A stretch of DNA of 64,000 bases from contig JBBTWT010000007.1 of NCBI GenBank assembly GCA_038078615.1, positions 1,060 through 65,059 of the forward strand, read 5' to 3'. Positions within the stretch are counted from its first letter, which is position 1, and each line of letters opens with the position of its first letter. This stretch comes from Patescibacteria group bacterium (GTDB taxonomy: Bacteria > Patescibacteriota > Minisyncoccia > Moranbacterales > UBA1568). A model generated the notes under the pieces. It ran no database searches, was not told where the DNA came from, and was given only the letters and a program-made list of their open reading frames with translations. This document shows positions 1 through 64,000 of the stretch, piece by piece. A program made the translations under genes and the position numbers.

Positions 1-1
1 G

Positions 2-160
2 CCCAAGCTCCGTGAAACCGAGCGCAAGGTGCTCGCTATGAAGTACCAGGAGGGTTTCTCCGTGCATGAGATAGCCACGACCCTCGGCAAGAGCGACAAC
101 GCCGTAAAACTGCATCTGAGTCGCGCTCGGAAGAAGCTGCGCACGCTCCTCGGGGCATAA
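2..160 (+). CDS. RNA polymerase sigma factor, C-terminal region 4 only (5' end lies outside the window)
   Basis: Frame 2 reads PKLRETERKVLAMKYQEGFSVHEIATTLGKSDNAVKLHLSRARKKLRTLLGA, a sigma-70 region 4.2 / ECF-type HTH. Stop TAA at 158-160. Confidence 0.7.
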   Translation, partial: PKLRETERKVLAMKYQEGFSVHEIATTLGKSDNAVKLHLSRARKKLRTLLGA

Positions 161-199
161 GTCTCGGGCAGTGCGATTCTGCTGTCAAAAAGTGAAATT

Positions 200-215
200 A
201 TACCATATATTGTGT
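200..215. promoter_or_regulatory. NrdR-box-like palindrome upstream of nrdD (single copy)
   Basis: ATACCATATATTGTGT matches about 14 of 16 positions of the acaCwAtATaTwGtgt NrdR-box palindrome. It overlaps a possible TATATT -10 (206-211). No convincing second box lies about 31 nt away. Confidence 0.3.
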
Positions 216-220
216 TTTCC

Positions 221-246
221 GGTGTCATTCTGACACCTTTTTTGTT
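221..246 (+). terminator. Intrinsic terminator-like hairpin plus T-run downstream of the sigma gene
   Basis: GGTGTC-attct-GACACC (221-237) is followed by TTTTTTGTTTT. Confidence 0.5.
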
Positions 247-351
247 TTCAGGTGTTTAACATTATGAAAGGTAAAAGACGCTTCGGGGGAAGTTGTTTTT
301 TCTTCTCTCTCAAAACGGCTTTTCAATCCCTAATCAACACAAAAAACGCCT

Positions 352-2469
352 ATGCCGATATACAAGGTACAGAAGCGGAACGGTGGAATCGTGGATTTCG
401 ACCTCTCGAAGATCGAGAACGCCATAGTCAAGGCGGCTCTCGCCGTGGGGAAAGAAGGGGATGTGACGGCGCATATCCTGGCTCAGGATGTCTATGCCAA
501 GCTGGAAGAACAGTTCGAGGACGGGATCCCGTCGGTGGAGCAGACGCAGGATCTGGTCGAAGAGACGCTCATCCAGTACGACTATGCCGATGTCGCCAAG
601 GCGTACATCCTGTATCGCGAGAAGCGGCGCGAGGTGCGCGAGGCGAGGAATGTCGTCGTCCAGGTGGAGAAAGCGGTGACGGACTATCTCCAGAAGCTCG
701 ACTGGCGCGTCAATGCCAATTCCAACCAAGGGTATTCTCTGGGCGGGATGATCCTCAATACGGCCGGCAGCGTGATCGCGAACTACTGGCTCTCGCATAT
801 CTATCCGAAGAATGTCGGCGATGCCCATCGCAATGCCGATATTCACATCCATGATCTGGATATGTTTTCCGGCTACTGCGCGGGGTGGAGTCTGCGCGTA
901 CTCCTCGAAGAGGGATTCAACGGGGTGCCGAACAAGGTGGAATCCGCGCCGCCGAAACATCTGAATTCCGCCGTGTCGCAGATGGTGAACTTTCTCGGGA
1001 CGCTCCAGAACGAGTGGGCGGGAGCGCAGGCGTTCTCGAGTTTCGATACGTATCTCGCGCCGTTCGTGAAGAAATACGAGATGGCACTTATGACCGATAT
1101 CAAGAAATACGGCATGAAGTTCGCTTCGAAAAAATCCCGGGCGAAATATATCGCGGATGAGACCTATGCATACGTCTATCAGAATATCCAATCGTTCGTC
1201 TTCAACCTGAACATCCCTTCGCGCTGGGGGACACAGACGCCGTTCACGAACATCACGCTCGACTGGGACTGCCCGGAGGATATGCGGGACAAGCGGCTGT
1301 TGCTCGGCGGCGAGCCGTTCCAGTACGCATTCGGAGAACTGCAGCGCGAGATGGATGTCATCAATCGCGCGTTCATCGAAGTGATGTCGAAGGGCGATGC
1401 CCGCGGGCGCACGTTCACCTTTCCCATCCCGACGTACAATGTGACGAAGGACTTCGATTGGGAAGATCCGAAAAACCTGCCGCTCTTCGAGATGACCGCC
1501 AAGTACGGAACGCCGTATTTCCAGAACTTCATCAATTCCGATCTCAATCCCGGCGACGTGCGCTCGATGTGCTGTAGGCTCCAGCTCGATCTGCGCGAGC
1601 TGCGCAAGCGCGGCGGGGGACTCTTCGGCTCGGCGGAGATGACCGGTTCCATCGGCGTCGTCACGCTGAGCGCCGCGCGCATCGGCTACCTCTGCCGCGG
1701 CGACAAGGAGAAATTCTTCAAGCGCATCGGGCATCTGATGGAGCTTGCCAAGACATCGCTCGAGATCAAGCGCACAGAGGTGCAGAAGTGGATCGATGCC
1801 GGACTGTTCCCGTATACCAAGCGCTATCTCGGCTATCTGAAGAATCATTTCTCGACGATCGGTGTGAACGGCATCAACGAGGCCATCCGCAATTTCACCG
1901 ATGATGCGGAGAATATCACCACGCCGGTAGGGCACGCGTTCGCCGAAGAGATCCTCGACTTCATGCGCGAGCGTATCAAGGATTATCAGGAAGAGACGGG
2001 GAATTTCTACAACCTCGAAGCCACTCCGGCCGAAGGCACGACGTACCGTTTCGCCAAGGAAGACAGGAAGCGTTTCCCGGAAATCCTCCAGGCCGGTACA
2101 CAGGAGGCGCCGTACTATACGAATTCGTCGCAGATCCCGGTCGGATATACGGATGACGTGTTCGAGGTGCTCGAGCTCCAGGACAGCCTGCAGACGAGAT
2201 ATACCGGCGGGACGGTGCTCCACTGCTATATGAACGAGAAGGTGAGCTCCGGACAATCCTGCCGCAATCTGGTGCGCAACATCCTCTCGAATTTCCGCCT
2301 GCCGTACATCACGATCACGCCGACGTTCTCGATCTGTCCGAAGCACGGGTATCTTGCGGGGGAATATGATTTCTGTCCGAAGTGTGATAAGGAGCTCGGC
2401 ATCGAGAGCGAGGAGCGGTTCGACCACGAGTCGCGCAAGAAATACCAGAGCGCTCACCCCGCGAAGTAA
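352..2469 (+). CDS. nrdD: Anaerobic (class III) ribonucleoside-triphosphate reductase, large piece lacking the glycyl-radical motif
   Basis: 705-aa ORF with NrdD-type sequence: SMCCRLQLDLREL, FTFPIPTYNVTKDFDW, TNSSQIPVGY. C-terminal Zn-ribbon is CPKHG..(11)..CPKCD. The ORF stops (TAA 2467-2469) before any RVxGY glycyl-radical motif. Confidence 0.9.
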   Translation: MPIYKVQKRNGGIVDFDLSKIENAIVKAALAVGKEGDVTAHILAQDVYAKLEEQFEDGIPSVEQTQDLVEETLIQYDYADVAKAYILYREKRREVREARNVVVQVEKAVTDYLQKLDWRVNANSNQGYSLGGMILNTAGSVIANYWLSHIYPKNVGDAHRNADIHIHDLDMFSGYCAGWSLRVLLEEGFNGVPNKVESAPPKHLNSAVSQMVNFLGTLQNEWAGAQAFSSFDTYLAPFVKKYEMALMTDIKKYGMKFASKKSRAKYIADETYAYVYQNIQSFVFNLNIPSRWGTQTPFTNITLDWDCPEDMRDKRLLLGGEPFQYAFGELQREMDVINRAFIEVMSKGDARGRTFTFPIPTYNVTKDFDWEDPKNLPLFEMTAKYGTPYFQNFINSDLNPGDVRSMCCRLQLDLRELRKRGGGLFGSAEMTGSIGVVTLSAARIGYLCRGDKEKFFKRIGHLMELAKTSLEIKRTEVQKWIDAGLFPYTKRYLGYLKNHFSTIGVNGINEAIRNFTDDAENITTPVGHAFAEEILDFMRERIKDYQEETGNFYNLEATPAEGTTYRFAKEDRKRFPEILQAGTQEAPYYTNSSQIPVGYTDDVFEVLELQDSLQTRYTGGTVLHCYMNEKVSSGQSCRNLVRNILSNFRLPYITITPTFSICPKHGYLAGEYDFCPKCDKELGIESEERFDHESRKKYQSAHPAK

Positions 2470-2472
2470 CCG

Positions 2473-2504
2473 ACACATCCGTATGCGGTCGCACACAGAT
2501 GTGT
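2473..2504. repeat. Palindromic repeat, copy 1 of 3 (ACACATC...GATGTGT family)
   Basis: ACACATCCGTATGCGGTCGCACACAGATGTGT is a 32-nt near-perfect palindrome starting 4 nt after the nrdD stop. Related copies lie at 50150-50187 and 50828-50863. Confidence 0.85.
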
Positions 2505-2520
2505 AGGAGGAGTTTTGGCG

Positions 2521-2700
2521 GACGGCACAACAGGAGGGAAGAGTGAAAAACAATCGCTAACAAACTAACTGACAAACATATGTCGGACAAGAAGACGGGG
2601 CAGGGAGAAGAGGGAGCAGCAGAGTCCGTCTGCGACGCTTTGCCAGCCCGCAAAGCTGCGCTTAATGCTGCTGACGGGCGCAGCGATGCGAGTGGACGCA
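2521..2700 (+). repeat. Leader-ATG-two-hairpin cassette, copy A (homologous to 41748-41935)
   Basis: Colinear with copy B. Shared parts are ACGGCA(G)CAAC, an A/C-rich tract containing AAAAACAATCG, an ATG (2580), then a core (2631-2690) with about 55 of 65 identities by hand count. Hairpins are at 2637-2656 and 2656-2683. Confidence 0.75.
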
Positions 2701-2858
2701 CGCGCTGCGAGATCTGGACGCGCGTGATGGGGTATCATCGTCCGGTGTCGCACTTCAATATCGGCAAGAAGTCCGAGCACTACTCGCGCAAGCATTTCCA
2801 GGAGACCGTCGCCGCCAATCACGAGTTCTGCGAGAAGTACCGGCTCGTGACGTGCTGA
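2580..2858 (+). CDS. nrdD: Stand-alone NrdD C-terminal glycyl-radical fragment (92-aa ORF)
   Basis: The C-terminal half reads RCEIWTRVMGYHRPVSHFNIGKKSEHYSRKHF, the class III RNR glycyl-radical signature (RVxGY...NxGKK). Its frame differs from the upstream nrdD ORF. The ATG is preceded by an A/C-rich tract like other starts in this window. Confidence 0.7.
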   Translation: MSDKKTGQGEEGAAESVCDALPARKAALNAADGRSDASGRTRCEIWTRVMGYHRPVSHFNIGKKSEHYSRKHFQETVAANHEFCEKYRLVTC

Positions 2859-2866
2859 TAGCGGGC

Positions 2867-3001
2867 AGCATGGTTTTTGGAGCGCCCGATCAGCAAAAAC
2901 TTTTCAGAGGAGACACTCGTCCGCCCAGCGGCGGACTCACTTCTGAAACTTTTTTGATCCGCCCCGTGAGCACGGGGCGGCACCATGCTCAAAAAATTTT
3001 C
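2867..3001. repeat. Composite hairpin element between the nrdD C-fragment and nrdG (T-run/A-run bracketed GC hairpins)
   Basis: Outer inverted repeat is AGCATGGT (2867-2874) with ACCATGCT (2982-2989). Inner hairpins are GTCCGCC-cagc-GGCGGAC (2919-2936) and CCGCCCCG-tgagca-CGGGGCGG (2959-2980). The right half is colinear with 33749-33830. Confidence 0.7.
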
Positions 3002-3074
3002 AAGCCTCTCTGAAATGTTTTTGCGACAGGCGCTTGCCGGTAGCGGAAGCTTGGAGAAGCTCAACGTCACTCAT

Positions 3075-3782
3075 ATGATCATCAGCGGCATACAAAAATT
3101 CACGCTGCTCGATTTCCCGGGGAAGATCGCGTGCATCCTCTTCACGGGCGGGTGCAATTATCGCTGCGGGTTCTGCCACAATCCGGAATTCGTCCTGCCG
3201 GAGGAGCTCGCCAAGCTTCGCAAGAGTTTCATTCCCGAGGAAGCGGCGCTCAATTTCCTGAAGCAGCGCCGGGGGATGCTCGACGGGGTCGTGATTTCCG
3301 GCGGCGAGCCGACGATCATGCCGGATCTGGAGAGTTTCATCGGGAAGGTGCGGAACCTGGGCTTCGCGGTGAAGCTCGATACCAACGGCAATCGTCCGGA
3401 AGTGTTGCGCTCGCTGATAGACAAAGGGTTGGTGGACTATGTGGCGATGGATTTCAAGACGAGTCTCCCCGGGTATCGTTCACTTGTGGGATCGGGTGCG
3501 GATGAGATAAAATTGCGCGAAAGCATCGAGCTGTTGAAAGAAGGGCAAGTCGATTATGAATTCCGTACCACGCTCATCCGCGAAGTGCATACGTCTGCGG
3601 TTCTCGAGATGATGCGTGACACTCTGGCTGGAGCGAAGCGCCTGTATCTCCAGACATTCCGCAGCGGTATCACGCTTGACTCCGCGTTTAAGGATTTTCA
3701 CAGTTTCGATACCGGTGAGACGCGGGAAATAGCGAAATTGTTTTCAGAAAACGTGGAGGAGGTACATATACGCGAAGGGTAG
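3075..3782 (+). CDS. nrdG: Anaerobic ribonucleotide reductase activating protein (radical SAM)
   Basis: GGCNYRCGFCHNPEF CX3CX2C motif and GVVISGGEPT. Lies directly downstream of nrdD. The start is moved to ATG 3075 (MIISGIQKFTLLDFPGK) because 2985-3074 overlaps the repeat element. Confidence 0.88.
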   Translation: MIISGIQKFTLLDFPGKIACILFTGGCNYRCGFCHNPEFVLPEELAKLRKSFIPEEAALNFLKQRRGMLDGVVISGGEPTIMPDLESFIGKVRNLGFAVKLDTNGNRPEVLRSLIDKGLVDYVAMDFKTSLPGYRSLVGSGADEIKLRESIELLKEGQVDYEFRTTLIREVHTSAVLEMMRDTLAGAKRLYLQTFRSGITLDSAFKDFHSFDTGETREIAKLFSENVEEVHIREG

Positions 3783-3789
3783 ATTTCTT

Positions 3790-3818
3790 TTGACAACCAT
3801 TCCGTTTTTTGGTAGCCT
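3790..3818 (+). promoter_or_regulatory. Sigma-70-type promoter for the pyrE-like gene
   Basis: TTGACA (3790-3795), 17-nt spacer, TGgTAGCCT extended -10 (3810-3818). The palindrome GTGAACAATTCAC follows in the leader. Confidence 0.5.
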
Positions 3819-3885
3819 CCGATGATGGATCTGGAACATCAGGTCTAGGACAAGTTCGTGAACAATTCACATTTTGGAGGTAGCC

Positions 3886-4602
3886 ATGGCGAGCGATGAG
3901 AAGAAGCGGCAAGTGATGCGAGCCATCATTCAGTCCGGAGGTATTGAAATCCGGGATGTGGATGGTGGTGAGGAACCGTTCGTGTACAGTTCCAAAAATC
4001 GTGGTCCCGGGTACGTCGATATCAAGGGACGTGTCGGGTTTAACAAAGTGTTCGATCCGATGGTTGACTTACTGGCCGACACTTTGGTGGCGGACAAAGT
4101 CGATTTCGACATGATCGTCGGCATGATGACTGGCGGTGCATTGCCTGGCTACCGGCTGAAGCAGCTGATACAGGAACATATCGGAAGGCCGATCGTGTAT
4201 GTCTATCAGCGCGGCGCCAGAAAAGTCGGCGGTCACGGCGAGCTCGACACCGGAGACCGCAACAATCCCGATGTCGTGCCAGGCATTCGAACGCTTGTGG
4301 TCGAGGAACTGGTAAACTTCGCGGTCACTACGTGCAATGGCGTAGCCTACGAAAGGGGTCTCGGGCGTACCGTGACAGACGCAGCCTGCATCTTGTGCTA
4401 TGAGAACCCCGTTGCCATACAGCGACTTCGGGAAAACCACATCGAACTGCATTATCCGATATCCTTGCCGGAAATTCTACACTTCGGCGGTCAGGAACAC
4501 CTTTTGCAATCGCAAGCGGTGGATTCGTACATGCAGTTCCTGGAAGATCCGAGGGCGTGGAATGAAAGTCGGGGATTCCAGTTTTACGCGGCAGGAGAAT
4601 AG
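3886..4602 (+). CDS. Type I phosphoribosyltransferase, orotate PRTase-like
   Basis: PRPP-binding loop LVVEELVNFAVTTCNG and RGARKVGGHG flexible-loop-like motif. GGAGG lies 6 nt upstream of ATG 3886. Confidence 0.7.
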   Translation: MASDEKKRQVMRAIIQSGGIEIRDVDGGEEPFVYSSKNRGPGYVDIKGRVGFNKVFDPMVDLLADTLVADKVDFDMIVGMMTGGALPGYRLKQLIQEHIGRPIVYVYQRGARKVGGHGELDTGDRNNPDVVPGIRTLVVEELVNFAVTTCNGVAYERGLGRTVTDAACILCYENPVAIQRLRENHIELHYPISLPEILHFGGQEHLLQSQAVDSYMQFLEDPRAWNESRGFQFYAAGE

Positions 4603-4604
4603 AC

Positions 4605-5315
4605 ATGAAACCTAAAACTGTGTTACCAGCATTCTGGTTGGCCGTCGACGGGTCCAGGCCTGAAAACGTGCGGAAGAAGCTCGAATTGATCGCGGGAGTT
4701 GAAGGTGACTATGGCCTGAAACTCAACCTGGACCTTGTTTTACGATCCTGGTCCATGATCCGCGAAGTGCAGGACTCTACCGGCAGGCCGTTGTTCGTCG
4801 ATACCAAGATGAACAATGGCAGAAGGACGATGACGGAGATCATTCATATGCTGGCCGATGAGGGTGTGGCGATGACAAACGCCTATGCTTTGGCGGATCA
4901 CCTGCTCGAAGAGCCGGCACGTGCGGCGGACAATGCCGGGATGATGTTTCTCGGTCTGACAGTAATGACGCACCACACGGACGCGTACTGCAGGAAATTC
5001 CATGGTCGTACCATGGCCGAAACCGTGCGCCTGTTGGCTGAAGTTGCTCTCAAGCGTGGTTGTGACGGCTATATCCTCCCGGGGACGTGCCTCCATGCCG
5101 TGGCTGATCTGGGAGGGGTGAAGTTCAATCCCGCTGTTCGCCCTCCTTGGGTAGCCGACAAGAAGGCCAACCTGCAGGAACAAGTGGTAACGATACAAGA
5201 GGCTTTCGAAAACGGAGCCCACCTCGTTTCCTGCGGTAGCCCGGTGTTTAATGCGGAAAATCCTCGGGATGCGCTCAAGCAGATCCTGTCCGAAGTTCGT
5301 CAGGCCAAGAGTTGA
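4605..5315 (+). CDS. Orotidine-5'-phosphate decarboxylase superfamily protein (divergent)
   Basis: LAVD, LKLNLDL, FVDTKMNNG (DxKxxD with the last Asp replaced by Asn), GLTVMTH, QEQVVTIQEA. The usual VVGR phosphate-binding Arg is not evident. Confidence 0.6.
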   Translation: MKPKTVLPAFWLAVDGSRPENVRKKLELIAGVEGDYGLKLNLDLVLRSWSMIREVQDSTGRPLFVDTKMNNGRRTMTEIIHMLADEGVAMTNAYALADHLLEEPARAADNAGMMFLGLTVMTHHTDAYCRKFHGRTMAETVRLLAEVALKRGCDGYILPGTCLHAVADLGGVKFNPAVRPPWVADKKANLQEQVVTIQEAFENGAHLVSCGSPVFNAENPRDALKQILSEVRQAKS

Positions 5316-5332
5316 ACACCGAACGGGTGTCT

Positions 5333-5383
5333 CGAAGGTGCTCACTGTCGCGTAACGCGCGACAGCAGAGGCCTTCTTTTTTT
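5333..5383 (+). terminator. Intrinsic terminator after the pyrF-like gene
   Basis: GAAGG...CTGTCGCG-taacg-CGCGACAG...CCTTC long hairpin (core 5345-5365) followed by T7 (5377-5383). Confidence 0.6.
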
Positions 5384-5483
5384 ACCTGATTTTTCTTGCG
5401 TACGCGGAGAAACCTCCCCAGTCCCTCTGTACACATTTTTCCACGACCGTGGAGAAATGTGTACAAATATAAAATGACGCGTG

Positions 5484-5492
5484 TGGTATAGT
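5484..5492 (+). promoter_or_regulatory. Extended -10 promoter, apparently leaderless transcript
   Basis: TGgTATAGT ends 6 nt before ATG 5499. Confidence 0.45.
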
Positions 5493-5498
5493 TGGGGC

Positions 5499-6332
5499 AT
5501 GAGGAAGAAATTTTTATACGGTATCATTTTGATTATCGGTGCGATGGTCGCAGTCGCGTGGGCGAACACTTTTCTGGTTGATGAAAATTTGGATACTGCA
5601 AAAACCGCAGAGCGTTTGATGCAAGAGACAAATATCCAAACAGAAGCTCTATCTGAAGAGAAAAAAGTACCGGAAGAAAGCGAAGGAGCCAAGGAAAATG
5701 AGCCGGTGGTGCCTGTGCCGGAACCGATCGTAGAAGCGCCGAAAGGGAGCCTCATTGAGGATGTTCCGTTTACCGTGCAGGCACCATCCGGACAGTGGGG
5801 GGATCCGGTGTTTCAGAACGGCTGCGAAGAGGCCTCGCTCGTTATGGCGGCTTATTGGATATCCGGCAAACCGCTCACGCCCGCTCTCGCGGAAAAGGAG
5901 ATGCAGGCTCTGGCGCGTTATGAAGAAAACTGGCTGGGGCATTCGGTAGATACGTCGATTGAAGATATGGGAGTGCTGCTCGAAGCGAACTACGGCATCG
6001 CATCAAGCGTGGAGCATACCGATGATGAGACACTCGCTCGCATCCGGGAGGCGCTTAGCGAGGGAGCGATCGTCATCGTGCCGGCGGACGGCAGAAAGCT
6101 CCGCAACCCGCATTTCACCCAGCCAGGACCGCCGCGGCATATGCTCGTCGTCATCGGCTATGATGCGGAAACCAAAGAGTTCATCACCCATGACCCGGGG
6201 ACAAAGCGCGGAGAGCGCCATCGGTACCGAGAACAGGTACTTTTCGAGGCTATCCGCGATTATCCGACCGGCGATCATCTGCCATTTCCCGAAGAAGAGC
6301 ACAAGACGATGGTCATTATCGGAAAATCGTGA
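5499..6332 (+). CDS. Membrane-anchored or secreted papain-like (peptidase C39-like) domain protein
   Basis: N-terminal TM segment LYGIILIIGAMVAVAW. FQNGCEEASLVMAAYW (candidate Cys) and RHMLVVIGYD (candidate His) are typical of the C39_2-like fold. The start is set at ATG 5499 because the -10 element overlaps the longer ORF. Confidence 0.6.
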   Translation: MRKKFLYGIILIIGAMVAVAWANTFLVDENLDTAKTAERLMQETNIQTEALSEEKKVPEESEGAKENEPVVPVPEPIVEAPKGSLIEDVPFTVQAPSGQWGDPVFQNGCEEASLVMAAYWISGKPLTPALAEKEMQALARYEENWLGHSVDTSIEDMGVLLEANYGIASSVEHTDDETLARIREALSEGAIVIVPADGRKLRNPHFTQPGPPRHMLVVIGYDAETKEFITHDPGTKRGERHRYREQVLFEAIRDYPTGDHLPFPEEEHKTMVIIGKS

Positions 6333-6364
6333 TATAATGAGGGTGTAACCAGTAATATAAATGT

Positions 6365-6700
6365 ATGGGGCTTTTTTTTCCATCAAAGAAACCAGCAATG
6401 CCATTCTCGTCAAAACCGGGAGTTTCTTCAGGTTTGAAAGGTTTGAACACAAGAGGAGTTATCACATCGAGTGAATTCAAGCGTAAAATCACGCCGGCTT
6501 TGACAAGGGCATTTGGCAGGACGAAAGGCGCGAATATAGAGAATATGTTGATAGGGGATACGAATCACAGCGGCTACACGCGCAGTATGACTGGGCGAGA
6601 AGCGACTGAAACTTTGAAACATTTGGGGAAAAACAGCAGAGACGACCTCTCGAATAAAGAGATCGAAAAGCTGAAGGGCATAATCAGCTCGCAATTATAA
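6365..6700 (+). CDS. Hypothetical small protein
   Basis: 111-aa ORF in an otherwise empty interval. No recognisable motif. Confidence 0.4.
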   Translation: MGLFFPSKKPAMPFSSKPGVSSGLKGLNTRGVITSSEFKRKITPALTRAFGRTKGANIENMLIGDTNHSGYTRSMTGREATETLKHLGKNSRDDLSNKEIEKLKGIISSQL

Positions 6701-6734
6701 TCTTCTGGAGGAAGTATCGGCAGGCAATCATACG

Positions 6735-7256
6735 ATGCGGGTCGCGATACGGCAGAGCAGGCGGGCGAAGAACATGCGGATCGTCGTGCGGAGAGATGGG
6801 AGCGTTTTGCTGACGCTTCCGTTTTTCGTCTCTTACGAGCGGGGCCGGCGGTTTTTCGAGAGCAAGGCCGGATGGATCCGCGAGAAGATAGCGGACCTCG
6901 CCGAGCGGCCGGATCATATCCTGCGGCGTGGCGGCGTCAGGGAATACCGGGAATCTCGCGAGGCGGCGTGCCGGCTCGTGGAGGAGCGGCTCGCGCATTT
7001 TCAGGAGATCTACCGGGTGAGTTGGAAACGAGTGAGTATCCGTAACCAGAAGACGCGCTGGGGCAGCTGCTCGCATGGCGGCAGCCTGTCATTCAACTAT
7101 CGCCTGATATCGCTTCCGCCGCATCTCGCCGATTATGTCATCGTGCACGAGCTCTGTCATCTGCTGGAGCTCAATCACTCGCCGAAATTCTGGGCACTCG
7201 TCGCACGGACTTTCCCCGACTATCTCTCTTTGCGGCGTGAATTGCGGCTGTTGTAG
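6735..7256 (+). CDS. YgjP-like metal-dependent hydrolase (DUF45 / M48 family)
   Basis: QKTRWGSCS and HELCHLLELNHSPKFW (HExxH...NHS) signature. Confidence 0.8.
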   Translation: MRVAIRQSRRAKNMRIVVRRDGSVLLTLPFFVSYERGRRFFESKAGWIREKIADLAERPDHILRRGGVREYRESREAACRLVEERLAHFQEIYRVSWKRVSIRNQKTRWGSCSHGGSLSFNYRLISLPPHLADYVIVHELCHLLELNHSPKFWALVARTFPDYLSLRRELRLL

Positions 7257-7311
7257 CCGGTCTTTTGTTCATCGGGCTGCCGCGAATACCGCAGGGATAT
7301 CGCGCACGGCA

Positions 7312-7340
7312 TTGACAGGATATCTTTTCTCTGCTTTAAT
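7312..7340 (+). promoter_or_regulatory. Promoter giving a roughly 220-nt leader for the DEAD-box helicase
   Basis: TTGACA (7312-7317), 17-nt spacer, TTTAAT (7335-7340). Confidence 0.5.
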
Positions 7341-7570
7341 TGAATTCTTACTCTAGAGCCTCTTATCCGGCTCTACATCCTTTGGTTGAGTCTTATTCTC
7401 TAATCCGAAGGGAAGAGATAAGATTTAATCCGTAAAAGGCGCCCACTTTTGGTACATTTCTTCGTTGCAAGCTCTGGTACTCGCCGCTGTTATGTGACAT
7501 ACAGCTTGCTCCGTTCCTCCCTTGCGCCTCGAACTGCACTCAAAAGCGAACGCCTTATACAATAACAGAT

Positions 7571-8776
7571 ATGTTCAGCAGAAATCCGAGGGGGAGAGCC
7601 CCTCATCGCGGCGGCTCCGTCAATCGTTTCGGCAGGCCGACATCCCGCAGCAGAAGCAGAAAACCCGCAGGCCGCACCTTCGACTTCACGCAGTTCGTGA
7701 AGAAAGCCATTCAGACGACCGAGACGGAAGTCTTCAATCCGACGCACCGCTTCGCCGATTTCGAGATGCACAGCAAGCTCAAGGCGAATGTCGCCGCCGT
7801 CGGTTACGTGCATCCGACGCCGATCCAGGACGGGACGATCCCGCACATCCTGAACGGCCGCGACGTCATCGGTGTCGCCAACACGGGCACCGGCAAGACC
7901 GCTGCGTTCCTCCTGCCGCTCATCCACAAGACGTTCAAACACCGAACCGAGAAGGTCCTGATCATCGTTCCGACGCGCGAATTGGCGCTGCAGATCGAGG
8001 ACGAGCTGCGCAAGTTCTCAGCGGGATCGGGGCTGAATTCGGCGCTCTGCATCGGCGGCGCGAATATGGGAAACCAGCTCCGGAGCCTCTCGCGCAATCC
8101 GAGCTTCGTCATCGGCACGCCGGGACGCCTGAAGGATCTCATCGAGCGCAAGAAGCTGCATATCGCGGAATTCAACAATATCGTGCTCGACGAGGTGGAT
8201 CGTATGCTCGATATGGGATTCATCAATGATATCAAATATCTCGTAGCGCTCCTGAAGACGCCCCGCCAATCGTTGTTTTTTTCGGCGACGATGCCGCGGG
8301 AGATAGCCGATCTGGCCCGGAAGTTTGCCAATGACCCGGTAACCATCACCATCAAGGCGCGCGCAACAGCCGAGAATGTCGACCAGGACATCGTGCGTGT
8401 CTTGCGGACGGAGGAAAAAATAGAGGTATTGCACAACATCCTGCTCAAGCCGGAAGTAAAGAAGGTCCTCATCTTCGGACGTACCAAGCATGGCGTGGAA
8501 AAACTGTCTCACCGCCTGATCGAACGCGGGTTCAAGGCCGACTCCATCCACGGCGACAAGTCGCAGTCCCAGCGCGCCCGCGCTCTGCGCCGCTTCAAGC
8601 AGGATGAGATATCCATCCTCGTCGCGACCGACGTGGCCGCGCGCGGACTCGATATCCCGGACGTCTCGCATGTCATCAACTACGAATTGCCGGAGAATTA
8701 CGAGGATTATATCCATCGTATCGGCCGTACAGGGCGTGCCTCCAAAAAGGGCAATGCGCTGACGTTCGTGGACTAA
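7571..8776 (+). CDS. DEAD-box ATP-dependent RNA helicase
   Basis: Q-motif region FADFEM..PTPIQ, ANTGTGKTAAF, PTRELA, DEVD (DEAD-box variant), SAT, HRIGRTGRA. Arg-rich N-terminal tail. Confidence 0.9.
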   Translation: MFSRNPRGRAPHRGGSVNRFGRPTSRSRSRKPAGRTFDFTQFVKKAIQTTETEVFNPTHRFADFEMHSKLKANVAAVGYVHPTPIQDGTIPHILNGRDVIGVANTGTGKTAAFLLPLIHKTFKHRTEKVLIIVPTRELALQIEDELRKFSAGSGLNSALCIGGANMGNQLRSLSRNPSFVIGTPGRLKDLIERKKLHIAEFNNIVLDEVDRMLDMGFINDIKYLVALLKTPRQSLFFSATMPREIADLARKFANDPVTITIKARATAENVDQDIVRVLRTEEKIEVLHNILLKPEVKKVLIFGRTKHGVEKLSHRLIERGFKADSIHGDKSQSQRARALRRFKQDEISILVATDVAARGLDIPDVSHVINYELPENYEDYIHRIGRTGRASKKGNALTFVD

Positions 8777-8848
8777 ACAGAGCCTTGATATTTTCGCAGT
8801 ATCACATAACTGACGGTCGTCATTTATGTGATACGTCCGCAGTAGCAG

Positions 8849-8878
8849 CAGTCTCACCGTGGCGGGACTGTTTTTTTT
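8849..8878 (+). terminator. Weak hairpin plus T8, possible terminator after the helicase
   Basis: CAGTC..GACTG is followed by TTTTTTTT (8871-8878). A 10-bp hairpin TATCACATAA..TTATGTGATA lies just upstream. Confidence 0.4.
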
Positions 8879-8913
8879 CAGCTATACTGTGAGAATCGTC
8901 AGTTGTACGTACT

Positions 8914-9624
8914 ATGAATTTTTTCATCGCTATCGAGCAGTTCGTCAGGACGTACGCTACGGAGGTTCCTCTCACGTGGTTCGTGTTCGTCGGCTCTTTT
9001 TTCGAGGAAGTCGTGAGCCCGATCCCATCCGCGCTCATCATGGGGACGGCCGGATCGCTCGCGCTGGTGCAGGGGAGCACGCTCTGGTATCTCGTCTGGC
9101 TGGCGCTCATCGGCAATGTCGGCAAGACGCTCGGCGCCTGGCTGTATTATCTGATCGGCGACAAGCTGGAGGATCTGCTCGTCAGGCCTTTGACAAAATA
9201 TTTCGGCGTGAAGCATGAGGAGATAGAGAACATCGGCAAGCGGTTTACGGGGCATCATCTCAAGGACGGCGGCGTCGTGTTCCTGCTGCGCGTGCTGCCG
9301 TTCGTTCCGGCACTGCCGGTATCCCTCGCCGCCGGCATCATCAAGATGGACGTGCGCGTGTATCTGCTCGCCACGTACGCGGGCAATTTTTTCAAAGACA
9401 TTTTCTATCTCTATGTCGGTTATGTCGGACTCGCCAAGCTGCATACCCTGTGGCGCGCGATAGAACCGGTGAAGTTCGGCGTCGATATACTGGTCGCCAT
9501 CGGCATCGTCATCTTCCTTGTTTTCCTGTATGTGCATCGGGGCACGGGCCAGCGTTTCCTGCGGTATTCCGACGGCCGCCTGCGCGCGGCGCTCGCACGC
9601 CTGTTTCGCAAGCGTGATTCGTAA
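8914..9624 (+). CDS. DedA / SNARE-associated family membrane protein
   Basis: FVGSFFEEVVSPIPSALIMGTAG motif and multiple TM segments. Confidence 0.8.
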   Translation: MNFFIAIEQFVRTYATEVPLTWFVFVGSFFEEVVSPIPSALIMGTAGSLALVQGSTLWYLVWLALIGNVGKTLGAWLYYLIGDKLEDLLVRPLTKYFGVKHEEIENIGKRFTGHHLKDGGVVFLLRVLPFVPALPVSLAAGIIKMDVRVYLLATYAGNFFKDIFYLYVGYVGLAKLHTLWRAIEPVKFGVDILVAIGIVIFLVFLYVHRGTGQRFLRYSDGRLRAALARLFRKRDS

Positions 9625-9642
9625 CGCATATTCTGTATTCTT

Positions 9643-11697
9643 ATGCCGGTATTCCGTCTCCAATCACCCTATCAGCCGGCTGGCGATCAGCCTCAGGCGA
9701 TCGTGTCTCTGGTGCGCGGATTGCGCGAGGGCAAGCGTTCCCAGACATTGCTCGGCGTGACCGGATCCGGCAAGACCTTCACGATGGCCAATGTCATCGC
9801 GCAGATGGATAAGCCGGCGCTCGTCATCGCGCACAACAAGACGCTCGCGGCGCAGCTCGCGCAGGAATATCAGGAATTTTTTCCCGATCACGCCGTGCAT
9901 TATTTCGTCTCGTATTACGACTACTATCAGCCGGAAGCCTATATGCCGACGACGGATACGTATATCGAGAAAGACGCGCAGATCAATGCGGAGATCGATC
10001 GTCTGCGGCACGCCTCCACGCAGTCGCTCCTGACGCGCCGCGACGTGATCATCGTCGCTTCCGTCTCGTGCATCTACGGGTTGGGCAGTCCTGCGGAATA
10101 TGAGAAGGAGAATATGCGTCTCGAGACCGGTATGCCGTGCTCGCGGACGGAGCTCCTCCACCGGCTCGTATCCATCTTCTTCGAGCGTACCAATGCCGAT
10201 CTGTCTCCCGGGCAATTCCGGAGCATCGGCAACCGCATCGAGATCATGCCGATCTCGGAGAAATTCATCTACCTGCTGGAAATTATCGGCGGCCGACTGG
10301 GGAGCATCACGAAGATCGATCCGGTATCGCAGAAGATCCTCGATACTCCGACGACTATCTTTCTTTTTCCGACGAAGCACTTCATCACGGACAAGGATCA
10401 GAAAGATTTCGCGATACAGTCCATCCGTCTCGAGCTCGCAGCACGATTGCAGGAGCTCGAGGCCGAGGGGAAAATTCTCGAGGTGGAGCGGCTCAAGCGG
10501 CGCACGAATTATGACCTGGCGATGATGCAGGAGATCGGCTATTGCAGCGGCATCGAGAACTATTCACGCCATCTGTCCGGCAAGGAGCCTGGCGAGCCGC
10601 CGGAGACGCTGCTCTCATATTTCCCCCGCCGTCGTAAAAGCTCTGGCGGGCAGGCGCACACTGATGTTTGGGAGCCTGATTTTCTAACAATTATAGATGA
10701 GTCGCACGTGACTTTGCCGCAGCTCCGCGGGATGTACGCCGGCGATCAGGCGCGCAAGAAAACGCTCGTCGAGTACGGCTTCCGCCTGCCCTCCGCGCTC
10801 GATAACCGGCCGCTCCGCTCCGAGGAATTCATGGAGCGGGTAGGACAGATGGTGTTCACGTCCGCGACGCCGGCGGACTATGAACGCGAGACAAGCGGGC
10901 AGATCGTGGAACAGGTGATCCGTCCGACCGGTCTCATCGACCCGGAAGTGGCGGTGCTGCCGATTCATGAGACAAAAGAGTATCCTGGACAAATTCAGGA
11001 TTTTATCGCGCAGACTGAAGAAGAGGTGAAAAAAGGCGGGCGCGTGATCGCGACGACCTTGACAAAAAAGATGGCGGAGGACTTGAGTACGTATCTGAAA
11101 GAAAAGAACATCAAGTCCGAATACCTGCACAGCGATATCAAGACCATCGATCGCATCAAGATCCTGACCCGGTTCCGCAAGGGAGAGTTCGATTGTCTGG
11201 TGGGAGTGAATCTGCTCCGTGAGGGACTCGATCTTCCCGAGGTATCGTTCATCGGCATTCTCGATGCGGACAAGGAGGGATTTCTCCGATCGGAGACTTC
11301 TCTCATCCAGATCATCGGCCGGGCAGCGCGCAATGTGTCCGGCCGCGTCGTCTTGTATGCCGAACGCATTACCGGATCAATGGAGTATGCTCTCAGCGAG
11401 ACGAATCGGCGCAGGAAGCTCCAGATGGCGCACAATAAGCTGCACGGCATCACGCCGGCTACGATCAAGAAGACGATCCACGACATCACGGAAGCCTTGG
11501 AAAGCGAGCATGACAAGGCGGTGCGCGCCAACATCGGCCTGGACCGGGAGATATTCGCCAAGAACCCCGAGAAGCTCATCAGGCTGAAGGAAAAAGAGAT
11601 GCGGGAAGCGGTGAAGGCGCTGGACTTTGAAACGGCGGCGATCCTCCGCGACGAACTCGCCATACTGAGGGGAAAAACGGACAAGATGTTGGGATGA
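9643..11697 (+). CDS. uvrB: Excinuclease ABC subunit B
   Basis: GVTGSGKTFTMA, DESHVTLPQ, YGFRLPSALDNRPL, LREGLDLPEVS and the C-terminal UVR motif. Carries a 16-aa insertion at 10627-10674. Confidence 0.95.
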   Translation: MPVFRLQSPYQPAGDQPQAIVSLVRGLREGKRSQTLLGVTGSGKTFTMANVIAQMDKPALVIAHNKTLAAQLAQEYQEFFPDHAVHYFVSYYDYYQPEAYMPTTDTYIEKDAQINAEIDRLRHASTQSLLTRRDVIIVASVSCIYGLGSPAEYEKENMRLETGMPCSRTELLHRLVSIFFERTNADLSPGQFRSIGNRIEIMPISEKFIYLLEIIGGRLGSITKIDPVSQKILDTPTTIFLFPTKHFITDKDQKDFAIQSIRLELAARLQELEAEGKILEVERLKRRTNYDLAMMQEIGYCSGIENYSRHLSGKEPGEPPETLLSYFPRRRKSSGGQAHTDVWEPDFLTIIDESHVTLPQLRGMYAGDQARKKTLVEYGFRLPSALDNRPLRSEEFMERVGQMVFTSATPADYERETSGQIVEQVIRPTGLIDPEVAVLPIHETKEYPGQIQDFIAQTEEEVKKGGRVIATTLTKKMAEDLSTYLKEKNIKSEYLHSDIKTIDRIKILTRFRKGEFDCLVGVNLLREGLDLPEVSFIGILDADKEGFLRSETSLIQIIGRAARNVSGRVVLYAERITGSMEYALSETNRRRKLQMAHNKLHGITPATIKKTIHDITEALESEHDKAVRANIGLDREIFAKNPEKLIRLKEKEMREAVKALDFETAAILRDELAILRGKTDKMLG

Positions 11698-11791
11698 CGT
11701 TGTCAGGGGGGATTGGTATGGACAAAATTATGAGTCTGTGTTAGGGTGTGAGGTCGCAACCGCGACATGTAACTTAACAGAGGAGCTTACA

Positions 11792-13672
11792 ATGATCGAA
11801 ACACTGTTCGGTTTTGGGGCGGCACTTGTGCCGTTCTGGTGGGTTGTGCTCGTTATCACGGCTCTTGTCTACTACAAGTCCGTGCTGCGGTTCTTCGGGA
11901 TCATCCTGATTCCTGAAGACGCGGTGGGTATCGTCAACAAGAAGTTCGCACTGCTGGGTAAAAACAAGACATTGCCCGATGGCCGCATTGTCGCCCTTCT
12001 GGGTGAGGCGGGCTATCAGGCGGACGCGCTTGCTCCGGGGGCACACTTCTGGTACTGGCCGTGGCAGTACGCCATTGAAATCACGAAGTTCGTGACTGTT
12101 CCACAGGGGAAGGTGGGTATTGTCGAAGCCAAAGATGGCGCCCCCATCCCGGTCGGCCGTGTGCTCGGTCAGGCAGTCGGATGTGATTCATTTCAGGATA
12201 CCCGGCAGTTTCTCGAGTCGGGTGGGCAGCGTGGTCCGCAGATGGCCATCGTGCCGCCCGGTGTGTTTCGTATCAACGCGGCGCTATTCAGTATTACTCT
12301 TACTAGCGCTGTGCAGATCAAGCAGGACCAGGTGGGCATCGTGACAACCAACGAAGGTACGCCGCTGGATAGCGGCGAGATCGCCGGTCCGGAAATCGCC
12401 GGGCACAATATGTACCAGAACGGGCAGGTGTTCGTCGACAATGGGGGCCGGAAGGGTCTCCAGGAGCAGGTGATGCTCGCCGGCACCTACTATATCAATC
12501 CGCTGTTCATTTCCGTGGCTACCGTCCCGATGACGGAGGTGTCTATCGGTTATGTCGGTGTTGTCGTGGCCTATGTCGGCAAGAAGGGCACCGACATCAG
12601 CGGCGAGGGGTTCAGGCACGGCAACATGGTGCAGCGCGGTGAGAAGGGCGTGTGGGCCGATGTGCTCGATCCGGGCAAATACCCTATCAACCCGCATACC
12701 CACAAGGTGGAGCTCGTCCCGACAACCAACATCGTGCTCAACTGGGCGACGGCCAAAACCGAATCCCACGCGCTCGATGCCAATCTGTCGACCATCACGG
12801 TGCGATCGTCCGATGGCTTCACGTTCAACCTCGACGTGTCGCAGATCATCCACGTGTCGCGTACCAACGCTCCGAAGGTGATCGCCCGCTTCGGCAATAT
12901 GAGCAACCTGGTCACTCAGGTGCTCGAGCCGCTCATCGGCAACTACTTCCGCAACAGTGCGCAGAAGTCGGACGTCATCGACTTTCTGCTGAAGCGTTCT
13001 GAGCGGCAGGCGGAAGCCAAGGGACACATTGAACACGCGCTCAGCGAATACGATGTGCAAGCGGTGGATTCACTCATCGGCGACATCGTGCCTCCGCTCG
13101 AGCTGATGAAGACGCTGACCGATCGGAAAGTGGCCCAGCAACAGCAGATCACCTACGATACGCAGCGGCAGGCGGAGGCCGGACGTCAGCTGCTCGAAGA
13201 GCAGACGGCGCTGGCTGATACCCGCAAGGAAGTCGTCGCGGCCGAACGTCGTGTGACCGTCGCCGGACAGGACGCAAAAGCAGCGGTCAATAAGGCGACA
13301 GGCGAAGCCGAAGCGAAGACGATCAACGCGAAGGCTGACGCCGAGGTGATCATAACCGTCGGTAACGCCAAGGCAACGCAAACCAACGCGGTTGGCGGAG
13401 CGGAAGCCGACGTGCTCAAGCGGAAAGCCGAGTACGTCGGTCCGGCAGCGTACGCCCTGATGGAAATCGCCAAGGATTTGGCGGCCAGCAAGGTCAAACT
13501 GGTGCCGGAGATCGTGGTTTCCGGAAGCGGCGGAGACAACAAGGGCGGAGGGATCGTTGATGCGCTCCTCGGTGTTTCTTTGCAACGTCTCACCGAGCAG
13601 GCCGTTACCGCGCATCCTCATGAGAAGGCGCCGGTCTCAACTGAGAAGTCCGCCGCAAGCAAGATCGGATAG
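11792..13672 (+). CDS. SPFH / flotillin-like membrane protein
   Basis: N-terminal TM, band-7-like core and a long Ala/Glu/Lys coiled-coil tail. GAGGAG precedes ATG 11792. Confidence 0.75.
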   Translation: MIETLFGFGAALVPFWWVVLVITALVYYKSVLRFFGIILIPEDAVGIVNKKFALLGKNKTLPDGRIVALLGEAGYQADALAPGAHFWYWPWQYAIEITKFVTVPQGKVGIVEAKDGAPIPVGRVLGQAVGCDSFQDTRQFLESGGQRGPQMAIVPPGVFRINAALFSITLTSAVQIKQDQVGIVTTNEGTPLDSGEIAGPEIAGHNMYQNGQVFVDNGGRKGLQEQVMLAGTYYINPLFISVATVPMTEVSIGYVGVVVAYVGKKGTDISGEGFRHGNMVQRGEKGVWADVLDPGKYPINPHTHKVELVPTTNIVLNWATAKTESHALDANLSTITVRSSDGFTFNLDVSQIIHVSRTNAPKVIARFGNMSNLVTQVLEPLIGNYFRNSAQKSDVIDFLLKRSERQAEAKGHIEHALSEYDVQAVDSLIGDIVPPLELMKTLTDRKVAQQQQITYDTQRQAEAGRQLLEEQTALADTRKEVVAAERRVTVAGQDAKAAVNKATGEAEAKTINAKADAEVIITVGNAKATQTNAVGGAEADVLKRKAEYVGPAAYALMEIAKDLAASKVKLVPEIVVSGSGGDNKGGGIVDALLGVSLQRLTEQAVTAHPHEKAPVSTEKSAASKIG

Positions 13673-13721
13673 AGTCAGATCAGCAGTTCCAAGGTCGTTC
13701 TTTGTAGCCAATGCTACACAC

Positions 13722-13755
13722 CCGCCACTTCCGAAAGATTGTGGCGGTTTTTCTT
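13722..13755 (+). terminator. Intrinsic terminator after the SPFH gene
   Basis: CCGCCAC-12 nt-GTGGCGG followed by TTTTTCTTTG. Confidence 0.7.
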
Positions 13756-13840
13756 TGTTTCATTGTATTGGAAACATTTTTTTACAGACACCGCCCCATT
13801 TTGAAGAGAATAGGGATGGGTGCCAATGATGCGTGACATT

Positions 13841-13867
13841 TTGCAACATCTGAAAAAATGGTATACT
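13841..13867 (+). promoter_or_regulatory. Promoter with extended -10
   Basis: TTGCAA (13841-13846) and TGgTATACT (13859-13867). Confidence 0.5.
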
Positions 13868-13929
13868 GAAAAGACAATAGGGAAAAGCTTGGTCGGTTTT
13901 TTGCAGGAATTTTTAATATATAGACACAT

Positions 13930-14241
13930 ATGATGCAGAAACAGATCATAGGGCTTGCCGCCTCCGTGCTCGTGCTCGGCCTCGTGCTCGCGTTCGTGTA
14001 CCGGCAGTTTGCGGTACCGGTTCCGGATGCCAAGGAGCAGATGAAGACAACCGCCTTGCAGCCGGAGAAGAAGGCGCCGGAGCCCGCGACTATCGACGAT
14101 ATCTCGCAGAGTATCCAGGACGAGACGAATCTGGATCTCTCCGCCCTCGACGATGAGGCGAACGGCGAGATTTCGGGCATCGAAGCCGACAGCGACAGCG
14201 TAAATAATTTAGGAACATCTTATGATGAAAACAGCCTGTAA
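13930..14241 (+). CDS. Small membrane-anchored acidic protein (hypothetical)
   Basis: TM segment IIGLAASVLVLGLVLAFVY followed by an acidic low-complexity tail. Confidence 0.5.
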   Translation: MMQKQIIGLAASVLVLGLVLAFVYRQFAVPVPDAKEQMKTTALQPEKKAPEPATIDDISQSIQDETNLDLSALDDEANGEISGIEADSDSVNNLGTSYDENSL

Positions 14242-15073
14242 GAGATATTCTTTCGCCGGATTTTCGATGCTTTCCATCGCGGCCGTGGTGATGCCGCTGT
14301 CCGTGTCGGCCGCCACGTTCGAGGAACGCCAGGCGGAGCGCGAGGAGAATCGCCAGGAACGGGCGGCGGAGATGAAGGCAAATCGCGAGGAGAGGGTCGC
14401 GGAGCGGCAGGAGAATCGCCAGGAGGCGTTCTGCAATCGGTTCACGGAGAATGCGGAAAAGATAGCAAGCAATCTCGCCGAGCGCCGCGGGAAATTCGAA
14501 GACCGCAGGGAAAACCGCGCGAATACGCTCGAGACGCGCCGCGACGGACGCGAGGCGAAACTGGATGGCAACCGGACAGAGGCCGATGAGCGCCGCAGCG
14601 CGATGTACGCCAGACTCGAGGCGCGCGCCACTACCGATGCACAGAAGGCGGCCGTAGCGGAATTCAAGAAAACCGTGGAAGAAGCCGTCGATACGCGCCG
14701 TGACGCGGTCGATGCCGCCATCGCCGAATTCCGCAAGGGCGTGGATGCGGCGATCGCCGGACGCAAGGATGATATGGAAAGCGCGGTGTCGCAATTCCAG
14801 AGCGAGGTCGTTGCGGCTCTCGGCAAGGCGAAATCGGATTGCGCGGATGGTGCCAACCCCGAGACGGTGAAAACCAACTTCAGAAACAGTCTCGCAGCCG
14901 CGCGCACCGCCTTGCAGAACGATCGCAAGGACGCGGACAAAGTCGGAGAACAGGTGAAGAAGCTCGCGGAAACCCGCCGCATTGCCGTGAGGAAAGCGCT
15001 GGATGACTTCAGATCGGCCGTAGAAGCCGCGCGGGTGGAATTGAAAAAAGCCTTCGGCGAAGCCTCGCCATAG
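14222..15073 (+). CDS. Secreted helical-repeat (apolipoprotein-like, Arg/Glu-rich) protein
   Basis: Signal peptide ...PLSVSAATF followed by repeated E/R/A-rich heptad-like segments. Confidence 0.6.
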   Translation: MMKTACKRYSFAGFSMLSIAAVVMPLSVSAATFEERQAEREENRQERAAEMKANREERVAERQENRQEAFCNRFTENAEKIASNLAERRGKFEDRRENRANTLETRRDGREAKLDGNRTEADERRSAMYARLEARATTDAQKAAVAEFKKTVEEAVDTRRDAVDAAIAEFRKGVDAAIAGRKDDMESAVSQFQSEVVAALGKAKSDCADGANPETVKTNFRNSLAAARTALQNDRKDADKVGEQVKKLAETRRIAVRKALDDFRSAVEAARVELKKAFGEASP

Positions 15074-15122
15074 GCGGGTAAGCCGATACGGTGGTGCCGT
15101 AATATTTTCCGAGACAGCGAAA

Positions 15123-15158
15123 GACCCTCGATCCGTGTTGCGGAAAGAGGGCCTTTTG
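15123..15158. terminator. Bidirectional terminator between convergent genes
   Basis: CCCTC..GAGGG hairpin with GAAAG upstream and CCTTTTGG downstream. Lies between 14222-15073 (+) and 15173-15790 (-). Confidence 0.45.
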
Positions 15159-15172
15159 GTTTCGTTCGTAAT

Positions 15173-15790
15173 TTAGTGTACCCGAGCCTCCGCTGCGGGT
15201 GTCCACTTTCCCAGGGAGTATAGTGGTACCCAGGAATTTTTCCAGAGGAACAGCTGCTTCTCTGGAATGGCGACGATCCGTGCTAATCCGCCGACCCAAT
15301 CCGGCTTGGTGAAGAAGTTGCCGTCGAGAGCAACCTCTTTGAAACGGTTGTAGGCATCATACTCGTTGATGCCTGAGAAAGCACCGCTTAGCCCGTAGTG
15401 TCTCAGTAGACCAGATGTGTCATGTTTCAACCCGACGCAGTTGATGGCATAAAAACTGAGCGGGTGGTCACCTGAGGGAGGCATATTTTTGAGGTATGCT
15501 TCCAGGTCATCGGAGATGTTGCTGACCACCACCCTGTGACTGTTCCAGCCGTGACTGCTCGGGCACTGTTTTGCGAGGAGGAACTCGGCTTTTTCGCAGG
15601 CACAGATCTCATCTTTGGCAATGATGACCTGCGGGTCGAACAGCAATTCAGGCTGTAAGACAACATCTGGCATCGCGCGCTGTGTTTGGAAGTCATGGAT
15701 TAATACCCCCCGATGTCTGGGGATTCCGAGATTGTCCAGTGGTTCCTCGCAGTTTGCGGACAACAGAGCAGAGAAGATGATTTCCGACAT
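15173..15790 (-). CDS. Hypothetical protein (orphan, minus strand)
   Basis: 205-aa ORF. GGAGGG lies 6 nt upstream of the ATG on the minus strand. TTGCCT-18 nt-TAGTAT promoter at about 15848-15878 (minus). No recognisable motif. Confidence 0.6.
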   Translation of the reverse strand: MSEIIFSALLSANCEEPLDNLGIPRHRGVLIHDFQTQRAMPDVVLQPELLFDPQVIIAKDEICACEKAEFLLAKQCPSSHGWNSHRVVVSNISDDLEAYLKNMPPSGDHPLSFYAINCVGLKHDTSGLLRHYGLSGAFSGINEYDAYNRFKEVALDGNFFTKPDWVGGLARIVAIPEKQLFLWKNSWVPLYSLGKWTPAAEARVH

Positions 15791-15947
15791 GGCGTTCCCT
15801 CCGTTGTTAACGAGCTGGTTGAGCTTGGTGTCGGCACCATACTATCAGGATTTTCAGACAAAAGGCAAGTCTCATGATGCGCGGTTTGCCTCGGCCGGTT
15901 TTTTTTGAGAGAATGGGCACGCAGCTCATTTCCGATATTCATTCACG

Positions 15948-16646
15948 ATGACAGAGAACATCCGTGAGCGTTTTATAGTTACCGCAGACGATTACGGCAT
16001 CCGCCAGACAGCGGAGCCGATTTTGCGCTTGGCGCACGAGGGGAAGATCGATCGCGTGGCGGTGCTGATCCACTATGTCTCCGCCGAGCAGGCGGAAGCG
16101 CTCAAGGCGACGGGAGTGAAGATCGACCTGCATCTGGAACTGATCGGGCTTCTGAAAAGCGGGGAGAAGATGCATGAGAGCGTTCTCGTGCGGAGCGTCA
16201 ATTTCATATTCCGCCGTATCGCCGGGCTGGCGACCGCGAAGAAAGTCGAGCAGGAATGGAGAGACCAGATCGTGCGCTTCCGCGATATCTTCGGCCGTCT
16301 GCCCGACGGGCTCAATTCCCATGAACATCTGCACTGTTTCCCGCCGTTTTTCAGGGTGTTCACGAAACTGGCGGAAGAATACCGCATATCGTATATCCGT
16401 TTCGGGAAGAAAGGCATGCTCACCGGCCTGCATGGGGCGTTCATCGGCGAGATTCTCGCTTTCTTCTGGAAGCGGACGCATCCCGCCTATGTCAAGACGG
16501 CGCTCGCGACATCCGATTATCTCGTGAGCCTGGATTGGCTCGCGGATTTCAAGTCTTTCAGCGAACGGCTGCCCTCCGGCAGTATCGAGCTGGTCGTGCA
16601 TCTGGAGCGCGAGGAGGATTATCGGATCATACTCGAGTATTTCTGA
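15948..16646 (+). CDS. ChbG/HpnK (YdjC-like) carbohydrate deacetylase family protein
   Basis: [15 protein letters not shown] and LNSHEHLH match the YdjC-family metal-site pattern. Confidence 0.7.
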
Positions 16647-16667
16647 CGGATCTCCCGTTTTTTTGTC

Positions 16668-16696
16668 TTGATATGCCTGCCTTTCGATGGTATACT
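16668..16696 (+). promoter_or_regulatory. Promoter for the first uvrA paralog
   Basis: TTGATA (16668-16673), 17-nt spacer, TGgTATACT (16688-16696). Confidence 0.55.
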
Positions 16697-16717
16697 GCCT
16701 TTCCTATATTTTCGCAT

Positions 16718-19318
<2,601 letters not shown>

Positions 19319-19369
19319 GAGTGGTGGTATACTGCAAGCGAGACATCTCTTACTTTTTAATATGCATAT

Positions 19370-19945
19370 ATGGACACTCCTTCCCCGCAGGTTTCTCCGG
19401 CATCAGGCATGCAGAAGTCGAGCATCATCAAGTGGGCGCTCATCATCGGTATCACGATCGTCGTGAATCTTTTCATCACGTATCTCGTGGATGTGATCTA
19501 TCAGTCGCCGGAGTTCACTGATTTCTGCCCGGAACAGCAGATCAATCGTGCGATAGAGACCGAGGCGGCCTGTCTCGAGATCGGCGGGCAGTGGAACGAG
19601 AATATCGAAGCGAAGAGCATGACGCCGCAGATAACGGTACCCGTGCCGGCCGGCTACTGCAACACGACCTATACGTGCAGCAAGCAGTATGACGATGTGA
19701 TGAAAGTCTACAACCGCAATGTCTTCGTCGTCTTCATCATCGCCGGTATCCTGCTTCTGATCGGCAGCGTATTTCTCAAGGGTGTCGAGGCGGTATCGCT
19801 CGGACTTTCGTTCGGCGGCGTGCTCGCGCTCATCATCGGTTCGGTACGGTACTGGTCGGATATGAACGATATCCTGCGGGTCATCCTGCTCGGCATCGCG
19901 CTTGCGGGACTCATCTACGTCGCGTGGAAAAAGTTTAAGGACTGA
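19370..19945 (+). CDS. Hypothetical multi-pass membrane protein
   Basis: Three hydrophobic segments with a Cys-containing extracytoplasmic loop. Confidence 0.6.
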   Translation: MDTPSPQVSPASGMQKSSIIKWALIIGITIVVNLFITYLVDVIYQSPEFTDFCPEQQINRAIETEAACLEIGGQWNENIEAKSMTPQITVPVPAGYCNTTYTCSKQYDDVMKVYNRNVFVVFIIAGILLLIGSVFLKGVEAVSLGLSFGGVLALIIGSVRYWSDMNDILRVILLGIALAGLIYVAWKKFKD

Positions 19946-19978
19946 TCCTTGAACAGTTCAAAAAATATCTTGAGGTAA

Positions 19979-20203
19979 ACCCCGTTAGAAGCTCACACGG
20001 GGAATTACACTCTGTGTGATCTGAAATTAACGGGCATTTATTCCCGTTAGAGAGAGGGTACAATTGTGATCGCTTCCATTCCGAGAATATCTGTTCATGG
20101 TCGGTATCTATCATATCGTATGTATGGTATCCCATTGCAACTGTGATCTCTAACGGGACTTGTCCCCGCGACAAGCCACAAGGCGTTCTGCTTCTAACGG
20201 GGT
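19979..20203. repeat. Nested inverted-repeat structure with five TAACGGG/CCCGTTA heptamers
   Basis: Outer 14-bp perfect IR: ACCCCGTTAGAAGC (19979-19992) with GCTTCTAACGGGGT (20190-20203). Inner 12-bp IR: 20042-20053 with 20047-20058. Local hairpin: 20028-20034 with 20043-20049. TGTGATC occurs three times (20015, 20065, 20142). Confidence 0.8.
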
Positions 20204-20341
20204 AAAAAAAGATGCCGCGGCACAGGGAACAAGGGGAGTTGTACCGTGTGCGTTGGCATCGAAGTCTGGCCGGTTTTCGGGAGGGGAGCTTCCCGGAGGA
20301 GACAGGCCAGACATGCAGAAGTCATAAGTCATGGGTCCTGG

Positions 20342-20584
20342 TTACAGGGGCAGCTGTTGCTGCTCTGTGATCGGCGCCTGTGGCACCGTCACTTGAATCT
20401 TTCGGCGAACTATCCGCCGCAGGACTACCCGGTAGAGGTAGCCATATCTTGTCCTGTCCCGTCCATGGAAACAGTTGTGTTGATGGGCCACTCGCATGAA
20501 TGCGAGGGAGAAACTTAGCCCATCCTCCATCAGTGCGACGACTTCATTAGTTATCACACCAACCTGGTCTTTTTTCTTGGGCAT
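20342..20584 (-). CDS. Hypothetical small basic protein
   Basis: 80-aa ORF. AGAGGTGGG lies 5 nt upstream of the ATG on the minus strand. No recognisable family. Confidence 0.35.
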   Translation of the reverse strand: MPKKKDQVGVITNEVVALMEDGLSFSLAFMRVAHQHNCFHGRDRTRYGYLYRVVLRRIVRRKIQVTVPQAPITEQQQLPL

Positions 20585-20711
20585 GGCCCACCTCTTGTTT
20601 GTTAATGAAACTATGCGTATATTATACCCCTTTGTCTGAAAAAGTCAAGGGTGTAGCCCGGTTGCTTTTGGCGTGTGAACCTGCTTGAATATTTAGGACG
20701 AAGGAAACTTT

Positions 20712-22157
20712 ATGGAGAAACTGTGGGAGAAAATATACACGCTTGAAGCGTTTCAGAAGAAAAACGCGTTGCCGGAAGCGCCGGGAGCGTATTTTTTCCT
20801 GGACGCGGGGAAAGAGTTGCTCTATATCGGCAAGGCGACCTCGCTTCGCGATCGGGTGAAGAGCTATTTTTCGCGCGACATCGCCCTCTCTCGCGGTCCG
20901 AAAATAATGCGGATGCTCGAACAGGCGCGTTTCATCGCGTATCGGCAGACGGACTCCGTTCTCGAGGCGCTGATCCTGGAATCCAGACTGATAAAAGAAC
21001 ATCAGCCTCCATACAACACTGATGCCAAAGACGACAAGAGCTACAACCATATCGCCATCACGCAAGAAAAATTTCCGCGCGTGCTCATCGTGCGCGGCCG
21101 CGACCTCGTAAACCGACAACCGACAATTTACCCTGTGAAATCCAGCATAGCTGGTCCGCCGAAGGCGGAATTTCATAGGGCAAGCAACCGACAACAAAAA
21201 ACAAGATACAAATACATATTCGGACCGTTTCCGCACGGTATGCAGCTGCGCGAGGCGCTCAAGATCATCCGCAAGCTGTTCCCCTTCCGGGACAAATGTT
21301 TACCCGCCGAAGTCTTGACGAAGGAGGGCATGCCATCAAAAAAAAGAACAGAGCTGAAGCCGTGTTTCAACAGGCAGATCGGCTTGTGTCCCGGAGTATG
21401 CACCGGCGAGATTTCCGCACGAGAGTACGGACGCATTATCAATCACATCCGCCTGTTCTTCGAAGGGCGCAAGAGCGTGCTTGTCAGAAAGCTGGAACGC
21501 GAGATGAAGACGGCGGCGAAACAGCTGGCATTCGAGCGGGCGAGCGAGATCAAGAAGACATTGTTCGGGCTGCGGCATATCCAGGATATGGCGCTGGTGA
21601 AGGACGACCAGCAGTTAACAGTGAACAGTCAACAAAAAACAATAAGGATCGAAGCTTATGATGTCGCGCATCTGGGGGGAGACGCGAGCGTGGGAGTGAT
21701 GGTCGTTTTGAGCAATGGCCAAGCAGACAAAGAATCTTATAGAAAATTCATTCTGCGCGGCGGACACAACGGCAATGACCTGACTGCGCTCCAAGAGATC
21801 CTGGCGCGCCGTCTGAAACATACCCCGCCCGCAACGTTTCGCAAGCGAAGCGCAGCGATTCGGGCAGGCGAGTGGCCGCTGCCGGATATCATCGTGGTGG
21901 ATGGCGGAGAGCTTCAAGTGAGGATGGCCCAGCAAGCCATCCTCAACTTAGCGGTTTCACCGCTAAGTAAACTGCGTGGTGGAATTTCGGTCGTGGGCGT
22001 GGTGAAGAATGCCAAGCATCAGCCCGAGCGCCTCATCGGACCAGAGACGCTGACGAAGCGTTTCAAAAAAGAAATCCTGCTCGCCAATAGCGAAGCGCAT
22101 CGTTTCGCCATCACCTTCCACCGCAAGCGCCGAGGAAAGGAGTTTCTGAAGATGTAG
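20712..22157 (+). CDS. uvrC: Excinuclease ABC subunit C, short form
   Basis: GIY-YIG (GAYFFLDAGKELLYIGKATSLRDRVKSYF ... LESRLIKEHQPPYN), UVR domain (LEREMKTAAKQLAFERASEIKK) and RNase-H-like nuclease (IEAYDVAHLGG). It ends at FHRKRRGKEFLKM with no (HhH)2 domain. In-frame insertion at 21108-21212. Confidence 0.9.
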   Translation: MEKLWEKIYTLEAFQKKNALPEAPGAYFFLDAGKELLYIGKATSLRDRVKSYFSRDIALSRGPKIMRMLEQARFIAYRQTDSVLEALILESRLIKEHQPPYNTDAKDDKSYNHIAITQEKFPRVLIVRGRDLVNRQPTIYPVKSSIAGPPKAEFHRASNRQQKTRYKYIFGPFPHGMQLREALKIIRKLFPFRDKCLPAEVLTKEGMPSKKRTELKPCFNRQIGLCPGVCTGEISAREYGRIINHIRLFFEGRKSVLVRKLEREMKTAAKQLAFERASEIKKTLFGLRHIQDMALVKDDQQLTVNSQQKTIRIEAYDVAHLGGDASVGVMVVLSNGQADKESYRKFILRGGHNGNDLTALQEILARRLKHTPPATFRKRSAAIRAGEWPLPDIIVVDGGELQVRMAQQAILNLAVSPLSKLRGGISVVGVVKNAKHQPERLIGPETLTKRFKKEILLANSEAHRFAITFHRKRRGKEFLKM

Positions 22158-22245
22158 CGGCGGTCTTTACAGTATCTCGAAAAGGGAGTATGCTGGGAAA
22201 CAATCGTATCTTTTTCAGACATACTTTACAGATAGCAGGCGTCTT

Positions 22246-25044
22246 ATGCCAGAGAAAAAGCCGATGATCGAGATTCGCGGCGCGCGGGTCAACAACCTGA
22301 AGAACGTGGACGTCGATATCCCTCGTGATGCTTTGGTGGTGGTGACCGGCTTGTCCGGTTCGGGCAAATCCTCATTAGCTTTCGATACTCTTTTCGCGGA
22401 AGCGAATCGGCGCTATGTCGAGTCGCTTTCTTCGTATGCGCGCAATTTTCTCGACGGATTCGACAAGCCGGACGTCGACGCGATCCACAACCTTTCGCCC
22501 GCCATCTCCATCGACCAGAAGAGCGTGTCGAGGAGCCCGCGTTCGACGGTCGGGACGATGACGGAGATCTATGATTACCTGCGTATCCTGTTCGCCAAGC
22601 TCGGGATTCCGCATTGTCCATCGTGCGGCAAGCGTCTCACAAGAAAGAGCGTGCGCGAGATACTCGAAGAGCTCCTCCTCCTGCCCGACAAGACGCCGCT
22701 CGCATTCATCGCGTATGGCAAGGCGCTCGCCGACAAGACCGAACGCGAGGCGCTCTCACTCATCAATGCCTGGGGATACGTACGGGTCCTGTTTCACGGG
22801 GAGCTCTCGCCGATCGCCGAAGCGATAGGACGCGCGTCCGCGACGGAAATCTCGGATATCGGCGTGGTCGTCGACCGTCTCGAGATCGACCTGTCCCGTC
22901 CCGACAAGGAGCGTATCCTCGATTCGCTCCAGACCGCGTTCCGCGTCGGCCAGGGGACGCTCACGCTCCGCATCAATGGTACCGGTGAAGAACGTATCTA
23001 CAACGAGGAATACCGCTGTGAAGAATGCCATATCGGGCTGCCGGAGTTCACGCCGAGCTGCTTTTCCTTCAACAGTCCCGAGGGCGCGTGCGAGAAGTGC
23101 GCGGGCCTTGGCGTGACGCTCGAATTCGATCCGGAACTCGTCATCCCCAACAAGAACCTGTCGCTCGCCGAAGGGGCGATCCGTCCGTGGAGCAAGATGA
23201 ACAGCGACCGCCACAGCGGCAACGGGCCGATGCAGTGGCTGCGCGACGCGAGCCGGCGGCACAAATTCTCGCTCGATATTCCGGTGAAGAAGCTCGCCGG
23301 TAAGCATTTCTCCCTCATACTGCACGGGGAAGGCGGCACGGAGCAGGATGCCTTTCCCGGCATCATCGCGCTTCTGGAGAAGAAATACCGCGAGACGAAA
23401 TCGGATCATCTGCGTACGGACATCGAGGCGTATATGCTGACCAAGCTCTGCCCTCTCTGCGAGGGGAAGCGCCTGAAGGCGGCATCGCTCGCCGTGAAGA
23501 TAGAGGGACTTTCTATCGATGATCTCGTGAAGCAGAGCGTCGATATGTTCCTGGAGAGGATGAAGCCGCTGCGGGAAAAATGCCTGAAGACGGGCGAGAA
23601 GAAGATGATCGATCCCTTGTTCCGCGAGATGGAGATGCGGCTCTCCGCCGTGGAAAAAGTGGGACTCGGATATCTCGAGCTCTCGCGCGGCGCCGATACG
23701 CTGTCCGGAGGAGAGGCGCAGCGTATCCGCCTGTCAGTGCAGATGAAATCTGGGCTTTCCGGCATCATCTATGTCCTCGACGAGCCGTCGATCGGGCTGC
23801 ACAGCCGCGATACGGAACGCCTGATCAACGCGCTCGAGGATCTGCGGAAAGCGAACAATTCTCTCGTGATCGTCGAGCATGACGTGGCGATCATGCGCCG
23901 GGCGGACTATATCATCGATCTGGGTCCGGGCGCCGGCAGCGAGGGCGGCGAGATCATCTTCGCGGGCACGCCGGACAAGCTGATGCGCTCGAAGCTCCTG
24001 ACCGGCGAATACCTCTCCGGCAAACGCAGCATATCCGAGAAGAAGAAGGCGCGTCGTCTGAGCGAAGAGGCGATCACTGTTTTCGGCGCGACGGAACACA
24101 ATCTGAAGAATGTCGACGTGAAGATCCCGCTCGGGATGCTCGTGGCGGTTTCCGGCGTCTCGGGATCGGGCAAATCGAGCCTGGTGCATGACATCCTGTC
24201 CCGGGCGCTGTCGAAATATTTCTATCATGCCAAGGCCGAGCCGGGCGCGCACAGGAAGATCGAGGGGATCTCGAATATAGACAAGGTGATCGCCGTGACG
24301 CAGGATCCGATCGGACGGACGCCGCGTTCGAACGCGGCGACGTATACCGGCATCTTCAGCCTGATCCGCGACCTGTTCGCGGCGACGACGGAAGCCGAGC
24401 GCGAGAAATATTCCGCCAGTCATTTCAGCTTCAATATGCGCGGCGGCCGCTGCGAGGCATGCCAGGGCGGCGGATTGAAGAAGATCGAGATGTATCTCCT
24501 GCCGGATGTCTACGTACCGTGCGAAGTCTGTCAGGGGACGAGATACAACGCGAAGACGCTCTCGATCGAATATCGCGGAATGAATATCGCGGCCGTGCTC
24601 CGCATGACGGTCACGGAAGCGCGCCGCTTCTTCCTGGATCAGCCGATGATCGAAGAGAAGCTGCGCGTGCTCGAGGAAGTCGGTCTCGGATATCTGGTAC
24701 TCGGACAGAGCGCGACCAACCTCTCCGGAGGAGAGGCGCAGCGTATCAAGCTCGCGACAGAACTGGCACGAAAATCGACCGGCAAGACGCTCTATATCCT
24801 CGACGAGCCGACGATCGGCCTGCATTTCGAGGATGTGCGGCGCCTGCTCGAGGTGCTCGAAGCGCTGACGGACAAAGGCAACAGCGTGCTCGTCGTGGAG
24901 CACAATCTCGATGTCATCCGCTCGGCGGATTGGGTGCTGGAGCTCGGTCCGGACGGCGGCGCCAAGGGCGGGGAGCTCATCTTCTCCGGACCGCCGGACA
25001 AATTGAAAAACTGCAAGCGTTCATTCACGGCGAAATATCTATAA
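22246..25044 (+). CDS. uvrA: Excinuclease ABC subunit A (full-length type)
   Basis: [20 protein letters not shown] twice, [11 protein letters not shown], Zn modules, and an insertion-domain-length segment between CAGLG and CPLCEGKRL. Confidence 0.95.
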
Positions 25045-25084
25045 TTTTTAAAAGAGGGTTTTTTGTCTTAGAATCGAAAGCATC

Positions 25085-25149
25085 CCGGAAGTTTTCAGAT
25101 GAACCGTGCCGAAGAGGTTTCGCCACATGGTTCCCTAAAAAACTTCCGG
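25085..25149. repeat. Rod-like hairpin element, short copy (core shared with 47539-47655)
   Basis: CCGGAAGTTTT ... AAAACTTCCGG 11-bp outer stem. The inner 39-40 nt AGATGAACCGTGCCGAAGAGGTTTCGCCACATGGTTCCCT differs at 2 positions from 47561-47600. Confidence 0.85.
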
Positions 25150-25182
25150 AATCCTTTTGACACTGCGCTACTATCACAACAT

Positions 25183-26103
25183 ATGTCCTATCTTCTGGGA
25201 AAAAATATAGTGGTGACGGTGACGTATTATGACGTGTTCGATATGCCGCTCACGGTTCTCGAGATATGGAAGCATCTGATGGCGCAGGACTCCGGAGACG
25301 GGCATGGGGAGCCGTGTACGCTCGGCGATGTCGCCAGGTTCCTGGCAGCGGGGACTCTTGACGCGAAAATCGGGGGGAAAAACGGATTCTATTTCCTGCG
25401 CGGACGGGAGGATCTCGTGGCGCAGCGTATCCGGGCGGAGAAGCTTTCCGTCGCGAAGCTCAAACGGATGCGGCGTCTGGCGCGGCTCCTCGCGTATGTC
25501 CCGTATCTGCGGATGCTCGGCGCCACGGGAAGCCTCGCCATGAAGCATGGCGAACGGGAAAGCGACTGGGATATGTTCGTCGTCCTGCGCTCGGGCAAGA
25601 TCTGGACCGGACGGACGCTTCTGACCGGGTTCCTCCATCTCATAGGCAAGCGGCGGCATGGCGACCGGGTGCGGGATCGCGCCTGTCTCAATTATTTCGT
25701 CACGGACGACAATCTGGAAATCGGGACCAAGGACATGTTTTCCGCGCATGAGTACCGTTTCTTCATCCCGCTGCTCAACTTCAGGCTGTTCCAGGTATTC
25801 GAGCTGAAGAATCGCTGGATACGGGACTATCGCTCCAATTTCGCACTGACGACGCTGCCGAGCCTGTGGACCGTACCGGAGAGCCTGTGGGCGCGGCGTA
25901 TGCAGGGCGCGCTGGAAAGGGTTCTCGGGTTTCTCGATATCGAACGGTGGCTCGCGTCCTGGCAGAAGGAGAAGATCCGCCGTAACCCGAAAACGGCCCT
26001 GGAGGGAAGCCTGATCGAAGCGCATGATCGCGCACTGATTTTCCTGCCGCATCCGCAGGGACCGCGCGTCTTTGAGAAATTCAAGGAGCGCCTGAGCGCC
26101 TGA
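25183..26103 (+). CDS. Nucleotidyltransferase-fold (Pol-beta-like) domain protein, hypothetical
   Basis: GATGSLAMKHGERESDWDMFVV resembles the GS..(n)..D.D NTase motif. Start moved to ATG 25183 because 25099-25149 is the repeat element. Confidence 0.55.
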   Translation: MSYLLGKNIVVTVTYYDVFDMPLTVLEIWKHLMAQDSGDGHGEPCTLGDVARFLAAGTLDAKIGGKNGFYFLRGREDLVAQRIRAEKLSVAKLKRMRRLARLLAYVPYLRMLGATGSLAMKHGERESDWDMFVVLRSGKIWTGRTLLTGFLHLIGKRRHGDRVRDRACLNYFVTDDNLEIGTKDMFSAHEYRFFIPLLNFRLFQVFELKNRWIRDYRSNFALTTLPSLWTVPESLWARRMQGALERVLGFLDIERWLASWQKEKIRRNPKTALEGSLIEAHDRALIFLPHPQGPRVFEKFKERLSA

Positions 26104-26127
26104 TACCCTCGGTGACAGCCGAAAGTG

Positions 26128-26136
26128 TGGTATAAT
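26128..26136 (+). promoter_or_regulatory. Extended -10 promoter for pilC
   Basis: TGgTATAAT. Confidence 0.5.
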
Positions 26137-26173
26137 GCGGATACAAAATACATACAAAAAAAGCATCCGAAAT

Positions 26174-27394
26174 ATGCCGAAATTCCTCTATACCGCAAAA
26201 AATATCACGACCGGAGAGAGTTCCGGCGGCGAAGCGGAGGCCAAAGATGAGAAGACGCTGGCTCAGGAGCTCCGGGCGCGGGGGATTTTGCTGACTTCGC
26301 ACAAGGAGTTGGAGGCGAAGAAAACCATCAGTATCAGATTTTTCGACCGTTTCATATCGGTGCCGCTCAAAGAAAAAATGGTGTTTACGCGGAATCTCGC
26401 CGTTATGGTTTCATCCGGATTGACGGTTTCTCGGGCGGTGCATAACCTGAGCGTGCAGACGAAGAATAAGAAGTTCAAAAAAATTCTCTTGAGCGTCTAT
26501 GACGAGGTGCAGGGCGGCAAGATGCTTTCGGAAGGCATGGCACAGCATCCAGGAGTGTTCAACGAGCTGTTTGTCAATATGGTCGGCGTCGGAGAGGTTT
26601 CCGGCAATCTCGAGGAAGTGCTCGATATTCTCGCGCTCCAGCTGGAAAAAGAGAACGATCTCCTCTCCAAGGTGCGCGGGGCGCTCATCTATCCAGCGGT
26701 CATCGTCGTCGCGATGATCGGCATCGCCATCCTGATGCTGACATATATCCTGCCGAAGATCACCAGCGTGTTCCAGGATATGGACGTGACCTTGCCGGCA
26801 ACGACGCTATTCATCATCGGGGTGAGCGATTTCCTGCGCAATCATGCCATACTCAGCATCCTGTTCGCGGCGGCAGTCATCGTAGGTGTCAAATTATTTT
26901 CCGGTACGAAAGCCGGGAAGCGTTTTTTCGGGCTGCTGTTCGTCTATATGCCGATCGTCGGCAATATCATCATCAAGGTGAACTGCGCCCGCTTCGCGCG
27001 CATCTACAGCTCTCTCCTGAAAAGCGGCATCTCGGTGGTCAGCGGGCTTACCATCGTGTCCAAAACGCTCGGTAACGTCTATTACAAGGACGCGTTGGCC
27101 GAAGCCATCGGAGAGATACAGAAAGGCGTCGAGCTCTCCAAGGTGATCGCGAAATATCCGCGCATATTTCCGGTTCTCGTGACGCAGATTCTCGAAGTCG
27201 GCGAAGAGACCGGAAAAACGGAGACTGTGCTCCGGCGTCTGGCGGAATTCTACGAAGAGGAAGTCTCGCAGATCACCAAGAATATGTCGTCGATCATCGA
27301 ACCGATCCTGATGCTCCTTATCGGAGGATCGGTCGGGTTTTTCGCGGTGGCGATGCTGCAGCCGCTGTATTCCGTTCTCGAGAATATAAAATAG
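26174..27394 (+). CDS. pilC: Type IV pilus / T2SS platform protein (GspF/PilC family)
   Basis: Two T2SSF-type repeats, three TM regions, and typical MPKFLYTAKN..G N-terminus. Confidence 0.85.
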   Translation: MPKFLYTAKNITTGESSGGEAEAKDEKTLAQELRARGILLTSHKELEAKKTISIRFFDRFISVPLKEKMVFTRNLAVMVSSGLTVSRAVHNLSVQTKNKKFKKILLSVYDEVQGGKMLSEGMAQHPGVFNELFVNMVGVGEVSGNLEEVLDILALQLEKENDLLSKVRGALIYPAVIVVAMIGIAILMLTYILPKITSVFQDMDVTLPATTLFIIGVSDFLRNHAILSILFAAAVIVGVKLFSGTKAGKRFFGLLFVYMPIVGNIIIKVNCARFARIYSSLLKSGISVVSGLTIVSKTLGNVYYKDALAEAIGEIQKGVELSKVIAKYPRIFPVLVTQILEVGEETGKTETVLRRLAEFYEEEVSQITKNMSSIIEPILMLLIGGSVGFFAVAMLQPLYSVLENIK

Positions 27395-27401
27395 TTTTTT
27401 T

Positions 27402-28772
27402 GTGTTCGCTACAAGCTACAGGCTACAAGCTACAGGCTACAGGGGATTCACGCTGATCGAAGCGCTGGTTTTGCTGTTTATTTTCGCCGTGGTGTCCATG
27501 ACTTTCCTCGAGACGTACGCGACCGGAACGCGCCTCATCATAGAGTCGAAAAACCGGCTCGGAGCGACAGCGCTTGCCAATCAGAAGATGGAGATCATCC
27601 GCAGCATCGACTACGATATTATCGGTACGACGACCGGTATCCCGGCAGGAGATATTCTCGAGTATGAAACAATCAGCGTCAACACGGTGAAGTATCGGGT
27701 GCATACGTTCGTTCAGTATGCCGATGATATTTTTGACGGACAGCTGGGGGGCAATCCGACCGATACGATTCCCAACGATTACAAACGCGTCAAAATTTCC
27801 GTTTCGTGGGGTGCTCTGGGAACGGATCAGACGGTTTCTTTGTTTACGAATATCGCTCCCGATGGCGTGGAAACTTCGGCAGGCGGCGGCGTGCTCTCGA
27901 TCAATATCCTGGATTCCGCCGGTATGGGAATGTCGGGCGCCTCGGTGCATATCGTGAATAGCGCTGCCGGTGTCGACGTAACGACGCAAACCGACGCGAC
28001 CGGCAATATCACTTTGCCGGGTACGCCGGCAGGAACGCAGAATTATGCATTGACCGTTTCGAAGGGCGGTCATTACGGAGTTATGACGTATCCGCCGTAT
28101 CCGACGTCTCCGTACAATCCGATCGATGAACACGCGTCGGTAGCGGCAGGGGTTTTGAATCAGAAGTCGATGGTTATGGATCAGTATGCCGATATCACGG
28201 TGCGGTCGAAAGACCCGTTCGGAACGGATGTACCGAACATCGCTTTCAATATGACGGGTGGGAAAATTCTTGGCACGGATCCGGTAACACTGGCGTCGAT
28301 CTATGAATACAATCAGAATCTGAGCACGAGTGCTTCCGGCGTCAAGGACATCGCGGATCAGAGTTACGGCCAGTATACGCTTGCGGAATCCGATGCGCGT
28401 TATCAGTTGCACAAGCTGAGTCCGGAAGGCGCGACGAAAGATATATTCGACGCTCTGGCGGGGCAGGCGACAGCGGTGGATATGGTACTCCTGGATACTC
28501 AGATCGGTTCGGTGAAGGTTGTGGTCATCAATGATGCCGATGGCAGTCCTATCGCGGGGGCGACTGTGCGCCTTACGAACACATCGCTCGGGTACGACGC
28601 GACCCAGTTGTCCGATCAGTACGGGTTCGCGTATTTTCCGACCGCGCTTCCGGGACTCGTGGCCGGAACGTATAATCTCGCGGTGAGCGCGACTGGTTTT
28701 CAAAGTGATACTGATACGGCGAATGTGAACAATGCTCTGATCACGGAAACCATTGATTTGATTCCAAACTGA
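27402..28772 (+). CDS. Large prepilin-type protein with CarboxypepD_reg-like beta-sandwich repeats
   Basis: Class III signal ...GYRG/FTLIEALVLLFIFAVV (G-F-T-L-I-E). Two segments resemble G.V.V....G.P..GA.V.L......TD..G...F. GTG start directly after the pilC stop. Confidence 0.75.
   Translation: MFATSYRLQATGYRGFTLIEALVLLFIFAVVSMTFLETYATGTRLIIESKNRLGATALANQKMEIIRSIDYDIIGTTTGIPAGDILEYETISVNTVKYRVHTFVQYADDIFDGQLGGNPTDTIPNDYKRVKISVSWGALGTDQTVSLFTNIAPDGVETSAGGGVLSINILDSAGMGMSGASVHIVNSAAGVDVTTQTDATGNITLPGTPAGTQNYALTVSKGGHYGVMTYPPYPTSPYNPIDEHASVAAGVLNQKSMVMDQYADITVRSKDPFGTDVPNIAFNMTGGKILGTDPVTLASIYEYNQNLSTSASGVKDIADQSYGQYTLAESDARYQLHKLSPEGATKDIFDALAGQATAVDMVLLDTQIGSVKVVVINDADGSPIAGATVRLTNTSLGYDATQLSDQYGFAYFPTALPGLVAGTYNLAVSATGFQSDTDTANVNNALITETIDLIPN
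27408..27442 (+). repeat. Heptanucleotide tandem repeat (GCTACAR)x5 inside the prepilin leader coding region
   Basis: GCTACAA GCTACAG GCTACAA GCTACAG GCTACAG, read directly. Confidence 0.95.
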
Positions 28773-28777
28773 AGTCT

Positions 28778-29401
28778 ATGCGGAAACAGATGCTCAAAGC
28801 GATGACACTAATGGAAGTGCTGGTGGCTATCGCCGTTATGCTGATCGCTATGGAAGGATTCACGCTTTTGTTCGTGAAAAGCTGGGATACGAACAAATTC
28901 ATTTTGGAAGAGGGTCTGGCGTCGGCGGCGGCTTCACGCGCCACCAACAAGATCATCGGCGAGTTGCGTCATGTGCGCCAGGCGGACAATGGCGATTATC
29001 CCGTCGAATCAGGATCGGATTTTGATCTGAAGGTGTATCTGGATGTGGATAAGGACGGCGTTACCGAGCGCGTGCATTATTTCCTGGATCAGGACACGGA
29101 TGAACTGAAAAAAGGCGTTACGAATCCGCTCACGACTCAGCCGATCAGTTATCCGGCGGGTGATGACAGCGTGTCGGTGCTCACGAATTATGTCGTGAAT
29201 GAAAGCACGGATCCGGTCTTTTATTACTACAATGAAAATTATCCGGGTGATACGGCGAATAATCCGATCGCGACACCGGCAGCGGTCGATCAGGTGCGTC
29301 TGATCCGAGTGCACCTGTTCGTGAATATCAATCCGGTCCATGCGCCGGACAATATCAATATCGAATCTTTCGCCGATCTCCGTAATCTGAATTCCCTATG
29401 A
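28778..29401 (+). CDS. Prepilin-type N-terminal domain protein (pseudopilin)
   Basis: KAMTLMEVLVAIAVMLIAMEG hydrophobic N-terminus with Glu at +5. Confidence 0.7.
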   Translation: MRKQMLKAMTLMEVLVAIAVMLIAMEGFTLLFVKSWDTNKFILEEGLASAAASRATNKIIGELRHVRQADNGDYPVESGSDFDLKVYLDVDKDGVTERVHYFLDQDTDELKKGVTNPLTTQPISYPAGDDSVSVLTNYVVNESTDPVFYYYNENYPGDTANNPIATPAAVDQVRLIRVHLFVNINPVHAPDNINIESFADLRNLNSL

Positions 29402-30810
29402 TGAATCAACAGGGATACGGCCTCAAAGGATCAGCGCTGGCTTATGGCCTGGTCATTATGACGACGGTAGCGATCATACTGACTTCCATCATCGGTTTTG
29501 TGGCATCGCAGACCAAGTATTCTTTGCAGACGCATGCGCGCGAGGAAGCGCTCCAGATCGCGGAGGCCGGCATCCATTTTTATCAGTGGTATCTCGCGCA
29601 TACTACGGACGGACGGACAACGCAGCAGATACAGGCGTTCTGGGCTTCCGGTACCGCTTATGGAGTCGATACCGCCTATGAAGCGGAATATACCGATCCT
29701 TCCGGAGGCGCGGTCGGGAAGTATCGGATCACGGTAACGCCGCCGACCCAAGGGTCGACGATCGTCACTGTCCGTTCAGTCGGCTGGACATACAAATATC
29801 CGAATGCCACTCGCACGATAGATGTCCGTTTTCGTCGGCCTTCCTGGAGTGAACATGTCGTCTTGGCCAATGCTTTCACCCGTTTCGGAGCCGGGACGGA
29901 GACATTCGGAAAGATCCATTCGAATTATGGTATCCGTTTCGACGGTATCGCGCACAATATCGTCACGAGCGCTGTCTCGAGCTACAACGACCCTGATCAT
30001 ACGGGCGGCAATGAATTCGGCGTGCATACGCACGACAGTCCGATTGATCCTCTGCCACCGGCGGCAGTGCCGAGCCGGACAGATATCTTTGAGGGCGGAC
30101 GCCAATTTCCGGTAGCGGCAGTGGATTTCAACGGGGTGTTGGGGGACTTGAGTTATATCAAAAGTGTCGCGCAGGCCGGAACGGACGGGAGCCTGTATTT
30201 CGATAATGCCAATCAGGGACGGCATATCATCTTGAAAACGAATGATACGTTCGACATCCGTACCGTGCAGAGTTTCAACGCATCCACGAATGGGATTATC
30301 AACTATCAAGGAGGGTGGTCTACATACGCTCTTCCCGATGAAGGAGTGATTTTTGTCGAGGGTCATGTGTGGCTGGAAGGGGCGATCACCGGCAAGCGCC
30401 TCACGATTGTTGCGGCCAATCTCTTGTCCGCGTCCGTGAAAAATGTGTATATCGGCAAAGATATACGGTACACGAATTATGACTGTACGGACATTTTAGG
30501 CATTATCGGTCAAAAAGACGTGGAGATTATCAGAGGGAGCGAGGATGACCTGTGGATTGACGGGGCGCTCCTCGCACAGAGCGGGCGTGTCGGACGCTCA
30601 AATTATGGGACTTCCGATCATAAGAGCGTCATTACCGTGTATGGTGCGCTGGCGACGAATCAGCGGTATGGTTTTGCATGGACAAACGGGACTCTGAACT
30701 GGGGATATACCACTCGGAATCTGTATTATGACAACAATCTCCTGTATTGTCCGCCGCCGTATTTCCCGGTCGGTACGCAGTATGAGATGGATTTGTGGGA
30801 GGAGAAATAA
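29398..30810 (+). CDS. Large minor-pilin / PilX-like protein (hypothetical)
   Basis: N-terminal TM segment LAYGLVIMTTVAIILTSIIGFV. Lies inside the pilin operon, with its start overlapping the previous stop (ATGA). Confidence 0.55.
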   Translation: MMNQQGYGLKGSALAYGLVIMTTVAIILTSIIGFVASQTKYSLQTHAREEALQIAEAGIHFYQWYLAHTTDGRTTQQIQAFWASGTAYGVDTAYEAEYTDPSGGAVGKYRITVTPPTQGSTIVTVRSVGWTYKYPNATRTIDVRFRRPSWSEHVVLANAFTRFGAGTETFGKIHSNYGIRFDGIAHNIVTSAVSSYNDPDHTGGNEFGVHTHDSPIDPLPPAAVPSRTDIFEGGRQFPVAAVDFNGVLGDLSYIKSVAQAGTDGSLYFDNANQGRHIILKTNDTFDIRTVQSFNASTNGIINYQGGWSTYALPDEGVIFVEGHVWLEGAITGKRLTIVAANLLSASVKNVYIGKDIRYTNYDCTDILGIIGQKDVEIIRGSEDDLWIDGALLAQSGRVGRSNYGTSDHKSVITVYGALATNQRYGFAWTNGTLNWGYTTRNLYYDNNLLYCPPPYFPVGTQYEMDLWEEK

Positions 30811-30900
30811 TCCAGCCAAGGCGGGATTATCCTGAGCCAGCCTCGCCGGTTGGCGGGCGTAGTCGAAGCCTGCCTGCCGGTAGGCAGGGATCTCCCATGT
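30811..30900. repeat. GC-rich hairpin cluster between minor pilin and pilM
   Basis: Hairpins TAATCC..GGATTA, CCTCGCC-ggtt-GGCGGG and CCTGCC..GGCAGG. Shares the 12-mer TGGCGGGCGTAG with cassette copy B (41909-41920). Confidence 0.6.
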
Positions 30901-30907
30901 CATAATG

Positions 30908-30916
30908 TGTTACAAT
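30908..30916 (+). promoter_or_regulatory. Extended -10 promoter for pilM
   Basis: TGtTACAAT, followed by an A-rich leader GAGAAAAACAAAACAGAAAG before ATG 30942. Confidence 0.5.
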
Positions 30917-30941
30917 GATACGAGAAAAACAAAACAGAAAG

Positions 30942-32039
30942 ATGATGAACATATTGCAGAAAAAAATATTCGATATTTTTCCGGGGTCGTTCGGGCTCGA
31001 TCTTTCCGATCTCTCGATGAAGGCCGTGTGGCTCGATCGGGTGGGGCATCACGACTCCATCATGAGTTTTGGTTCCGTACCTCTGCCTATCGGGAGCGTG
31101 GTTGACGGAGAAATTATGCATCCCGAGGCGGTGGAAGATGCTGTCAAGAACCTACTGGAAAAGTCCGGTCCGAAAAAGCTGAAAACGCGGAAAGTGATGT
31201 GCTCGCTTCCGGAAACCAAGGCGTTTCTCCGCATCATCTCGCTTCCCGTGATGGAAGAAGACGAGGTGCGGGAGGCGATCAAATGGGAGATCGAGGCGAA
31301 TATCCCTCTCACGCTCGATCAGGTGTATTATGACTGGCAGACGCTTGATCTGAACCTGGCTCGGGAAAAAGGGAAAATGAGCGTGCTCGTGGTCGCGGTG
31401 GCGCGCAGCGTCGTGGATCAGTTTCAGACCGTACTCGCGGCCGCCGGTCTCGAGGTCGTGGGACTCGAGACGGAATCCATCGCCCAGGCGCGCAGTCTGC
31501 TTCCTGAAAAAAACGAGGAGCGCACCACGCTCATCGTCGATATCGGTGACCGTCGGACGAGTTTCCTCATCGCGATCGGCAGTACGCCGTGTTTCACTTC
31601 AAGCGTACCTCTTTCTTCGCAGATGATAACGGATGCCATTGCCAAATCGCTCCATCTCTCGTTCGAAGAAGCGGAATCGATCAAAATCAAGCAGGGCTTG
31701 GGATCGCTCGCACTCAAGAGCCCCGTTTTGAAAGCAGCGCTTCCGGTGCTTGAGAATATCGCCGTGGAAATCGAAAAATCCACTGACTTCTACTTGAATA
31801 ATCTCCGCTATTCCGACAATATCGATGCTATCGTGCTCTGCGGAGGAGGATCGAATATGCAGGGACTGCTGCCATATATGGCGCGCCGCCTGGGACGGCC
31901 GATCGAGTTCGGCAACCCTTGGGTGAATATGCAACTTGGAAAACAGTTGCCGATCATCGACCGCAATCACTCCGTACAGTACTCAACCGCTATCGGACTC
32001 GCGTTGCGAGGCCTCGACGAATATGAAGATTTTGCTTAA
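30942..32039 (+). CDS. pilM: Type IV pilus assembly protein PilM (actin-like ATPase fold)
   Basis: FGLDLSDLSMKAV, LIVDIGDRRTSFLI and VLCGGGSNMQGL match the PilM/FtsA-like pattern. Confidence 0.85.
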   Translation: MMNILQKKIFDIFPGSFGLDLSDLSMKAVWLDRVGHHDSIMSFGSVPLPIGSVVDGEIMHPEAVEDAVKNLLEKSGPKKLKTRKVMCSLPETKAFLRIISLPVMEEDEVREAIKWEIEANIPLTLDQVYYDWQTLDLNLAREKGKMSVLVVAVARSVVDQFQTVLAAAGLEVVGLETESIAQARSLLPEKNEERTTLIVDIGDRRTSFLIAIGSTPCFTSSVPLSSQMITDAIAKSLHLSFEEAESIKIKQGLGSLALKSPVLKAALPVLENIAVEIEKSTDFYLNNLRYSDNIDAIVLCGGGSNMQGLLPYMARRLGRPIEFGNPWVNMQLGKQLPIIDRNHSVQYSTAIGLALRGLDEYEDFA

Positions 32040-32586
32040 CCTCCTGCCGGAGGAAAATAAGAAAAATATCCAAGCCGCATTCCACTTTCGTTTTTTTCTG
32101 TGGCAGCTGTTCCTGGTATTCGTGCTCGAGGTATTCTATCTGAGTATGCTCGCGAGCACCTACTTCGTCCTGGATGCCCAGCTGCAGAGTCTGCAGATGC
32201 TGGGTCGGCAGTATGATACGGCGCACGCGGAACAGAAGACGCTGGACACGTATCAGACGAAGTTCAAGGATACGAACTCTGCCGTCGACGTCATCGGCGC
32301 CATCGAGCGCAACCATTTCTCCTTCACGCAGATATTCGTCCTGCTCGATGCCGTGGTGCCGGAGGGTGTCATGGTTGATCGCCTGACGACCAAGAATTAT
32401 ACGGTGATGCTGACCGGTCAGGCGGCGACCCGCGACGACCTGCTGGCGTTCGATGCCCGGCTGAAGGAATCGGCATGCGCGGAGAACGTCAATGTGCCGC
32501 TTTCGAACCTGTTTTCCCAGGAGAATGTGGATTTTCAGATCGATTTCGGGATAAAGAAGGAATGCCTGAAGAACAACAGCTTATGA
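32023..32586 (+). CDS. pilN: PilN-like bitopic protein
   Basis: MKILLNLLPEE start, a single TM, and position after pilM with a 17-nt overlap. Confidence 0.6.
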   Translation: MKILLNLLPEENKKNIQAAFHFRFFLWQLFLVFVLEVFYLSMLASTYFVLDAQLQSLQMLGRQYDTAHAEQKTLDTYQTKFKDTNSAVDVIGAIERNHFSFTQIFVLLDAVVPEGVMVDRLTTKNYTVMLTGQAATRDDLLAFDARLKESACAENVNVPLSNLFSQENVDFQIDFGIKKECLKNNSL

Positions 32587-33338
32587 TACTCTCTCCGTAC
32601 AGGAAATATACGCCGCTCGCCGCGCTCTCCATGCTGCTCATAGCCATGGGAGGCATCGTCTGGTTCGGCATGAAGCCGCTGCAGCGATCGCTCGAGGAGA
32701 AGATGAGGGGCATCCAGGAATTCTATGCCGGACGGGAAAATCGCGAGAGGCAGGTGGGCAGGCTTCCGGAACTGCGGGGGCAATACGATGCTATTTTGGA
32801 AAATGAAGAGACGCTTGATATTCTCATTACGGAAGACAGAGTGGTGGATTTTGTGAAAACCTTGGAAGCGCTCGCGGACGGGATGAATGTGAAACTGAGT
32901 ATCGTCTCGAAGGACAACGGAAAAATCACCGAGAAAAAGCCGGCTGTCGCGCCGGTTCAGCCGCAGGGCGCCTCTGCCGATCCGACCGCTCCTCCGGTGC
33001 CATCCGTCAAACCGAAACCCGCGGATATCCTGGAGGATGCGCCTTTCGATCGCTCTCTGCATCTGAGCGTCACGGTAGAGGGACGGTACGGCGATATCGT
33101 CGCGTTTTTGCGCAAGATGGAGACGCTGCCGATCGGACTGGATGTGATAGGCGTCGAGATGAAGAAGATAGACGAGCAATCGGCCGAGCGGCCGAGCGCA
33201 CGGGGTGCCGGCGCCAATCCGTTCGCCATTCTCGGCGACAGCCGAAGCGTGACGGCCGAACCGGAGGCGGCAGTCAGGGGCGATCTGGAAGCTACGTTCG
33301 ACATACTCGTCTATGTGGATAAGAAAACCGCCCTATGA
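32583..33338 (+). CDS. PilO-like bitopic protein (hypothetical)
   Basis: ATGA overlap with pilN. Single TM followed by coiled-coil and a C-terminal alpha/beta region. Confidence 0.5.
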   Translation: MILSPYRKYTPLAALSMLLIAMGGIVWFGMKPLQRSLEEKMRGIQEFYAGRENRERQVGRLPELRGQYDAILENEETLDILITEDRVVDFVKTLEALADGMNVKLSIVSKDNGKITEKKPAVAPVQPQGASADPTAPPVPSVKPKPADILEDAPFDRSLHLSVTVEGRYGDIVAFLRKMETLPIGLDVIGVEMKKIDEQSAERPSARGAGANPFAILGDSRSVTAEPEAAVRGDLEATFDILVYVDKKTAL

Positions 33339-33661
33339 AGATACCATTCCTCTCCTTTTTCAAGAAGATAGCTGACAGGTTCTCCTCGAAGAACATGCTG
33401 TTTTTCTGGTACCGCCGTTACAAGGCCATGTTTTTTCTGCTGTTCCTCGCCGTGCTTGCTATCGGCGGATGGAACTGGTATTACAGCCTGTACCGCTACC
33501 GTTTCAGCGACGAGGAGAAGAAGCAGTATGTCGAGCAGTATTTCAAGGAGACGACGTTCAAGGAGGCGAAGTTCCGCGAGGTCGTGGATCGCCTGATGGA
33601 ACGCGCGCGCATGCACGGGGAAACCCTTGAACTCAAGCGGGATATATTCAAAGGGCGATAG
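33335..33661 (+). CDS. Small membrane protein, last gene of the pilus block (hypothetical)
   Basis: ATGA overlap with the previous gene. One TM segment FFLLFLAVLAIGGW. Confidence 0.5.
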   Translation: MKIPFLSFFKKIADRFSSKNMLFFWYRRYKAMFFLLFLAVLAIGGWNWYYSLYRYRFSDEEKKQYVEQYFKETTFKEAKFREVVDRLMERARMHGETLELKRDIFKGR

Positions 33662-33750
33662 CGTTGCCAACTTTGTTTCGTAGCAAGTTTCCCGACCGCA
33701 AGCAACCTTCCCGAGAGTCGCTCCTTCGCCCCGGCGGCGAATCCGCTTAT

Positions 33751-33827
33751 GAACTTTTTTCGATCCGTCCTGCTCAGGGCAGGCCGGCACCCCTCCGAAG
33801 GCGGGCAGGCATGCTCGAAAAAACTTC
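33751..33827. repeat. T-run/A-run bracketed GC hairpin element (family of 2944-3001)
   Basis: GAACTTTTTTCGA (33751-33763) pairs with TCGAAAAAACTTC (33815-33827) around GC hairpins. Colinear with GAAACTTTTTTGATCCGCCCC...CATGCTCAAAAAATTTTC at 2944-3001. Confidence 0.75.
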
Positions 33828-33914
33828 AACTCTCCCGGGAAGATTCTTGCGGCGGGAAACTCTCTCTGTGAGAAATTGCTAAAAAATATGAAGGACTATT
33901 TTCGTGGGTTGAGA

Positions 33915-33943
33915 TTGACCCTGCGGGGTTTTCGGGGTATGCT
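33915..33943 (+). promoter_or_regulatory. Promoter for rlmN, near-leaderless
   Basis: TTGACC, 17-nt spacer, TATGCT. ATG 33953 lies 9 nt after the -10. Confidence 0.55.
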
Positions 33944-33952
33944 GTCCTGACT

Positions 33953-35017
33953 ATGATGACAATTCTCTCCCGCACAGGACAATTCAGGGCGCTCTATCCG
34001 GATGCTCCCGCGTTCCGCCTCCGGCAGTTCGAGGCGGCGCTCTATGATCCGGCGCTCCGGAGTTTTTCCGATATCTCGAATATGCCGCTGGCGATGCGTG
34101 AAGCGCTCGCTGCGAGAGTCAGCTGGCTCGCGCTCAAGCCCGTGCAGGTACTCGAAAGCGCGAAAAAGGATACGCACAAGGCTATCGTGGAGCTCGGCGA
34201 TGGCACGCGCGTCGAGACGGTGCTGATGCGAAACGCCCGCGGGCAATGGACGGTCTGCGTCTCCTCGCAGGTCGGGTGCGCCATGGCCTGCACGTTCTGC
34301 GCGACCGGGGCCATGGGATTCGCGCGCAACCTGATCGCCGACGAGATCGCGGACCAGGTGCGGTTCTGGCTCGCTTTTTTGAAAAAGCAGACCACCCTGA
34401 GCTCTGCCGAGGGGTCTGGGCGTATCAGCAACGTGGTGTTCATGGGGATGGGAGAGCCGCTCGCCAATTATGACAATGTCAAGGAGGCCGTCAGTCAGCT
34501 GCTCGCGCATACGGATATCGGTCCGACACACATCACGGTATCGACGGTCGGCCTACTTCCGATGCTCAGGAAGTTATTGAAAGATCCTGACTGGCCGCCC
34601 GTGCGGCTCGCGGTGTCGCTCCATAGCGCCGTAAGCGAGACGAGGAAGGCGATGATGCCGACTTCTTTCGATACATTCCTGGAAGACCTTATCGCCTGGA
34701 CGGAAGAGTATTTCGAGAGACATGAGAGCCGCCGCCGGCACCTTACCTTCGAGTATGTGATGCTCTCGAAAGTAAACGATACGGAGCAGCACGCGGAAGC
34801 GCTCATCCGGTTCGCCAGACGCGTCGGGAAAGTGCGCATCAATCTGATCCCGTACAATTTCACCGGGAGCGTCTATCGCGACAGTCTGCCGGCAGATTTC
34901 GCGCGTTTCGAAAAGAGCCTCAAGGATGCCGGCGTGACGGTGACGCGCCGCCGCACGATGGGCGACGATATCGCCGCCGCCTGCGGCCAGCTGATCGTCG
35001 CAAAGAACAAGCAGTAA
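33953..35017 (+). CDS. rlmN: 23S rRNA/tRNA adenine-C2 methyltransferase (radical SAM)
   Basis: CVSSQVGCAMACTFCATG, VVFMGMGEPLAN, and the RlmN-typical C-terminal Cys in AACGQL. Confidence 0.9.
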   Translation: MMTILSRTGQFRALYPDAPAFRLRQFEAALYDPALRSFSDISNMPLAMREALAARVSWLALKPVQVLESAKKDTHKAIVELGDGTRVETVLMRNARGQWTVCVSSQVGCAMACTFCATGAMGFARNLIADEIADQVRFWLAFLKKQTTLSSAEGSGRISNVVFMGMGEPLANYDNVKEAVSQLLAHTDIGPTHITVSTVGLLPMLRKLLKDPDWPPVRLAVSLHSAVSETRKAMMPTSFDTFLEDLIAWTEEYFERHESRRRHLTFEYVMLSKVNDTEQHAEALIRFARRVGKVRINLIPYNFTGSVYRDSLPADFARFEKSLKDAGVTVTRRRTMGDDIAAACGQLIVAKNKQ

Positions 35018-35030
35018 CTACGGATACGGT

Positions 35031-36227
35031 ATGCCGGAGAAATATTTCATCAAGACATTCGGGTGCCAGCAGAATGTGGCTGATTCCGAGCGGCTCGGGA
35101 GCTTTTATCAGTCGCGCGGCCTTGTGCCGGCAGAGACGCCGGAAGAGGCGGACGTGCTGGTGCTCAATACCTGCGTGATACGCGATCGCGCCGAAGAAAA
35201 AGTCTACGGGATGGTCAGGAGCCTGCGCGCGCGGCTCGGGGAAAAAACGCCGCGCCTCGTCGTGACCGGCTGCCTCGTGGGAGCGGCGGCGCGCGTGCCG
35301 GGAGGCAAGATGATGAAGCGGCTGACATCCCGTTTGCTTGCCTCGCCGGCAGGCGGGCCGGACGTGGAGTTCTTGCCCATCGAGGATGTGGGTTTCGAGT
35401 ATGCGCCCAAGCGTGCCAAGGCATCCGCCAGCCGGCGGATGGCTTCGATCGTCATCTCGAACGGCTGCAACAATTTCTGCGCGTTCTGCATCGTGCCGTT
35501 TTCGCGGGGGCCGGAGCGCTCGCGGCCGTTTGCGGACATACTCGCTGAGTCGCAACAAGCGGCCGCGGAAGGCTATAGCGAGGTGATGCTTCTCGGACAG
35601 AATGTGAATTCCTACGGCGCGGATTTCTTGGTGGACAAAATAAAGACACACGAGCGGTATGTGCTGCCTGATGGGACAGCGGTGGAGCCCGTGATGGTGA
35701 AACATCTCAACCGTCACCGCATCCCGACGCTCTTTCCTCATCTTCTGGAACGCGTGGCACGGATCCCGGGACTGCAAAAAATCTCTTTCATGTCATCCAA
35801 TCCCTGGGATTTCTCCGACGAGCTGATCGACGTGATCGCTCGGAATGGGAACATCGATCGGACGCTCCACCTGCCGGTACAGGCGGGGAGCGATGAAGTG
35901 CTGAAACGCATGAATCGCTGGTACACGCGCGACGAGTATCTCGCGCTGATCGATAAGATCCGATCAAAAATACCGAATGTGCAGTTTACGACCGATATCA
36001 TCGTCGGTTTCCCCGGAGAGACGCTTGAACAATTCGGAGAGACGCTCGATCTGGCGAAGCGGGTGGATTTCGCCAAAGCGTTCATCGCGTGGTATTCGCC
36101 GCGTCCCGGCACCGCCGCGACCAAGGGCATGGAGGACGACGTGCCGATCGAGGAAAAACAGCGGCGCTTCCATGCACTCGATGCCGTGACGTTCAAAGAG
36201 AAAAAGAAAGGCCAGCCAAGTTCTTAA
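35031..36227 (+). CDS. miaB: MiaB-family tRNA methylthiotransferase (radical SAM)
   Basis: TFGCQQNVADSE N-terminal domain, GCNNFCAFCIVP radical SAM motif, and a TRAM-like C-terminus. Confidence 0.8.
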   Translation: MPEKYFIKTFGCQQNVADSERLGSFYQSRGLVPAETPEEADVLVLNTCVIRDRAEEKVYGMVRSLRARLGEKTPRLVVTGCLVGAAARVPGGKMMKRLTSRLLASPAGGPDVEFLPIEDVGFEYAPKRAKASASRRMASIVISNGCNNFCAFCIVPFSRGPERSRPFADILAESQQAAAEGYSEVMLLGQNVNSYGADFLVDKIKTHERYVLPDGTAVEPVMVKHLNRHRIPTLFPHLLERVARIPGLQKISFMSSNPWDFSDELIDVIARNGNIDRTLHLPVQAGSDEVLKRMNRWYTRDEYLALIDKIRSKIPNVQFTTDIIVGFPGETLEQFGETLDLAKRVDFAKAFIAWYSPRPGTAATKGMEDDVPIEEKQRRFHALDAVTFKEKKKGQPSS

Positions 36228-36247
36228 GGGCGGTGCTTTTTTGGCAC

Positions 36248-36283
36248 ACCTTACTTTTTATGCAATTGCATAAAAAGTAAGGT
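36248..36283. repeat. Perfect AT-rich palindrome, copy 1 of 2
   Basis: ac-CTTACTTTTTATGCAATTGCATAAAAAGTAAG-gt. The identical 32-nt core recurs at 61482-61513. Confidence 0.95.
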
Positions 36284-36375
36284 TTTGGGAAGAGCAATGT
36301 TTGATAGCTTTTCGGGATTTCATGCCCTTGCCGTTTTTTCTTGCGAGGGAAGTATTTTTGGTTTATGCTTTGGAT

Positions 36376-37188
36376 ATGAAAAAGAAATCTTTGACTATTG
36401 TTTCGTGGAACGTGAACGGTATCCGGGCCGTGCACCGCAAAGGCGTGTTCGAGCCATTCGTGGCGAAATATCGACCGGATATCCTGTGTCTCCAGGAAAC
36501 CAAGGCGCTCCAAGGCCAGGCGGAAATCGATCTGTCGGACTACGAGGAGTACTGGAACTCCGCGGACAAGAAAGGCTATTCCGGCACGGCGATATTCACG
36601 AAACACAAGCCGCTTGCCGTTTTCAACGGATTGCCGGCGGATATCGTGAAAAAATTCCGTCTGACGGGTGACGGCTACGGTGATCCGAATGCCGAAGGTC
36701 GGGTGATCGCGGCGGAATATGAGAATTTTTTCGTCGTGACGGTGTACACGCCCAATGCCAAACCGGATCTCTCCCGTCTCGCGCTCCGTCACAAGCACTG
36801 GGATCCAGCCTTTCTCGCGTACTGCACACGATTGGAAAAAAAGAAACCGGTGATTTTTTGCGGCGATCTCAATGTCGCTCACATGCCAGACGATCTCGCC
36901 CATCCGAAGCAGAACGAGGGCGAGCACGGATACACCCGCGAAGAACGCGAGGGATTTCAGAACTTCATCGATGCGGGATTCGTCGATACGTTCCGTCAGT
37001 TCCATCAGGGAAGCGGTCATTATAGCTGGTGGTCGCACTTCGCGAACGCCCGGGCGCGCAACGTCGGCTGGCGCATCGACTATTTCCTCGTGAGCGGCAA
37101 GCTGAAATCCAAGGTCGAAGATGCGTTCATTCTCCCGGAAGTACTCGGCTCCGATCATTGTCCCGTGGGAATCAAGCTCTCATTGTAA
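36376..37188 (+). CDS. xth: Exodeoxyribonuclease III
   Basis: SWNVNGIRA, LCLQETK, GDLNVAH and GSDHCPV motifs. Confidence 0.9.
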   Translation: MKKKSLTIVSWNVNGIRAVHRKGVFEPFVAKYRPDILCLQETKALQGQAEIDLSDYEEYWNSADKKGYSGTAIFTKHKPLAVFNGLPADIVKKFRLTGDGYGDPNAEGRVIAAEYENFFVVTVYTPNAKPDLSRLALRHKHWDPAFLAYCTRLEKKKPVIFCGDLNVAHMPDDLAHPKQNEGEHGYTREEREGFQNFIDAGFVDTFRQFHQGSGHYSWWSHFANARARNVGWRIDYFLVSGKLKSKVEDAFILPEVLGSDHCPVGIKLSL

Positions 37189-37192
37189 GAAA

Positions 37193-38488
37193 ATGGAAAA
37201 TATGAAGAATACACCGCTGGCGGAGAGGATGCGGCCGAAGATGATTGCGGATTTTCTCGGTCAGGAGAAGGTGTTCGGCGAGGGGGCATTTCTCCGTGAG
37301 GCGGTAAAGCGAGGCGATGTTCCGTCGCTCATCTTCTGGGGGCCGCCGGGCAGCGGCAAGACGACGCTCGCACGGCTGCTTTCGAACGAATTGTCGGCAC
37401 AGTTCATCTCGCTCTCGGCGGTGACGAGCGGCAAGCGCGACCTGCAGGAAGTGATCGAAATCGCGAAAACGAACCGCGAAAACAACAAGCAGACCATTCT
37501 CTTCCTCGATGAGATCCATCGCTGGAACAAGGCGCAGCAGGACGCACTTTTGCCGTTCGTGGAGTCCGGCGTCCTGACACTCATCGGGGCGACGACGGAG
37601 AATCCGAGCTTCGAGGTGAATGCCGCTCTCCTCTCGCGGACGCGGGTGCTCGTGCTCGACAAGCACAGTGAGGAAACATTGATACGGCTGCTCACGCAGG
37701 CGCTCGCGACGGATGAGACGCTGCAGCGGCAGAAAATACGGGCGACGGATGCGGCGCTCGCGTTCATCGCGGCCGTGTCCGGAGGAGATGCGCGCCAAGC
37801 ATTCAATATTGTGGAAGCGTGTGCGTCTCAGGTGAAGAACATCACGCCGGAAATAGTGGAAACAATCGTCGCGCGATCGCACATCCTCTACGACAAGGGC
37901 GGCGAACAGCATTACAATATCATCTCCGCGCTCCATAAATCGATGCGCGGCGGGGATGCGGACGCGGCGCTTTACTGGCTGGGGCGGATGCTCGAGGCAG
38001 GGGAAGACCCGCTCTATGTGGCGCGGCGATTGGTTCGGTTCGCATCGGAGGACGTGGGACTGGCGAATTCATTCGCATTGCCGCAAGCGGTCGCGGCGTT
38101 CCAAGCGTGCCAGATGCTCGGGATGCCGGAGTGCGAGGTGCATCTGGCGCAGGCGGTCGTCTATCTTGCCAAGTCCAAGAAATCCAACGCGCTCTACGTC
38201 GCTTATGGCAAAGTGAAGGAAGACGTGAAGAACTTTCCCAACGAACCGGTGCCGCTTTATCTGCGCAACCTGCCTCGACTGCCAGGAGGCAAGGCGGGCG
38301 CCCCGACCAAATTGATGAAGGAGCTTGAGTACGGCAAGGGCTATAAATACACGCTTGCCCGAAACACTTCGCGAAGCGATGTGGGCGGGCCTGATTTTAA
38401 GACGAAAGAAGAAGCGGAACAAGACTATCTGCCCGCGAAGCTCAAGGGGAGGAAATATATCGAGATCAAGTCGTCCTTGGAGAAATGA
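37193..38488 (+). CDS. rarA: Replication-associated recombination protein A (AAA+)
   Basis: LAERMRP, GPPGSGKTTLA, LFLDEIHRWNKAQQD and APTKLMKELEYGKGYKY. 10-aa insertion at 38270-38299. Confidence 0.9.
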   Translation: MENMKNTPLAERMRPKMIADFLGQEKVFGEGAFLREAVKRGDVPSLIFWGPPGSGKTTLARLLSNELSAQFISLSAVTSGKRDLQEVIEIAKTNRENNKQTILFLDEIHRWNKAQQDALLPFVESGVLTLIGATTENPSFEVNAALLSRTRVLVLDKHSEETLIRLLTQALATDETLQRQKIRATDAALAFIAAVSGGDARQAFNIVEACASQVKNITPEIVETIVARSHILYDKGGEQHYNIISALHKSMRGGDADAALYWLGRMLEAGEDPLYVARRLVRFASEDVGLANSFALPQAVAAFQACQMLGMPECEVHLAQAVVYLAKSKKSNALYVAYGKVKEDVKNFPNEPVPLYLRNLPRLPGGKAGAPTKLMKELEYGKGYKYTLARNTSRSDVGGPDFKTKEEAEQDYLPAKLKGRKYIEIKSSLEK

Positions 38489-38492
38489 CAGC

Positions 38493-38521
38493 TTGCTTTT
38501 TCGGAAAAAATCGGTTAGGAT
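38493..38521 (+). promoter_or_regulatory. Promoter for pepA
   Basis: TTGCTT, 17-nt spacer, TAGGAT. Confidence 0.4.
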
Positions 38522-38553
38522 GATGCTTCATCAGTCATGATAACTGTACGTTT

Positions 38554-39954
38554 ATGAAAATACTGATCTCTCGGGAAAATGCGGGGTATTGGCAGAAAAA
38601 AGGTGCGCTTGCGTTCCGTTTTGACGTGAATGGCAAGGACGGTATCATCGTCTCGCAGGGCGGCAGGCATACCTGTTTGTTTTCCATGGGTGACAAAGAA
38701 ATGACGCGGCGCAAGCTGATGCTCCTCGTGCGGCGCATGGTCTCCGAGGCGGTCGCCAAGAAATACAAGATGATCGTCGTGGATTTCAAACAACTCCGTT
38801 TTCCGGGCATAACGATATCTGACAGCGAACTCGCCGAACTGATCACAGTCAATCTTCTGATGGCGGATTTCGTATTCCGTGATTTCCTTTCCAAACCGAA
38901 AGAGGGATTCTCGGACGTAGAAACCGTCGCCGTGGTACATGCTTCGGGCCAAGACATCAAGCGTGGTATCGAGCGCGGGACAATCATCGGCGAAGAAGCG
39001 AACCGTTCGCGGCACATCGCGACGATGCCGGGCGGGGAGATGACGCCGGAAATTCTGGCACGACACGCGAAACAATCCGTGAAGGGGCTCCCGGTGAAAT
39101 ACTCTGTACTCGATGAGAGAGCGATGAAACGTCTCAAGATGGGCGGCGTGCTCGGTGTAGGTAAGGGATCGGAGGCAAAACCGTGTTTCATCATTCTCGA
39201 GTATTTCGGTGCATCCGATAAAAAAGAAAAACCAGTCGTGCTCATAGGCAAAGGCGTGACATTCGATACGGGTGGCATCAACCTGAAGCCGAGCGATTCC
39301 ACTCTCGGAATGAATATGGATATGTCTGGTGGCGCGGCGGTGATTCACGCGCTCGCGGCAGCCGCACGATTGAAACTCAAGAAAAATATCATCGTGCTGG
39401 TTCCGGCGGTGGAGAATATGATGTCGGGATCGAGCTACCGTCCCGGAGACGTACTGCGTTCGATGTCCGGCAAGACGATCGAGGTGCAGAATACCGATGC
39501 CGAAGGACGGATCATCCTCGCCGACGCGCTCACCTATGCCAAGCGCTACCAGCCGTCGCTCGTCGTGGATGTCGCGACGCTCACGGGCGCGGCGCTCGTC
39601 GCACTCGGGGAACGTGCGACCGCACTCTTCACGCAGGATGAAAAACTGGAGCAGATATTCCGCCATCTCGGCGAAGAGAGCGGAGACTATGTCTGGCCGC
39701 TGCCGCTGTGGGACGAATATGACACGGAGATCAAGGGCACGTTCGGCGATGTGGCGAATGTCGGCAAGACACGTTGGGGCGGAGCGATCACTGCGGCCGC
39801 ATTTCTCAAGCAGTTCGTCGACGACGCATATCCGTGGGTGCATCTCGACATCGCGCCGCGGATGACGACGCTGCCGGACGAATTCCTGTCCAAAGGCTCC
39901 GCCGGCGCCCCGGTTCGTCTCTTGGTGAAGCTGCTGGAGAAGTTCCCATCGTAA
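38554..39954 (+). CDS. pepA: Leucyl aminopeptidase (M17)
   Basis: VGKGVTFDTGGINLKP and NTDAEGRIILADAL signatures. Confidence 0.9.
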   Translation: MKILISRENAGYWQKKGALAFRFDVNGKDGIIVSQGGRHTCLFSMGDKEMTRRKLMLLVRRMVSEAVAKKYKMIVVDFKQLRFPGITISDSELAELITVNLLMADFVFRDFLSKPKEGFSDVETVAVVHASGQDIKRGIERGTIIGEEANRSRHIATMPGGEMTPEILARHAKQSVKGLPVKYSVLDERAMKRLKMGGVLGVGKGSEAKPCFIILEYFGASDKKEKPVVLIGKGVTFDTGGINLKPSDSTLGMNMDMSGGAAVIHALAAAARLKLKKNIIVLVPAVENMMSGSSYRPGDVLRSMSGKTIEVQNTDAEGRIILADALTYAKRYQPSLVVDVATLTGAALVALGERATALFTQDEKLEQIFRHLGEESGDYVWPLPLWDEYDTEIKGTFGDVANVGKTRWGGAITAAAFLKQFVDDAYPWVHLDIAPRMTTLPDEFLSKGSAGAPVRLLVKLLEKFPS

Positions 39955-39994
39955 GTAGAAGAAAGAACACTTCAGGATTTTTTGAGGACTATTC

Positions 39995-40022
39995 AAAATG
40001 GCTTTAAGAGGCCATTTTTTTG
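39995..40022 (+). terminator. Intrinsic terminator after pepA
   Basis: AAAATGGC-tttaagag-GCCATTTT running into T7. Confidence 0.65.
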
Positions 40023-40049
40023 GTGTACAAAAAGTGTATAACTTTCGGG

Positions 40050-40112
40050 TTGACGGCTTGGTGGTGAGTGGCGTAAAATGGGGACTAGTTAACCAAAGTG
40101 GGTGAAAGTGGG
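40050..40112 (+). promoter_or_regulatory. dcw-cluster promoter with MraZ-box-like direct repeats
   Basis: TTGACG (40050-40055), 18-nt spacer, TAAAAT (40074-40079). Direct repeats AAAATGGG (40075), AAAGTGGG (40095) and AAAGTGGG (40105) are spaced 20 and 10 nt apart. Confidence 0.55.
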
Positions 40113-40201
40113 GAATACGACGAAGTCGTCCCAAACTTGATTTGGGATCTGCAAAGTAATCCATAGATACTGAATCAAGTTCAGTATGACATCGGAATGT
40201 C

Positions 40202-40636
40202 ATGTTCATCGGAGAATATTCGCACACGATCGATCCCAAGAAGCGCCTGGCGCTTCCTTCGAAGTTCCGCGGCGAACTGGGGAGCAAAGTCGTCGTGACG
40301 CGAGGACTCGACCACTGCCTGTTCGTGTACCCGATGAAAGTCTGGGGCGACCTTGCGACGAAACTGGGCACGCTGCCCGTCGGCGAATCGGGCACGCGCA
40401 GCTTCATCCGCATCATGCTCGCGGGTGCGACGGACGTGGAACTCGACAGCCAGGGACGCGTGCTTCTGCCGGAATATCTGAAGAGCGACGGCGGCCTGAA
40501 GAAAGACGTGACGATCGTGGGACTTTTCAACCGCTTGGAAATCTGGGACACGGCGAAGTGGAAGCGGTACAAAGCGCAGGCGGAGAAGCAGACCGGCAAG
40601 ATCGCGGAGGAATTGGGGAAACTGGGAGTGTACTAA
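40202..40636 (+). CDS. mraZ: Transcriptional regulator MraZ
   Basis: MFIGEY..IDPKKRLALPSKFR and a second SpoVT/AbrB-like half with DSQGRVLLP. First gene of the dcw cluster. Confidence 0.9.
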   Translation: MFIGEYSHTIDPKKRLALPSKFRGELGSKVVVTRGLDHCLFVYPMKVWGDLATKLGTLPVGESGTRSFIRIMLAGATDVELDSQGRVLLPEYLKSDGGLKKDVTIVGLFNRLEIWDTAKWKRYKAQAEKQTGKIAEELGKLGVY

Positions 40637-40637
40637 G

Positions 40638-40780
40638 GAATTTTCAATTTTTAGTTTTCAATTTTCAAACAATGATACGATGATCCAATTTTCGAAAGCT
40701 TTCCGGTTCCGCAAGGCACATTTGAAAATTAGGTCATTGGAAATTCATTAGAAATTGAAAATTGAAAATTGGAAATTGAC
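40638..40780. repeat. Inverted arrays of heptanucleotide repeats, (TTTTCAA)n and (GAAAATT)n, between mraZ and rsmH
   Basis: Left arm 40641-40668: TTTTCAA TTTTTAG TTTTCAA TTTTCAA. Right arm 40750-40780: GAAATT GAAAATT GAAAATT GGAAATT GAC. The arms are mutually complementary. Confidence 0.9.
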
Positions 40781-40787
40781 GAATGTT

Positions 40788-41747
40788 ATGACTAAGCATA
40801 TTCCGGTACTGCTCGAAGAGACGATGGAAGGTTTGTACCTTAAGAAAGGAGACGTCGTCATTGATGCGACGCTCGGCGGAGGCGGACATACGCGGGAGAT
40901 TCTGCGGCGTATCTTGCCTGGAGGCAGAGAGATCGCGATCGATGCGGATGCTGAGGCGCTCGGACGGATGCGTGAATCCGCACAGTCGGACGAGCCGCTC
41001 GCGCAGGCGCTCGCTGACCGATCCCTGACGCTCGTGCAAGGCAACTATTCTTCATTGGGAAGAATACTCGAGCAAGAGGATGTCGGCCCCTGCGATGCGA
41101 TCCTCGCGGATCTGGGGTTCTCATCGGATCAGATCGAGGCGGCCGAGAGAGGGTTCAGTTTTCTCCGGAGCGGTCCGCTCGATATGCGACTGGACCGTTC
41201 GACGCCGCTCACGGCCGAGAAAATCGTGAACACGTTCTCTCCCGAAGAGATCAGCCGGATACTTCGAGACTACGGAGACGAACGCGAAAGCTGGCGTATC
41301 GCCCAGGCGATCACGGCGTCTCGCGCGATACGGCCGATCACGACGACCGATGAGCTCCGTGACATCATCGAGAAAGCATATCCGAAGGGGAGGCGTCATC
41401 GGATGAAGATCCATCCGGCCACCAGGACATTTCAGGCGCTCCGCATCGCGGTCAATCAGGAGTTTGAGCATCTGGCAGCGTTCCTTGCGGCTGCGATGGA
41501 GCGTCTGAAACCCGGCGGCCGCCTCGCGGTCATCGCGTTCCACTCCGGCGAAGACGCGTTGGTCAAGCGATTTTTCAAAGAAAAAACTCGAGGATGTATT
41601 TGCCCGCCAGCATTTCCGATATGTCGCTGCGGGAGGAAACCCGCCGTGAACATACTCACCAAAAAACCGATTATTCCGACTGAGAGGGAAAGACTGGCAA
41701 ACCCGCGTGCGCGCAGCGCCAAGCTGCGCATCATAGGGAAGCTCTGA
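40788..41747 (+). CDS. rsmH: 16S rRNA (cytosine1402-N4)-methyltransferase
   Basis: HIPVLLEE, DATLGGGGHT, DLGFSSDQ and FHSGEDALVK. Start moved to ATG 40788, after the repeat array. Confidence 0.9.
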   Translation: MTKHIPVLLEETMEGLYLKKGDVVIDATLGGGGHTREILRRILPGGREIAIDADAEALGRMRESAQSDEPLAQALADRSLTLVQGNYSSLGRILEQEDVGPCDAILADLGFSSDQIEAAERGFSFLRSGPLDMRLDRSTPLTAEKIVNTFSPEEISRILRDYGDERESWRIAQAITASRAIRPITTTDELRDIIEKAYPKGRRHRMKIHPATRTFQALRIAVNQEFEHLAAFLAAAMERLKPGGRLAVIAFHSGEDALVKRFFKEKTRGCICPPAFPICRCGRKPAVNILTKKPIIPTERERLANPRARSAKLRIIGKL

Positions 41748-41935
41748 ACGGCAGCAACCGCCGCCAGATCGACAAAAACAAAAACAAAAAACAATCGTAT
41801 GCAGGAACGACGCCATCACGTCAGAATGATGTCTCCCGGGGGACACAGGCACGGTCTCGAGCCCGTTCGCAACGCTTTGCCAGCCCGAAAAGCTACGCTT
41901 AACGTTGCTGGCGGGCGTAGCAATGCGGGCAGGCT
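41748..41935 (+). repeat. Leader-ATG-two-hairpin cassette, copy B (homologous to 2521-2700)
   Basis: ACGGCAGCAAC, (ACAAAA)n...AAAAACAATCG, ATG 41799, then hairpins 41874-41893 and 41893-41920. Compensatory differences relative to copy A. Confidence 0.75.
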
Positions 41936-42218
41936 CGCGGGCTCGGTGCACGTGTTCGTGCTGATTGTTTTTCTGATCGCGTTCGTGGCGGGCGGAGGTT
42001 ATCTGTATTCCGTCAATCGTAGCGCGGTGCAGGGATATCATATGCGGACGCTGGAGAAGGAGATCGACAAACTCAAGCAGAATAACGCGGAGCTCAGGAT
42101 CGCCGAGGCGGATCTGCGGTCGCTCTATCGCATCGAGACCGCGGAAGAAGAGCTCGGCATGCAGAAGCTCGACACTATCATCTATCTCGAGGAACATGGA
42201 CCGATAGCTCTGCGGTAG
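41799..42218 (+). CDS. ftsL: Cell division protein FtsL-like (N-terminus encoded by the cassette)
   Basis: TM segment VFVLIVFLIAFVAGGGYLY followed by coiled-coil LEKEIDKLKQNNAELRIAEADL. Lies between rsmH and ftsI. The true start could be later (ATG 41826/41829 or GTG 41947). Confidence 0.6.
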   Translation: MQERRHHVRMMSPGGHRHGLEPVRNALPARKATLNVAGGRSNAGRLAGSVHVFVLIVFLIAFVAGGGYLYSVNRSAVQGYHMRTLEKEIDKLKQNNAELRIAEADLRSLYRIETAEEELGMQKLDTIIYLEEHGPIALR

Positions 42219-42225
42219 GAAGAGG

Positions 42226-44028
42226 ATGATTCGTCTGTGTCAGGATACGCGTATGAGGAACGGAAGCCATGTCCGGCCGAGAAAACACAAGATGGAGGGT
42301 TTGTTGTCGGACGGAGAAGGACGTATCCGAGGGATCATCCTGATCGTTTTTTGTGTCGGTGCGCTTCTGGCGTTGCGGCTGTATTTCATCCAGGTGATGA
42401 GCCACGACAAATGGGTGGCGATCGCCGAAGATCAGCACAATGCGTTTCAGGAACTTGCCGCCGACCGGGGGGAGATATATATGCGCGACGGCGACGGCAG
42501 ATACCCTCTTGCTGTCAACCGCGAATACAGCCTGGCCTATGTCGTGCCGAGGGATGTCGTTGAAAAGGATCGTGTCACCCTGGAACTCTCGCGTATCCTC
42601 GGGATGGACGCCGTCGTGATCCGGACGAAGCTCGACATACCGGATGATCCGTTCGAAATCATCAAGAAACGTCTGACGGACGATGAAGTGAGGCAGATCA
42701 AAGAGATGGATTTGAAAGGTGTTGCACTGTTTCCCGAAAAATATCGTTACTATCCGGCGGGTGAACTCGCTTCGCAGGTCGTCGGTTTCGCGAGTCTTGG
42801 CGAGATAGGCGGGGCTGGCGGATACGGCATAGAGGCGTTCCAGAATGGCCGTCTGCGTGGCGAGGGCGGCACTGTCTCGCAGGAGAAAGACGCCGGCGGC
42901 CGCTGGATACCGCTGTCCGATCGCGCGTTGGTGTCGCCGAAGAACGGTGATAGCATGGTGCTGACGCTCGATCGCGTGATCCAGTATGAGACGGAAAAAA
43001 TATTGCGGGAAGCGATGGAACGTCATAGCGCCGATCGGGCGACGGCGATCGTGATGGATCCGCAGACGGGAGCGATCCTCGCGATGGCGTCGCAGCCGCA
43101 ATTCGATCCGAACAGGTATTCCGAAATAGAGGATTATTCCGTGTTTCTCAATCCCGCGGTCAGTCTCACCTACGAACCCGGATCGATCATGAAGCCGATC
43201 ACGATGGCGATCGGGATCGAGAATGGCAAAGTCTCCCCGGACACGGAATACGTGGATACCGGCGTGGTGCGGGAATCCGGCTACGCCATCCGCAATTCCG
43301 AGGACAAGGTCTATGGCAGGAGCACGATGACCAGGGTGCTCGATGAGTCGATCAATACCGGAGTGATTTTCGTCGAGAAGCAAGTCGGCAACCAGACGTT
43401 CAGGGACTATTTCACGCGTTTCGGTTTCGGTAAAAAAACGGACGTGGCCTTGCCTGCCGAACTTGCGGGCAACGTGCGCAATTTGGACAATCCCCGCACG
43501 AATCTCGAATTTTTCACCGCGGCATTCGGTCAGGGTGTCGCCGTGACGCCGCTCCAGATGATCACGGCGTACGCGGTACTCGCGAACGGCGGAGTGCTTT
43601 ACAAGCCGCAGATCATCGAGCGTATCATCCATAGCGACGGCAGCGAGGAGAAAACGGCGCCGCAGGAAGTGCGGCGCATCCTGAGCGAGGAAACCAGCCG
43701 CACGATAAGCGGGATGCTCCGGAGCGTCGTGGTGAACGGGCATGGCAAGCGCGCGGACGTCCCGGGATATCTGGTCGGCGGCAAGACCGGAACGGCGCAG
43801 GTGGCGAAAAGCGATGGCAGAGGATACGAGGAGGGACAGAGCATCGGTTCCTTCGTCGGATACGCTCCCATCGATGACCCGCGGTTCGTTGTCCTGGTGA
43901 AAATCGACAATCCGAAGGATGTGCAGTGGGCGGAATCGAGCGCCGCCCCGACCTTTGGCCAGATCATGAGGTTTCTGCTAGAGTACGCCAGGATAAGACC
44001 GACCGAGCAGGCGACCGCGAACAAATGA
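42226..44028 (+). CDS. ftsI: Penicillin-binding protein, class B transpeptidase of the dcw cluster
   Basis: N-terminal TM, SxxK (GSIMKP) and KTGT (GGKTGTAQV). Lies downstream of ftsL. Confidence 0.85.
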   Translation: MIRLCQDTRMRNGSHVRPRKHKMEGLLSDGEGRIRGIILIVFCVGALLALRLYFIQVMSHDKWVAIAEDQHNAFQELAADRGEIYMRDGDGRYPLAVNREYSLAYVVPRDVVEKDRVTLELSRILGMDAVVIRTKLDIPDDPFEIIKKRLTDDEVRQIKEMDLKGVALFPEKYRYYPAGELASQVVGFASLGEIGGAGGYGIEAFQNGRLRGEGGTVSQEKDAGGRWIPLSDRALVSPKNGDSMVLTLDRVIQYETEKILREAMERHSADRATAIVMDPQTGAILAMASQPQFDPNRYSEIEDYSVFLNPAVSLTYEPGSIMKPITMAIGIENGKVSPDTEYVDTGVVRESGYAIRNSEDKVYGRSTMTRVLDESINTGVIFVEKQVGNQTFRDYFTRFGFGKKTDVALPAELAGNVRNLDNPRTNLEFFTAAFGQGVAVTPLQMITAYAVLANGGVLYKPQIIERIIHSDGSEEKTAPQEVRRILSEETSRTISGMLRSVVVNGHGKRADVPGYLVGGKTGTAQVAKSDGRGYEEGQSIGSFVGYAPIDDPRFVVLVKIDNPKDVQWAESSAAPTFGQIMRFLLEYARIRPTEQATANK

Positions 44029-45347
44029 TTATGAATAAGAAAAAAATACTCGAAAAAATCCTGCGTTTTATGGCGCGCGCGGTACTGAAAAAATACCAGC
44101 CGCTCATCGTCGGTATCACCGGATCAGTCGGGAAGAGCTTGACGAAGGAGGCGGTAGCGCTCGTCCTGTCCCAGGCGTATGCGGTGCGCAAAGCGGAGGG
44201 GAATTACAACAATGAGATCGGCATCCCGCTCACGATTATCGGCGCTGCGAGCGGAGGAACGTCACTACTGCGCTGGATCGGGGTATTTTTCAGATGGCTC
44301 TGGCTGCTGCTCGTTCCCGTGCGCTATCCGGAGATACTCGTGCTCGAGATGGGTATCGATCGTCCGGGAGATATGGATTATCTGCTCGATTTCGTGCCTC
44401 TCCGGATCGGCGTGGCGACGCAGGTCTCATCGAGTCACATCGCGTTTTTCGGATCGATCGGGAACATCGCCAAAGAGAAAGGCCGGCTGATAGCGGCGCT
44501 TCCGGAAGACGGATTCGCGATCCTGAACGCCGATGATGCGCGCGTGCTCAAGATGAGGGAGAAGACGAAAGCGAAGATTATTACGTACGGCTTCGGCGAA
44601 GAAGCCGTACTGCGAGCTGATAACCTCGTGTCTCATCGCGAAGCAAAGCGCGTCGAGGGATTCAGTTTCAAATTGAATTATGACGGCAAGTCGATTCCGG
44701 TGCATCTGCCGAACATTGTCGCGGCATATCATATTTCCGCGGCGCTCGCGGCGGCGGCGGTCGGCGTGGCGTTTCGGATGAATCTCGTGGAAATAGCGTC
44801 AGCGCTGGAGAATTTCTCGCCGCTTCCCGGACGCATGCGTCTCTTGCCGGGCAGGGACGGGATGACACTGCTCGATGACACGTACAACGCATCGCCGGTT
44901 TCCGCGGAAGCCGCGCTCTCCGTCGTGAGGGAGCTCGTGGCGCCGCGCACAGTCGTCATCCTCGGCGATATGCTGGAGCTCGGCGCGGATGCGAAGCAGG
45001 AACATGCGGCGCTCGCGGATACGGTCATCGCTTCCGGCGCGCATATCGTCATGGCTGTCGGACAGCATATGAGGTCTCTCCACGCGGCGCTGCTCGCGGC
45101 AGGCTTCTCGCGCAAGCAGGCATTCTGGATGCCTGATCCGCTGGCTGCGGCCGATGCTCTGCGAGATATCGTCCGCACGGAGGATCTCATTCTCATCAAG
45201 GGATCACAGGGTATGCGTATGGAGAAAGTAACTGAAGCGCTGCTGGCAGATCCGAGCGAAGCAAAGACACTGTTATGTCGTCAGTCTGTCGAATGGCGGA
45301 ATCGTCTGTTTGTTCCGCCGGCTGAATGGACCAATGAAAAAGAATAA
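44025..45347 (+). CDS. murF: UDP-N-acetylmuramoyl-tripeptide--D-alanyl-D-alanine ligase
   Basis: GITGSVGKSLTKEA P-loop and the DDTYNASP motif. ATGA overlap with the ftsI stop. Confidence 0.85.
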   Translation: MIMNKKKILEKILRFMARAVLKKYQPLIVGITGSVGKSLTKEAVALVLSQAYAVRKAEGNYNNEIGIPLTIIGAASGGTSLLRWIGVFFRWLWLLLVPVRYPEILVLEMGIDRPGDMDYLLDFVPLRIGVATQVSSSHIAFFGSIGNIAKEKGRLIAALPEDGFAILNADDARVLKMREKTKAKIITYGFGEEAVLRADNLVSHREAKRVEGFSFKLNYDGKSIPVHLPNIVAAYHISAALAAAAVGVAFRMNLVEIASALENFSPLPGRMRLLPGRDGMTLLDDTYNASPVSAEAALSVVRELVAPRTVVILGDMLELGADAKQEHAALADTVIASGAHIVMAVGQHMRSLHAALLAAGFSRKQAFWMPDPLAAADALRDIVRTEDLILIKGSQGMRMEKVTEALLADPSEAKTLLCRQSVEWRNRLFVPPAEWTNEKE

Positions 45348-45463
45348 TGAATCGAGAATGAGGAATCGAGAATAAACAATAAGGCGAATGGCGAGCATTG
45401 CGATTTTCTTGCTTTTGATTTATTCTTGATGTATGATGCGCAATTCCTGATTCCTTTTCAGAT

Positions 45464-46399
45464 ATGGATTTTTTTTCGATGTTTCTTATCGTCGCCGGTC
45501 TCATGCTTTTTGAGACGGTGTCGAGTATCGACAACGCGGTTATCAATGCCGAAGTGCTGTCGACGATGGGACGGAAGGCGCGGCGATTTTTCCTGACATG
45601 GGGCATCTTTTTCGCCGTTTTCCTGGTGCGGGGGCTCCTGCCGTGGGGCATCGTGTTCGCGACCGTTCCGAGCCTCGGATTTCTCGGGTCATTCACTGCC
45701 ACGTTTTCCAATGATCCGAGCGTCGCGCAGGCGATCCAGTCATCGGCGCCGATTCTGCTTATGGGCGGCGGCATTTTCCTTTTGTTCCTGTTTCTGCACT
45801 GGCTCTTTCTCGAACCGAAACAGTTTGGTTTGCGCGGAGAATCATTTTTCTTGAGACAGGGCGCTTGGTTCTATGCCTCTGTTTCGATACTCCTCTCGGC
45901 TATCGTCTGGTTCGCGATGGAGATAAATCCGATGCTCGCGTTCGGAGCCGTGGTCGGGTCGACGGCGTTTTTCATCACGCACGGGTTCCGCCAGCATGCC
46001 GAAGAGACCGAGCGCAGGATGATGGGCAGTACCGCTATGTCGGATGTGAGCAAGATTCTCTTTCTCGAAGTGATCGATATGAGCTTCTCGATCGACGGCG
46101 TGCTCGGGGCGTTCGCCTTCACGCTGTCGGTGCCGCTCATCCTCCTTGGCAACGGCATCGGGGCCGTGATGGTGCGGCAGCTGACGATGGCGAACGTGGA
46201 ACGGGTGAAGAAATATGTGTTTCTCAAGAACGGCGCCATGTACTCGATCTTTTTTCTCGGTCTCGTGATGGTGACGGAAGCTTTTGGCGTGCATGTGCCG
46301 GAGTGGTTCGCTCCCGCCATGACATTCTTCATCATCGGCTATTTTTTCCGCCTGTCGCGGCAGAAACTGACGCTTGACAACGGCTTGCGGACTGTGTGA
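45464..46399 (+). CDS. DUF475 / TerC-like integral membrane protein
   Basis: FETVSSIDNAVINAEVL and FSIDGVLGAFAFT repeated motif, plus multiple TM segments. Confidence 0.7.
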   Translation: MDFFSMFLIVAGLMLFETVSSIDNAVINAEVLSTMGRKARRFFLTWGIFFAVFLVRGLLPWGIVFATVPSLGFLGSFTATFSNDPSVAQAIQSSAPILLMGGGIFLLFLFLHWLFLEPKQFGLRGESFFLRQGAWFYASVSILLSAIVWFAMEINPMLAFGAVVGSTAFFITHGFRQHAEETERRMMGSTAMSDVSKILFLEVIDMSFSIDGVLGAFAFTLSVPLILLGNGIGAVMVRQLTMANVERVKKYVFLKNGAMYSIFFLGLVMVTEAFGVHVPEWFAPAMTFFIIGYFFRLSRQKLTLDNGLRTV

Positions 46400-46445
46400 A
46401 AAAAAGGTACTATATCGATGGAAAGAATTGGCGCGGTTTTTTCCA

Positions 46446-46847
46446 ATGAACCGGTTAATCCGTACTATTGCAAGCCTTATGACAGACAATGTGAAGGACA
46501 GGGATTTTATTGAATATGCGGTCAAGATGATCGTAGACAATCCGGATGATGTGAAGGTGGAGAGGAAGATAGACGAGATGGGCGTGCTGATCACACTCGA
46601 TGTGAATCCCAAGGATATGGGGATGGTCATCGGCCGCGAGGGCATGACGGCCAAGGCGCTCCGTACGCTGCTCCGCGTCATCGGCGCGCGCAACAGCGCC
46701 CGTGTCAACTTGAAAATCAACGAACCAGAAGGATCCGACCGTCCGCCGCGCGAACCGAGAGAGTTTCGCACGGAACGCACAGAACGACCCGCCGCTCCGG
46801 AGGAGAAGAAAACGTTGGATGACGTTATGAACGATATCCAGATTTAA
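46446..46847 (+). CDS. KH-domain RNA-binding protein (UPF0109 / YlqC-like) with a basic/acidic tail
   Basis: IEYAVKMIVDNPDDVKVE...VNPKDMGMVIGREGMTAKALRTLL (GxxG KH loop). Start is uncertain; ATG 46479 is equally plausible. Confidence 0.7.
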   Translation: MNRLIRTIASLMTDNVKDRDFIEYAVKMIVDNPDDVKVERKIDEMGVLITLDVNPKDMGMVIGREGMTAKALRTLLRVIGARNSARVNLKINEPEGSDRPPREPREFRTERTERPAAPEEKKTLDDVMNDIQI

Positions 46848-46893
46848 GCAGTGTTGAGCGATGAAGCAATAGCGTATACCCGAATATTTGACA

Positions 46894-46929
46894 GCCGCCC
46901 ATGGTGATTTGATGGGCGGCTTTGATTTT
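46894..46929 (+). terminator. Intrinsic terminator
   Basis: GCCGCCCAT-9 nt-ATGGGCGGC followed by TTTGATTTT. Confidence 0.7.
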
Positions 46930-46979
46930 CTCAAGGAAATATCTTACACTGGAGGAATGATTCTTGATTACCGCAGCGT

Positions 46980-47534
46980 ATGAATGTCATCAAAACAGCC
47001 TTAGATGGAGTGATGATCATCGAGCCGGACGTATTCGCGGACGAGCGCGGGTTTTTTATGGAGGCGTTCGAGGAAAAACGGTATCAACGGGCATTGGGTC
47101 TGTCAGAACACTTCGTACAGGATAATCTATCACTGTCGAAAAAGGGTGTGCTGCGCGGCCTGCACTATCAAGCGCCGCCCTATGGACAGGGGAAACTCAT
47201 CTCCGTGCTCTCGGGTAGCGTGCTCGACGTGGCGGTGGATATCCGCCATGGTTCGCCGACGTTCGGCCAGCATACCACAATAGAACTTTCCGGCGAGAAT
47301 CATCGACAGTTGTTCGTGTCGGCGGGATTCGCGCACGGGTTCGTCGTGCTCTCCGACTCGGCGCTGTTCGCGTACAAATGCACCAACGTGTATTCGCAGG
47401 AGCATGATCGCAGCATCCTCTGGAACGATCCGGCACTCGGCATCGACTGGGGCATAGCCGATCCGATCGTCTCGGAGAAGGATCAGCGGCATCCGCTGCT
47501 TGCGGACATCCCGCAGGAATATCACTTTTCATGA
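46980..47534 (+). CDS. rfbC: dTDP-4-dehydrorhamnose 3,5-epimerase
   Basis: DERGFF.E, RGLHYQ, and the GFAHGF cupin pattern. Confidence 0.9.
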   Translation: MNVIKTALDGVMIIEPDVFADERGFFMEAFEEKRYQRALGLSEHFVQDNLSLSKKGVLRGLHYQAPPYGQGKLISVLSGSVLDVAVDIRHGSPTFGQHTTIELSGENHRQLFVSAGFAHGFVVLSDSALFAYKCTNVYSQEHDRSILWNDPALGIDWGIADPIVSEKDQRHPLLADIPQEYHFS

Positions 47535-47538
47535 TTAT

Positions 47539-47655
47539 AGAAAAGATTTCAAAAGTTTTTAGATGAACCGCGCCGAAGCGGTTTCGCCACATGGTTCCCT
47601 GCCCGAAGTGCTACATCGTGGCAGGCGGGCCTAAAAAACTTTTGAAATCTTTTCT
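47539..47655. repeat. Rod-like hairpin (MITE-like) element, long copy
   Basis: 23/24-bp terminal inverted repeats: AGAAAAGATTTCAAAAGTTTTTAG with CTAAAAAACTTTTGAAATCTTTTCT. The inner core is shared with 25098-25136. Carries an extra hairpin CTGCC..GGCAG. Confidence 0.9.
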
Positions 47656-47690
47656 GGAAGCTGTCTTTATCTTTAGTGACCTATCTCTTT

Positions 47691-48668
47691 ATGAAACTAT
47701 TAGTTACAGGCGGAGCCGGTTTCATCGGTTCCAACTTCATACATCATATCCTTACGGCATATCCGGAATATCAGGTGACCAATCTGGACGCCTTGACGTA
47801 CGCGGGGAATCTGGAAAATCTGAAAATATGGGAACATGATGCGCGCCACCGTTTCGTGAAGGGCGGCGTGACAGACAAGGAGCTCGTGGATGGTCTCGTC
47901 GCGGCGTGCGATATCGTGGTGCATTTCGCGGCGGAGTCCCACGTAGATCGCTCGATTATGGATCCGAGCGCTTTCGTGGATACCAATATCAGAGGAACGT
48001 ACGTGTTGCTTGAAGCGGCGCGCAAACACGGCAGGCGTTTCCATCATATCTCGACGGACGAGGTATTCGGTGCGCTCGGTCCGGATGATGCACCGTTTGA
48101 CGAGGAGACAGCGTATGACCCGCGTAGTCCCTACAGCGCGTCGAAAGCGGCGTCGGACCATCTGGCGCGCGCGTATTTCCATACCTATGGTCTGCCGGTC
48201 ACGATTTCCAACTGCTCCAACAATTATGGGCCATACCATCTGCCGGAGAAACTGATTCCGCTTGCAATCACGAATCTTATCGAAGGAAAGAAAGTGCCGG
48301 TCTATGGCGATGGTCTGCAGGTGCGTGACTGGCTCTACGTTGAGGATCATTGTAGGGCGATCGATCTCATCATCCATCAGGGGCAACTCGGCGAGACCTA
48401 CTGCGTCGGCGGGAACGGTGAGCGGGAGAATACCTGGATCGTGAAAAAACTGCTGGCAATGCTCGGCAAAGATGAGAGAATGATCGAATATGTGAAGGAT
48501 CGCCCCGGCCACGACCGTCGCTATGCCATCAATTTTTCAAAAATTCAGCAGGAGCTCGGCTGGCAGCCAACCGTGACTTTGGAAGAGGGTTTGCAAAAAA
48601 CGGTGAAGTGGTTCCAAGACAACAAATCCTGGTGGAAGAATGCCCGCCAGAAACGCTATCACGCCTAG
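47691..48668 (+). CDS. rfbB: dTDP-glucose 4,6-dehydratase
   Basis: VTGGAGFIGSNF, YSASKAASDHL, and the NYGPYHLPEKLIP motif. Confidence 0.95.
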   Translation: MKLLVTGGAGFIGSNFIHHILTAYPEYQVTNLDALTYAGNLENLKIWEHDARHRFVKGGVTDKELVDGLVAACDIVVHFAAESHVDRSIMDPSAFVDTNIRGTYVLLEAARKHGRRFHHISTDEVFGALGPDDAPFDEETAYDPRSPYSASKAASDHLARAYFHTYGLPVTISNCSNNYGPYHLPEKLIPLAITNLIEGKKVPVYGDGLQVRDWLYVEDHCRAIDLIIHQGQLGETYCVGGNGERENTWIVKKLLAMLGKDERMIEYVKDRPGHDRRYAINFSKIQQELGWQPTVTLEEGLQKTVKWFQDNKSWWKNARQKRYHA

Positions 48669-48711
48669 CGGGATTGCGGGCTGGTGAAATCCGGAGCGTA
48701 CCAGCAGTATT

Positions 48712-49421
48712 ATGAGGAACAGTATAAAAAACGCTAGAGAATCTATGAAATCAGGAAAACACATTGTTATATTTTCTCACGGATTTGGGGTACGCAAAGA
48801 AGCTCGTGGTCTTTTTTCTGATATCTCGTCCGTTCTTGATGATACGGAATTAGTTTTGTTTGATTACAACATTGTAGACGAAACGGAGAACACGACCACC
48901 CTTCGCCCGTTGAGTGAACAAGCCCGAATATTTTCAGAAAAAGTCAAGGAGGCGAGAGAACGCTATCCTGATGCAGTGGTGGACGCGGTTTGTCATTCGC
49001 AGGGAGCCATATCTCGGTGGCACTTGCTGATTTGCATCATGTGCCCATTCGGAAAATCATTCTGATCGCTCCGCCGGTTACCATGAATCTCGAACGCATG
49101 ATGAATGCTTTCAAATCCCGGCCCGGTACGAAGATAGACATGAATAGCACATCCAGAATTGTGCGCAGTGACGGGAGTATCACGCTTGTACCGAGTAAAT
49201 ATTTCATTGAGCGCACAATGATACAACCGATGCGGTTGTATAATGAGCTCGCAAAGGTTACAGAGCTTGTTATTATCAGGGCGAAACAGGACAATGTCCT
49301 GGGTGAAACGGAATTTTCCGTATTGAAAAACGTACGGCTCATAGAACTTGACGGGGATCATGAGTTTTCTGGAGACTCCAGGAAAGGGTTATTGGAAACA
49401 GTAGCGAAAGCAATACTATGA
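48712..49421 (+). pseudogene. Alpha/beta hydrolase with a 1-nt frameshift at the nucleophile elbow
   Basis: ORF A ends ...VVDAVCHSQGAISRW. ORF B in the -1 phase continues ISVALADLHHVPIRKIILIAPP. The join is at about 49006-49012, and together they give HGFG...CHSQGA-ISVALA...GDH. Confidence 0.6.
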
Positions 49422-50080
49422 AAATAACGAAATTCGGGCACTGTTGTCTGCTTATTGAAGTGAAGGAGCTTCGCATCCTGACCGATCCGGGAAATTATAA
49501 CGTGACACCAGATGTCGGGGATATCGATATTATTCTGATCACGCACGAGCACCCGGATCATCTGCACATCGATTCTTTGAAAGTGGTACTAGCAAAAAAT
49601 CCGGAGGCGAAAGTCATCTCGCATAGGGGAGTTGGCAGGATCCTCGATGAAGCCGGTATCACATATACGCTCATTTCCGATGGTGAAGAAAAGCAGATCA
49701 AAGATGTCAGTATCGAAAGCTGTGGGACCGAACACGCCTGTATTCATCATGATCTCCCGGCTCTTATGGTACAAAACACGGGATTCTACATCGACAAAAC
49801 GTTTTTCTATCCCGGCGATTCTTTCCATAATCCGCACAAAGACATTACTATCCTCGCTCTTCCCGTTTCCGGCCCTTGGATGAAAATTTCAGAGGCGGTC
49901 GAATATGCCAAAGCGATCAAACCAAAAGCGGTGTTCCCCGTACACGACGGCATGCTCCGCCAAGATCATCGCCTCGGCCCTACTCGCCGCGTCCCCACGG
50001 CCATTCTCGAGCCCCTCGGCATCAAATACATCGACATGACCGAAGGATCAGTACAGGACTTTTCCAGTTTTCTGGCGTGA
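49418..50080 (+). CDS. MBL-fold metallo-hydrolase
   Basis: ILITHEHPDHL (HxHxDH) motif and the later H and D ligand pattern. Confidence 0.8.
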   Translation: MKITKFGHCCLLIEVKELRILTDPGNYNVTPDVGDIDIILITHEHPDHLHIDSLKVVLAKNPEAKVISHRGVGRILDEAGITYTLISDGEEKQIKDVSIESCGTEHACIHHDLPALMVQNTGFYIDKTFFYPGDSFHNPHKDITILALPVSGPWMKISEAVEYAKAIKPKAVFPVHDGMLRQDHRLGPTRRVPTAILEPLGIKYIDMTEGSVQDFSSFLA

Positions 50081-50149
50081 CATTCAGCGCGATGTTCTTC
50101 AGGAGGACGTTTGTGGGATGATCATCGTGTATATTGCTACATATCTACA

Positions 50150-50187
50150 CCTACACATCTATGTGCGACCGCACAGAGATGTGTAGG
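50150..50187. repeat. Palindromic repeat, copy 2 of 3
   Basis: CCTACACATCT-at-GTGCG-ac-CGCAC-ag-AGATGTGTAGG, ending 10 nt upstream of ATG 50198. Confidence 0.9.
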
Positions 50188-50197
50188 TCACAAAGGC

Positions 50198-50806
50198 ATG
50201 GAAGAAAAAACAAAAGCAACCAAACAAAATGGAATAACAAGGAAAATTCCCTATGGCCTTATTGGCAGGGTATTTCTAGGCTCCATAGCGGCAGTGGGGA
50301 TGGTGAGTCTCGCGGTGGCTGCACCGAACGCGATCCAGATAGCGAAGTTGTTTCAGGGACGCAGGCAGAGCTACTTTCGTCGCTATCAGGCTCCGTCGTA
50401 TGTGCGAAAAACCTTGAAAAGCCTGCATCGTCGTGGAATGGTGAGAATTTCAGAGCGGCAGGGCGAAGCGAAAGTGTATCTGACGGACAAGGGCAGGCGT
50501 GAGTTACTCAAATATAAACTCCTGGAAAAACGTTTGGAGAAGCGTCATTGGGATAAGAAATGGCACATCATCATATTTGACATTGAGGAGAAGCGTCGCT
50601 CGGCGCGCAATTGTATTCGGAAAGATATGCAATCATTTGGTTTCGCGAAACTTCAAGAAAGTGTCTGGGTGTATCCGTACGAATGTGAGGAAGCTATCAC
50701 GCTGCTGAAGACGCAGTACAAGATGGGGAAGGAACTCGTCTATATCGTTGCGGGAGACATCGAGAATGACGGATGGCTGCGGAAAAAATTCAAGCTGGAA
50801 AACTGA
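50198..50806 (+). CDS. PaaX-C / Cas2-like fold wHTH protein with N-terminal TM (putative regulator)
   Basis: TM segment, then LKSLHRRGMVRISERQGEAKVYLTDKGR (winged helix), then WDKKWHIIIFDIEEKRRSARNCIRKDMQSFGFAKLQESVWVYPY (PaaX C-domain / Cas2-like pattern). Confidence 0.6.
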   Translation: MEEKTKATKQNGITRKIPYGLIGRVFLGSIAAVGMVSLAVAAPNAIQIAKLFQGRRQSYFRRYQAPSYVRKTLKSLHRRGMVRISERQGEAKVYLTDKGRRELLKYKLLEKRLEKRHWDKKWHIIIFDIEEKRRSARNCIRKDMQSFGFAKLQESVWVYPYECEEAITLLKTQYKMGKELVYIVAGDIENDGWLRKKFKLEN

Positions 50807-50827
50807 AAATATATGTTATTCTTGTGC

Positions 50828-50863
50828 CTACACATCTATGTGCGGTCGCATATAGATGTGTAG
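50828..50863. repeat. Palindromic repeat, copy 3 of 3
   Basis: CTACACATCTATGTGCGGTCGCATATAGATGTGTAG, starting 22 nt after the stop of the PaaX-like gene. Confidence 0.9.
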
Positions 50864-50967
50864 ATGCTGATACCGATGAGTGAGAAGATCGGCAGAATGT
50901 TCGGAGCAAGTGGGAGAGAAGTATGATATCTTGATATTGCGAAATATTTCCCAGCAGCTTCTTGTTT

Positions 50968-50976
50968 TGGTACACT
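50968..50976 (+). promoter_or_regulatory. Extended -10 promoter for rfbD
   Basis: TGgTACACT about 30 nt upstream of ATG 51006. Confidence 0.4.
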
Positions 50977-51005
50977 AGGGAGACGAACAGTAAAGGTATA
51001 TCACT

Positions 51006-51932
51006 ATGGAACAAAAGAAAGTATTGATACTGGGGGGCAGGGGGATGCTCGGGCAGGAGCTCGTGCGGGTTTATGGCGAGGATGTCGGATATGCGGTTGC
51101 CGGATGGGATCGCGATGATATCGATGTGACGGATTTTGCGGTGGCGGAGAAAAAGATCAGGGAATATGCCCCGGACATCATCATCAACGCCGTCGCGTAC
51201 AATGCCGTGGACACGTGCGAAGAAAGTGATGAGGAGTATGCGAAAGCGCTGCTGCTCAACGCCGATGTGCCGAAATTTCTCGCGACGCTTGCCAAGGATA
51301 TGGACGCGATATTCGTCCACTATTCGTCGGACCACGTGTTCGACGGAGCCTTGGAAGAAAACAAAATGAAAACGGGCTGCTGTGGCGGGGGGTGTTGCGG
51401 GGCCAAGGCCTCTGCCGTAGGGTATGACGAGACATCGGTACCCAATCCCATTACGCGCTATGGCGAGAGCAAGCTGGCAGGGGAAAGAGCGGTGCAGGCA
51501 TCCGGCGGAAAATTCTATCTCATCCGACTCTCGAAACTCTTCGGCAAGCCAGCGGTGTCGGAAGCGGGGAAGAGAAGTTTTTTTGAAGTGATGCTGGAGA
51601 AAGGAAAGGCGGGGGGCGCGGTGAACGTCGTAGATGGTGAGACGAGCTGTTTCACGTATGCGCCGGATCTGGTGCAGGCGACGAAGGCGCTGATACAGGA
51701 TGGCGCTTCGTATGGCATCTATCATCTGGCCAATGAGGGAGCCGTGACATGGTACGAGGCGGCCGTAGAACTCTTCAAGATAGCCAAAATGGAGGTGTCC
51801 GTGAAGCCGGTTGATGCGGATGCATTCCAGCGCTCTGCCAAGAGACCGAAAAACTCTACTTTGCTCAACACGAAACGTCCCGCTTTGCGTCTTTACACGG
51901 AAGCGTTGAAAGAATTTTTGAAGAATGTTTGA
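51006..51932 (+). CDS. rfbD: dTDP-4-dehydrorhamnose reductase
   Basis: ILGGRGMLG, YSSDHVFDG...YGESKLAGE and RPKNSTLL. About 20-aa Cys/Gly-rich insertion at 51348-51409. Confidence 0.85.
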   Translation: MEQKKVLILGGRGMLGQELVRVYGEDVGYAVAGWDRDDIDVTDFAVAEKKIREYAPDIIINAVAYNAVDTCEESDEEYAKALLLNADVPKFLATLAKDMDAIFVHYSSDHVFDGALEENKMKTGCCGGGCCGAKASAVGYDETSVPNPITRYGESKLAGERAVQASGGKFYLIRLSKLFGKPAVSEAGKRSFFEVMLEKGKAGGAVNVVDGETSCFTYAPDLVQATKALIQDGASYGIYHLANEGAVTWYEAAVELFKIAKMEVSVKPVDADAFQRSAKRPKNSTLLNTKRPALRLYTEALKEFLKNV

Positions 51933-51948
51933 GAAAAAATTGAGGAAT

Positions 51949-52005
51949 AAAAAAACCGCTCCGGATCATTCACAATGATTCTTGTGAACAATCCGAGAAC
52001 GGCGG
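51949..52005 (-). terminator. Terminator for the minus-strand gene 52031-52429
   Basis: On the minus strand, an imperfect long hairpin (CCGCCGTTCTCGGAT...ATCCGGAGCGG) is followed by T7. Confidence 0.5.
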
Positions 52006-52030
52006 TGTCGGTCTGGCCCGTTTATTGGAA

Positions 52031-52429
52031 TCACGGGCTGCCGAGAATGATATCCCCGACGATAAGGGAATAGGAAGCCTCCTTGCTTTTCAGGACACGG
52101 ACATGACAGTCCTGAAAGGTGTTATAGGAGATCCCGTTTCCAAATACTACGGAAAATTTTTCGAAGTGGCGTCCGGACAGCGTCTCCCCTGTGTTTCGTT
52201 GGACGAGGACGGCCATCTTGTCCCCATCCTTAAAATCACTGCCACAAACAACGAGGTCGCCTTCCTTGGCCTTTTTGAGAACTTCCAAGTTTTTTTCCTG
52301 GCGGGATGCCGCTTCTTTGTCGGGGGTGGAGTTTTGTTGGTTCTCATTGATGATAATGACCAGGAATATTATCATTATGCCCACCACGACTCCAAGTACA
52401 AACACTATAAACCGTTCACTTTTACTCAT
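52031..52429 (-). CDS. Hypothetical membrane-anchored protein
   Basis: 132-aa ORF with GAGGAAA 7 nt upstream and N-terminal TM FIVFVLGVVVGIMIIFLVIII. AT-richer than its neighbours by eye. Confidence 0.55.
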   Translation of the reverse strand: MSKSERFIVFVLGVVVGIMIIFLVIIINENQQNSTPDKEAASRQEKNLEVLKKAKEGDLVVCGSDFKDGDKMAVLVQRNTGETLSGRHFEKFSVVFGNGISYNTFQDCHVRVLKSKEASYSLIVGDIILGSP

Positions 52430-52510
52430 GTTAATTTCCTCATCAGTGGATGGATGGTAGGTAGAAACAAATTTTTAAACAACAATGTAGTATACATCCT
52501 TTTTGTATTT

Positions 52511-52548
52511 TTGTCAATAGTGCGGAAAGAGAGTATATTTGGTACGAT
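52511..52548 (+). promoter_or_regulatory. Promoter region for glyA (two overlapping candidates)
   Basis: TTGTCA-17 nt-TATATT (52511-52539) and TGgTACGAT (52540-52548). Confidence 0.4.
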
Positions 52549-52581
52549 GAAGATGTTTTAAGGTTGCTTTGACTCTATATT

Positions 52582-53823
52582 ATGAAACACGATCTGCTGA
52601 AAAAGTCGGATAAGCATGTATGTGCGGCGGTGCAGGGCGAGGAGAAGCGCCAAGAAGAAGGGCTCGAGATGATCGCTTCGGAGAACTATGTTTCCAGGGC
52701 GGTACTGGAGACGCTCGGGACGGTGTTCACGAACAAATACTCCGAAGGCTATCCCGGACACCGCTATTATGGCGGGCAGGAATGGACGGACGCCGTGGAG
52801 ACGCTTGCGATCGAGCGGGCGAAGAAACTCTTCGGCGCACAGCATGTGAACGTGCAACCGCTTTCCGGTGCACCGGCCAATCTGGCTGCGTATGCGGCGA
52901 TACTCGCGCCGGGCGATACGGTGCTCGGCATGGACCTGTCGCACGGCGGACATCTGACACACGGTCATCCGATGACGTTTCCGGCGAAGATATACCGCTT
53001 CGTGGGCTATAAGACGGAACCGGACGGGACGATCGATTATAAAAAATTAGAGACGCTCGCGAAAAAAGAAAAACCGAAATTGCTGCTCGCGGGGTTTTCT
53101 TCGTACACGCGGCAGCTGGATTATGCGAAAATTTCCGCCATCGCCAAGAAAGTTGGCGCATACTCGATGATGGATATGGCGCACATCGCCGGACTCGTAG
53201 CGGGCAAAGTCGTACCCAATCCGGTGCCGTACTTCGATATCGTGACGACGACGACACACAAGACGCTCCGCGGACCGCGCGGCGGGATGATCCTCTGCAA
53301 ACAGACACTGGCCCAAGCGGTGGACAAAGCGGTGTTTCCGGGACTGCAGGGCGGGCCGCATATGAATATCATCGCAGCCAAAGCGGTGGCGTTCGGCGAA
53401 GCGCTCAAGCCGGATTTCAAGCAATACGCCAGACAGGTGCTCAAGAATGCCAAGGTGCTCGAGCGTGAGATGATGAAGCGCGGATACAGGATCCTCTTCG
53501 GCGGAACGGAGAATCATATGATTATGGTGGATGTTTTCTCTTCGCTCGGTATCTCTGGCAAAGTCGCGGAGCATGTTCTTGACGAAGTCGGTATCACGGT
53601 GAACAAGAATATGATTCCCGACGATCCGCGCTCGCCGTTTGATCCGTCGGGTATTCGTATCGGCGTGCCAGCCATCACGACGCGCGGGATGAAGGAGCAA
53701 GAAGTGAAGGAACTCGCACACATCATGGATGAGGCGATGCGCAACCTGGCTGACAGAAAGACGCTGAAACGGCTGCGTGAAGAAGTGAAAAAAATGTGCA
53801 GGAAATTTCCATTGTATAAATAA
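52582..53823 (+). CDS. glyA: Serine hydroxymethyltransferase
   Basis: SENYVSRAV, NKYSEGYPGHRYYGG, and TTTTHKTLRGPRGG (PLP lysine). Confidence 0.95.
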   Translation: MKHDLLKKSDKHVCAAVQGEEKRQEEGLEMIASENYVSRAVLETLGTVFTNKYSEGYPGHRYYGGQEWTDAVETLAIERAKKLFGAQHVNVQPLSGAPANLAAYAAILAPGDTVLGMDLSHGGHLTHGHPMTFPAKIYRFVGYKTEPDGTIDYKKLETLAKKEKPKLLLAGFSSYTRQLDYAKISAIAKKVGAYSMMDMAHIAGLVAGKVVPNPVPYFDIVTTTTHKTLRGPRGGMILCKQTLAQAVDKAVFPGLQGGPHMNIIAAKAVAFGEALKPDFKQYARQVLKNAKVLEREMMKRGYRILFGGTENHMIMVDVFSSLGISGKVAEHVLDEVGITVNKNMIPDDPRSPFDPSGIRIGVPAITTRGMKEQEVKELAHIMDEAMRNLADRKTLKRLREEVKKMCRKFPLYK

Positions 53824-53826
53824 ACT

Positions 53827-54621
53827 ATGAAGGGCATTATTCTCGCCGGAGGGACCGGTACGCGGCTTCTGCCGCTCACCGCGACGACATCGAAGCAGCT
53901 GCTTCCGGTCTATGATCGGCAGATGATTTTCTATCCGCTCAATACGCTGATCAAAGGCGGGATTCGCGACATCCTGGTCATCGTGGCGCCGGATCATTCG
54001 GGACATTTCCTCAACTTGCTCGGCTCGATGTTCTCCAAACTGGGTGTCAATATCTCGTTCGTAGTACAGAAATCCCCGCACGGACTGGCGGAGGCGTTCA
54101 TTCTGGGCGAGGATTTCCTCGATAACGATTCAGTGACGATGGTGCTCGGTGACAATGTCTTCGAAGATGATTTCACCGAGGCGATCACAACGTTCAAAAG
54201 TGGGGGGAGGATATTCGCCAAGGAAGTGACGGATCCGGAACGGTTCGGCGTGGTGGAGTTCGATGCGAATCATAAGGTCGTGTCTATCGAGGAAAAACCG
54301 ACGCAACCGAAGAGCCGGTTCGCTATCCCGGGAGTATATATTTTCGACAATCAGGTGTCCCGTATCGCGCGCGAAGCCAAGCCGTCGGAACGCGGAGAGT
54401 TCGAAATCACCTCGATCCATAACGCATATCTCGCGCAGGGCGCTCTGGATGTGCGTATCATTGAGGGAGGATGGTTCGACGCGGGGACATTCGACTCACT
54501 TCTGGAGGTGAGCAACTTTGTCAAAGAAAAAAAATTAACAGAGACATTCGATCCGATCGTCAACGAAGCTATTCTGGCCTTTAATGATGAATTCAAAAAG
54601 ATTGTTTCTTTGATAAGATAA
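53827..54621 (+). CDS. rfbA: Glucose-1-phosphate thymidylyltransferase (short form)
   Basis: GIILAGGTGTRLLPLTATTSKQLLPVYD. Confidence 0.88.
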   Translation: MKGIILAGGTGTRLLPLTATTSKQLLPVYDRQMIFYPLNTLIKGGIRDILVIVAPDHSGHFLNLLGSMFSKLGVNISFVVQKSPHGLAEAFILGEDFLDNDSVTMVLGDNVFEDDFTEAITTFKSGGRIFAKEVTDPERFGVVEFDANHKVVSIEEKPTQPKSRFAIPGVYIFDNQVSRIAREAKPSERGEFEITSIHNAYLAQGALDVRIIEGGWFDAGTFDSLLEVSNFVKEKKLTETFDPIVNEAILAFNDEFKKIVSLIR

Positions 54622-54641
54622 TTTTTCAAAATTTCAGATAT

Positions 54642-55529
54642 ATGCATACCGATCAGCCGAGAAAGATAAAAAAAGCCATCCTGCCGGTCGCGGGATTCGG
54701 GACGCGGTTTCTGCCGGCGACCAAGGCGCAGCCCAAGGAGATGCTCCCCGTCGTCGACAAGCCGGTGGTGCAGTATCTCGTGGAGGAAGCGGTCGCGTCC
54801 GGCATCGAGGAGATCATTTTCGTCACGGGGCGCGGCAAGCGGGCGATCGAGGATCACTTCGACGTCTCGTACGAGCTCGAGGATACGCTCGTGGAGAAGA
54901 ACCGGCATGATCTGCTCGAGACGGTGCAGAAGATCTCCAGCCTCGCGCGATTCTCCTATGTGCGCCAGCCGGTGCCGCTCGGCGACGGGCACGCGCTCCT
55001 GCAGGCCGCGCATCTCGTCGACGATGACGAATCGGTGCTCGTGATCTTCGGCGACTGCATCTATGACAGCGCCGTACCGGCATCGCGGCAGATGATCGAG
55101 GCGTACGAGAAGTATCAGGCGCCGATCATCGGACTTTCGGAAGTGGCGCTGGAAGACGTGTCGAAATTCGGCGTGATCGCCGGGGAACAGATCGGGGACA
55201 AGGATTGGAAAGTATCGCGTATCGTGGAGAAACCAGAGCCGGCAGCGGCGCCGAGCCGAGCGGTAGCGGTGGGGAAGTACATCATCACGCGCGACGTGTT
55301 CGATACGCTCGCCACGATGAATCACGGCAAGTCCGGCGAGATCCGCTTGGCGGATGCGTTCGAACTTATGCTGGAGCAGGGCAGGCCGATCTACGGGCGC
55401 ATGCTCGAAGGGGAGTGGCTCGATACCGGCGACAAGTTCAATTTCCTGCGCGCCACGATCTCTCTCGGGCTGAAGCATCCGGAAATAGGGGAGAAACTGC
55501 GAGGCTATCTGAAAGGGCTGTCGCTGTAG
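54642..55529 (+). CDS. galU: UTP--glucose-1-phosphate uridylyltransferase
   Basis: KAILPVAGFGTRFLPATKAQPKEMLPVVDKP and VEKP motifs. Confidence 0.9.
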   Translation: MHTDQPRKIKKAILPVAGFGTRFLPATKAQPKEMLPVVDKPVVQYLVEEAVASGIEEIIFVTGRGKRAIEDHFDVSYELEDTLVEKNRHDLLETVQKISSLARFSYVRQPVPLGDGHALLQAAHLVDDDESVLVIFGDCIYDSAVPASRQMIEAYEKYQAPIIGLSEVALEDVSKFGVIAGEQIGDKDWKVSRIVEKPEPAAAPSRAVAVGKYIITRDVFDTLATMNHGKSGEIRLADAFELMLEQGRPIYGRMLEGEWLDTGDKFNFLRATISLGLKHPEIGEKLRGYLKGLSL

Positions 55530-55575
55530 CGGCGCACCTGTCCGGTTCTTTTTCAAGAAATTTCAGCGATACGCT

Positions 55576-56286
55576 ATGTACTGGGTATACCTCGCCATAT
55601 TCATTCTCGTCATTTTCACGCCGAAAGTCATTCGGGACGGGTTTTTTTTCCTTCGCGAAGAGGATGTGGAAGCGCTGATCATCTTCGGTTTCGGCATCTT
55701 CGGTTTTATGCTCTATCTGGTCAAAGAGAAAGCTCTTTTGCGCGTTTTCCAGGAGAAACTCCGTCTGCAGAAAAAAACCAATACCATCACGAGAGACTTA
55801 TCCGATTCTTATTCGTATATCGGGGAAATGAATCGGAAATTCGATATCGTGAAAGAGCTCATTTTTTTTCTTCCGAAAAATACGGCGGAGGCGCTCGCGA
55901 ACGGACAAAAAGAAACATACCGATCGATCATCCAAGCAGTGAAACTCCTTTCCAAAACAGAGCCGGTATCGCTCCGTTTCGTAAATATGAAAACGAAGAA
56001 GATCGAGAAAACAGTGGAAAACGGCTCCGGCGGATTGTTCGCTCATTTCGATGGGGAAATACTGCTGGCATCGAAGAAGACGTTTTGGGAAGAGCGCGAC
56101 TGCGCTATCGCGCGCTCTCCGTATCAGGCGAAGAATATGCTGGCCTATATCATTTTCCCCAAAGTGACGAACCGCGTAGAAGATGTGGAGGTTCTCAAAA
56201 TTCTCGCGTCGCAGGCGCTGTTCCTGTTTTCCGTCAATCTGTACGGAGGAACGGGAGAAAAGCCCGGCGTCTCCGCAACGAAATAA
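55576..56286 (+). CDS. Hypothetical membrane protein
   Basis: Two N-terminal TM segments followed by a soluble domain. No recognisable motif. Confidence 0.5.
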   Translation: MYWVYLAIFILVIFTPKVIRDGFFFLREEDVEALIIFGFGIFGFMLYLVKEKALLRVFQEKLRLQKKTNTITRDLSDSYSYIGEMNRKFDIVKELIFFLPKNTAEALANGQKETYRSIIQAVKLLSKTEPVSLRFVNMKTKKIEKTVENGSGGLFAHFDGEILLASKKTFWEERDCAIARSPYQAKNMLAYIIFPKVTNRVEDVEVLKILASQALFLFSVNLYGGTGEKPGVSATK

Positions 56287-56291
56287 CACGT

Positions 56292-57476
56292 ATGCGCATA
56301 GGGATTGACGCCCGTTTTTACGGCTCGGTCGGCAAAGGACTTGGCCGGTACACCGAAAAACTCATCGAACGCCTGGAGGCGCTTGATACGGATAATGACT
56401 ATGTCGTCTTTTTGCGGCGAGAGAATTTCGACGAGTATGCGCCGAAAAACGCGCGTTTCAAAAAAATTCTCGTTGCTTATCCGTGGTACAGCTTTTCCGA
56501 GCAATTTTTGTTTCCGCTGAGACTGCTTTCTTTTCGTCTGGATATCATGCATTTTCCTCATTTCAATGTCCCGTTTTTGTACCCGAAGAGATTCGTGGTG
56601 ACCATCCATGACTTGATCCTTTTGCATTACCCGACGTTCCAAAGCACGACGCATACGGCGCTTTTTTATCGGATCAAATTTGCGGCGTATCGTCTGACCA
56701 TAGCCTCCGCTATTCGCCGAGCGAGGCATATCATCACCGTCTCGCATTTTACCGAGCAAGACATACTGACTCGGTATCCGGCGGCGCGTGGGAAAATATC
56801 CGTGACCTATGAAGCCGCCGATCTGTTGTGTCAGTTTCTTTCCCAGGATCAGGAACGGATGCTGCTCGATCGACTCGGACTACTGAGAGAGGCGCCGGCA
56901 GAGATTCGCGGGGGAAACATACGTGATATACTGCATCCATACCTCCTGTATGTGGGGAACGCGTATCCGCACAAGAATCTCGAAGCTATTGTGCGGATCG
57001 CTCCTCTTTTTCCGGCGTATATGTTTGTGTTGGTCGGCAAGGAAGACTATTTCTATGCGCGCCTCAAAAAAATAGCACAGGAGCAAAGAGCGCAGAATGT
57101 CATTTTTGCGGGCTTCGTCAATGATCGCGGACTGGGCACTCTCTACCGCTACGCCCTCTGTTATATTTTTCCGTCGTTTTATGAGGGTTTCGGATTGCCG
57201 CCGCTTGAGGCGATGGCGCGCGGATTGCCGGTACTTGCTTCCCGCACCGGGTCGCTTCCGGAAATTCTCGGCGAGGCCGCCCGGTACTTCGATCCCCATA
57301 CGGCAGGGTCGTTCGGGAAAGAGCTCGCAGAAATTCTCAGTTCGGAAGCGGTACGTATGGAGCTATCCGTCCGCGGGCATCGCCAGATAGCTCGGTATAG
57401 TTGGGAACGGATGGCGGTCGAAACGCTCGATCTCTACATCTCGAGTATCAAAAACAAGCGTCGTGACAGCGCTTGA
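56292..57476 (+). CDS. Glycosyltransferase family 4 (GT-B, GT1 clan)
   Basis: MRIGIDARF start and the C-terminal EGFGLPPLEAMA motif. Start moved from 56085 to ATG 56292. Confidence 0.85.
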   Translation: MRIGIDARFYGSVGKGLGRYTEKLIERLEALDTDNDYVVFLRRENFDEYAPKNARFKKILVAYPWYSFSEQFLFPLRLLSFRLDIMHFPHFNVPFLYPKRFVVTIHDLILLHYPTFQSTTHTALFYRIKFAAYRLTIASAIRRARHIITVSHFTEQDILTRYPAARGKISVTYEAADLLCQFLSQDQERMLLDRLGLLREAPAEIRGGNIRDILHPYLLYVGNAYPHKNLEAIVRIAPLFPAYMFVLVGKEDYFYARLKKIAQEQRAQNVIFAGFVNDRGLGTLYRYALCYIFPSFYEGFGLPPLEAMARGLPVLASRTGSLPEILGEAARYFDPHTAGSFGKELAEILSSEAVRMELSVRGHRQIARYSWERMAVETLDLYISSIKNKRRDSA

Positions 57477-57554
57477 AATTCTATCGTTTGTCCCAAGGGA
57501 AAACTCATTTTCACCTGAGGACTCGCTAGGAATTATAAAAAATAAACAGATATC

Positions 57555-59813
57555 ATGCCTTTTTTTCATCCAGAGCGATCTCCCCATCTTTCCGATATCC
57601 GCCCGCCTAGACTCGGATTCGGCGAGGCTGGACCGGTTTCTCGGCCGCAAGTTTCTGCGTGGCCGGAAGCGGAACTCGGGAAAATAGAGGAATGGTATGT
57701 TCCCGACCCGCCCAGACTTCCGCCTCGATTCGGCGAAGCGGACGGCGAAGCTGACCAGCCGCAAGCTCCCCTGTATGATTTTCAGCCGACACACTTCCCT
57801 CAGAACGGACATCCTTTCGAGAGAATACTATTTCTGTTCAAACACACCCGACACTCCGCTATCATTGTTCTTTCTGTCTTTCTGGTGCTGGGGGGAGTTT
57901 TTTTTGCGGTTCGAAAAATCATAGAAATGAAGCAATCCGTGATCCACAATGGCGCGAGCGGTTATGAGAATCTCACTCTCGCCGTGGAAAGTATGCAGGC
58001 TGAGCGTTTTGGCGGGTCACTCAGTCATTTCAATGAGGCCTATCAGGCATTTTCTCGCGGCGCGGATGATCTCTCTGTATGGGGGAGCTCGCTTTTTGAT
58101 CTTCTGCGTTTCGTACCGGGGCTTTCCAAGATATCTTCGGGGCAATACGCGCTGGAAGCGGGGAGGCATTTCGCTTTGGCCGGCATTCCGCTTGCCAGAA
58201 TAGCGGAAGAACTCTCTTTTTCCAAAGAGGCCTATGCGCAAGGGGAAAAAATTTCGTTGCTCAATTTCCTCAAGCGAATCAGAATGCCGCTGGAAGAAGC
58301 ACTCGTCGAACTCGAGGCCGGAAATCAGGCGCTCGAGCGGGTGGATATCAGGGATATTCCCGAGGAGAAACAGGATCAATTCTTATCGATGAAGCGGAAC
58401 CTGCCGACATTTATCGGGCTTGTCAGAAGTTTCAATCAGCAGGAAGCGCTTCTGGAAGAGCTTTTGGGTGGCAACGGACCGCGCAAATATCTTTTTCTTC
58501 TCCAAAATAATCACGAGATGCGCGCGACCGGAGGGTTCATCGGGAGCTACGCGCTGATGGACGTGAATGACGGAGTGGTGCGGCGTTTTTTCGTCGATGG
58601 CATATTCAATCCGGATGGCCAATTGAAAGAAAAAATCGTCCCGCCGAAAGCGATACAGAAAGTAAGCACGAACTGGAGCCTGCATGACAGCAACTGGTTT
58701 CCGGATTTTCCCGTATCGGCGGAGAAAGCCATATTCTTCTATGAAAAGACCGGCGGTCCGACGGCGGACGGGGTCATCACGCTTACGCCGACGGTGATGC
58801 AGAAACTGCTTGCCGTGATCGGGCCGATGACGCTGCCCCAGTATGGACTTACGGTGGACGCGGATAACTTTATCCCGGTTATCCAGGAGCAGGTAGAAGT
58901 GGGCTACGACAAAGAAGAGAACCAGCCAAAAAAGGTACTCGCGGATCTTACGGCGCTTTTGATTGAAAAAGTGTTTTCGCTGCAGGATGAAACGACACTC
59001 TACAAGATCGCGGAAGCGTTCGTCGAGGGGTTGGATGAAAAACAAGTGCTGCTCTATATGCGCCACGATGAAACGCAGGCGCTCATCGATGAGGCGGGCT
59101 GGTCGGGACGGATACTGCCGGCATCGAAGGATTATCTCTCCGTCATCCATACCAATATCAACGGATACAAGACGGATGGTGTCATCGACGAGACCATCAG
59201 GCACAGAGCCGAGATCGGTACGGATGGTTCCATCATCGATATCGTGACCATCACCCGTACGCATCGCGGCGGACATACGCCGTACGAGTGGTGGAACAAG
59301 GTGAATGCGGATTATCTGCGCGTGTATGTTCCGGAAGGCTCGGAGCTTCTGTCAGCCAAGGGGGGGACGTGGGAATTTCCGGAGGCTCCGCTCGATTATA
59401 CGGCGCTCGGTTTCCGTCGCGATGCCGATGTGGAACTCGAGGAGAGTGGCATCCTCATCGATGAAAAAAGCGGAACGCGCGTGTATCGGGATGCCGGCAA
59501 GACCGTCTTCGGCGCGTGGGTGTATGTCAGCCCGCAGGAATCCGTGACGGTGGAATACCGTTATCGGTTGCCGTTTACGATCGATATGGGTGCCATACGG
59601 CAGGGAGGAGCCGATTCGTACGCCGCCCTCTATCAGAAACAGTCCGGATCGATCGGCAGCAGACTGTTCGCGTCCGTGATCGTGCCGGACAGCATCGAGC
59701 CGATTTGGCAGACCGGAGAGAATCTGATACCGTACGGACGTGAATGGAAACTTGAAACAAAGCTCTCAACCGACGCGTTCGCCGGTATGGTTTTCAGCGC
59801 TGTAAAAAAATAG
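57555..59813 (+). CDS. DUF4012 domain membrane protein
   Basis: Pro-rich N-terminus, a single TM, then LLLQNNHEMRATGGFIGSYA, typical of DUF4012. Confidence 0.7.
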   Translation: MPFFHPERSPHLSDIRPPRLGFGEAGPVSRPQVSAWPEAELGKIEEWYVPDPPRLPPRFGEADGEADQPQAPLYDFQPTHFPQNGHPFERILFLFKHTRHSAIIVLSVFLVLGGVFFAVRKIIEMKQSVIHNGASGYENLTLAVESMQAERFGGSLSHFNEAYQAFSRGADDLSVWGSSLFDLLRFVPGLSKISSGQYALEAGRHFALAGIPLARIAEELSFSKEAYAQGEKISLLNFLKRIRMPLEEALVELEAGNQALERVDIRDIPEEKQDQFLSMKRNLPTFIGLVRSFNQQEALLEELLGGNGPRKYLFLLQNNHEMRATGGFIGSYALMDVNDGVVRRFFVDGIFNPDGQLKEKIVPPKAIQKVSTNWSLHDSNWFPDFPVSAEKAIFFYEKTGGPTADGVITLTPTVMQKLLAVIGPMTLPQYGLTVDADNFIPVIQEQVEVGYDKEENQPKKVLADLTALLIEKVFSLQDETTLYKIAEAFVEGLDEKQVLLYMRHDETQALIDEAGWSGRILPASKDYLSVIHTNINGYKTDGVIDETIRHRAEIGTDGSIIDIVTITRTHRGGHTPYEWWNKVNADYLRVYVPEGSELLSAKGGTWEFPEAPLDYTALGFRRDADVELEESGILIDEKSGTRVYRDAGKTVFGAWVYVSPQESVTVEYRYRLPFTIDMGAIRQGGADSYAALYQKQSGSIGSRLFASVIVPDSIEPIWQTGENLIPYGREWKLETKLSTDAFAGMVFSAVKK

Positions 59814-59814
59814 T

Positions 59815-61470
59815 ATGGTCAGACGATGGGTAGACAATTTCACTTTTTGGAGCCATGCTCCCAGCAAGACGATCGGGGGAGCCGCTTTGCTTATAGCGAT
59901 AGCCGGCATAGTGAGCCGCGTGCTCGGATTCCTGCGTGACCGCATTTTGGCGTCGCAATTCGGCGCCGGCGATGTTCTGGACGCTTACTATGCCGCTTTC
60001 CGTATCCCGGACTTGATGTACAGTCTCCTGGTTCTGGGCGCGCTCTCCGCGGCGTTCATTCCTGTATTTACCGGACTCCTGAGTGAGAAAAAAGAAGACG
60101 AGGCGTGGAAACTGACTTCGGGGATGTTGCATCTGCTTCTGTTTTCGATCGGGGGGCTGTCGCTGTTCGGCATCGTTTTCGCGCCATGGCTGACGGGGTT
60201 CATCGCGCCAGGATTCGCTCCGGAGAAGAAAGAGCTTGTTATTCTGTTGACGCGCGTCATGCTGCTTTCTCCGATCTTTCTTGCGATGAGCGCGGTGTTC
60301 GGGGGAGTGCTCATCTCTTTCAAGCGATTTGCCGCGTATTCCTTCGCGCCGGTTTTCTATAATATCGGCATTATCTGCGGGATACTTTTTATCGTCCCGT
60401 TTCTGGGGCCGGTCGGTTTGGCGTGGGGAGTCGTGCTCGGGTCGTTTTTCCATATGCTGGTGCAGTACCCGGCGCTCCGGCGTTCGGGATTCCATTATCA
60501 GCTGTATTTCCTCCATGCGTGGAGGGACAAAGCCGTGCGTCGTGTCACGAAGCTGATGATCCCGCGTTCGCTCGGCATGGCGGTCAATCAGGTGAGCCTG
60601 CTCGTGATGACGATCTTCGCCTCGACGCTCGCTTCCGGCAGTCTGGCAGTCTTCACGCTCGCGAACAACATCCAGAGCGTACCTCTCGGACTGTTCGGCA
60701 TCGCATTCTCGCTCGCCGTGTTTCCATCGCTCTCCCTGTTCATCGCGGAGAAGAAAGAAGCAGCGTTTTTTACGACTTTGTCGCGGACGGCGCGGCGCAT
60801 CCTCTTTTTTGTCCTGCCGCTCAGCATCTTCATGATCATCTTCCGTGCTCAGTTCGTGCGCGTCATTCTCGGCGCCGGACAGTTCGACTGGGAGGACACC
60901 ATCCTCACGTTTGAGGTGTTGAAATTCCTCTCCATCAGCCTGTTCGCGCAGAGCCTGATACCGCTGTTCGCGCGCGCGTTTTTCGCCCTGCAGGACACCA
61001 GGACGCCGCTCTACATCGCGCTCGCGAGCGAAGCGCTCCATATCGCGCTCATTCCGATCCTCTTGCCGCAGTATGCCGTGGAGGGTTTGGCCATCGCTTT
61101 TTCGGCGAGCAGCATCCTGAACTGCGCGCTGCTTTATTTCGCCTTGCGTAGGAAAATAGCCGCATGGAACGACCGTGTATTCCTGTCGCCGATGCTGAAG
61201 ATCCTGATTGCGGCACTGATCGCCGGCGCCATCGCGCAGGCTTCCAAATCAGTCTTCGCGCTCACGACCAATGAGCTCGATACGTTCGTCGAGGTGTTCT
61301 TGCAGCTCATCACGGGACTCGCGATCGGCGGAGTATCGTTCGTCGCGGTGTGCCACTGGTTCCGGATAGATGAACTGCGGATGGTCAGGCGCTTCATCGT
61401 CTGCAAAGTTCTGCGCCAGCCGGAAACCGCCGCTCTTGCCGAAGACCACCCGGAACGCGGCGACTGGTAA
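59815..61470 (+). CDS. murJ: Lipid II flippase MurJ (MviN)
   Basis: RVLGFLRDRILASQFGAG...DAYYAAFRIPDL N-terminal signature and about 14 TM segments. Confidence 0.9.
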   Translation: MVRRWVDNFTFWSHAPSKTIGGAALLIAIAGIVSRVLGFLRDRILASQFGAGDVLDAYYAAFRIPDLMYSLLVLGALSAAFIPVFTGLLSEKKEDEAWKLTSGMLHLLLFSIGGLSLFGIVFAPWLTGFIAPGFAPEKKELVILLTRVMLLSPIFLAMSAVFGGVLISFKRFAAYSFAPVFYNIGIICGILFIVPFLGPVGLAWGVVLGSFFHMLVQYPALRRSGFHYQLYFLHAWRDKAVRRVTKLMIPRSLGMAVNQVSLLVMTIFASTLASGSLAVFTLANNIQSVPLGLFGIAFSLAVFPSLSLFIAEKKEAAFFTTLSRTARRILFFVLPLSIFMIIFRAQFVRVILGAGQFDWEDTILTFEVLKFLSISLFAQSLIPLFARAFFALQDTRTPLYIALASEALHIALIPILLPQYAVEGLAIAFSASSILNCALLYFALRRKIAAWNDRVFLSPMLKILIAALIAGAIAQASKSVFALTTNELDTFVEVFLQLITGLAIGGVSFVAVCHWFRIDELRMVRRFIVCKVLRQPETAALAEDHPERGDW

Positions 61471-61478
61471 TATTTCAG

Positions 61479-61516
61479 AGTCTTACTTTTTATGCAATTG
61501 CATAAAAAGTAAGACT
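61479..61516. repeat. Perfect AT-rich palindrome, copy 2 of 2
   Basis: agt-CTTACTTTTTATGCAATTGCATAAAAAGTAAG-act. The flanks differ from copy 1 but are still self-complementary. Confidence 0.95.
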
Positions 61517-61536
61517 TCTCTCGGAGGCTGATTTTT

Positions 61537-63390
61537 ATGAGACAACAGAACATCCGCAATTTCTGCATCATAGCCCATATCGATCACGGGAAGTCCACGC
61601 TGGCCGACCGCCTGCTTGAGCTGACGAAAACCGTGGAGATGCGCAAGATGAAGGAACAGCTTCTGGATCAGATGGATCTCGAGCGCGAGCGCGGCATCAC
61701 GATCAAGCTGCAGCCGGTGCAGATGCATTACAAAGTCAAAAGTCAAAAGTCAAAAGTCAAAAGTGACAAGAGCGGGGGCGAAGAGGAAGAAGTTGAATAT
61801 ACTTTGAATCTGATCGATACGCCGGGACACGTGGACTTCCATTACGAGGTGTCCAGGTCGCTGGCGGCCGTCGAAGGCGCGGTGCTGCTCGTCGACGCGA
61901 CCAAGGGCGTGCAGGCGCAGACGCTCGCCAACCTGTACCTGGCGATCGGCCAGGGGCTGACGATCATTCCGGTCGTGAACAAGATAGACTTGCCCAACGC
62001 GGAGACGGAAAAGGTGAAAAAAGAGATCGTGCATATTCTGGGCTGCAAGGAGGAAGACATACTGCTCGCGTCCGGGAAAACCGGTATGGGCGTGCAGGCA
62101 TTGCTCGAGCGCGTGATCGAGCGTGTGCCCGCACCGGAGGGAGACGAAGCCAAGCCGCTTCGCGCGCTCATTTTCGACTCCATCTACAATACGTACAAAG
62201 GAGTGGTGGCGTACGTGAAAGTGGTGGACGGAACCGTGAAACGCGATGATGCTCTCCATATGCTCGGGACGGAAAAAGAAGGCGTGACGGTGGAAGTCGG
62301 CCTGTTTAAGCCGGGTCTGGTACCGACGGATATCCTGCGCGCCGGTGACATCGGCTATATTGCGACCGGATTGAAAGCGGTCGGGGATTGCCGCGTCGGC
62401 GATACGGTGACGTGGAAACCGCGGGAACGCGCGCCTATCGTCGTCGAACGATTGCCCGGCTACAAGGAAATCCGACCGGCGGTCTATGCGAGTTTCTATC
62501 CCGTGGACGGCGATGACTATACGCTGATGCGCGACGCGCTCGAAAAGCTGAAACTCAACGATGCGGCATTCACCTTCGAGCCGGAAAGCAATCAGGCGCT
62601 GGGTCGCGGTTTCCGCTGCGGTTTCCTGGGACTCCTGCACCTCGAGATCATCCAGGCGCGGCTCGAGCGCGAGTTCGGTCTCACTCCGACGATCACGACG
62701 CCGTCGGTCGTGTATGAACTCGCACTCCGCGGAGACGACAGGCGCATCCCGCTGTATTCGCCGGCCGCACTGCCGGATCCGGCCAGTATCGAGAAGATAT
62801 ATGAGCCGTATGTCGCCCTCTCGATCGTGGCACCGAGCGGGTATCTGGGAAACGTGATGGCGCTCGCTCAATCCATCCGCGCGGACTACAAGAATACGGA
62901 ATACATCGATGCCGAGCGTGTGTTGCTCACTTTCGAAGCGCCGCTGATGGATGTCATCATCAATTTTCACGATGATCTGAAAAGCGCCTCATCCGGCTAT
63001 GCCTCGATGAACTATGAGCCGATCGGCTACCGCGAGAGCGACGTCGTGAAGCTCGACATCCTGGTCGCCGATGAGCGTATCGATGCGTTCGCGCGCATGA
63101 TACCGAGGCGCGACGCCTATGCCGAGGGCAAACGCGTCGTCGAGAAGCTGAAAGAGGAGATCCCGCGCCAGAACTTCGCCGTGGCCATCCAGGCGGCTAT
63201 CGGCGGCAAGGTCATCGCCCGCGAGACGCTCTCCGCCTACCGCAAGGACGTCACCGGCAAGCTGTACGGGGGGGATTTTTCCCGCAAGAAGAAGCTGCTC
63301 GAGAAACAAAAGAAAGGCAAAAAAAAGATGCGCGATATCGGCAAAGTCTCCATTCCGAGTCATGCTTTTCTGGCAGTCTTGAGAAAGTAA
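61537..63390 (+). CDS. lepA: Elongation factor 4
   Basis: IRNFCIIAHIDHGKSTLADR, DTPGHVDF, NKIDL and the LepA C-terminal domain. 15-aa insertion encoded by heptamer repeats. Confidence 0.95.
   Translation: MRQQNIRNFCIIAHIDHGKSTLADRLLELTKTVEMRKMKEQLLDQMDLERERGITIKLQPVQMHYKVKSQKSKVKSDKSGGEEEEVEYTLNLIDTPGHVDFHYEVSRSLAAVEGAVLLVDATKGVQAQTLANLYLAIGQGLTIIPVVNKIDLPNAETEKVKKEIVHILGCKEEDILLASGKTGMGVQALLERVIERVPAPEGDEAKPLRALIFDSIYNTYKGVVAYVKVVDGTVKRDDALHMLGTEKEGVTVEVGLFKPGLVPTDILRAGDIGYIATGLKAVGDCRVGDTVTWKPRERAPIVVERLPGYKEIRPAVYASFYPVDGDDYTLMRDALEKLKLNDAAFTFEPESNQALGRGFRCGFLGLLHLEIIQARLEREFGLTPTITTPSVVYELALRGDDRRIPLYSPAALPDPASIEKIYEPYVALSIVAPSGYLGNVMALAQSIRADYKNTEYIDAERVLLTFEAPLMDVIINFHDDLKSASSGYASMNYEPIGYRESDVVKLDILVADERIDAFARMIPRRDAYAEGKRVVEKLKEEIPRQNFAVAIQAAIGGKVIARETLSAYRKDVTGKLYGGDFSRKKKLLEKQKKGKKKMRDIGKVSIPSHAFLAVLRK
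61734..61768 (+). repeat. Heptanucleotide tandem repeat (AGTCAAA)x4 plus one degenerate unit inside lepA
   Basis: AGTCAAA four times (61734-61761), then AGTGACA. Encodes KSQKSKVKSD. Confidence 0.95.
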
Positions 63391-63430
63391 TCAGGAGTTA
63401 TGAGCACTGATGGTGTTCTCTCTGAAAATG

Positions 63431-63439
63431 TGCTACAAT
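63431..63439 (+). promoter_or_regulatory. Extended -10 promoter
   Basis: TGcTACAAT 27 nt upstream of ATG 63466. Confidence 0.45.
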
Positions 63440-63465
63440 TCACATAGTATTCTGGTAAGAATATC

Positions 63466-64000
63466 ATGCCATTGTATGTAAGAAATAAAAATCGAAAAAC
63501 AGTCTTCACATCCCTCATAACTGCTCTTGCAGTAGGGATGCTCATATCAGGGTGGTTCAGCATACGACCCGTGTTTGCGCAGTCCACGGACACTTCCATC
63601 AATCAGATCAGCCTCTCCGCGTCGCTCTTTGGCAGTGACAACCGCATCATCCCCAATGGCACCTACGCAGTCCGTTTCGCTCTCTACGCCACTGACCAAT
63701 CTACGGCCGATCCGTATCCATCCAATAGTGATGCGGGAACTCGTCTCTGGGAAGAGACACAGACCGTCACGGTGCAAAACGGCATCTTCCGCGCCTTCCT
63801 CGGTTCCGTTACCCCGCTGCCCGCTAGCCTCACCTTCGCAGACGGCGACTATTTCATCGGCATACGCATCGGCACCGATTCCGAGATGATACCCAGGAAG
63901 CAACTCGGTTCCGTCCCCAGCGCCATCAACTCCCAGTTCCTCCAAGGAAAAACTATCGGAACAAAATCAGGAAATATCCCTTTCCTCGGCAAGAGCGGCA
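63466..64000 (+). CDS. Secreted surface protein, N-terminal part (3' end outside the window)
   Basis: Open frame to the window edge, so absent from the ORF track. Sequence: MPLYVRNKNRKTVFTSLITALAVGMLISGWFSIRPVFAQS signal peptide, then ...LWEETQTVTVQNGIFRAFLG...YFIGIRIG...IPRKQLGSVPSA. Confidence 0.6.
   Translation, partial: MPLYVRNKNRKTVFTSLITALAVGMLISGWFSIRPVFAQSTDTSINQISLSASLFGSDNRIIPNGTYAVRFALYATDQSTADPYPSNSDAGTRLWEETQTVTVQNGIFRAFLGSVTPLPASLTFADGDYFIGIRIGTDSEMIPRKQLGSVPSAINSQFLQGKTIGTKSGNIPFLGKSG

Follow-up and report, generated by a model that had tools for sequence, protein, structure and literature searches.

The leader peptide of a modular minor pilin within a Moranbacteria type IV pilus cluster is encoded by a gene-specific, fast-evolving tract of heptanucleotide repeats. 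In the window (the whole 64,000-nt stretch of Patescibacteria DNA analysed here; the pilus features described lie on its + strand), five tandem heptamers, (GCTACAR)x5 at 27408–27442, encode nearly all of the 15-aa leader MFATSYRLQATGYRG ahead of the G|FTLIE processing site of the pilin gene (27402–28772). Such arrays recur specifically in this gene among Moranbacteria, changes in unit number alter its reading frame in silico, and units turn over rapidly between near-identical strains. A slipped-strand switch is the best single explanation of the tract, which we advance tentatively and as unproven, and the recurrence in orthologues gives it much more weight than the single locus could.

A repeat-encoded leader on a modular minor pilin

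The initial annotation had described (GCTACAR)x5 at 27408–27442 as encoding almost all of the leader, and both the sequence and Tandem Repeats Finder confirm this. Positions 27402–27461 read GTG TTC, then the heptamers GCTACAA GCTACAG GCTACAA GCTACAG GCTACAG (27408–27442, the candidate slipped-strand tract) and then GG GGA TTC ACG CTG ATC GAA. Tandem Repeats Finder reported the tract both as a period-7 array of 5.1 copies (27408–27443, 89% matches) and as a period-14 array of 2.4 copies (27408–27441, 100% matches), and its lag-7 match was 0.73 (p = 0.002 relative to shuffles). The pattern GCTACARGCTACAR had a single site in the window, compared with 0.02 expected per shuffle, and the observed count was reached in 0 of 100 shuffles. 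At locus L001, which comes from an independent Logan assembly (run ERR3858122), the protein is identical and so, therefore, is the array copy number, which means that the array is not an assembly artefact of one record. The cluster of the window protein has a single member, which occurs on two to three contigs in two assemblies and is identical in sequence throughout. Chance or assembly artefact was ruled out by the shuffles, the independent assembly and the recurrence in orthologues. A genome-wide dispersed family of one unit was likewise rejected, because this is the sole GCTACAR array in the window; the other arrays in the window and loci are built of unrelated units.

The leader coding sequence extends from GTG 27402 to the G(-1) codon at 27444–27446. 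No other start is in frame from the preceding in-frame stop up to the G(-1) codon, and this GTG aligns with the homologous ATG of L153, an orthologue of 80% identity whose leader is likewise 15 codons long and preceded by the same T-run. The leader had been described as non-basic and unusually long for a type IV prepilin, which proved wrong on both counts: it contains two Arg, and 15 aa is the commonest length in the orthologue family, where leader lengths have modes at 12, 15 and 18–19 aa. The 456-aa product begins MFATSYRLQATGYRG|FTLIE, and the junction MFATSYRLQATGYRG|FTLIEALVLLFIFAVV has the features of a class III signal peptide, namely a short polar/basic leader ending in Gly, a hydrophobic helix and Glu at +5. 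G15, L18 and E20 are invariant across 25 orthologues, the Pfam N_methyl score of 19.2 bits is slightly under the cut-off of 21.2, and the leader would be removed by prepilin peptidase.

For the mature protein (27447–28772), Pfam, AlphaFold2 and Foldseek indicate an N-terminal helix with FTLIE, the beta-sheet of a pilin and, in addition, three beta-sandwich domains. The AlphaFold2 model (pLDDT 77.7) places the helix at residues 18–68 and the beta-sandwich domains at 164–258, 263–365 and 370–453; the last of these contains a Pfam CarboxypepD_reg match (residues 372–442, E = 1.4e-17, two matched stretches). Foldseek matched Gram-positive pilin and adhesin stalks, including CnaB-type stalks at E down to 9e-16. 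The predicted folded domains are thus C-terminal to the pilin module, as in modular minor pilins. The prepilin N-terminus, the pilus cluster and the adhesin-like beta-sandwich modules point to a surface-exposed, host-interacting function, and a pilin stalk with such modules is probably a tip or host-binding component.

Among the minor pilins of the pilus operon this one comes first and is the largest, and its gene lies with assembly genes. Upstream is pilC, for a PilC/GspF platform protein (26135–27394, Pfam T2SSF E = 7.6e-57), whose stop codon lies 7 nt before the pilin start. Downstream are a second minor pilin (28778–29401) with an A|MTLMEVLV N-terminus by translation and a leader without repeat (counted among the 101 control leaders below), and a PilX-like minor pilin (29398–30810, Pfam PilX_N 23.1 bits, slightly under the cut-off). 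These are followed at 30915–33338 by pilM (30915–32039, PilM_2 E = 1.3e-50), pilN (31936–32586, PilN E = 1.4e-6) and an ORF in the PilO position (32475–33338). The scan of window ORFs turned up no PilD, PilB or PilT.

Recurrence and turnover of arrays among Moranbacteria

We assessed periodicity in the 48 nt before the G(-1) codon of orthologous genes. Lag-7 periodicity (p < 0.01) was present in 27 of 115 unique loci, with none detectable in the remaining 88, and autocorrelation of the orthologous leaders peaked at lags 7, 14 and 21, peaks that were absent in flanking controls. Among other prepilin leaders encoded in the loci, only 1 of 101 was periodic (Fisher p = 1.8e-7 versus 27/115), a control that rules out the idea that prepilin leaders are permissive in general. 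Across 994 kb there were 13 strong period-7 arrays, 9 of them in this leader, which represents 0.37% of the sequence (binomial 8.5e-20). The purest arrays were those of L016/L089 (CAACATT, 4.4 units), L011 (GAATCAT, 4.7 units), L155 (TCAAAAA, 4.3 units) and L107 (ATCCGAA, 3.7 units). The arrays comprise 3.4–5.1 units among orthologues, and the unit varies by species (GCTACAA, GAATCAT, ATACAAA, TTCAAAA, CAACATT, ATCCGAA), so no conserved peptide or binding site explains them. Units and peptides differ even between close relatives, and we therefore discarded a conserved leader peptide or a sequence-specific binding site as the cause. Orthologues carrying the same peptide in non-repetitive DNA had been named as evidence against a switch; instead, they have different peptides, many encoded in heptamer arrays of their own at the same place.

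Arrays were also rewritten between close strains. Two loci with arrays of equal length, (TCAAAAT)3 + TCGACAT in L019 and TCAAAAT + three TCGACAT-type units in L156, share upstream DNA that is 98.5% identical and a first 300 nt of mature coding region that is 93% identical, and a further locus (L155) has (TCAAAAA)4. In the orthologue family, there are proteins whose mature parts are 99.8–100% identical yet whose leaders are different, and strains with 99–100% identical mature proteins have other unit mixes or unrelated leaders. L153, the 80%-identical relative, has a homologous stretch of equal length (35 nt) that is much less pure than the window array. Within the GCTACAA-type class, leaders of 8 and 15 aa (2 versus 5 units) differ by exactly three units, as would be expected from these sequences if unit number changes but only in-frame states are fixed.

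Besides changes within arrays, whole segments differ between otherwise near-identical loci. In one pair (L016 and L143), pilC is 99.85% identical over 1361 nt and the pilin is 99.3% identical over 2797 nt from the G codon, with 139 and 181 nt of unrelated sequence, respectively, between those flanks. Judged from such alignments, part of the leader diversity is replacement of the whole intergenic-plus-leader segment, not slippage. Another pair (L142 and L146) has about 100 nt of intergenic sequence in common, each copy being ~93–94% identical to the element of L019, and leaders that are unalignable (61% over −60 to −1). Rfam gave no match at the gathering threshold for the window, three loci or the intergenic element, and none at E ≤ 10 for the element, whose coordinates in the window are 7447–7548.

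Could exchange of this kind account for the leaders altogether? On this account, the entire segment from the pilC stop to G(-1), comprising spacer, leader and in some cases a ~100-nt structured RNA, would be swapped by homologous recombination via its conserved flanks, serving as alternative expression cassettes in which arrays are passengers. The unrelated segments between near-identical flanks, the shared intergenic element next to unalignable leaders and the unrelated leaders on identical mature proteins all favour it, as do scaffold gaps and contig ends, which cluster at the leader (4 versus 1.2 expected, p = 0.04). We did not rely on those breaks as a proxy for population heterogeneity, the enrichment being weak. 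Exchange accounts for swapping but not for the origin of leader periodicity, and it leaves unexplained the turnover of units at constant length where the upstream segment is equal (L019 and L156). It is also compatible with the other explanations rather than exclusive of them, and as the main cause of the arrays we regard it as improbable. A broader proposal, which goes beyond the switch itself and which we would put at well short of even chances, is that Moranbacteria, and perhaps other Patescibacteria, have a dedicated hypervariable expression cassette before the tip-pilin gene. It would consist of a slipping heptamer leader, often preceded by an undescribed ~100-nt structured RNA, and would be swapped between 99–100% identical strains.

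Reading frame, start region and allele states

The repeat lies within the ORF, after the only usable start and ahead of the processing site: a unit that is not a multiple of 3 is placed 3' of the start and upstream of G(-1) at 27444, the arrangement of a contingency locus. The tract would act as a slippage-prone heptanucleotide simple-sequence repeat, positioned where peptide sequence should hardly matter given that the leader would be cut off by prepilin peptidase. As each unit adds 7 nt, the mature pilin falls out of frame whenever one or two units are gained or lost. In silico, 5 units are ON, with GTG 27402 reading through G|FTLIE, and 4 or 7 units are OFF, translation running into a stop in CGCTGA after 15 or 22 codons. 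At 3 or 6 units (−2 or +1), only TTG 27400, which overlaps the GTG as TTGTG (27400–27402), is in frame with the mature pilin.

The expectation that one 7-nt unit or a 14-nt double unit would shift the frame therefore holds in that the GTG frame is destroyed, and needs amending at +1 (or −2) unit, where TTG 27400 is possibly leaky. Alternative in-frame starts, which the initial annotation had raised for the case of unit changes, come down in silico to this TTG at 3 or 6 units. One of the two shifted phases may thus be leaky rather than OFF. In the proposed switch, 5 units would be ON, 4 or 7 units OFF, and 3 or 6 units would probably allow low expression from the weak TTG, giving a stochastic mix of cells with and without a tip or host-binding pilin component. 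Simulated changes of ±1 or ±2 units turned OFF 12 of 17 array-bearing orthologues; three ATG-containing arrays stayed unaffected, and in GAATCAT and GTATCAT arrays the ATG is inside the unit, so that changes 5' of it keep the frame.

Given that the arrays adjoin the start codon, an effect on translation initiation also has to be weighed. A G-poor, A/C-rich, unstructured stretch after a start without a Shine-Dalgarno sequence might tune or promote initiation, in ATG-containing arrays by way of tiny uORFs, with tandem duplication the easiest route to such a stretch. The whole pilC-pilin spacer is a T7 run (27395–27401) and, as in most orthologues, no Shine-Dalgarno sequence precedes the start; many units are A/C-rich and G-poor (AATCAAG, ATACAAA, TTCAAAA, CAACATT), the arrays are predicted by folding to be mostly unpaired, and in GAATCAT arrays the real start is preceded by ATG...TGA mini-ORFs that are out of frame. 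However, such tuning does not require a 7-nt periodicity, and non-periodic Lys-rich leaders serve the gene in 88 orthologues. The window unit GCTACAG is not G-poor, other pilin genes without a Shine-Dalgarno sequence lack arrays, and folding energies of the start regions were no different from shuffles (z −2.2 to +0.4), with no common structure. An initiation role is, in our estimate, a distinctly unlikely reason for the arrays. The same folding range, the lack of any predicted partner or consistent structure and the translation of the array led us to reject an hmw-type hairpin with the array. A T-run before the start is common to orthologues with 15-aa leaders. In the window, folding predicts that this run pairs with the A-rich end of pilC (3') and masks the GTG, in a fold not better than shuffles (z = −0.46), a pairing that suggests possible translational coupling of the pilin to pilC.

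Evidence on allele states bears directly on the slipped-strand switch. No OFF allele was found among 143 loci with the site, every one of which has an in-frame start; random phase would give all-ON in the 17 distinct array loci with a probability of ~8e-9. Truncated gene calls that could have indicated OFF alleles (P0032, P0172, P0096, P0115, P0077, P0043 and P0099) had intact starts and reflected choices of the gene caller. The allele type of one locus (L085) is ambiguous, its sole in-frame ATG being 49 codons upstream and a nearer ATG being out of frame beside an A8 run. Copy number did not differ between independent assemblies in three arrays (window = L001; L015 = L086 = L087 = L088; L016 = L089), and no leader-length change occurred in more than 60 contigs of array-bearing 90% clusters. 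The shortness of the arrays (3.4–5.1 units) also tells against an active switch, established loci being longer (2–30 units in opa, 11–63 in hmw; PMC5320596, PMC12721329). Of the phase-variation switch first suggested for this tract, the geometry, the frame arithmetic and the orthologue arrays have stood, while the anticipated OFF alleles and length heterogeneity were absent from the 143 loci.

Uniformly ON alleles without length variants are what would be expected if the arrays were a neutral by-product. A mutational bias towards short heptamer duplications, together with an unconstrained leader in which out-of-frame variants are purged, would produce functionless arrays and no meaningful OFF subpopulation. 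Heptamer arrays also occur in frame in permissive loops of housekeeping genes, specifically LepA (window 61732–61764, where 15 aa are inserted by comparison with 2ywe) and one ORF of L062, so Moranbacteria genomes make heptamer arrays without need for switching. Period 7 is the commonest outside the leader too (4 of 13 non-leader arrays of periods 4–15), the arrays are short, and 88 of 115 orthologues lack detectable periodicity. Neutrality does not explain the gene specificity, given that the 101 other cleaved leaders (1/101 periodic) and the unconstrained intergenic DNA upstream are without such arrays, nor the extreme enrichment (8.5e-20). Moreover, arrays that are far purer than decayed homologues in close relatives, and that have been re-homogenised with new units, need frequent slippage or selection. 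A purely neutral origin is in our view possible though rather unlikely. If the tract is a slipped-strand switch, appreciable slippage would be expected to occur today, OFF cells would exist, the pilin would have a role in host attachment, and selection for switchability would keep the arrays.

Relation to known systems and implications

A close parallel is Neisseria opa, in which (CTTCT)n of 2–30 units lies where the signal peptide is encoded (Stern & Meyer 1987, tabulated in PMC5320596). In both, the repeat is translated, its unit length is not divisible by 3, it occupies the 5' coding part for the cleaved signal of a surface adhesin (a putative one here), and unit number sets the frame. However, the opa unit is 5 nt rather than 7 nt, its 2–30 units compare with 3.4–5 here, and it is kept as one unit, whereas the unit sequence varies by species here. 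Copy numbers of opa are strain-variable and many copies are OFF, in contrast to the absence of any observed length polymorphism or OFF allele in our loci, and the opa repeat encodes a Sec signal peptide rather than a class III (prepilin) leader. The Neisseria genes pilC1 and pilC2, which encode a pilus tip/assembly adhesin, carry a poly-G tract close to their 5' ends (Jonsson et al. 1991; PMC5320596). This is likewise a 5'-end frameshift switch in a type IV pilus accessory/adhesin gene, and the tract described here would similarly give phase variation of piliation or adhesion. Neisseria PilC is not a pilin, though, and its homopolymer, (G)9–15, is visibly strain-variable, whereas the present case is a heptamer array in a pilin-type subunit.

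A heptanucleotide unit associated with an adhesin gene (a putative one here) is shared with Haemophilus influenzae hmw1A/hmw2A, which carry (ATCTTTC)n repeats of 11–63 units (PMC12721329, PMC2651432). The hmw repeats are in the 5'-UTR and grade expression via a long RNA hairpin cut by RNase III, whereas the array here, of 5 units, is part of the ORF, and no hairpin partner is predicted for it. Cyanobacterial STRR sequences are heptanucleotide repeats with few different units that occur genome-wide, mostly in intergenic DNA, and are occasionally translated. Tandem heptamers would be a favoured short-repeat class of the lineage in both cases, but in Moranbacteria the unit is particular to each array, that of the window is found at one place in 64 kb, and arrays are concentrated in the leader of one gene.

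Modular pilins are present in Streptococcus sanguinis. In Saccharibacteria TM7x, PilX1 and PilX2 are large minor pilins with accessory domains and are host-binding candidates (PMC11623550). Like these, the window protein combines a pilin N-terminal module with extra domains, is encoded among minor pilin genes and is a candidate tip adhesin, for host binding in an episymbiont; its three modules are CarboxypepD_reg / CnaB-like beta-sandwiches, not a beta-propeller or lectin. A repeat-encoded leader has not been reported for the TM7x pilins, and the terms 'phase vari' and 'frameshift' are absent from PMC11623550.

Of the ways in which Patescibacteria may locate their hosts and stay attached to them, type IV pili have the best support (PMC9894109, PMC11623550). 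In the literature, we found no paper linking CPR/Patescibacteria with repeat-mediated phase variation. Even if the tract is not a switch, the leader of a single gene has been repeatedly rewritten in heptamer arrays and is wholly different between strains with identical mature proteins. This illustrates cleanly how, in nature, repeats are born and homogenised and cassettes exchanged, with predictions that are testable in existing metagenome reads. If it is a switch, it would widen the opa/pilC principle to include a class III signal peptide as well as episymbionts from the environment, and would offer tiny, regulator-poor genomes a cheap stochastic control of attachment. If the broader cassette proposal holds, the locus would be the first of the contingency type to be described for the Candidate Phyla Radiation, and ultra-small episymbionts would be gambling with it on whether, or how strongly, a host-binding pilus component is displayed.

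The heptamer array and its pilin gene

The pilin ORF at 27402–28772 encodes 456 aa with the N-terminus MFATSYRLQATGYRG|FTLIE. Around its start the sequence reads AAAATAG TTTTTTT GTG TTC, followed by the heptamers GCTACAA, GCTACAG, GCTACAA, GCTACAG and GCTACAG, and then by GG GGA TTC ACG CTG ATC GAA. Tandem Repeats Finder reported a period-7 array of 5.1 copies (27408–27443) and a perfect period-14 array (27408–27441). The 14-nt double unit has a single site in the whole 64 kb, and its observed count was reached in 0 of 100 dinucleotide-preserving shuffles of the window. No in-frame start other than GTG 27402 follows the upstream stop; this GTG aligns to the ATG of an 80%-identical orthologue (locus L153), which shares the T-run and has a leader of 15 codons. 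A Logan assembly made independently (L001) encodes the identical protein. Based on the sequence, the repeat search, the ORF and this second assembly, the initial annotation was correct that a heptamer array encodes the pilin leader. Its description of the leader as non-basic and unusually long does not hold, given that the leader contains two Arg and that 15 aa is the commonest length in the orthologue family (modes at 12, 15 and 18–19 aa).

Names on homologues and loci identify the source organism as a member of Candidatus Moranbacteria (Patescibacteria/CPR). Upstream of the pilin gene, pilC (Pfam T2SSF, E = 7.6e-57) ends 7 nt before the GTG, while downstream follow, in order, a second minor pilin, a PilX-like pilin, pilM, pilN and an ORF in the PilO position. 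The remaining window holds housekeeping genes (uvrA, uvrB, a presumed uvrC, a DEAD-box helicase, PBP and lepA). Two UvrA-like genes lie less than 6 kb apart, one with Pfam ABC_tran and UvrA_inter domains (16535–19318) and one that we take to be UvrA-like from its sequence alone (22246–25044); close to both are uvrB (9643–11697) and the ORF assumed on the same basis to be uvrC-like (20712–22157). A 33-nt tandem repeat (14333–14425; 2.8 copies, 71% matches) is located within ORF 14222–15073, which had no match in Pfam. Two intergenic heptamer arrays, AATTTTC x4.3 (40639–40668) and AAATTGA x4.0 (40752–40779), are roughly inverted and within ~140 nt, flanked by an ORF that ends at 40637 and by one with its ATG at 40789 (presumably mraZ and rsmH, named from sequence only), and could form a long hairpin.

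The window pilin carries a canonical class III signal (G-1, E+5). Its AlphaFold2 model (pLDDT 77.7) has a long N-terminal helix (18–68), followed by the pilin sheet, which is small, and by three beta-sandwich domains. Foldseek relates these domains to stalks of the CnaB type in pilins and adhesins of Gram-positive bacteria. Signal, helix, sheet and beta-sandwich domains therefore make the protein a modular minor pilin, which we place in the same class as the large accessory-domain pilins of Saccharibacteria, themselves candidates for host binding (PMC11623550).

Recurrence and turnover of leader arrays

A protein search recovered 431 homologues of the window pilin. Among the best 120 of these, mature parts are conserved and leaders very different, with many leaders resembling translated heptamers (ATSYKLQ, NQESRIK, IQDTRYK, FKIQDSR, KSKIKNQ). 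At the DNA level, we compared 80 species-representative genomes, 60 metagenome contigs and 15 further contigs. A search of 994 kb gave 13 strong period-7 arrays (0–3 for each other period from 4 to 15), of which nine lie within 45 nt before the G(-1) codon of the pilin gene (the last leader codon, 27444–27446 in the window), that is, in 0.37% of the sequence (8.5e-20). Besides the window's own, these nine have the units GAATCAT (L011, L015), ATACAAA (L012, L032, L049), CAACATT (L016), TTCAAAA (L019) and ATAAGCC/AAAAGCT (L022); arrays in L107 (ATCCGAA) and L142 (AATCAAG) were added later.

Significant lag-7 periodicity (equal bases 7 nt apart) was present in the leader-coding 48 nt of 27 of 115 unique loci. 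Mean autocorrelation of leader-coding DNA peaked at lags 7, 14 and 21, whereas DNA 100 nt further upstream and DNA encoding the mature part had no such peaks. By comparison, one of 101 other prepilin-type leaders of the same loci was periodic at p<0.01 (Fisher p = 1.8e-7), and these leaders showed no lag-7 peak. As leader arrays recur at this one gene, the window array is one case of a recurrent, gene-specific feature and not an accident.

A gene-specific, rapidly turning-over heptamer-repeat leader is established by these comparisons and those between close relatives. Between L019 and L156, DNA identity is 98.5% upstream and 93% in the first 300 nt that encode the mature protein, and the two arrays have the same length: (TCAAAAT)3 + TCGACAT in L019, and TCAAAAT plus three TCGACAT-type units in L156. 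Because two units carry the same two-base difference, units were copied, not independently mutated. The L155 array is (TCAAAAA)4. Array purity (lag-7 match) is 0.73 in the window versus 0.41 in the homologous, equal-length stretch of L153. Leaders are sometimes unrelated within protein clusters of at least 90% identity; the mature 441 residues can be 100% identical, yet the leaders unrelated, and pairs from such near-identical proteins include MHTISYQLKAKSYSG versus MFFRSQHSTFNIQHSIRG and MMRYFFQNSKFKIRHSYRG versus MMKGFIQKSKIKNQKSLKG. Leaders of the GCTACAA-type class have 8 aa (two units) or 15 aa (five units), a gap of exactly three units.

Cassette replacement and RNA structure

Some of the leader diversity reflects the replacement of a cassette. 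L016 and L143 share 99.85% identity in pilC (1361 nt) and 99.3% from the G(-1) codon onward (2797 nt), with unrelated spacer and leader between these flanks (139 nt, L016:5865-6003, versus 181 nt, L143:1362-1542); a structured RNA element in the spacer is absent from L016 and present in L143. L142 and L146 have ~100 nt of intergenic sequence in common, each ~93–94% identical to the L019 element, and leaders that could not be aligned (61% identity over -60..-1). Both flanks, the PilC C-terminus (...MYSVLENIK*) and GFTLIE-coding DNA, are highly conserved across species, and by inference could act as arms for homologous exchange. Exchange of cassettes as the main process would draw on these replacements, with the copied units of L019 and L156 to be set beside them, and we consider it improbable. 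Two 100-N scaffold gaps (L030:1250-1349 and L039:1931-2030) run precisely from the 3' end of pilC to the N-terminus of the pilin, and four contigs (L006, L035, L111, L122) start 8–51 nt past the G(-1) codon. The variable leader seems to be a point where assemblies break, albeit with weak enrichment (4 observed vs 1.2 expected, p = 0.04).

The structured element is conserved, rod-like and ~100 nt long, with copies at 7447–7548 (+) in the window, L143:1376-1476, L019:5822-5924, L044:5820-5920 and other loci. RNAalifold on 18 sequences gave 30 pairs, 18 with compensatory double changes. Rfam yielded no match to the element even at E<=10, and none to the window plus three loci. In 15 of 80 species loci, the element lies between pilC and the pilin gene, always in single copy, and ends 20–60 nt before the pilin start; the window copy is 20 kb from the pilin, 23 nt upstream of the DEAD-box helicase ORF (7571–8776). 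We regard it as a candidate for a new Moranbacteria small RNA or 5'-UTR element.

When six start regions were folded, the arrays remained mostly unpaired; energies were like those of shuffles (z -2.2 to +0.4), and no RNA structure was common to the six. These results give no support to a hairpin of the hmw kind. The arrays may provide an "unstructured start", but this would leave their periodicity unexplained, and an mRNA-level role is in our estimation improbable.

Reading frame and a possible switch

Changing the unit number of the window array in silico, and examining reading frame and starts, left the mature pilin in frame (ON) from GTG 27402 with 2, 5 or 8 units. With 4 or 7 units, a 15- or 22-aa peptide ending in CGCTGA was predicted with no alternative start (OFF), and with 3 or 6, only a TTG at 27400, overlapping the GTG, came into frame. 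Simulated changes of ±1 and ±2 units were OFF in 12 of 17 array-bearing orthologues. In L011, L015/L087 and L154, changes 5' of the ATG are silent because the ATG is part of a GAATCAT/GTATCAT unit; these arrays also generate ATG...TGA mini-ORFs. Slipped-strand mispairing would act in a dispensable translated tract by which a probable tip adhesin is kept in or thrown out of frame. Among the explanations, which partially overlap, it is tentatively the most economical single mechanism.

We give a slippage switch somewhat less than an even chance because length polymorphism and OFF alleles were sought at consensus level and not found. All 143 loci containing the site are in frame, independent assemblies of one array never differ in unit number, and leader length does not change among >60 contigs of array-bearing clusters. 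Truncated gene calls were considered as OFF alleles; six read in DNA, and the homologous pilin P0099 (via L090), all have intact upstream starts. The L085 allele is ambiguous: its only in-frame pilin ATG lies 49 codons upstream, directly after pilC, giving a 50-aa leader (L085:2350-2500), and a nearer ATG, adjoining an A8 run, is one base out of frame. This allele could have a long leader or have been shifted at the homopolymer. Pilins of this type (cluster P0025, P0210-P0217) receive different lengths from different gene callers (413, 423 and 490 aa). Leader arrays in Moranbacteria are also short (3.4–5.1 units), whereas the established tracts of Neisseria opa (2–30) and Neisseria pilC (G9-15) and of Haemophilus influenzae hmw (11–63) have more units and visible variation (PMC5320596, PMC12721329).

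Heptamer arrays occur in frame in other genes as well. A perfect AAAGTCA x4.7 array (61732–61764, +) inside the lepA ORF (61537–63390) is read as KVKSQKSKVKS, part of a 15-residue insertion in a G-domain loop of LepA/EF4 relative to the solved structure 2ywe. Gain or loss of one unit would put this housekeeping gene out of frame. At L062:418-448, AATTTCC x4.4 is translated as VISNFQFPISNNQ in the orthologue of window ORF 25099–26103, the gene just upstream of pilC. These genomes therefore make arrays regardless of a switch. That arrays merely build up neutrally through a bias towards heptamers across the lineage is, weighed together with their concentration at the pilin leader, somewhat unlikely.

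The literature searched yielded nothing on repeat-mediated variation in CPR and no description of a contingency locus in Patescibacteria. If slipped-strand mispairing does operate here as a switch, the principle of opa and pilC would apply to a prepilin leader, and the new elements would be the heptamer units, the class III signal peptide, the different units per species and the setting in Patescibacteria.

Follow-up and report, generated by a model that had tools for sequence, protein, structure and literature searches.

The 64-kb stretch of DNA analysed here (the window), which comes from a Patescibacteria group bacterium, carries two copies of a perfect palindrome. They belong to a small family of dispersed hairpins, AT-rich and perfectly palindromic, that occurs in Parcubacteria-type CPR bacteria. 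Judged from sequence, there is about an even chance that the element is a dispersed hairpin of a REP-like kind that acts at the RNA level, between cistrons or at 3' ends. Very little has been characterised of the non-coding signals (promoters, terminators, repeats) in the tiny genomes of CPR/Patescibacteria; the searchable literature yielded no account of their dispersed palindromic repeats or terminator types, and searches on the motif, on CPR together with REP and on Parcubacteria terminators returned nothing pertinent. The element is most likely a previously undescribed variant, in CPR, of the dispersed gene-end hairpin class. The two copies and their neighbours are, in window coordinates:

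35031..36227, + strand: gene for a MiaB/RimO-family radical-SAM methylthiotransferase (Pfam UPF0004 and Radical_SAM; names of homologues)
36233..36247, + strand: hairpin GTGC-TTTTTTG-GCAC, directly 5' of copy 1; weak match to a terminator-like consensus
36248..36283, no strand: copy 1, a 36-bp perfect palindrome with its core at 36250-36281 and the centre CAATTG, in the miaB-like/xth spacer
36376..37188, + strand: xth, exonuclease III-like (Pfam Exo_endo_phos), with rarA next downstream
59815..61470, + strand: murJ, lipid II flippase (Pfam MurJ; gene calls in L009), with a DUF4012 gene upstream
61479..61516, no strand: copy 2, a 38-bp perfect palindrome with its core at 61482-61513, in the 66-nt murJ-lepA spacer
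61524..61528, + strand: lepA Shine-Dalgarno sequence GGAGG, 7 nt past the copy 2 palindrome (read from the sequence)
61537..63390, + strand: lepA (EF4) (Pfam GTP_EFTU/LepA_C; exact match to a Patescibacteria MAG protein)

The first-pass annotation had described an identical 32-nt palindrome at two distant loci, with flanks that differ and are still complementary, and both parts of this description were borne out. The sequence CTTACTTTTTATGCAATTGCATAAAAAGTAAG occurs exactly at 36250-36281 and 61482-61513 and nowhere else in the 64-kb window, where no further copy with up to three mismatches was found, and the symmetry continues outward through AC/GT in copy 1 and AGT/ACT in copy 2. The chance expectation is 0.00 copies (100 dinucleotide shuffles), and the two copies are a real repeat, non-random and evolutionarily maintained. 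They share a block of 32 nt only, with unrelated sequence beyond the dyads, are built of the arms ACTTTTTATGC / GCATAAAAAGT, and have a GC content of 26-28% versus about 55% for the window. The predicted hairpin has an RNA z-score of about -7 and a DNA/ssDNA energy of about -15 kcal/mol (-14.9 for copy 1 as DNA). Copy 2 is not an assembly artefact, since the independent assemblies L009 and L010 carry the identical sequence and a homologous palindrome occupies the same site in relatives. LepA and the MiaB-like protein of the window have exact matches in the MAG GCA_964365145.1 and in a 0.2-um assembly of Hainich groundwater; over 11-12 kb, the two are 100% identical to the window. The closest homologues of both proteins all belong to Candidatus Moranbacteria (Patescibacteria/CPR), and the window is assigned to a groundwater MAG of that lineage.

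Pfam searches agree with the neighbours that had been named for both copies: copy 1 lies between a MiaB/RimO-family gene and an ExoIII-like xth, and copy 2 between murJ and lepA, with the end of its core 24 nt from the lepA ATG as had been stated. Copy 1 starts 20 nt past the stop of the miaB-like gene (36227) and ends 92 nt ahead of the xth ATG (36376). This 92-nt spacer holds, just 5' of the ATG, a promoter-like TTGCGA-N17-TATGCT that was recognised by eye and is sub-threshold in the scan, and xth has no Shine-Dalgarno sequence. Terminator-like consensus matches, including the hairpin at 36233..36247, are no more numerous than in shuffled sequences and are thus weak evidence. Copy 2 starts 8 nt past the murJ stop (61470) and ends 20 nt ahead of the lepA ATG (61537); because this 20-nt gap holds only the Shine-Dalgarno sequence and leaves no space for a promoter, lepA must be transcribed through copy 2. 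Overlapping the murJ stop, TGGTAATAT at 61465-61473 reads as an extended -10 element (TGnTAATAT) that would put a transcript start at roughly the first base of the copy 2 hairpin; this is probably fortuitous, as TGGTAA is constrained by coding and L011 and L012, the two nearest relatives, have not kept the hexamer.

The window is typical CPR housekeeping DNA (nrdDG, uvrABC, type IV pilus genes, rsmH (MraW), rml, murJ, lepA), with nearly all genes on the + strand; a 600-aa ORF downstream of rsmH was read as a PBP without a Pfam scan. Pfam scans of ORFs covering most of the 64-kb window turned up no transposase or recombinase domain (Y1_Tnp included) and no partner protein for the 32-mer. The nucleotide excision repair set is unusually complete and duplicated for a reduced genome, with two full-length UvrA paralogues 3 kb apart (16535-19318 and 22246-25044; 927 and 932 aa), uvrC (20712-22157) between them and uvrB (9643-11697) upstream. 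The anaerobic ribonucleotide reductase NrdD appears split, the ORF at 352-2469 covering positions 2-530 of Pfam NRDD and a 92-aa ORF at 2580-2858 having positions 531-562, the C-terminal glycyl-radical end (...RVMGYHRPV...). A direct repeat of 85 nt with 79% identity links the latter ORF (2622-2706) to a 139-aa ORF between rsmH and the 600-aa ORF (41859-41943), the encoded peptides being 53% identical over 36 aa (ALPARKA.LN...). There is also an AT-rich inverted repeat, TCAATTTTTAGTTTTCAATTTTCAA / TTGAAAATTGAAAATTGGAAATTGA at 40644-40668 / 40755-40779, 88% complementary and made of TTGAAAAT-like units, which spans from the ORF 40186-40683 (no Pfam hit; L021 has mraZ there) to the start of the rsmH ORF (40755).

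Other hairpin repeats are present in the window. One palindromic family (2470-2506, 5428-5465, 8799-8834, 50149-50188 and 50828-50863) has the form ..ACACAT-N7-CGRYCG-N7-ATGTGT.., is 36-40 nt long with 1-2 mismatches and has an asymmetric centre. Its members lie 1 nt past the nrdD stop (where the palindrome opens the 110-nt gap of the split NrdD), 16 nt ahead of a C39-like peptidase ORF and downstream of a canonical terminator, 23 nt past the stop of a DEAD-helicase gene, and on both sides of a PaaX-like gene; like in the 32-mer family, the inner blocks of 7 nt vary between copies and complementarity is kept. The PaaX-like gene (ORF 50111-50806, start probably after 50188) encodes PaaX central (Cas2-like) and F-93 winged-helix domains and sits in a stretch of lower GC content (0.49-0.50 at 48-52 kb); the ORF may encode the cognate binder of this second family or be a small acquired cassette. 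A third hairpin repeat (25073-25160 and 47537-47655) shares a 64-nt block with 84% identity (...AGATGAACCG.GCCGAAG.GGTTTCGCCACATGGTTCCCT), folds with -39 and -57 kcal/mol (z -3.0 and -7.1), has no Rfam match and is found about 30 nt past the second uvrA paralogue, whose stop is at 25044, and directly past the rmlC stop (47534).

The 32-mer family extends well beyond the window. A scan of representative genomes, a collection without the source genome, with a 22-nt core as query gave two matches, a Doudnabacteria MAG, in which the core lies within a perfect palindrome of 34 bp that takes up a 47-nt spacer between convergent genes, and a Clostridia MAG with the bare 22-nt core only. A scan of metagenomes with the pattern ACTTTTTATGC-NNNN-GCATAAAAAGT gave five independent loci, on Kaiserbacteria contigs and three other contigs, and in all five the free centre is itself palindromic (CATG in three, TATA and GATC, versus AATT in the window) and the flanks beyond the pattern are complementary for 2-6 further bp, with different sequences. 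A member consists of a sequence-conserved upper stem (ACTTTTTATGC / GCATAAAAAGT), a centre that is always N-AT-N' and an outer stem of 2-8 bp, which is arbitrary in sequence, yet complementary. One of two metagenome loci (L003/L005) matches a Candidatus Kaiserbacteria genome (A2673 locus tags) exactly and the other at >=90% protein identity; therefore, that lineage too has two copies, with the same 26-nt core and outer stems that differ. Moranbacteria and Kaiserbacteria have the same 11-nt arm, an identity that carries the ascertainment bias of the search pattern and that suggests sequence-specific recognition by something.

A covariance model (R1) built from the 11 members recovered all of them and, in addition, one decayed second member in the locus L008, 20 nt past a stop codon. 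Multiple copies are seen in the window, in L011, in the Kaiserbacteria loci and in L008 (two in each), all of them intergenic, at a density of two per 64 kb in the window and 0-2 per 10-22 kb in related loci. Members follow alaS, lie at dnaE-thrS, rnc-smc, murJ-lepA and miaB-xth, upstream of a NUDIX gene, at a GT4 gene and in two convergent spacers. The L008 members (9070-9140 and 9238-9315), one decayed and one perfect, share a spacer at a distance of 170 nt; they are unlike in centre and outer stem and their 3' tails are alike over about 30 nt (CGG(AG)AGAAATAAATAAAAAYAAAGAA...), so the repeated unit may include the tail in that low-GC organism. At the gathering score, Rfam gave no match in the window and 8 related loci, the only matches being sub-threshold ones to miRNA precursors (generic hairpins). 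The 26-nt pattern has no match in viral contigs, plasmid and phage records show no relevant similarity, and the single viral-contig match to a looser pattern, a bare core without an outer stem and in an unrelated context, was not counted as a member.

Pairing in the family is constrained. In a centred, sense-oriented alignment of the 11 members (A1), 88% of cells pair, versus 71% in column shuffles (reached in 0 of 500) and 40-47% after a shift of the partner by 1-3 columns. Both sides have changed in 15 of 22 pairs, and columns 8-11/38-41 show 3-4 Watson-Crick pair types each with almost no mismatches; the inner-arm pairs of the five metagenome members, being fixed by the search pattern, are uninformative here, the outer stem and the centre being free. 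The pair beside the central AT always co-varies (4 pair types), though it is unpairable in a hairpin, and nearly all pairs of the inner stem are Watson-Crick rather than G.U. These last two properties point to a constraint on symmetry at the DNA level, which a role as an RNA hairpin leaves unexplained. Together with the identity of the arms and the combination of a shared core with unshared outer stems, they give a hint of a DNA-level symmetry or copying process, for which template-switch correction or a symmetric factor that binds hairpins or cruciforms would be candidates.

Copy 2 has orthologues in relatives, and copy 1 has none in the relatives retrieved. Palindromes orthologous to copy 2 are found in the nearest relatives (L011 and L012, LepA 89-90% identical), at the same position of a 65-66 nt murJ-lepA spacer, with cores that differ from copy 2 at 7/32 (L011) and 5/32 (L012) positions. 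The differences include compensated changes, TAC/GTA to CAC/GTG in the orthologues and ATGC/GCAT to ACGC/GCGT in L011, for which L012 has the T.G intermediate. A second, more diverged member of L011 (L011_b) has two further compensated pairs; it starts 1 nt past a stop codon and has A5 on one side and T4 on the other, the T4 lying inside the stem base. Four more distant relatives (L013, L014, L023 and L024) lack the palindrome, and all four have a canonical A-tract/GC-stem/T-tract terminator 10-25 nt past the murJ stop (for example AAACCCCGC...GCGGGGTTTTT); L014 also has a GC hairpin followed by T6 in the spacer orthologous to that of L011_b. The L013 terminator scores weakly in the covariance model (E about 0.01) and may, therefore, be a degenerate orthologue. 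The murJ-lepA spacer measures 65-66 nt with the palindrome versus 0.5-1.1 kb in the terminator-bearing relatives, which have in common a promoter-like TTGCYT-N17-TACCCT just ahead of lepA, recognised by eye. In L014 and L023 this element (TTGCYT-N17-TACC(C/G)T) lies only about 7-10 nt ahead of the lepA start, which implies a leaderless or nearly leaderless lepA mRNA, and L013 and L024 have an extra hairpin (GTGTAATACGA...TCGTATTACAC-like) between it and the lepA start.

In the orthologous miaB-xth spacers (L016, L017, L018-L020 and L021/L022), no palindrome was found and the sequence is not alignable; L016 comes from the same MAG as L012, which carries an orthologue of copy 2. Copy 1 is, as read from these comparisons, a lineage-specific gain, and a recent duplication or gene conversion is indicated by its absence from the orthologous spacers and its identity to copy 2 at 32/32 positions, when the true orthologues of copy 2 have diverged. 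New copies would arise by duplication or gene conversion of the core, and copy 1 may have been derived recently from the murJ-lepA element or from a third sibling.

Members of the family tend to follow genes closely. The stem starts 1-41 nt past the upstream stop at 7 of the 10 independent sites counted (L012 was left out as an orthologue of copy 2); two members (L001 and L007) fill convergent spacers, 6-10 nt from the stop of the facing gene, and L005, L007 and L008_B are far from the upstream stop (96-312 nt). This is the location of an intrinsic terminator, shortly past the stop codon and on the sense strand of the upstream gene. Two other hallmarks are missing: in place of a short GC-rich stem with a small loop, the stems are 14-21 bp long with 26-36% GC, and no general U-tract (at least 5 T in the 8 nt directly 3') follows them. 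As had been noted for the two copies, there is no consistent T-run, with 0-5 T in the 8 nt past the stem (3, 3, 5, 1, 3, 0, 1, 1, 3, 0 and 2 in the 11 members, only L011_a reaching 5), and the terminator scan flags neither copy. Canonical terminators are used elsewhere in the same genome, such as the GC stem plus T7 after 5315; whole-segment MFE after stop codons is uninformative at the GC content of this genome. The element is, thus, not a canonical intrinsic terminator, because its tails are not T-rich and its stems are AT-rich. The earlier judgement that it is a poor intrinsic terminator holds as far as the missing T-run and the AT-rich stem are concerned, and is overstated if taken to dismiss any role at transcript ends, since the palindrome occupies the terminator slot and 4/4 palindrome-less relatives have terminators there.

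It is this combination (a terminator slot, yet no U-tract, an AT-rich stem, canonical terminators elsewhere and a lepA without space for its own promoter) that leads to the reading as a REP-like hairpin that is partly read through. According to this proposal, members sitting in the terminator slot just past stop codons would, when transcribed, fold into a hairpin of 16-21 bp. It would either mark the upstream message at its 3' end, or protect it there, or serve as an intercistronic attenuator or processing hairpin, without being a strong terminator; the murJ-lepA hairpin would be read through, at least in part, into lepA.

Other explanations place the origin or the function in the DNA. The suggestion of the first-pass annotation that the palindrome could be a hairpin-type dispersed or mobile element gains support from copy 1, a lineage-specific gain identical to copy 2, and from the two same-core copies of Kaiserbacteria. 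In its full form, a dedicated enzyme (a RAYT/IS200-IS605-type Y1 transposase, a serine or tyrosine recombinase or a hairpin/cruciform nuclease) would read the upper stem as a hairpin or cruciform and copy or move the core, and the location after genes would merely reflect tolerated insertion. We consider this unlikely, although cores that match exactly within each of two lineages at sites that are not orthologous (over 32 nt in the window and over 26 nt in the Kaiserbacteria loci), the gain of copy 1 in a single lineage, an arm conserved in sequence across CPR classes beside a free outer stem, the symmetry through the centre with nearly pure Watson-Crick pairing, and the presence of >=2 other dispersed hairpin repeat families in the same genome are all in its favour. 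Transposase and recombinase domains are absent from the Pfam-scanned ORFs over most of the 64-kb window and from the precomputed gene tables of those related loci that were retrieved through their proteins; direct target-site duplications are lacking, the flanks being inverted and not direct; a GTAG-type REP head is missing, copies are sparse, plasmids and phages show no similarity and viral contigs only one bare core, and the copy 2 site is stably orthologous in three genomes. A more minimal version, which seems slightly less probable still, is a perfect palindrome of about 26-32 bp of core that propagates itself, is common to several CPR classes and would copy itself into gene-end hairpin slots at the DNA level, through a hairpin/cruciform enzyme that reads ACTTTTTATGC or through templated palindrome correction. 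If true, it would explain the centre symmetry, the Watson-Crick-only stems and the same cores with unrelated outer stems, and would replace canonical terminators by read-through hairpins in ultra-small genomes. Template switching is an established mutational mechanism that can extend palindromes outward and symmetrise their centres, and taken alone it offers an explanation without function or recognition, in which a gene-end hairpin is kept palindromic by replication template-switching (quasi-palindrome correction) and the identity of copies is due to gene conversion. This would account for the complementary but different flanks and the N-AT-N' centre, and the L013 terminator does resemble a degenerate relative; it is nevertheless improbable, since it leaves unexplained both the exact core of 22-26 nt common to Moranbacteria, Kaiserbacteria and other contigs and a full copy in a spacer that has no alignable counterpart in relatives.

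The site of a dimeric DNA-binding protein, which the palindrome had also been taken to resemble, is not supported by the comparison: there are compensated double substitutions inside and outside the core, even between the two L011 copies, two members are convergent, and no set of downstream genes is conserved. As an operator, TTTTTATGC-N-AT-N-GCATAAAAA would be read on duplex DNA by a symmetric dimeric protein (a global regulator or a nucleoid-associated protein) controlling xth, lepA and other downstream genes, an idea that fits a perfect dyad including its centre, half-sites of 9-11 bp strongly conserved across lineages and several members lying 20-43 nt 5' of a start codon (lepA, the NUDIX gene of L008 and the GT4 gene of L011); the palindromes of another family that flank the PaaX-like winged-helix regulator gene also indicate that operator-like palindromes may exist here. 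Its probability is, nonetheless, as small as that of the neutral by-product. The half-sites are conserved, but the flanks and some core positions co-vary, with an outer stem that has no sequence conservation and is still complementary and with compensated double substitutions between the L011_a and L011_b cores; a fixed protein specificity would neither tolerate nor require such compensated changes, and so the covariation counts against an operator. Moreover, L001 and L007 are flanked by convergent genes, an arrangement in which a promoter is not expected; the downstream genes are unrelated housekeeping genes and share no coherent regulon, and ordinary terminators replace the site in relatives. 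A promoter reading of the palindrome (sigma-54 or sigma-70) was discarded by direct reading and by scan, as neither spacing nor hexamers fit, and a dif/Xer site was rejected because, compared with what is generally known of dif, the orientation of the arms and the 4-nt spacer do not fit. A LexA/SOS operator, to which the arms-N4-arms architecture and the repair genes of the window had drawn attention, was rejected owing to the covariation and to the published Patescibacteria LexA motif, which is described as a direct repeat and not a palindrome (PMC7739468), a point that also weighs against operators in general.

With the REP-like gene-end hairpin as the preferred reading, the family has traits (conservation across classes, compensated change, de novo appearance in a spacer and substitution for canonical terminators) that provide a handle on operon punctuation, and the covariance model could serve to annotate transcript boundaries in CPR MAGs. 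The family could also mark a new copying mechanism or a hairpin-recognising factor; should it prove to be no more than a stabiliser hairpin of the REP type, it would extend a known class only modestly.

Several known systems share features with the element, which would behave most like REP elements or repeats embedded in terminators. Intrinsic terminators, including the bidirectional ones with an A-tract, a stem and a T-tract, also lie a few nucleotides past the stop, form a strong hairpin and occupy the same slot in relatives, and terminator-like tracts flank L011_b (A5...T4) and L001 (A7 on one side); they differ from the element in its long AT-rich stem, the lack of a consistent U-tract, the repeated and conserved sequence and the expression of lepA through it. 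The inverted pairs of DUS (Neisseria) and USS (Pasteurellaceae) similarly have a conserved motif of approximately 10 nt paired as the stem of a gene-end hairpin, and the host group depends on competence-type DNA uptake, with type IV pilus genes in the window, whereas the element shows no lone arms, a density that is orders of magnitude lower and an arm spacing fixed at 4 nt, though the metagenome pattern imposed that spacing. An uptake signal of this kind was rejected because of its low density, as the 16-nt arm (up to three mismatches) occurs in the window only inside the two palindromes and in one match with three mismatches. The sites of serine invertases and resolvases (hix, gix) resemble the element in their 26-bp dyad, A5/T5 tracts in each half-site and central dinucleotide, but there is no sequence similarity and no recombinase nearby, and the element has co-varying complementary outer stems and lies at the ends of unrelated housekeeping genes. 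A MITE has terminal inverted repeats between direct target-site duplications and a related autonomous IS; the flanks of the element (AC/GT, AGT/ACT) are inverted complements, and no IS with matching ends was found in plasmid or phage records.

REP sequences are classically involved in the stabilisation of mRNA 3' ends and in intercistronic attenuation. In REP/REPIN-RAYT systems they number tens to hundreds per genome, and the cognate RAYT (Y1 transposase) gene usually has REPs beside it. The element departs from the REP/BIME sequences of Proteobacteria, which are mobilised by RAYT, in being a perfect palindrome without bulges, symmetric through its centre and AT-rich in a GC-rich genome, with a core conserved across class-level lineages instead of species-specific. 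It is present at two copies per 64 kb and without REPIN doublets, the alignment shows no GTAG head, and no RAYT gene was seen in the window (no Y1_Tnp among its scanned ORFs). Like them, it is a short (about 35 nt) extragenic palindromic hairpin found mostly at 3' ends or between co-transcribed genes, with several homogeneous copies within a genome and divergence between genomes, and in both cases a single genome may harbour several such families.

Follow-up and report, generated by a model that had tools for sequence, protein, structure and literature searches.

What is a long, AT-rich and repetitive spacer doing between mraZ and rsmH in the genome of an uncultivated Candidatus Moranbacteria (Patescibacteria)? 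In the 64-kb stretch of DNA that we analysed (hereafter the window), mraZ (40202-40636, + strand; 144 aa, PF02381; stop codon TAA at 40634-40636) is followed on the same strand by rsmH, also called mraW (ATG 40788-41747; 319 aa, PF01795), whose start is set by the conserved N-terminus MTKHIPVLL. The spacer between them measures 151 nt and has a GC content of 30%, compared with 55% for the window. An independent assembly (L001) carries the identical spacer, which excludes an assembly artefact.

Heptad arrays and predicted hairpin of the spacer

The first-pass annotation of this DNA described two mutually complementary heptamer arrays between the genes, and both are present. Tandem Repeats Finder calls a 5′ array of period 7, with 4.3 copies of AATTTTC, at 40639-40668 (+ strand) and a 3′ array of the same period, with 4.0 copies, at 40752-40779 (+ strand), where the consensus AAATTGA is a rotated GAAAATT; a period-11 pair is also called at 40734-40756. 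Taken together, the 3′ arrays (40734-40779, + strand) read CATTGGAAATTCATTAGAAATT followed by four GAAAATT units, and this 3′ arm doubles as the AU-rich leader of rsmH. The core between the arrays (40669-40733, + strand) holds one further AATTTTC/GAAAATT heptad pair, which contributes the inner helix described below, and an apical part that varies. Orthologues keep AAACAATG..ATAATG and ATTTGAAAATT but not the apex.

The inverted repeat of the spacer is the strongest within the window. Its arms, 40639-40673 and 40743-40777, are 35 nt long, 80% complementary and 69 nt apart, and in several shifted registers the complementarity reaches 88-93%. Allowing up to two mismatches, the 14-mer TTTTCAATTTTCAA has seven matches in the window, where shuffled sequences average 0.56. 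Six of the seven lie in the spacer.

The sense-strand RNA is predicted to fold into one long hairpin (40640-40784, + strand), with 60 bp in the minimum free energy (MFE) structure, made up of 39 A-U, 13 G-C and 8 G-U pairs (65% A-U). The outer helix, for which the 5′ array supplies the 5′ arm, pairs 40640-40668 with 40755-40784 over about 29 bp with one bulge and almost without G-C pairs, in agreement with the earlier statement that the arrays can pair over more than 20 nt. It is followed inwards by middle helices (40670-40685 with 40732-40751), an inner helix (40687-40696 with 40721-40730) and an apical stem-loop (40698-40717), all on the + strand. The small palindromes reported earlier in the spacer do exist, but they are the inner helix of this same hairpin. 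The sense fold has an MFE of -51.7 kcal/mol, compared with -27.9 +/- 3.2 kcal/mol for shuffled sequences (z = -7.5; none of 200 shuffles was as stable), and the antisense strand, folded as a control, gave -33.0 kcal/mol (z -2.9). At the foot of the predicted hairpin the mraZ stop and the rsmH ATG are each separated from the stem by only 3 unpaired nt, which places the paired rsmH start region within ribosome reach of the mraZ stop. The predicted outer helix also has the length of an RNase III substrate, a class that requires some 20 bp or more of almost uninterrupted double-stranded RNA.

Conservation, covariation and strand bias among relatives

A spacer of about 150 nt had been considered unusual at this junction. 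For this clade it is not, as a long mraZ-rsmH spacer occurs in roughly every second related species. Spacer lengths are bimodal, with 59 shorter than 30 nt and 57 (non-redundant) of 60-200 nt. Among the 57 long spacers, 41 are strongly structured (z <= -3) and 21 have period 7, and other clades use different repeat units in the same layout. In the 41 structured spacers the median gap is 3 nt from the stop codon to the stem and 6 nt from the stem to the start codon. When folded, long spacers leave an effective unpaired stop-to-start distance with a median of 11 nt (IQR 6-15), matching that of the short-spacer class (median 8 nt, IQR 1-15). A tetramer resembling the Shine-Dalgarno (SD) motif is found at 12 of 58 starts, against a background of 22%.

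A comparison of the spacer in relatives, which the first-pass annotation had suggested, found the arms conserved in orthologues, though some close relatives have short spacers. Orthologous spacer arms are 74-100% identical at distances where four-fold sites of mraZ are 23-47% identical and thus saturated. The spacers of L114 and L124 share 98.9% identity at 67% third-position identity, and those of L007 and L113 share 96% at 58%. The most conserved part is 40734-40779, which is identical in 42 of 42 columns in the relative L103. There the 5′ array has lost two units, yet conservation of the 3′ array is 100%, which suggests a constraint on the 3′ array in addition to pairing. Spacers of only 10-13 nt occur in relatives that are just as close (L003, L004, L091, L097-L099), which indicates that the element is dispensable. 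A covariance model located the family where mraZ meets rsmH in relatives; elsewhere it found only weaker AT-rich heptad hairpins.

Across 16 Moranbacteria spacers, 91.5% of the cells are paired. Double-sided changes account for 26 cells in this alignment, compared with 11.2 +/- 2.6 in shuffles, none of which reached 26 in 500 trials, and the covariation score is 0.25, compared with 0.02-0.10 in slid controls. The variable position of the heptad covaries between the arms through C-G, G-C, A-U and U-A. In every heptad of the alignment the AATT core is invariant, and this invariance, judged from the aligned sequences, goes unexplained by a pure pairing constraint.

The greater stability of the sense fold recurs in orthologues and in a sister family (L105, L002, L114, L113); in L114, for example, the sense fold has 8 G-U pairs and the antisense fold 1. 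Of 50 structured spacers, 32 fold more stably as the sense strand and 17 as the antisense strand (Wilcoxon p 0.02), and 35 hairpins from other intercistronic sites, which form an independent set, are sense-favoured in 23 cases against 11 (p 0.007), p-values that are optimistic because the spacers are not phylogenetically independent. Counting G-T against A-C mismatches in Watson-Crick-only hairpin alignments gave 25 versus 19, which is not significant; the energy-based comparison of sense and antisense is the more sensitive of the two.

Candidate functions of the hairpin

Because of the sense-strand-specific stability, the covariation and the stop-to-start placement, a function at the RNA level is the best-supported reading. 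The earlier idea that the spacer affects how mraZ is connected to the remaining dcw genes survives in this form, though not as an attenuator of the terminator type. We tentatively propose, with confidence a little short of even, that the spacer encodes a cis-acting sense-strand mRNA hairpin that would couple or gate the translation of the downstream division genes. This model presupposes that the spacer is transcribed and that the hairpin folds in vivo. Its arms would have originated from 7-nt tandem duplications, the dominant slippage product in Patescibacteria genomes, an origin that the repeat counts given below support, and selection would afterwards have kept both arrays complementary.

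In the computed fold, the hairpin would loop out about 145 nt, bring the mraZ stop and the rsmH ATG to within 3 + 3 unpaired nt of each other, and lock the AU-rich rsmH leader, which has no SD motif, in a 29-bp helix. Given the lack of SD use in the genome and the locked leader, free ribosomes would presumably be unable to start translating rsmH from the full-length transcript. When a ribosome terminates at the mraZ stop codon, it would cover and melt the stem base, and with the adjoining rsmH start region thus exposed it could re-initiate there. The translation of rsmH, and via rsmH that of the downstream dcw genes, may thereby be coupled to or gated by the translation of mraZ; this coupling step itself we infer. 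In effect, the long spacer would then be equivalent to the spacers of 1-15 nt found in relatives. The long AU-rich duplex might in addition, or instead, be cut by a nuclease specific for double-stranded RNA (dsRNA), an outcome compatible with the model.

Taken as the sole function, such cleavage is the strongest alternative to coupling, although we consider it unlikely. RNase III or another dsRNA nuclease would cut the outer helix of about 29 bp and separate a hairpin-capped mraZ mRNA from an rsmH-dcw mRNA, setting different stabilities and levels for the two. The RNA-level evidence, namely sense bias and covariation, fits a processing site equally, and so does a helix longer than about 20 bp with nearly no G-C pairs. 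Phage T7 and rRNA operons provide classical examples of RNase III hairpins between cistrons. The passage of PMC12957436 that cites Maeda et al. 2016 refers to RNase III-dependent control of mraZ mRNA in Corynebacterium glutamicum. A motif search of the window and the compared loci gave no RNase III signature, a result that is uninformative for the whole genome. Processing leaves unexplained, however, why the stem sits exactly between stop and start and why the 3′ array is conserved despite a shortened 5′ arm.

Another possibility, in our view improbable, is that the element acts as DNA, with the heptads bound by an oligomerising protein of the ribbon-helix-helix style (omega repressor, MetJ, ParG) that regulates transcription through or within the dcw operon. 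A strict 7-bp period, present in both direct and inverted orientation, and a fixed AATT core in each unit would suit such an operator, as would sequence conservation in excess of pairing needs and the operator-like tandem 20-bp palindromes (TCCTAAC..GTTAGGA) found at the same junction in L139, L144 and L157-161. There are also precedents: the omega repressor of pSM19035 binds operators made of heptads. Heptad operators of the form TTTTGAT occur at the ctxAB promoter (bioRxiv 2021.05.14.444153). The spacer shares with both operators the AT-rich 7-bp tandem units, direct and inverted, in regulatory DNA. Yet those operators are contiguous, lie at promoters and have known binding proteins, whereas the spacer arrays are separated by a core of 70-85 nt, lie between two coding sequences without a promoter, and are paired strand-specifically through G-U. 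An asymmetry between sense and antisense that is driven by G-U pairs would be meaningless for duplex DNA. Moreover, repeat units differ among the hairpins of one genome (L064, L078, L038) and would need many cognate proteins, heptad arrays occur in coding regions too, and we have no candidate protein.

MraZ itself does not fill this role. It recognises GTGG boxes at 10-bp spacing, defined as GTG(G/T) plus 6 nt (PMC12957436), and the spacer has period 7 rather than 10 and no GTGG. Box-like GTGG/ATGG repeats with 10-bp spacing can be read off the sequence upstream, at 40068-40111 on the + strand (40068, 40078, 40098 and 40108), and would represent the expected MraZ operator, separate from the spacer heptads.

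More improbable still is a non-functional by-product or selfish element, that is, 7-nt slippage with templated inverted duplication, or the insertion of a MITE, that is merely tolerated. The background does lend it some plausibility. Seven is the commonest tandem-repeat period, whether in spacers, in other intergenic DNA or in coding DNA, with 40 period-7 arrays in coding DNA and 7-nt tandem duplications within genes too, among them lepA and rsmH; presence and absence of the element differ among close relatives; and the excess of heptamer repeats in bacteria has been attributed to polymerase slippage (PMC4692102). Against mere tolerance, the spacer hairpins change at a much lower rate than synonymous sites and show compensatory covariation. 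Hairpins with periodic arms reach 1.08/kb in mraZ-rsmH spacers versus 0.066/kb in other intergenic DNA (p 4e-7, optimistic for the reason given above), a 13- to 16-fold enrichment, and a complementary partner accompanies 39 of 55 arrays in spacers, compared with 33 of 89 in intergenic and 2 of 45 in coding DNA.

The MITE put forward in the first-pass annotation is discounted for reasons of its own. The arms, 35 nt long and 80% complementary, would pass for terminal inverted repeats, but they are internally periodic, which is untypical of transposase-binding repeats. The flanks, CTAAGG and GACGAA, contain no direct repeat that could be a target-site duplication. There is one copy in the 64-kb window, and the element occupies the orthologous junction across species whose four-fold sites are saturated.

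The least probable reading, also raised by the first-pass annotation, is that the spacer holds an internal promoter, an array of UP elements, or an attenuator or terminator of the intrinsic type that uncouples the transcription of mraZ from that of rsmH and the dcw genes: the AT-rich DNA with repeated TTGAAA (-35-like) hexamers, the location and the conservation of the 3′ array alone in L103 would suit it, but arm covariation and G-U bias are unexpected for a promoter and neither kind of signal was found in the spacer. The only + strand match to a sigma-70 promoter in 39900-41000 is that of mraZ (TTGACG-18-TAAAAT, 40050-40079, from a consensus scan), the one weak match in the spacer lies on the - strand, and the alignment of 16 spacers has no conserved -10-like hexamer. 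As to termination, the AU-rich stem is followed by GACGAAUGUUAUG rather than a U-tract, and no terminator-like site was seen in the spacer. Canonical terminators are in use in the host genome, as exemplified 640 nt upstream by an intrinsic-terminator-like hairpin with a T-run (39995-40018, + strand) at the end of the upstream aminopeptidase gene (Peptidase_M17).

Relation to known repeats and structures

Our literature searches turned up no account of heptad repeats or inverted repeats from Patescibacteria or from the mraZ-rsmH junction. Rfam returned no match for the whole window at the gathering threshold; at E <= 10, the region 40580-40850 matched only miRNA-precursor and snoRNA models, generic hairpins of the plant-miRNA kind, with scores of 14-24 bits where the cut-offs are 40-140. 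A tRNA/tmRNA scan was likewise negative. The closest precedents are the actinobacterial mraW motif and the paired heptamer repeats of Xanthomonas.

The mraW motif, located in the 5′ UTR of mraW (rsmH) in Actinobacteria, is likewise a conserved RNA structure directly upstream of rsmH, and downstream of mraZ, in the dcw cluster, but differs in that its hairpin is short, has a conserved loop and lacks repeat arrays. The Rfam model of this motif matches the spacer in neither sequence nor structure. In C. glutamicum the motif is transcribed as an mRNA leader (PMC4046766).

In Xanthomonas the repeat unit is GGGAATC and in Nostoc/Anabaena it is GGGGA(T/C)T, of the cyanobacterial STRR type; these repeats are mostly intergenic, conserved in position and variable in length, and some lie within operons (pecE-pecF), and at 70-75 Xanthomonas loci two convergent arrays on opposite strands form potential stem-loops (PMC4692102). 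The spacer shares with them the 7-nt tandem unit and the mostly intergenic arrays, and it has the layout of the Xanthomonas pairs, with at least 3-4 tandem units in each of two close, convergent intergenic arrays. Whereas those genomes each have one G-rich unit family with G-quadruplex potential, the spacer units are AT-rich and specific to locus and clade. Pairing, moreover, is here the rule at one operon junction, with covariation and sense G-U pairs, and spans the distance from stop to start.

Operon-internal stem-loops that set differential mRNA stability or processing are familiar from RNase III hairpins and from REP/BIME palindromes. The spacer hairpin resembles both as a long stem-loop between genes of one transcript, and differs from both by its tandem-heptad arms. 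REPs are multi-copy families, whereas the spacer element is single-copy in the window and locus-specific.

Structure-mediated coupling has examples in the MS2 coat-replicase pair and in the shunt of the CaMV 35S leader. As in those systems, a downstream start would be masked by pairing near an upstream stop, and the two would meet at the foot of a hairpin. In contrast to them, coupling at the spacer is read purely from the geometry and from the absence of SD use. We know of no bacterial operon in which a 145-nt spacer is looped out for coupling.

Other hairpins with periodic arms likewise fill entire spacers between co-directional genes. A wider proposal, which we consider speculative and unlikely as it stands, is that Patescibacteria have a phylum-wide and so far undescribed class of intercistronic 'heptad-zipper' hairpins that would have arisen from the 7-nt slippage bias and been fixed by selection. 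Such hairpins would loop out spacers of 60-200 nt and let ribosomes pass from stop to start without an SD, by termination-reinitiation or by shunting across the stem foot; the mraZ-rsmH junction would be their main site, setting dcw translation per MraZ.

Gene expression in the Candidate Phyla Radiation, most members of which cannot be grown, is almost unexplored. In many lineages, the first junction of the cell-division operon holds a conserved, covarying and sense-specific structure, which is a candidate cis-regulatory device in organisms that make no use of Shine-Dalgarno sites. It would link a mutational oddity, the 7-nt duplications found everywhere, to a selected structure, so that new RNA structures may arise from slippage products. 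Beside Xanthomonas, it offers a second independent case of the long-unexplained paired heptamer repeats of bacteria, and it adds evidence for selection on pairing beyond the repeat alone.

Three minor observations concern similar sequences. In viral contigs, a (GAAAATT)3 21-mer matched seven unrelated, unpaired arrays, which are uninformative on function. A 40-nt core possibly shared with hairpins at 25 kb and 47.5 kb, the latter matching no Rfam family at E <= 10, was discarded as too weak, with only GATGA.CC...GGTTCC in common in a three-sequence alignment. Finally, the spacer at 45348-45463, between a Mur ligase gene and TerC, has a similar look with its GAATCGA-type array; its fold is weak (z -1.7), and it was not counted as a family member for that reason.

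A heptad-repeat hairpin fills the mraZ-rsmH spacer

The mraZ gene (40202-40636, PF02381) and rsmH (ATG at 40788, PF01795) are separated by a spacer of 151 nt with a GC content of only 30%, versus 55% for the window. The first-pass annotation had described two complementary heptamer arrays at this junction, and this description proved accurate. Tandem Repeats Finder detects a period-7 array of AATTTTC at 40639-40668 (4.3 copies) and a second one of AAATTGA, a rotated GAAAATT, at 40752-40779 (4.0 copies), which pair as reverse complements; a period-11 pair (40734-40756) lies 5' of the latter. The arms, 40639-40673 and 40743-40777 (35 nt), show 80% complementarity, rising to 88-93% in several slipped registers, and make up the strongest inverted repeat of the whole 64-kb window. 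The unit pair TTTTCAATTTTCAA, allowing at most two mismatches, matches seven times in the window, six of them inside the spacer, versus 0.56 in shuffles. Since the independent assembly L001 carries an identical spacer, the element is no assembly artefact.

The sense RNA, i.e., the mraZ/rsmH mRNA strand, of 40630-40795 is predicted to fold into a single hairpin (40640-40784) with a minimum free energy of -51.7 kcal/mol, compared with -27.9 ± 3.2 for shuffled sequences (z = -7.5), none of 200 of which folded equally well. The two arrays form a 29-bp outer helix (40640-40668 with 40755-40784), which is followed by middle helices (40670-40685 with 40732-40751), an inner helix built from a further AATTTTC/GAAAATT pair (40687-40696 with 40721-40730) and a small apical stem-loop, giving 60 pairs in total (39 A-U, 13 G-C and 8 G-U). 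The stem base lies 3 nt past the mraZ TAA, and the other foot 3 nt short of the rsmH ATG. The antisense strand folds far more poorly (-33.0 kcal/mol, z = -2.9), the sense G-U pairs being A-C mismatches there.

Conservation, covariation and distribution among relatives

MraZ homologues place the organism in Candidatus Moranbacteria (Patescibacteria). We gathered 80 species-representative and 80 metagenome loci and took every mraZ-rsmH spacer. Lengths were bimodal, with 59 of the 135 non-redundant spacers shorter than 30 nt and 57 at 60-200 nt. True orthologues of the element occur in loci L002/L090-94, L105, L103, L138, L109, L122 and others. Compared with the window, these loci are saturated at the four-fold degenerate mraZ sites (23-47% identity), and their 5' and 3' arms retain 74-91% and 74-100% identity, respectively; in L103 the 3' arm is identical in 42 of 42 columns, with a 5' array shorter by two units. 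Two less diverged pairs of relatives repeated this pattern: third-position identity was 67% and spacer identity 98.9% for L114 versus L124, and 58% and 96% for L007 versus L113. Equally close relatives (L003, L004, L091, L097-99) carry spacers of 10-13 nt, so the element is dispensable, with a history of gain or loss.

We aligned 16 spacer sequences and scored the outer helix over 17 pairs, in which 91.5% of cells were paired. AATT is constant in each heptad; the seventh position is variable and covaries with its partner, as at one pair with C-G in 5 sequences, A-U in 5, U-A in 3 and G-C in 1, and two further heptad pairs gave similar counts. Double-sided changes amounted to 26 cells versus 11.2 ± 2.6 in shuffles, a number reached in none of 500, and the covariation score was 0.25 versus 0.02-0.10 with partners slid by 1-3 columns. 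The element is real, non-random and under evolutionary constraint. Pairing alone does not explain the constant AATT core, the 3' array kept independently in L103, or a junction that tolerates loss of the element.

Of 49 structured spacers that were informative, 32 had a more stable fold on the sense than on the antisense strand (mean difference -2.8 kcal/mol; Wilcoxon p = 0.02), and so did 23 of 34 hairpins from other intercistronic sites with co-directional neighbours (mean -3.2; p = 0.007). The difference is large in the window (-18.7 kcal/mol), its orthologues and a sister family, and sense versus antisense G-U pairs number 8 and 1 in L114, 6 and 0 in L113, and 7 and 2 in L105. A cruder count of G-T versus A-C mismatches gave 25 versus 19, without significance. 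On balance, the structure appears to be selected in the transcript.

Other clades share the design with unrelated repeat units: CTGACAA/GTTGTGR in L007, L113 and L114, AATTTCTA in L084, ATTTCGA in L012, CAAGAAA in L017, AGTAAAA in L078 and CCTAAAT-like units in L056. Windowed self-similarity of at least 0.75 was found in 24 of the 57 long spacers (2 of 285 shuffles), at lag 7 in 21 of these, and folding gave z of -3 or below for 41 of the long spacers. Per kb, mraZ-rsmH spacers contain 2.0 strong ungapped hairpins and 1.08 periodic-arm hairpins, versus 0.44 and 0.066 in the remaining intergenic DNA of these loci (binomial p = 4e-7 for the periodic-arm class, uncorrected for relatedness). The density of period-7 arrays drops from 4.06 per kb in the spacers to 0.30 in the rest of the intergenic DNA and 0.034 in coding sequence; 39 of 55 spacer arrays, 33 of 89 intergenic ones and 2 of 45 coding ones have a complementary partner no more than 260 nt away. 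The mraZ-rsmH junction is therefore special for such hairpins. The remaining periodic hairpins also occupy entire spacers of co-directional genes, several of them elsewhere in the dcw cluster.

At the same junction, more distant Moranbacteria (L157-L161, L139, L144) carry a tandem pair of ~20-bp palindromes of the TCCTAACATTCGATGTTAGGA type (21-bp perfect stem, z of -7 to -12), which look more operator-like than the heptad type. L105 has, besides its spacer hairpin, a second AT-rich heptad hairpin in the mraZ 5' UTR (1464-1594), between the MraZ boxes and the mraZ start.

Proposed translational coupling and competing readings

A canonical terminator (39995-40018) marks the 3' end of the upstream aminopeptidase gene, and a sigma-70-like promoter, TTGACG-18-TAAAAT (40050-40079), lies 5' of mraZ; rsmH is followed by an FtsL-sized ORF, an FtsI-type PBP and a Mur ligase. 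SD-like tetramers precede 12 of 58 predicted starts versus 22% of random 19-mers, and leaders are A/U-rich instead; this genome does not use Shine-Dalgarno sites. In 41 structured spacers, the median distance is 3 nt from stop codon to stem and 6 nt from stem to start codon. Once the stem is closed, a median of 11 nt stays unpaired (IQR 6-15), which matches the short-spacer class (median 8, IQR 1-15). The 3' arm doubles as the AU-rich leader of the SD-less rsmH. In the full-length mRNA, the hairpin would sequester this leader; a ribosome finishing mraZ would melt the stem base and could re-initiate at the adjoining rsmH AUG. The long spacer would then act as a short one, with rsmH and the dcw genes tied to mraZ at the level of translation. 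We tentatively read the hairpin as a device for translational coupling or gating, at a little under an even chance.

Processing through dsRNA cleavage, akin to the RNase site proposed in the first-pass annotation, is compatible with coupling and rather unlikely in our view; in its favour, RNase III has been linked to mraZ mRNA in C. glutamicum (cited in PMC12957436). Several further readings are rejected: that of a promoter and that of a terminator, because the spacer contains neither a + strand promoter nor a terminator; the mraW motif or any other Rfam family, because the scan of the spacer gave no family and its sole hits were generic long hairpins far below threshold; and the suggested MITE and an MraZ operator, in membership tests. 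Operator-like GTGG/ATGG boxes with 10-bp spacing, read from the sequence, lie upstream (40068-40111) and fit the definition GTG(G/T) + 6 nt (PMC12957436).

Among known systems, the closest kinds are structure-mediated translational coupling, intercistronic RNase III or REP-type hairpins and, on functional grounds, the mraW leader motif. Equally close are the intergenic heptamer repeats that Xanthomonas and Nostoc carry in pairs; they are alike in unit length, intergenic position and convergent pairing, but form one G-rich family per genome and bear no sign of selected pairing.

Origin of the heptads and other structured elements

Bacterial heptamer repeats are described as over-represented, with slippage over the polymerase footprint as a hypothesis, in PMC4692102 citing Mrazek 2007; paired convergent heptamer arrays are on record in Xanthomonas (PMC4692102). 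In our census of tandem arrays with at least three copies in 1.2-1.6 Mb of Patescibacteria DNA, period 7 was by far the most frequent of all, with 189 arrays versus 47, 35 and 37 for periods 6, 8 and 9. The bias persists in species representatives, outside spacers, and in Moranbacteria as well as other lineages. Even coding sequence shows it, with 40 arrays at period 7 versus 20 and 18 at periods 6 and 9; there, only multiples of three heptad units keep the reading frame. Since the bias is found everywhere, coding DNA included, the period is best explained by mutational supply and not by a functional 7-nt molecular ruler.

In the window, (AAAGTCA)x4.7 at 61732-61764 is an in-frame insertion within a lepA-like gene, encoding KVKSQKSKVKS, and exemplifies heptad slippage in an essential coding region. 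(GCTACAG)x5 at 27408-27443 occupies codons 3-13 in the leader of a prepilin-like ORF (weak N_methyl match), with the GFTLIE N-methylation motif directly 3'; because a 7-nt change in copy number shifts the frame, it is a candidate phase-variation switch. In many Moranbacteria, rsmH itself contains an in-frame array of 4-8 heptads (AATTTCC, AATTTCA or AAAATTC) at about +180 nt, for example at L008 4566-4620, L110 1902-1931, L104 1155-1184 and L152 3617-3646; it encodes an FPISNFQFP-like surface loop, and its unit is similar to the heptad in the window's spacer. Seven unrelated viral contigs (L162-L168), two of them with 63-68% GC, contain unpaired (GAAAATT)n arrays of 3-8 units.

Two further long intercistronic hairpins, at 47539-47655 in the rfbC/rfbB spacer (z = -7.1) and at 25074-25160 past a 932-aa gene ending at 25044 (z = -3.3), share an exact 40-nt core, AGATGAACCGnGCCGAAGnGGTTTCGCCACATGGTTCCCT (47561-47600 and 25097-25136), within unrelated AT-rich stems; they have no Rfam match and no copy among 161 related loci or in viral contigs. 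A gene-free stretch of 396 nt (19946-20341) contains nested long-range helices (CCCCGTTAGAAGC.../...GCTTCTAACGGGG, z = -5.3) and matches no Rfam family, tRNA or tmRNA; it may be a structured RNA that has escaped annotation. Two families of perfect or near-perfect palindromes lie just 5' of + strand genes, ACCTTACTTTTTATGCAA|TTGCATAAAAAGTAAGGT in two copies (36248-36283, 61479-61516) and ..ACACATC..GATGTGT.. in four (2472-2505, 5428-5465, 50149-50188, 50828-50865), and both could be operators or terminators.

Follow-up and report, generated by a model that had tools for sequence, protein, structure and literature searches.

Two segments of the 64,000-nt stretch of contig analyzed here (the window), which derives from a Hainich groundwater CPR bacterium with nearest homologues in the Moranbacteria, are best explained as copies from a dispersed family of mobile DNA elements, small GC-rich palindromes of the REP/RPE kind that are translated through as part of their host genes, a reading to which we assign a probability of roughly 0.8. 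Both copies, designated A (2625–2696, plus strand) and B (41862–41933, plus strand), are 72-nt doubled elements located in unrelated genes. The original prediction had described them as parts of a colinear unit of about 185 nt, comprising a leader, an ATG, and two hairpins, that provides the 5′ end of its host genes. The repeated core reported for these two segments is borne out, as a direct repeat of 85 nt with 79% identity (2622–2706 and 41859–41943) in which the 72-nt inserts agree at 57 of 72 positions, and it has no further near-full copies in the window. The two copies were also correctly placed in frame with the downstream ORFs, an NrdD radical-tail ORF and ftsL, in which they encode similar 24-residue peptides. 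Empty sites in orthologous loci, on the other hand, delimit a repeat that is much shorter than the proposed cassette.

The repeat is built from a unit of about 36 nt (36–38), a GC-rich palindrome with consensus CCAGCCCGCAAAGCTACG joined to CTTAGCGTTGCTGGCGGG. It pairs as GCCCGC-AA-AGC-T-ACGC-TTA-GCGT-T-GCT-G-GCGGGC, a hairpin that carries a TTA loop on stems of 6+3+4 bp, and has the form typical of REPs, that is, a GC-rich, imperfect palindrome of 20–40 nt with stem and loop. Folded as DNA, the consensus reaches –14.7 kcal/mol (z = –3.4). The GC content of the unit (67%) exceeds that of its host loci (40–56%), with the exception of one locus at 63% (L053), and at another locus (L071) the units form a GC-rich cluster within an AT-rich spacer. 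When each window 72-mer is split into four segments of 18 nt (L1 L2 R2 R1), the inner unit (L2+R2) matches the family consensus at 31/36 positions in copy A and 34/36 in copy B, and the joined outer halves (L1+R1) match it at 21/36 and 25/36 positions, respectively (p < 5e-5). The alignment of these segments shows that the window 72-mers correspond to one unit inserted at the center of another, in the order L1 L2 R2 R1, and a nested copy is also visible at an additional locus (L065).

Conservation of the hairpin is apparent across the family. Over 22 copies, 90.4% of cells are paired, G-U pairs are present in the stems, and six pairs change on both sides (for instance, AU:10, GC:5, and UA:2 at one pair, and AU:13 and CG:5 at another). 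The resulting covariation score of 0.264 compares with 0.142 for shuffled alignments, none of which reaches it in 500 trials, and with values of at most 0.078 for slid-structure controls. The compensatory double change that first drew attention to the two window copies (GCTGCGC..GCGCAGC in copy A, GCTACGC..GCGTAGC in copy B) is indeed present, and constitutes one instance of this family-wide covariation; in the nested arrangement, the position concerned in L2 shows covariation with R2 as well as with R1. The two adjacent hairpins originally drawn for each core are one of several possible folds of the doubled element, and not the sole one, and the minimum-energy folds of copies A and B differ and yield weak z-scores (–1.0 and –2.0). 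No Rfam 15 family matched the elements in the window, in both of its sub-regions, or in 16 related loci, either at gathering thresholds or at E ≤ 10.

Comparison with orthologous loci delimits both inserts precisely. Copy A spans codons 16–39 (SVCDALPARKAALNAADGRSDASG) of a gene (2580–2858, plus strand) that has a native ATG at 2580 and whose 92-aa product is a stand-alone NrdD glycyl-radical tail. Residues 41–73 of this protein correspond to positions 531–562 of the 562 positions in Pfam NRDD, positions 2–530 of which are covered by the 705-aa ORF located upstream (352–2469), and nrdG follows the tail ORF. A reading of this split in terms of an intron, an intein, or translational bypass was rejected, stand-alone glycyl-radical tail genes being the norm in these lineages: more than 1000 homologues of this type were identified, with 55–83 aa and a common MS or MT start. 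The closest of them (P0001, 68 aa; locus L002) equals the window protein minus exactly 24 aa; its locus is exactly 72 nt shorter, and the empty site reads GCAGAG followed directly by CGCACG. Among 120 homologues the N-terminal peptide ranges from 3 to 30 aa, and a related insert of 12 aa (36 nt) at the site of copy A appears in the P0002 lineage only. Within copy A, the inner unit (L2+R2; 2643–2678, plus strand) is recognized by the covariance model with 60.8 bits at 2640–2681, and the outer halves (2625–2642 and 2679–2696) make up a second, more diverged unit. Another locus (L003) carries, at this same nrdD-tail site, solely a 36-nt unit of the outer type, orthologous to the outer unit of the window. 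The 3′ end of copy A has a 10-mer in common with the nrdD-tail flank, a coincidence that is not reproducible across five inserts.

Copy B lies in frame in codons 22–45 (PVRNALPARKATLNVAGGRSNAGR) of ftsL (41799–42218, plus strand; identified through NCBIfam FtsL matches), in the variable cytoplasmic tail that precedes the membrane helix. The gene is flanked by rsmH and ftsI as part of a dcw cluster defined by Pfam matches on its neighbors (mraZ at 40202, rsmH at 40755, ftsI at 42226), and its ATG at 41799 is native, as the N-terminus is conserved in orthologues. The inner 36-nt unit (41880–41915, plus strand) scores 65.4 bits with the covariance model at 41877–41918. Orthologous ftsL genes display the complete series of insert states, with an empty site in L008, 36 nt in L006, and 72 nt in both L005 and the window, and the lengths of FtsL N-terminal tails cluster accordingly at 19–23, 30–35, and 45 aa, equivalent to zero, one, and two units. 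Copy B is identical to an rluD-like copy from another organism at 65 of 72 positions, as opposed to 57 of 72 with copy A and 54 of 72 with its own orthologue in L005. Given this greater similarity of copy B to a foreign copy, A and B are independent members of the family, and not duplicates of each other.

Scanning of the window and of its relatives with a covariance model (R1), an approach that had been put forward as a means of finding more copies, did uncover them in both, and raises the number of units in the window to five, all of them intragenic. A diverged single unit in rarA (ORF 37121–38488) was detected at 38351–38392 on the plus strand (E = 3e-5). It folds into a hairpin of the same shape, in which changes in the stem compensate each other, and adds some 12 residues (TLARNTSRSDVG) that coincide with a 12-aa gap in nine of nine aligned RarA homologues. 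A diverged unit with an enlarged loop is present in uvrC (ORF 20712–22157) at 21821–21871 on the minus strand (E = 2.4e-4); it sits in reverse orientation, is read in the PPAT...(A)IRAG frame, and aligns with an 11+1-aa gap, of about 12 aa in total, in the solved UvrC structure 3c65. The fifth unit, of 42 nt, is found near the 3′ end of rfbB (ORF 47676–48668) at 48642–48683, with E = 0.0075 on both strands. It corresponds to a 42-nt gap in orthologues L006 and L008 and to a 14-aa gap with respect to PDB 8du1. This unit is in frame, in a frame that contains a stop, such that the ORF terminates at a TAG (48666–48668) of the unit itself; the sequence for the native tail (KSGAYQQYYEEQYKKR*) follows in frame 3′ of the unit, and the tail truncated in this manner is naturally missing in some RfbB proteins. 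In the relatives, the same model located a 39-nt unit in the rsmH gene of L008 that is missing from three orthologues. The inserts with a known empty site therefore measure 72, 72, 36, 42, and 39 nt, all multiples of three, and host ORFs are left intact by in-frame insertion, with the exception of the C-terminal truncation of rfbB. The presence of units differs among close relatives, with gain or loss occurring as precise blocks.

The family extends well beyond the window and its orthologues. A scan with a 20-nt pattern (GCCAGCCCGMAAAGCTRCGC) returned 49 loci in genomes and 73 in metagenomes, about 25 of which extend to the full palindrome GCCAGCCCGCAAAGCTACGCTTAGCGTTGCTGGCGGGC, with flanking sequences that define some 12 unrelated contexts. 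The remaining loci, about 95 of the 122, were dropped after extension because they match the pattern by chance, in GC-rich Proteobacteria or comparable genomes. Because the pattern search fixed 20 nt in the 5′ half of the unit, conservation of this half is partly a matter of construction. Hosts of the family include Saccharibacteria (L011, L050), Portnoybacteria (L037), Moraniibacteriota (L042), and unclassified metagenome contigs. As in the window, units elsewhere are mostly inside long ORFs, and they occur in both orientations. Their host ORFs encode an FtsK-like protein (807 aa), a U32 peptidase-like protein (496 aa), an EamA-like membrane protein, a secreted FG-GAP protein, and TsaD-like and RluD-like proteins. 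A few copies are intergenic (L071, L065, and L074), some of them in AT-rich spacers. A strict 22-nt pattern gave no matches in species-representative genomes. In viral contigs, one pattern gave no matches and another produced one half-match in a phage ORF, which is consistent with chance, and a profile of the doubled 52-aa peptide yielded 219 word candidates, none of them at E ≤ 10. The literature consulted describes no such elements in CPR/Patescibacteria, and the repeat family hence appears to be undescribed so far for this group.

The way in which these units are read bears on what is being conserved. Four of the six frames of the unit are free of stops (PARKATLSVAGG, QPAKLRLALLAG, PASNAKRSFAGW, and PPATLSVALRAG), the other two carrying stops, and for each of the four open frames there are actual host genes that read it. 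The hydrophobic frame is seen in membrane or signal segments, and the hydrophilic frame in tails and linkers, and the protein sites that hold units are tolerant ones: N- and C-terminal tails, linkers, and loops. The constraints on frame and length, together with the conservation of start codons, indicate that units are probably translated through as 12–24 extra residues. As judged from the alignments, the conserved level is that of the nucleotide sequence and its hairpin, and not that of the peptide. One of the possibilities initially entertained, a structured element that happens to be translated, was thus essentially right, with conservation of nucleotides and hairpin, covariation, and further copies all in agreement with it.

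The alternative first favored, in which a portable cassette of about 185 nt would equip unrelated genes with a leader and start codon as well as an N-terminal tag, derives some appeal from the position of the two window copies, which begin 3′ of the ATG, by 45 nt in copy A and 63 nt in copy B, and follow A/C-rich leaders that share the 11-mer AAAAACAATCG. Outside of the 72 nt, the upstream segments align slightly better than shuffled sequences (global score of 9 vs. –3 ± 4.7; p ~ 0.008), a weak similarity that stems from A/C-rich composition, the shared 11-mer, and the motif ACGGCA(G)CAAC; MAFFT alignment upstream of the core is poor. Yet the same leaders, ATGs, and first 15–21 codons are found in orthologues that are free of the 72-nt insert. 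The A/C-rich 5′ leader of the nrdD-tail gene (2521–2579, plus strand), which weakly resembles that of ftsL, is kept in the insert-free L002, and the A/C-rich rsmH-ftsL spacer and ftsL leader (41748–41798, plus strand) are conserved in L005, in L006, and in the empty-site L008. Given that orthologues lacking the insert have them, leader and ATG are host-gene sequence and not part of the repeat, the boundaries of which fall inside ORFs. Neither the colinear leader-ATG-hairpin unit nor its role as a portable initiation region survives this comparison: orthologues have both leader and ATG whether the insert is there or not, and no repeat bearing a leader and a start codon at a fixed position from gene starts was found. 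Furthermore, the three remaining units of the window, like most of those elsewhere, are situated in the middle of genes or toward the C-terminus, and four reading frames are in use. The claim that similar A/C-rich tracts precede other start codons holds at 352 and fails at the pilM start (30915); among the 45 starts examined, such leaders are seen only at 352, 2580, and 41799, and AAACAATCG is not enriched in the window when one mismatch is allowed (18 occurrences vs. 20.5 expected). We consider the cassette very improbable. A similarly low probability applies to the notion of a conserved peptide (..ALPARKAxLNxAxGRS..) on which selection acts as protein, for example as a binding motif or flexible linker spread by recombination. 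Both window copies and several others do share a frame similar to PARKATLSVAGG, which encodes a hydrophilic peptide rich in Pro, Gly, and Ala, but other hosts use this DNA in the QPAKLRLALLAG, PASNAKRSFAGW, or PPATLSVALRAG frame, and intergenic copies exist as well. Moreover, most of the 15 differences between copies A and B over 72 nt are non-synonymous when codons are read directly, and orthologous ftsL copies diverge freely in peptide.

The repeat could conversely be seen as an mRNA hairpin that benefits the host through translational pausing, mRNA stabilization, or termination, functions that REPs are known to perform (PMC3733652). Such a role would be in line with the covariation and the G-U pairs, with the location of the intergenic L074 directly after a tRNA, and with the terminator-like T-runs that follow the units in L102 and L037. 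It is harder to reconcile with the occurrence of units in both orientations with respect to the host gene and at arbitrary positions of coding sequences, with their polymorphic presence among close orthologues, with the decay of older copies, and with the lack of matches to Rfam families, and we regard it as improbable as a general explanation, even if individual copies may have been secondarily exapted by the host. A last alternative, in which the two loci are related through a single duplication or gene conversion event, or their GC-rich hairpins resemble each other by chance, and no repeat family is involved, could draw on the fact that there are only two high-identity copies within the 64-kb window. 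A 33-nt degenerate pattern of the core matches these two window sites only, and it was matched in none of 100 shuffled sequences. Near-identical units in about 12 further contexts, and the greater proximity of copy B to a foreign copy than to copy A, also contradict this explanation, which retains hardly any credibility. A dispersed family of translated palindromic repeats thus remains the preferred reading for both window copies.

Elements of this kind are known, and the assertion that the window repeat does not correspond to a known element must be qualified accordingly: it stands for the sequence family, for which neither an Rfam match nor CPR literature was found, and does not stand for the type of element, represented by RPEs and by intragenic REPs. 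Membership in these RPE and REP groups fails on size and on the terminal GTAG/CGTC tag, and probably on sequence. Miniature inverted-repeat elements (MITEs) such as Correia, ERIC, RUP, and QMITE carry terminal inverted repeats around a non-palindromic core, generate target-site duplications, and derive from insertion sequences. The CPR units resemble them in being small, non-autonomous repeats with occasional in-frame fusions, but consist of one whole hairpin and show no duplication when compared with empty sites.

The closest parallel in lifestyle is provided by the RPEs of Rickettsia (Ogata et al., 2000), elements of about 100–150 bp for which ten Rickettsia-specific families, RPE-1 to RPE-10, are described in a later account (PMC10969869). 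In both cases, a dispersed palindromic repeat is found in frame in unrelated housekeeping genes, where it adds an extra peptide at tolerant sites, has no transposase of its own, and inhabits small-genome hosts that depend on other cells (PMC10969869). The palindromic and dispersed nature of the CPR repeat is documented by five window loci and about 12 other contexts, with covariation. Each RPE is reported to encode a conserved peptide, whereas the CPR unit is read in four frames and occurs in both orientations. It also measures 36 nt (72 nt when nested), and is nearly unchanged across several CPR phyla; size and host, as described there, set it apart from RPE-1 to RPE-10 (PMC10969869). A second parallel involves the intragenic GTAG- and CGTC-tagged REPs, for the GTAG class of which RAYT transposases have been proposed (Di Nocera et al., 2013; PMC3733652). 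Some of these REPs lie inside ORFs and add 20–30 aa, notably in uvrA, uvrB, and uvrD (PMC3733652). Shared traits comprise a GC-rich hairpin of 20–40 nt that occurs in singles, pairs, and clusters, G-T pairs in the stem, residence in repair and replication genes (uvrC, rarA, and the nrdD tail in the window), and the ability of a unit to provide the adjoining ORF with a TAG stop, as seen in rfbB (PMC3733652). Alignments of 15–22 CPR units reveal, however, no terminal unpaired GTAG or CGTC tag: the units have a (G)CCAG 5′ tail and 3′ flanks that vary, the CTAC and GT(A/T)G motifs belong to the apical stem, and CGTC is confined to the outer L1 segments of copy A and L003. Inclusion in the GTAG/CGTC REPs was rejected on this tag position. 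In addition, pairs of CPR units are nested (L1 L2 R2 R1), unlike REP pairs, which are head-to-head or tail-to-tail neighbors; REPs are mainly extragenic and 3′ of ORFs, as opposed to five of five intragenic units in the window; no RAYT gene was seen among the 40 window ORFs or beside L071; and CPR bacteria are not among the host phyla described for REPs (PMC3733652). Beyond bacteria, mobile GC clusters and coding palindromes of mitochondria, such as those of Nematomorpha, which reach up to 284 bp and encode protein parts in both arms, are likewise reported as GC-rich hairpins that invade compact genomes, coding sequence included, with the frame kept; they differ in being organellar and in sequence and size (PMC6649704).

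In the mobile-repeat reading, units would behave as selfish elements, and not as regulatory or protein modules of the host, and would decay neutrally at the peptide level after insertion. The near-identity of units across CPR phyla is unlike the outcome of simple vertical decay, and would require a conserved recognition machinery or horizontal spread. The hairpin might well be recognized as single-stranded DNA by an enzyme acting in trans, and a HUH/Y1 transposase (RAYT- or IS200/IS605-like) is a tentative candidate for the mobilizer, since it would fit the hairpin, the absence of duplication, and the precise presence or absence of units; template switching at hairpins could conceivably provide an alternative route of spread. 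Pfam searches identified no transposase or mobilizing gene among the 40 window ORFs or the six ORFs beside the L071 cluster. No target-site duplication is visible at the nrdD-tail, rfbB, and rsmH junctions, and across five inserts there is neither a consistent target motif nor flank homology to the element ends. A more ambitious proposal would portray the 36-nt hairpin as an active mobile element, nearly unchanged across CPR phyla, that is moved by a CPR-wide HUH-type enzyme or by transposase-free, hairpin-templated copying, inserts preferentially into its own apex, and recurrently supplies new linker, tail, and even membrane-segment residues to essential proteins encoded by these minimal genomes. 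Preferential insertion into its own hairpin apex would explain the nested doubles; taken as a whole, we deem this proposal unlikely. More remotely, the TAG that precedes an intact tail in rfbB suggests that some copies might be excised or skipped, either at the level of RNA or during translation.

CPR/Patescibacteria possess tiny, gene-dense genomes, in which a selfish hairpin repeat would be able to persist only through sites within genes. A family of this nature would extend the concept of selfish DNA in protein-coding genes, established in Rickettsia, to a second, unrelated group with reduced genomes, and the presence of near-identical units in distant CPR phyla would point to horizontal spread or to a shared mobilizing machinery. 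It would also account for odd indels of 12–24 residues in a set of essential proteins, namely FtsL, the NrdD tail, RarA, UvrC, RsmH, FtsK, TsaD, and RluD, and alerts annotators and users of structure predictors to the repeat-derived origin of such segments. Lastly, the variation in presence and absence among close relatives implies that individual units could be used as strain-level markers.

The distribution of the palindromic hairpin unit varies among closely related genomes. A 39-nt unit in reverse orientation lies within rsmH at positions 6044-6082 of L008, a relative's rsmH-ftsL locus, and is also found in L009 and L010, but it is missing in the window and in the corresponding loci L005 and L006. 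Close relatives therefore differ in the sites that the unit occupies, and L008 combines an occupied rsmH site with an empty ftsL site.

At the 3' end of rfbB, a 42-nt unit (window 48642-48683) supplies an in-frame TAG that now ends the gene, and 16 codons of the ancestral C-terminus (KSGAYQQYYEEQYKKR-stop) are still in frame a short way 3'. The new stop codon followed by an intact tail means either that the unit was inserted recently and the shortened protein is tolerated, or that the stop is read through or the unit removed. RarA carries a second insert of 10 aa (LPRLPGGKAG, window ~38268-38297), which is missing in nine homologues and in the RarA of E. coli. The DNA encoding it, CTGCCGCGCCTGCCAGGAGGCAAGGCGGGC, scores below the threshold of the covariance model built from aligned units and resembles a truncated hairpin unit. 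In the TsaD-like ORF of another locus (L045), the hairpin unit is accompanied by an inserted peptide repeat, PKLSLGAPKLSLG, which is unrelated to it and occurs twice.

The window encodes NrdD in two genes, separated by a palindrome and a leader: a body of 705 aa (352-2469) that stops after the Zn-ribbon, and a separate small protein (2580-2858) comprising the glycyl-radical tail. Moran-, Magasanik- and Gracilibacteria contain more than 1000 stand-alone homologues of the tail (55-83 aa), which makes the split a conserved trait of the lineage and not a product of the hairpin repeat. In relatives (L002, ~30-140; L003, ~9880-10000), the leader of the tail gene holds a different inverted-repeat insert, CACCCAGTGAAAT...ATTTCACAGGGCAAG, which is missing from the window. 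This insert adds a second small mobile palindrome to the locus. Long A/C-rich, G-poor leaders, assessed over the 30-40 nt upstream, precede only three of the 45 starts inspected (352, 2580 and 41799), the remaining starts having AT-rich upstream regions devoid of an obvious Shine-Dalgarno sequence.

The repeat scan also revealed a second palindromic family in the window, CCTACACATCTATGTGCGACCGCACAGAGATGTGTAG, with CTAC...GTAG ends and copies at 2470-2506, immediately 3' of the nrdD stop codon, and at 5428-5464, 50150-50186 and 50827-50863. The start of L002 carries this family as well, and its members resemble REP-like or terminator hairpins. The same scan identified a 64-nt direct repeat with 84% identity (25073-25136 and 47537-47600), which either overlaps or just precedes the starts of ORF 25099 and ORF 47676 (rfbB) and may represent a common promoter/leader or another small repeat, and a perfect 32-nt AT-rich palindrome, CTTACTTTTTATGCAATTGCATAAAAAGTAAG, with two identical intergenic copies in the window (36250-36281 and 61482-61513). 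Repeat families D1-D3 correspond to internal ABC-ATPase duplications of two uvrA-like paralogues (16535-19318 and 22246-25044), which lie on either side of uvrC and, together with uvrC and uvrB (9643-11697), make up a dense excision-repair neighbourhood in the window.
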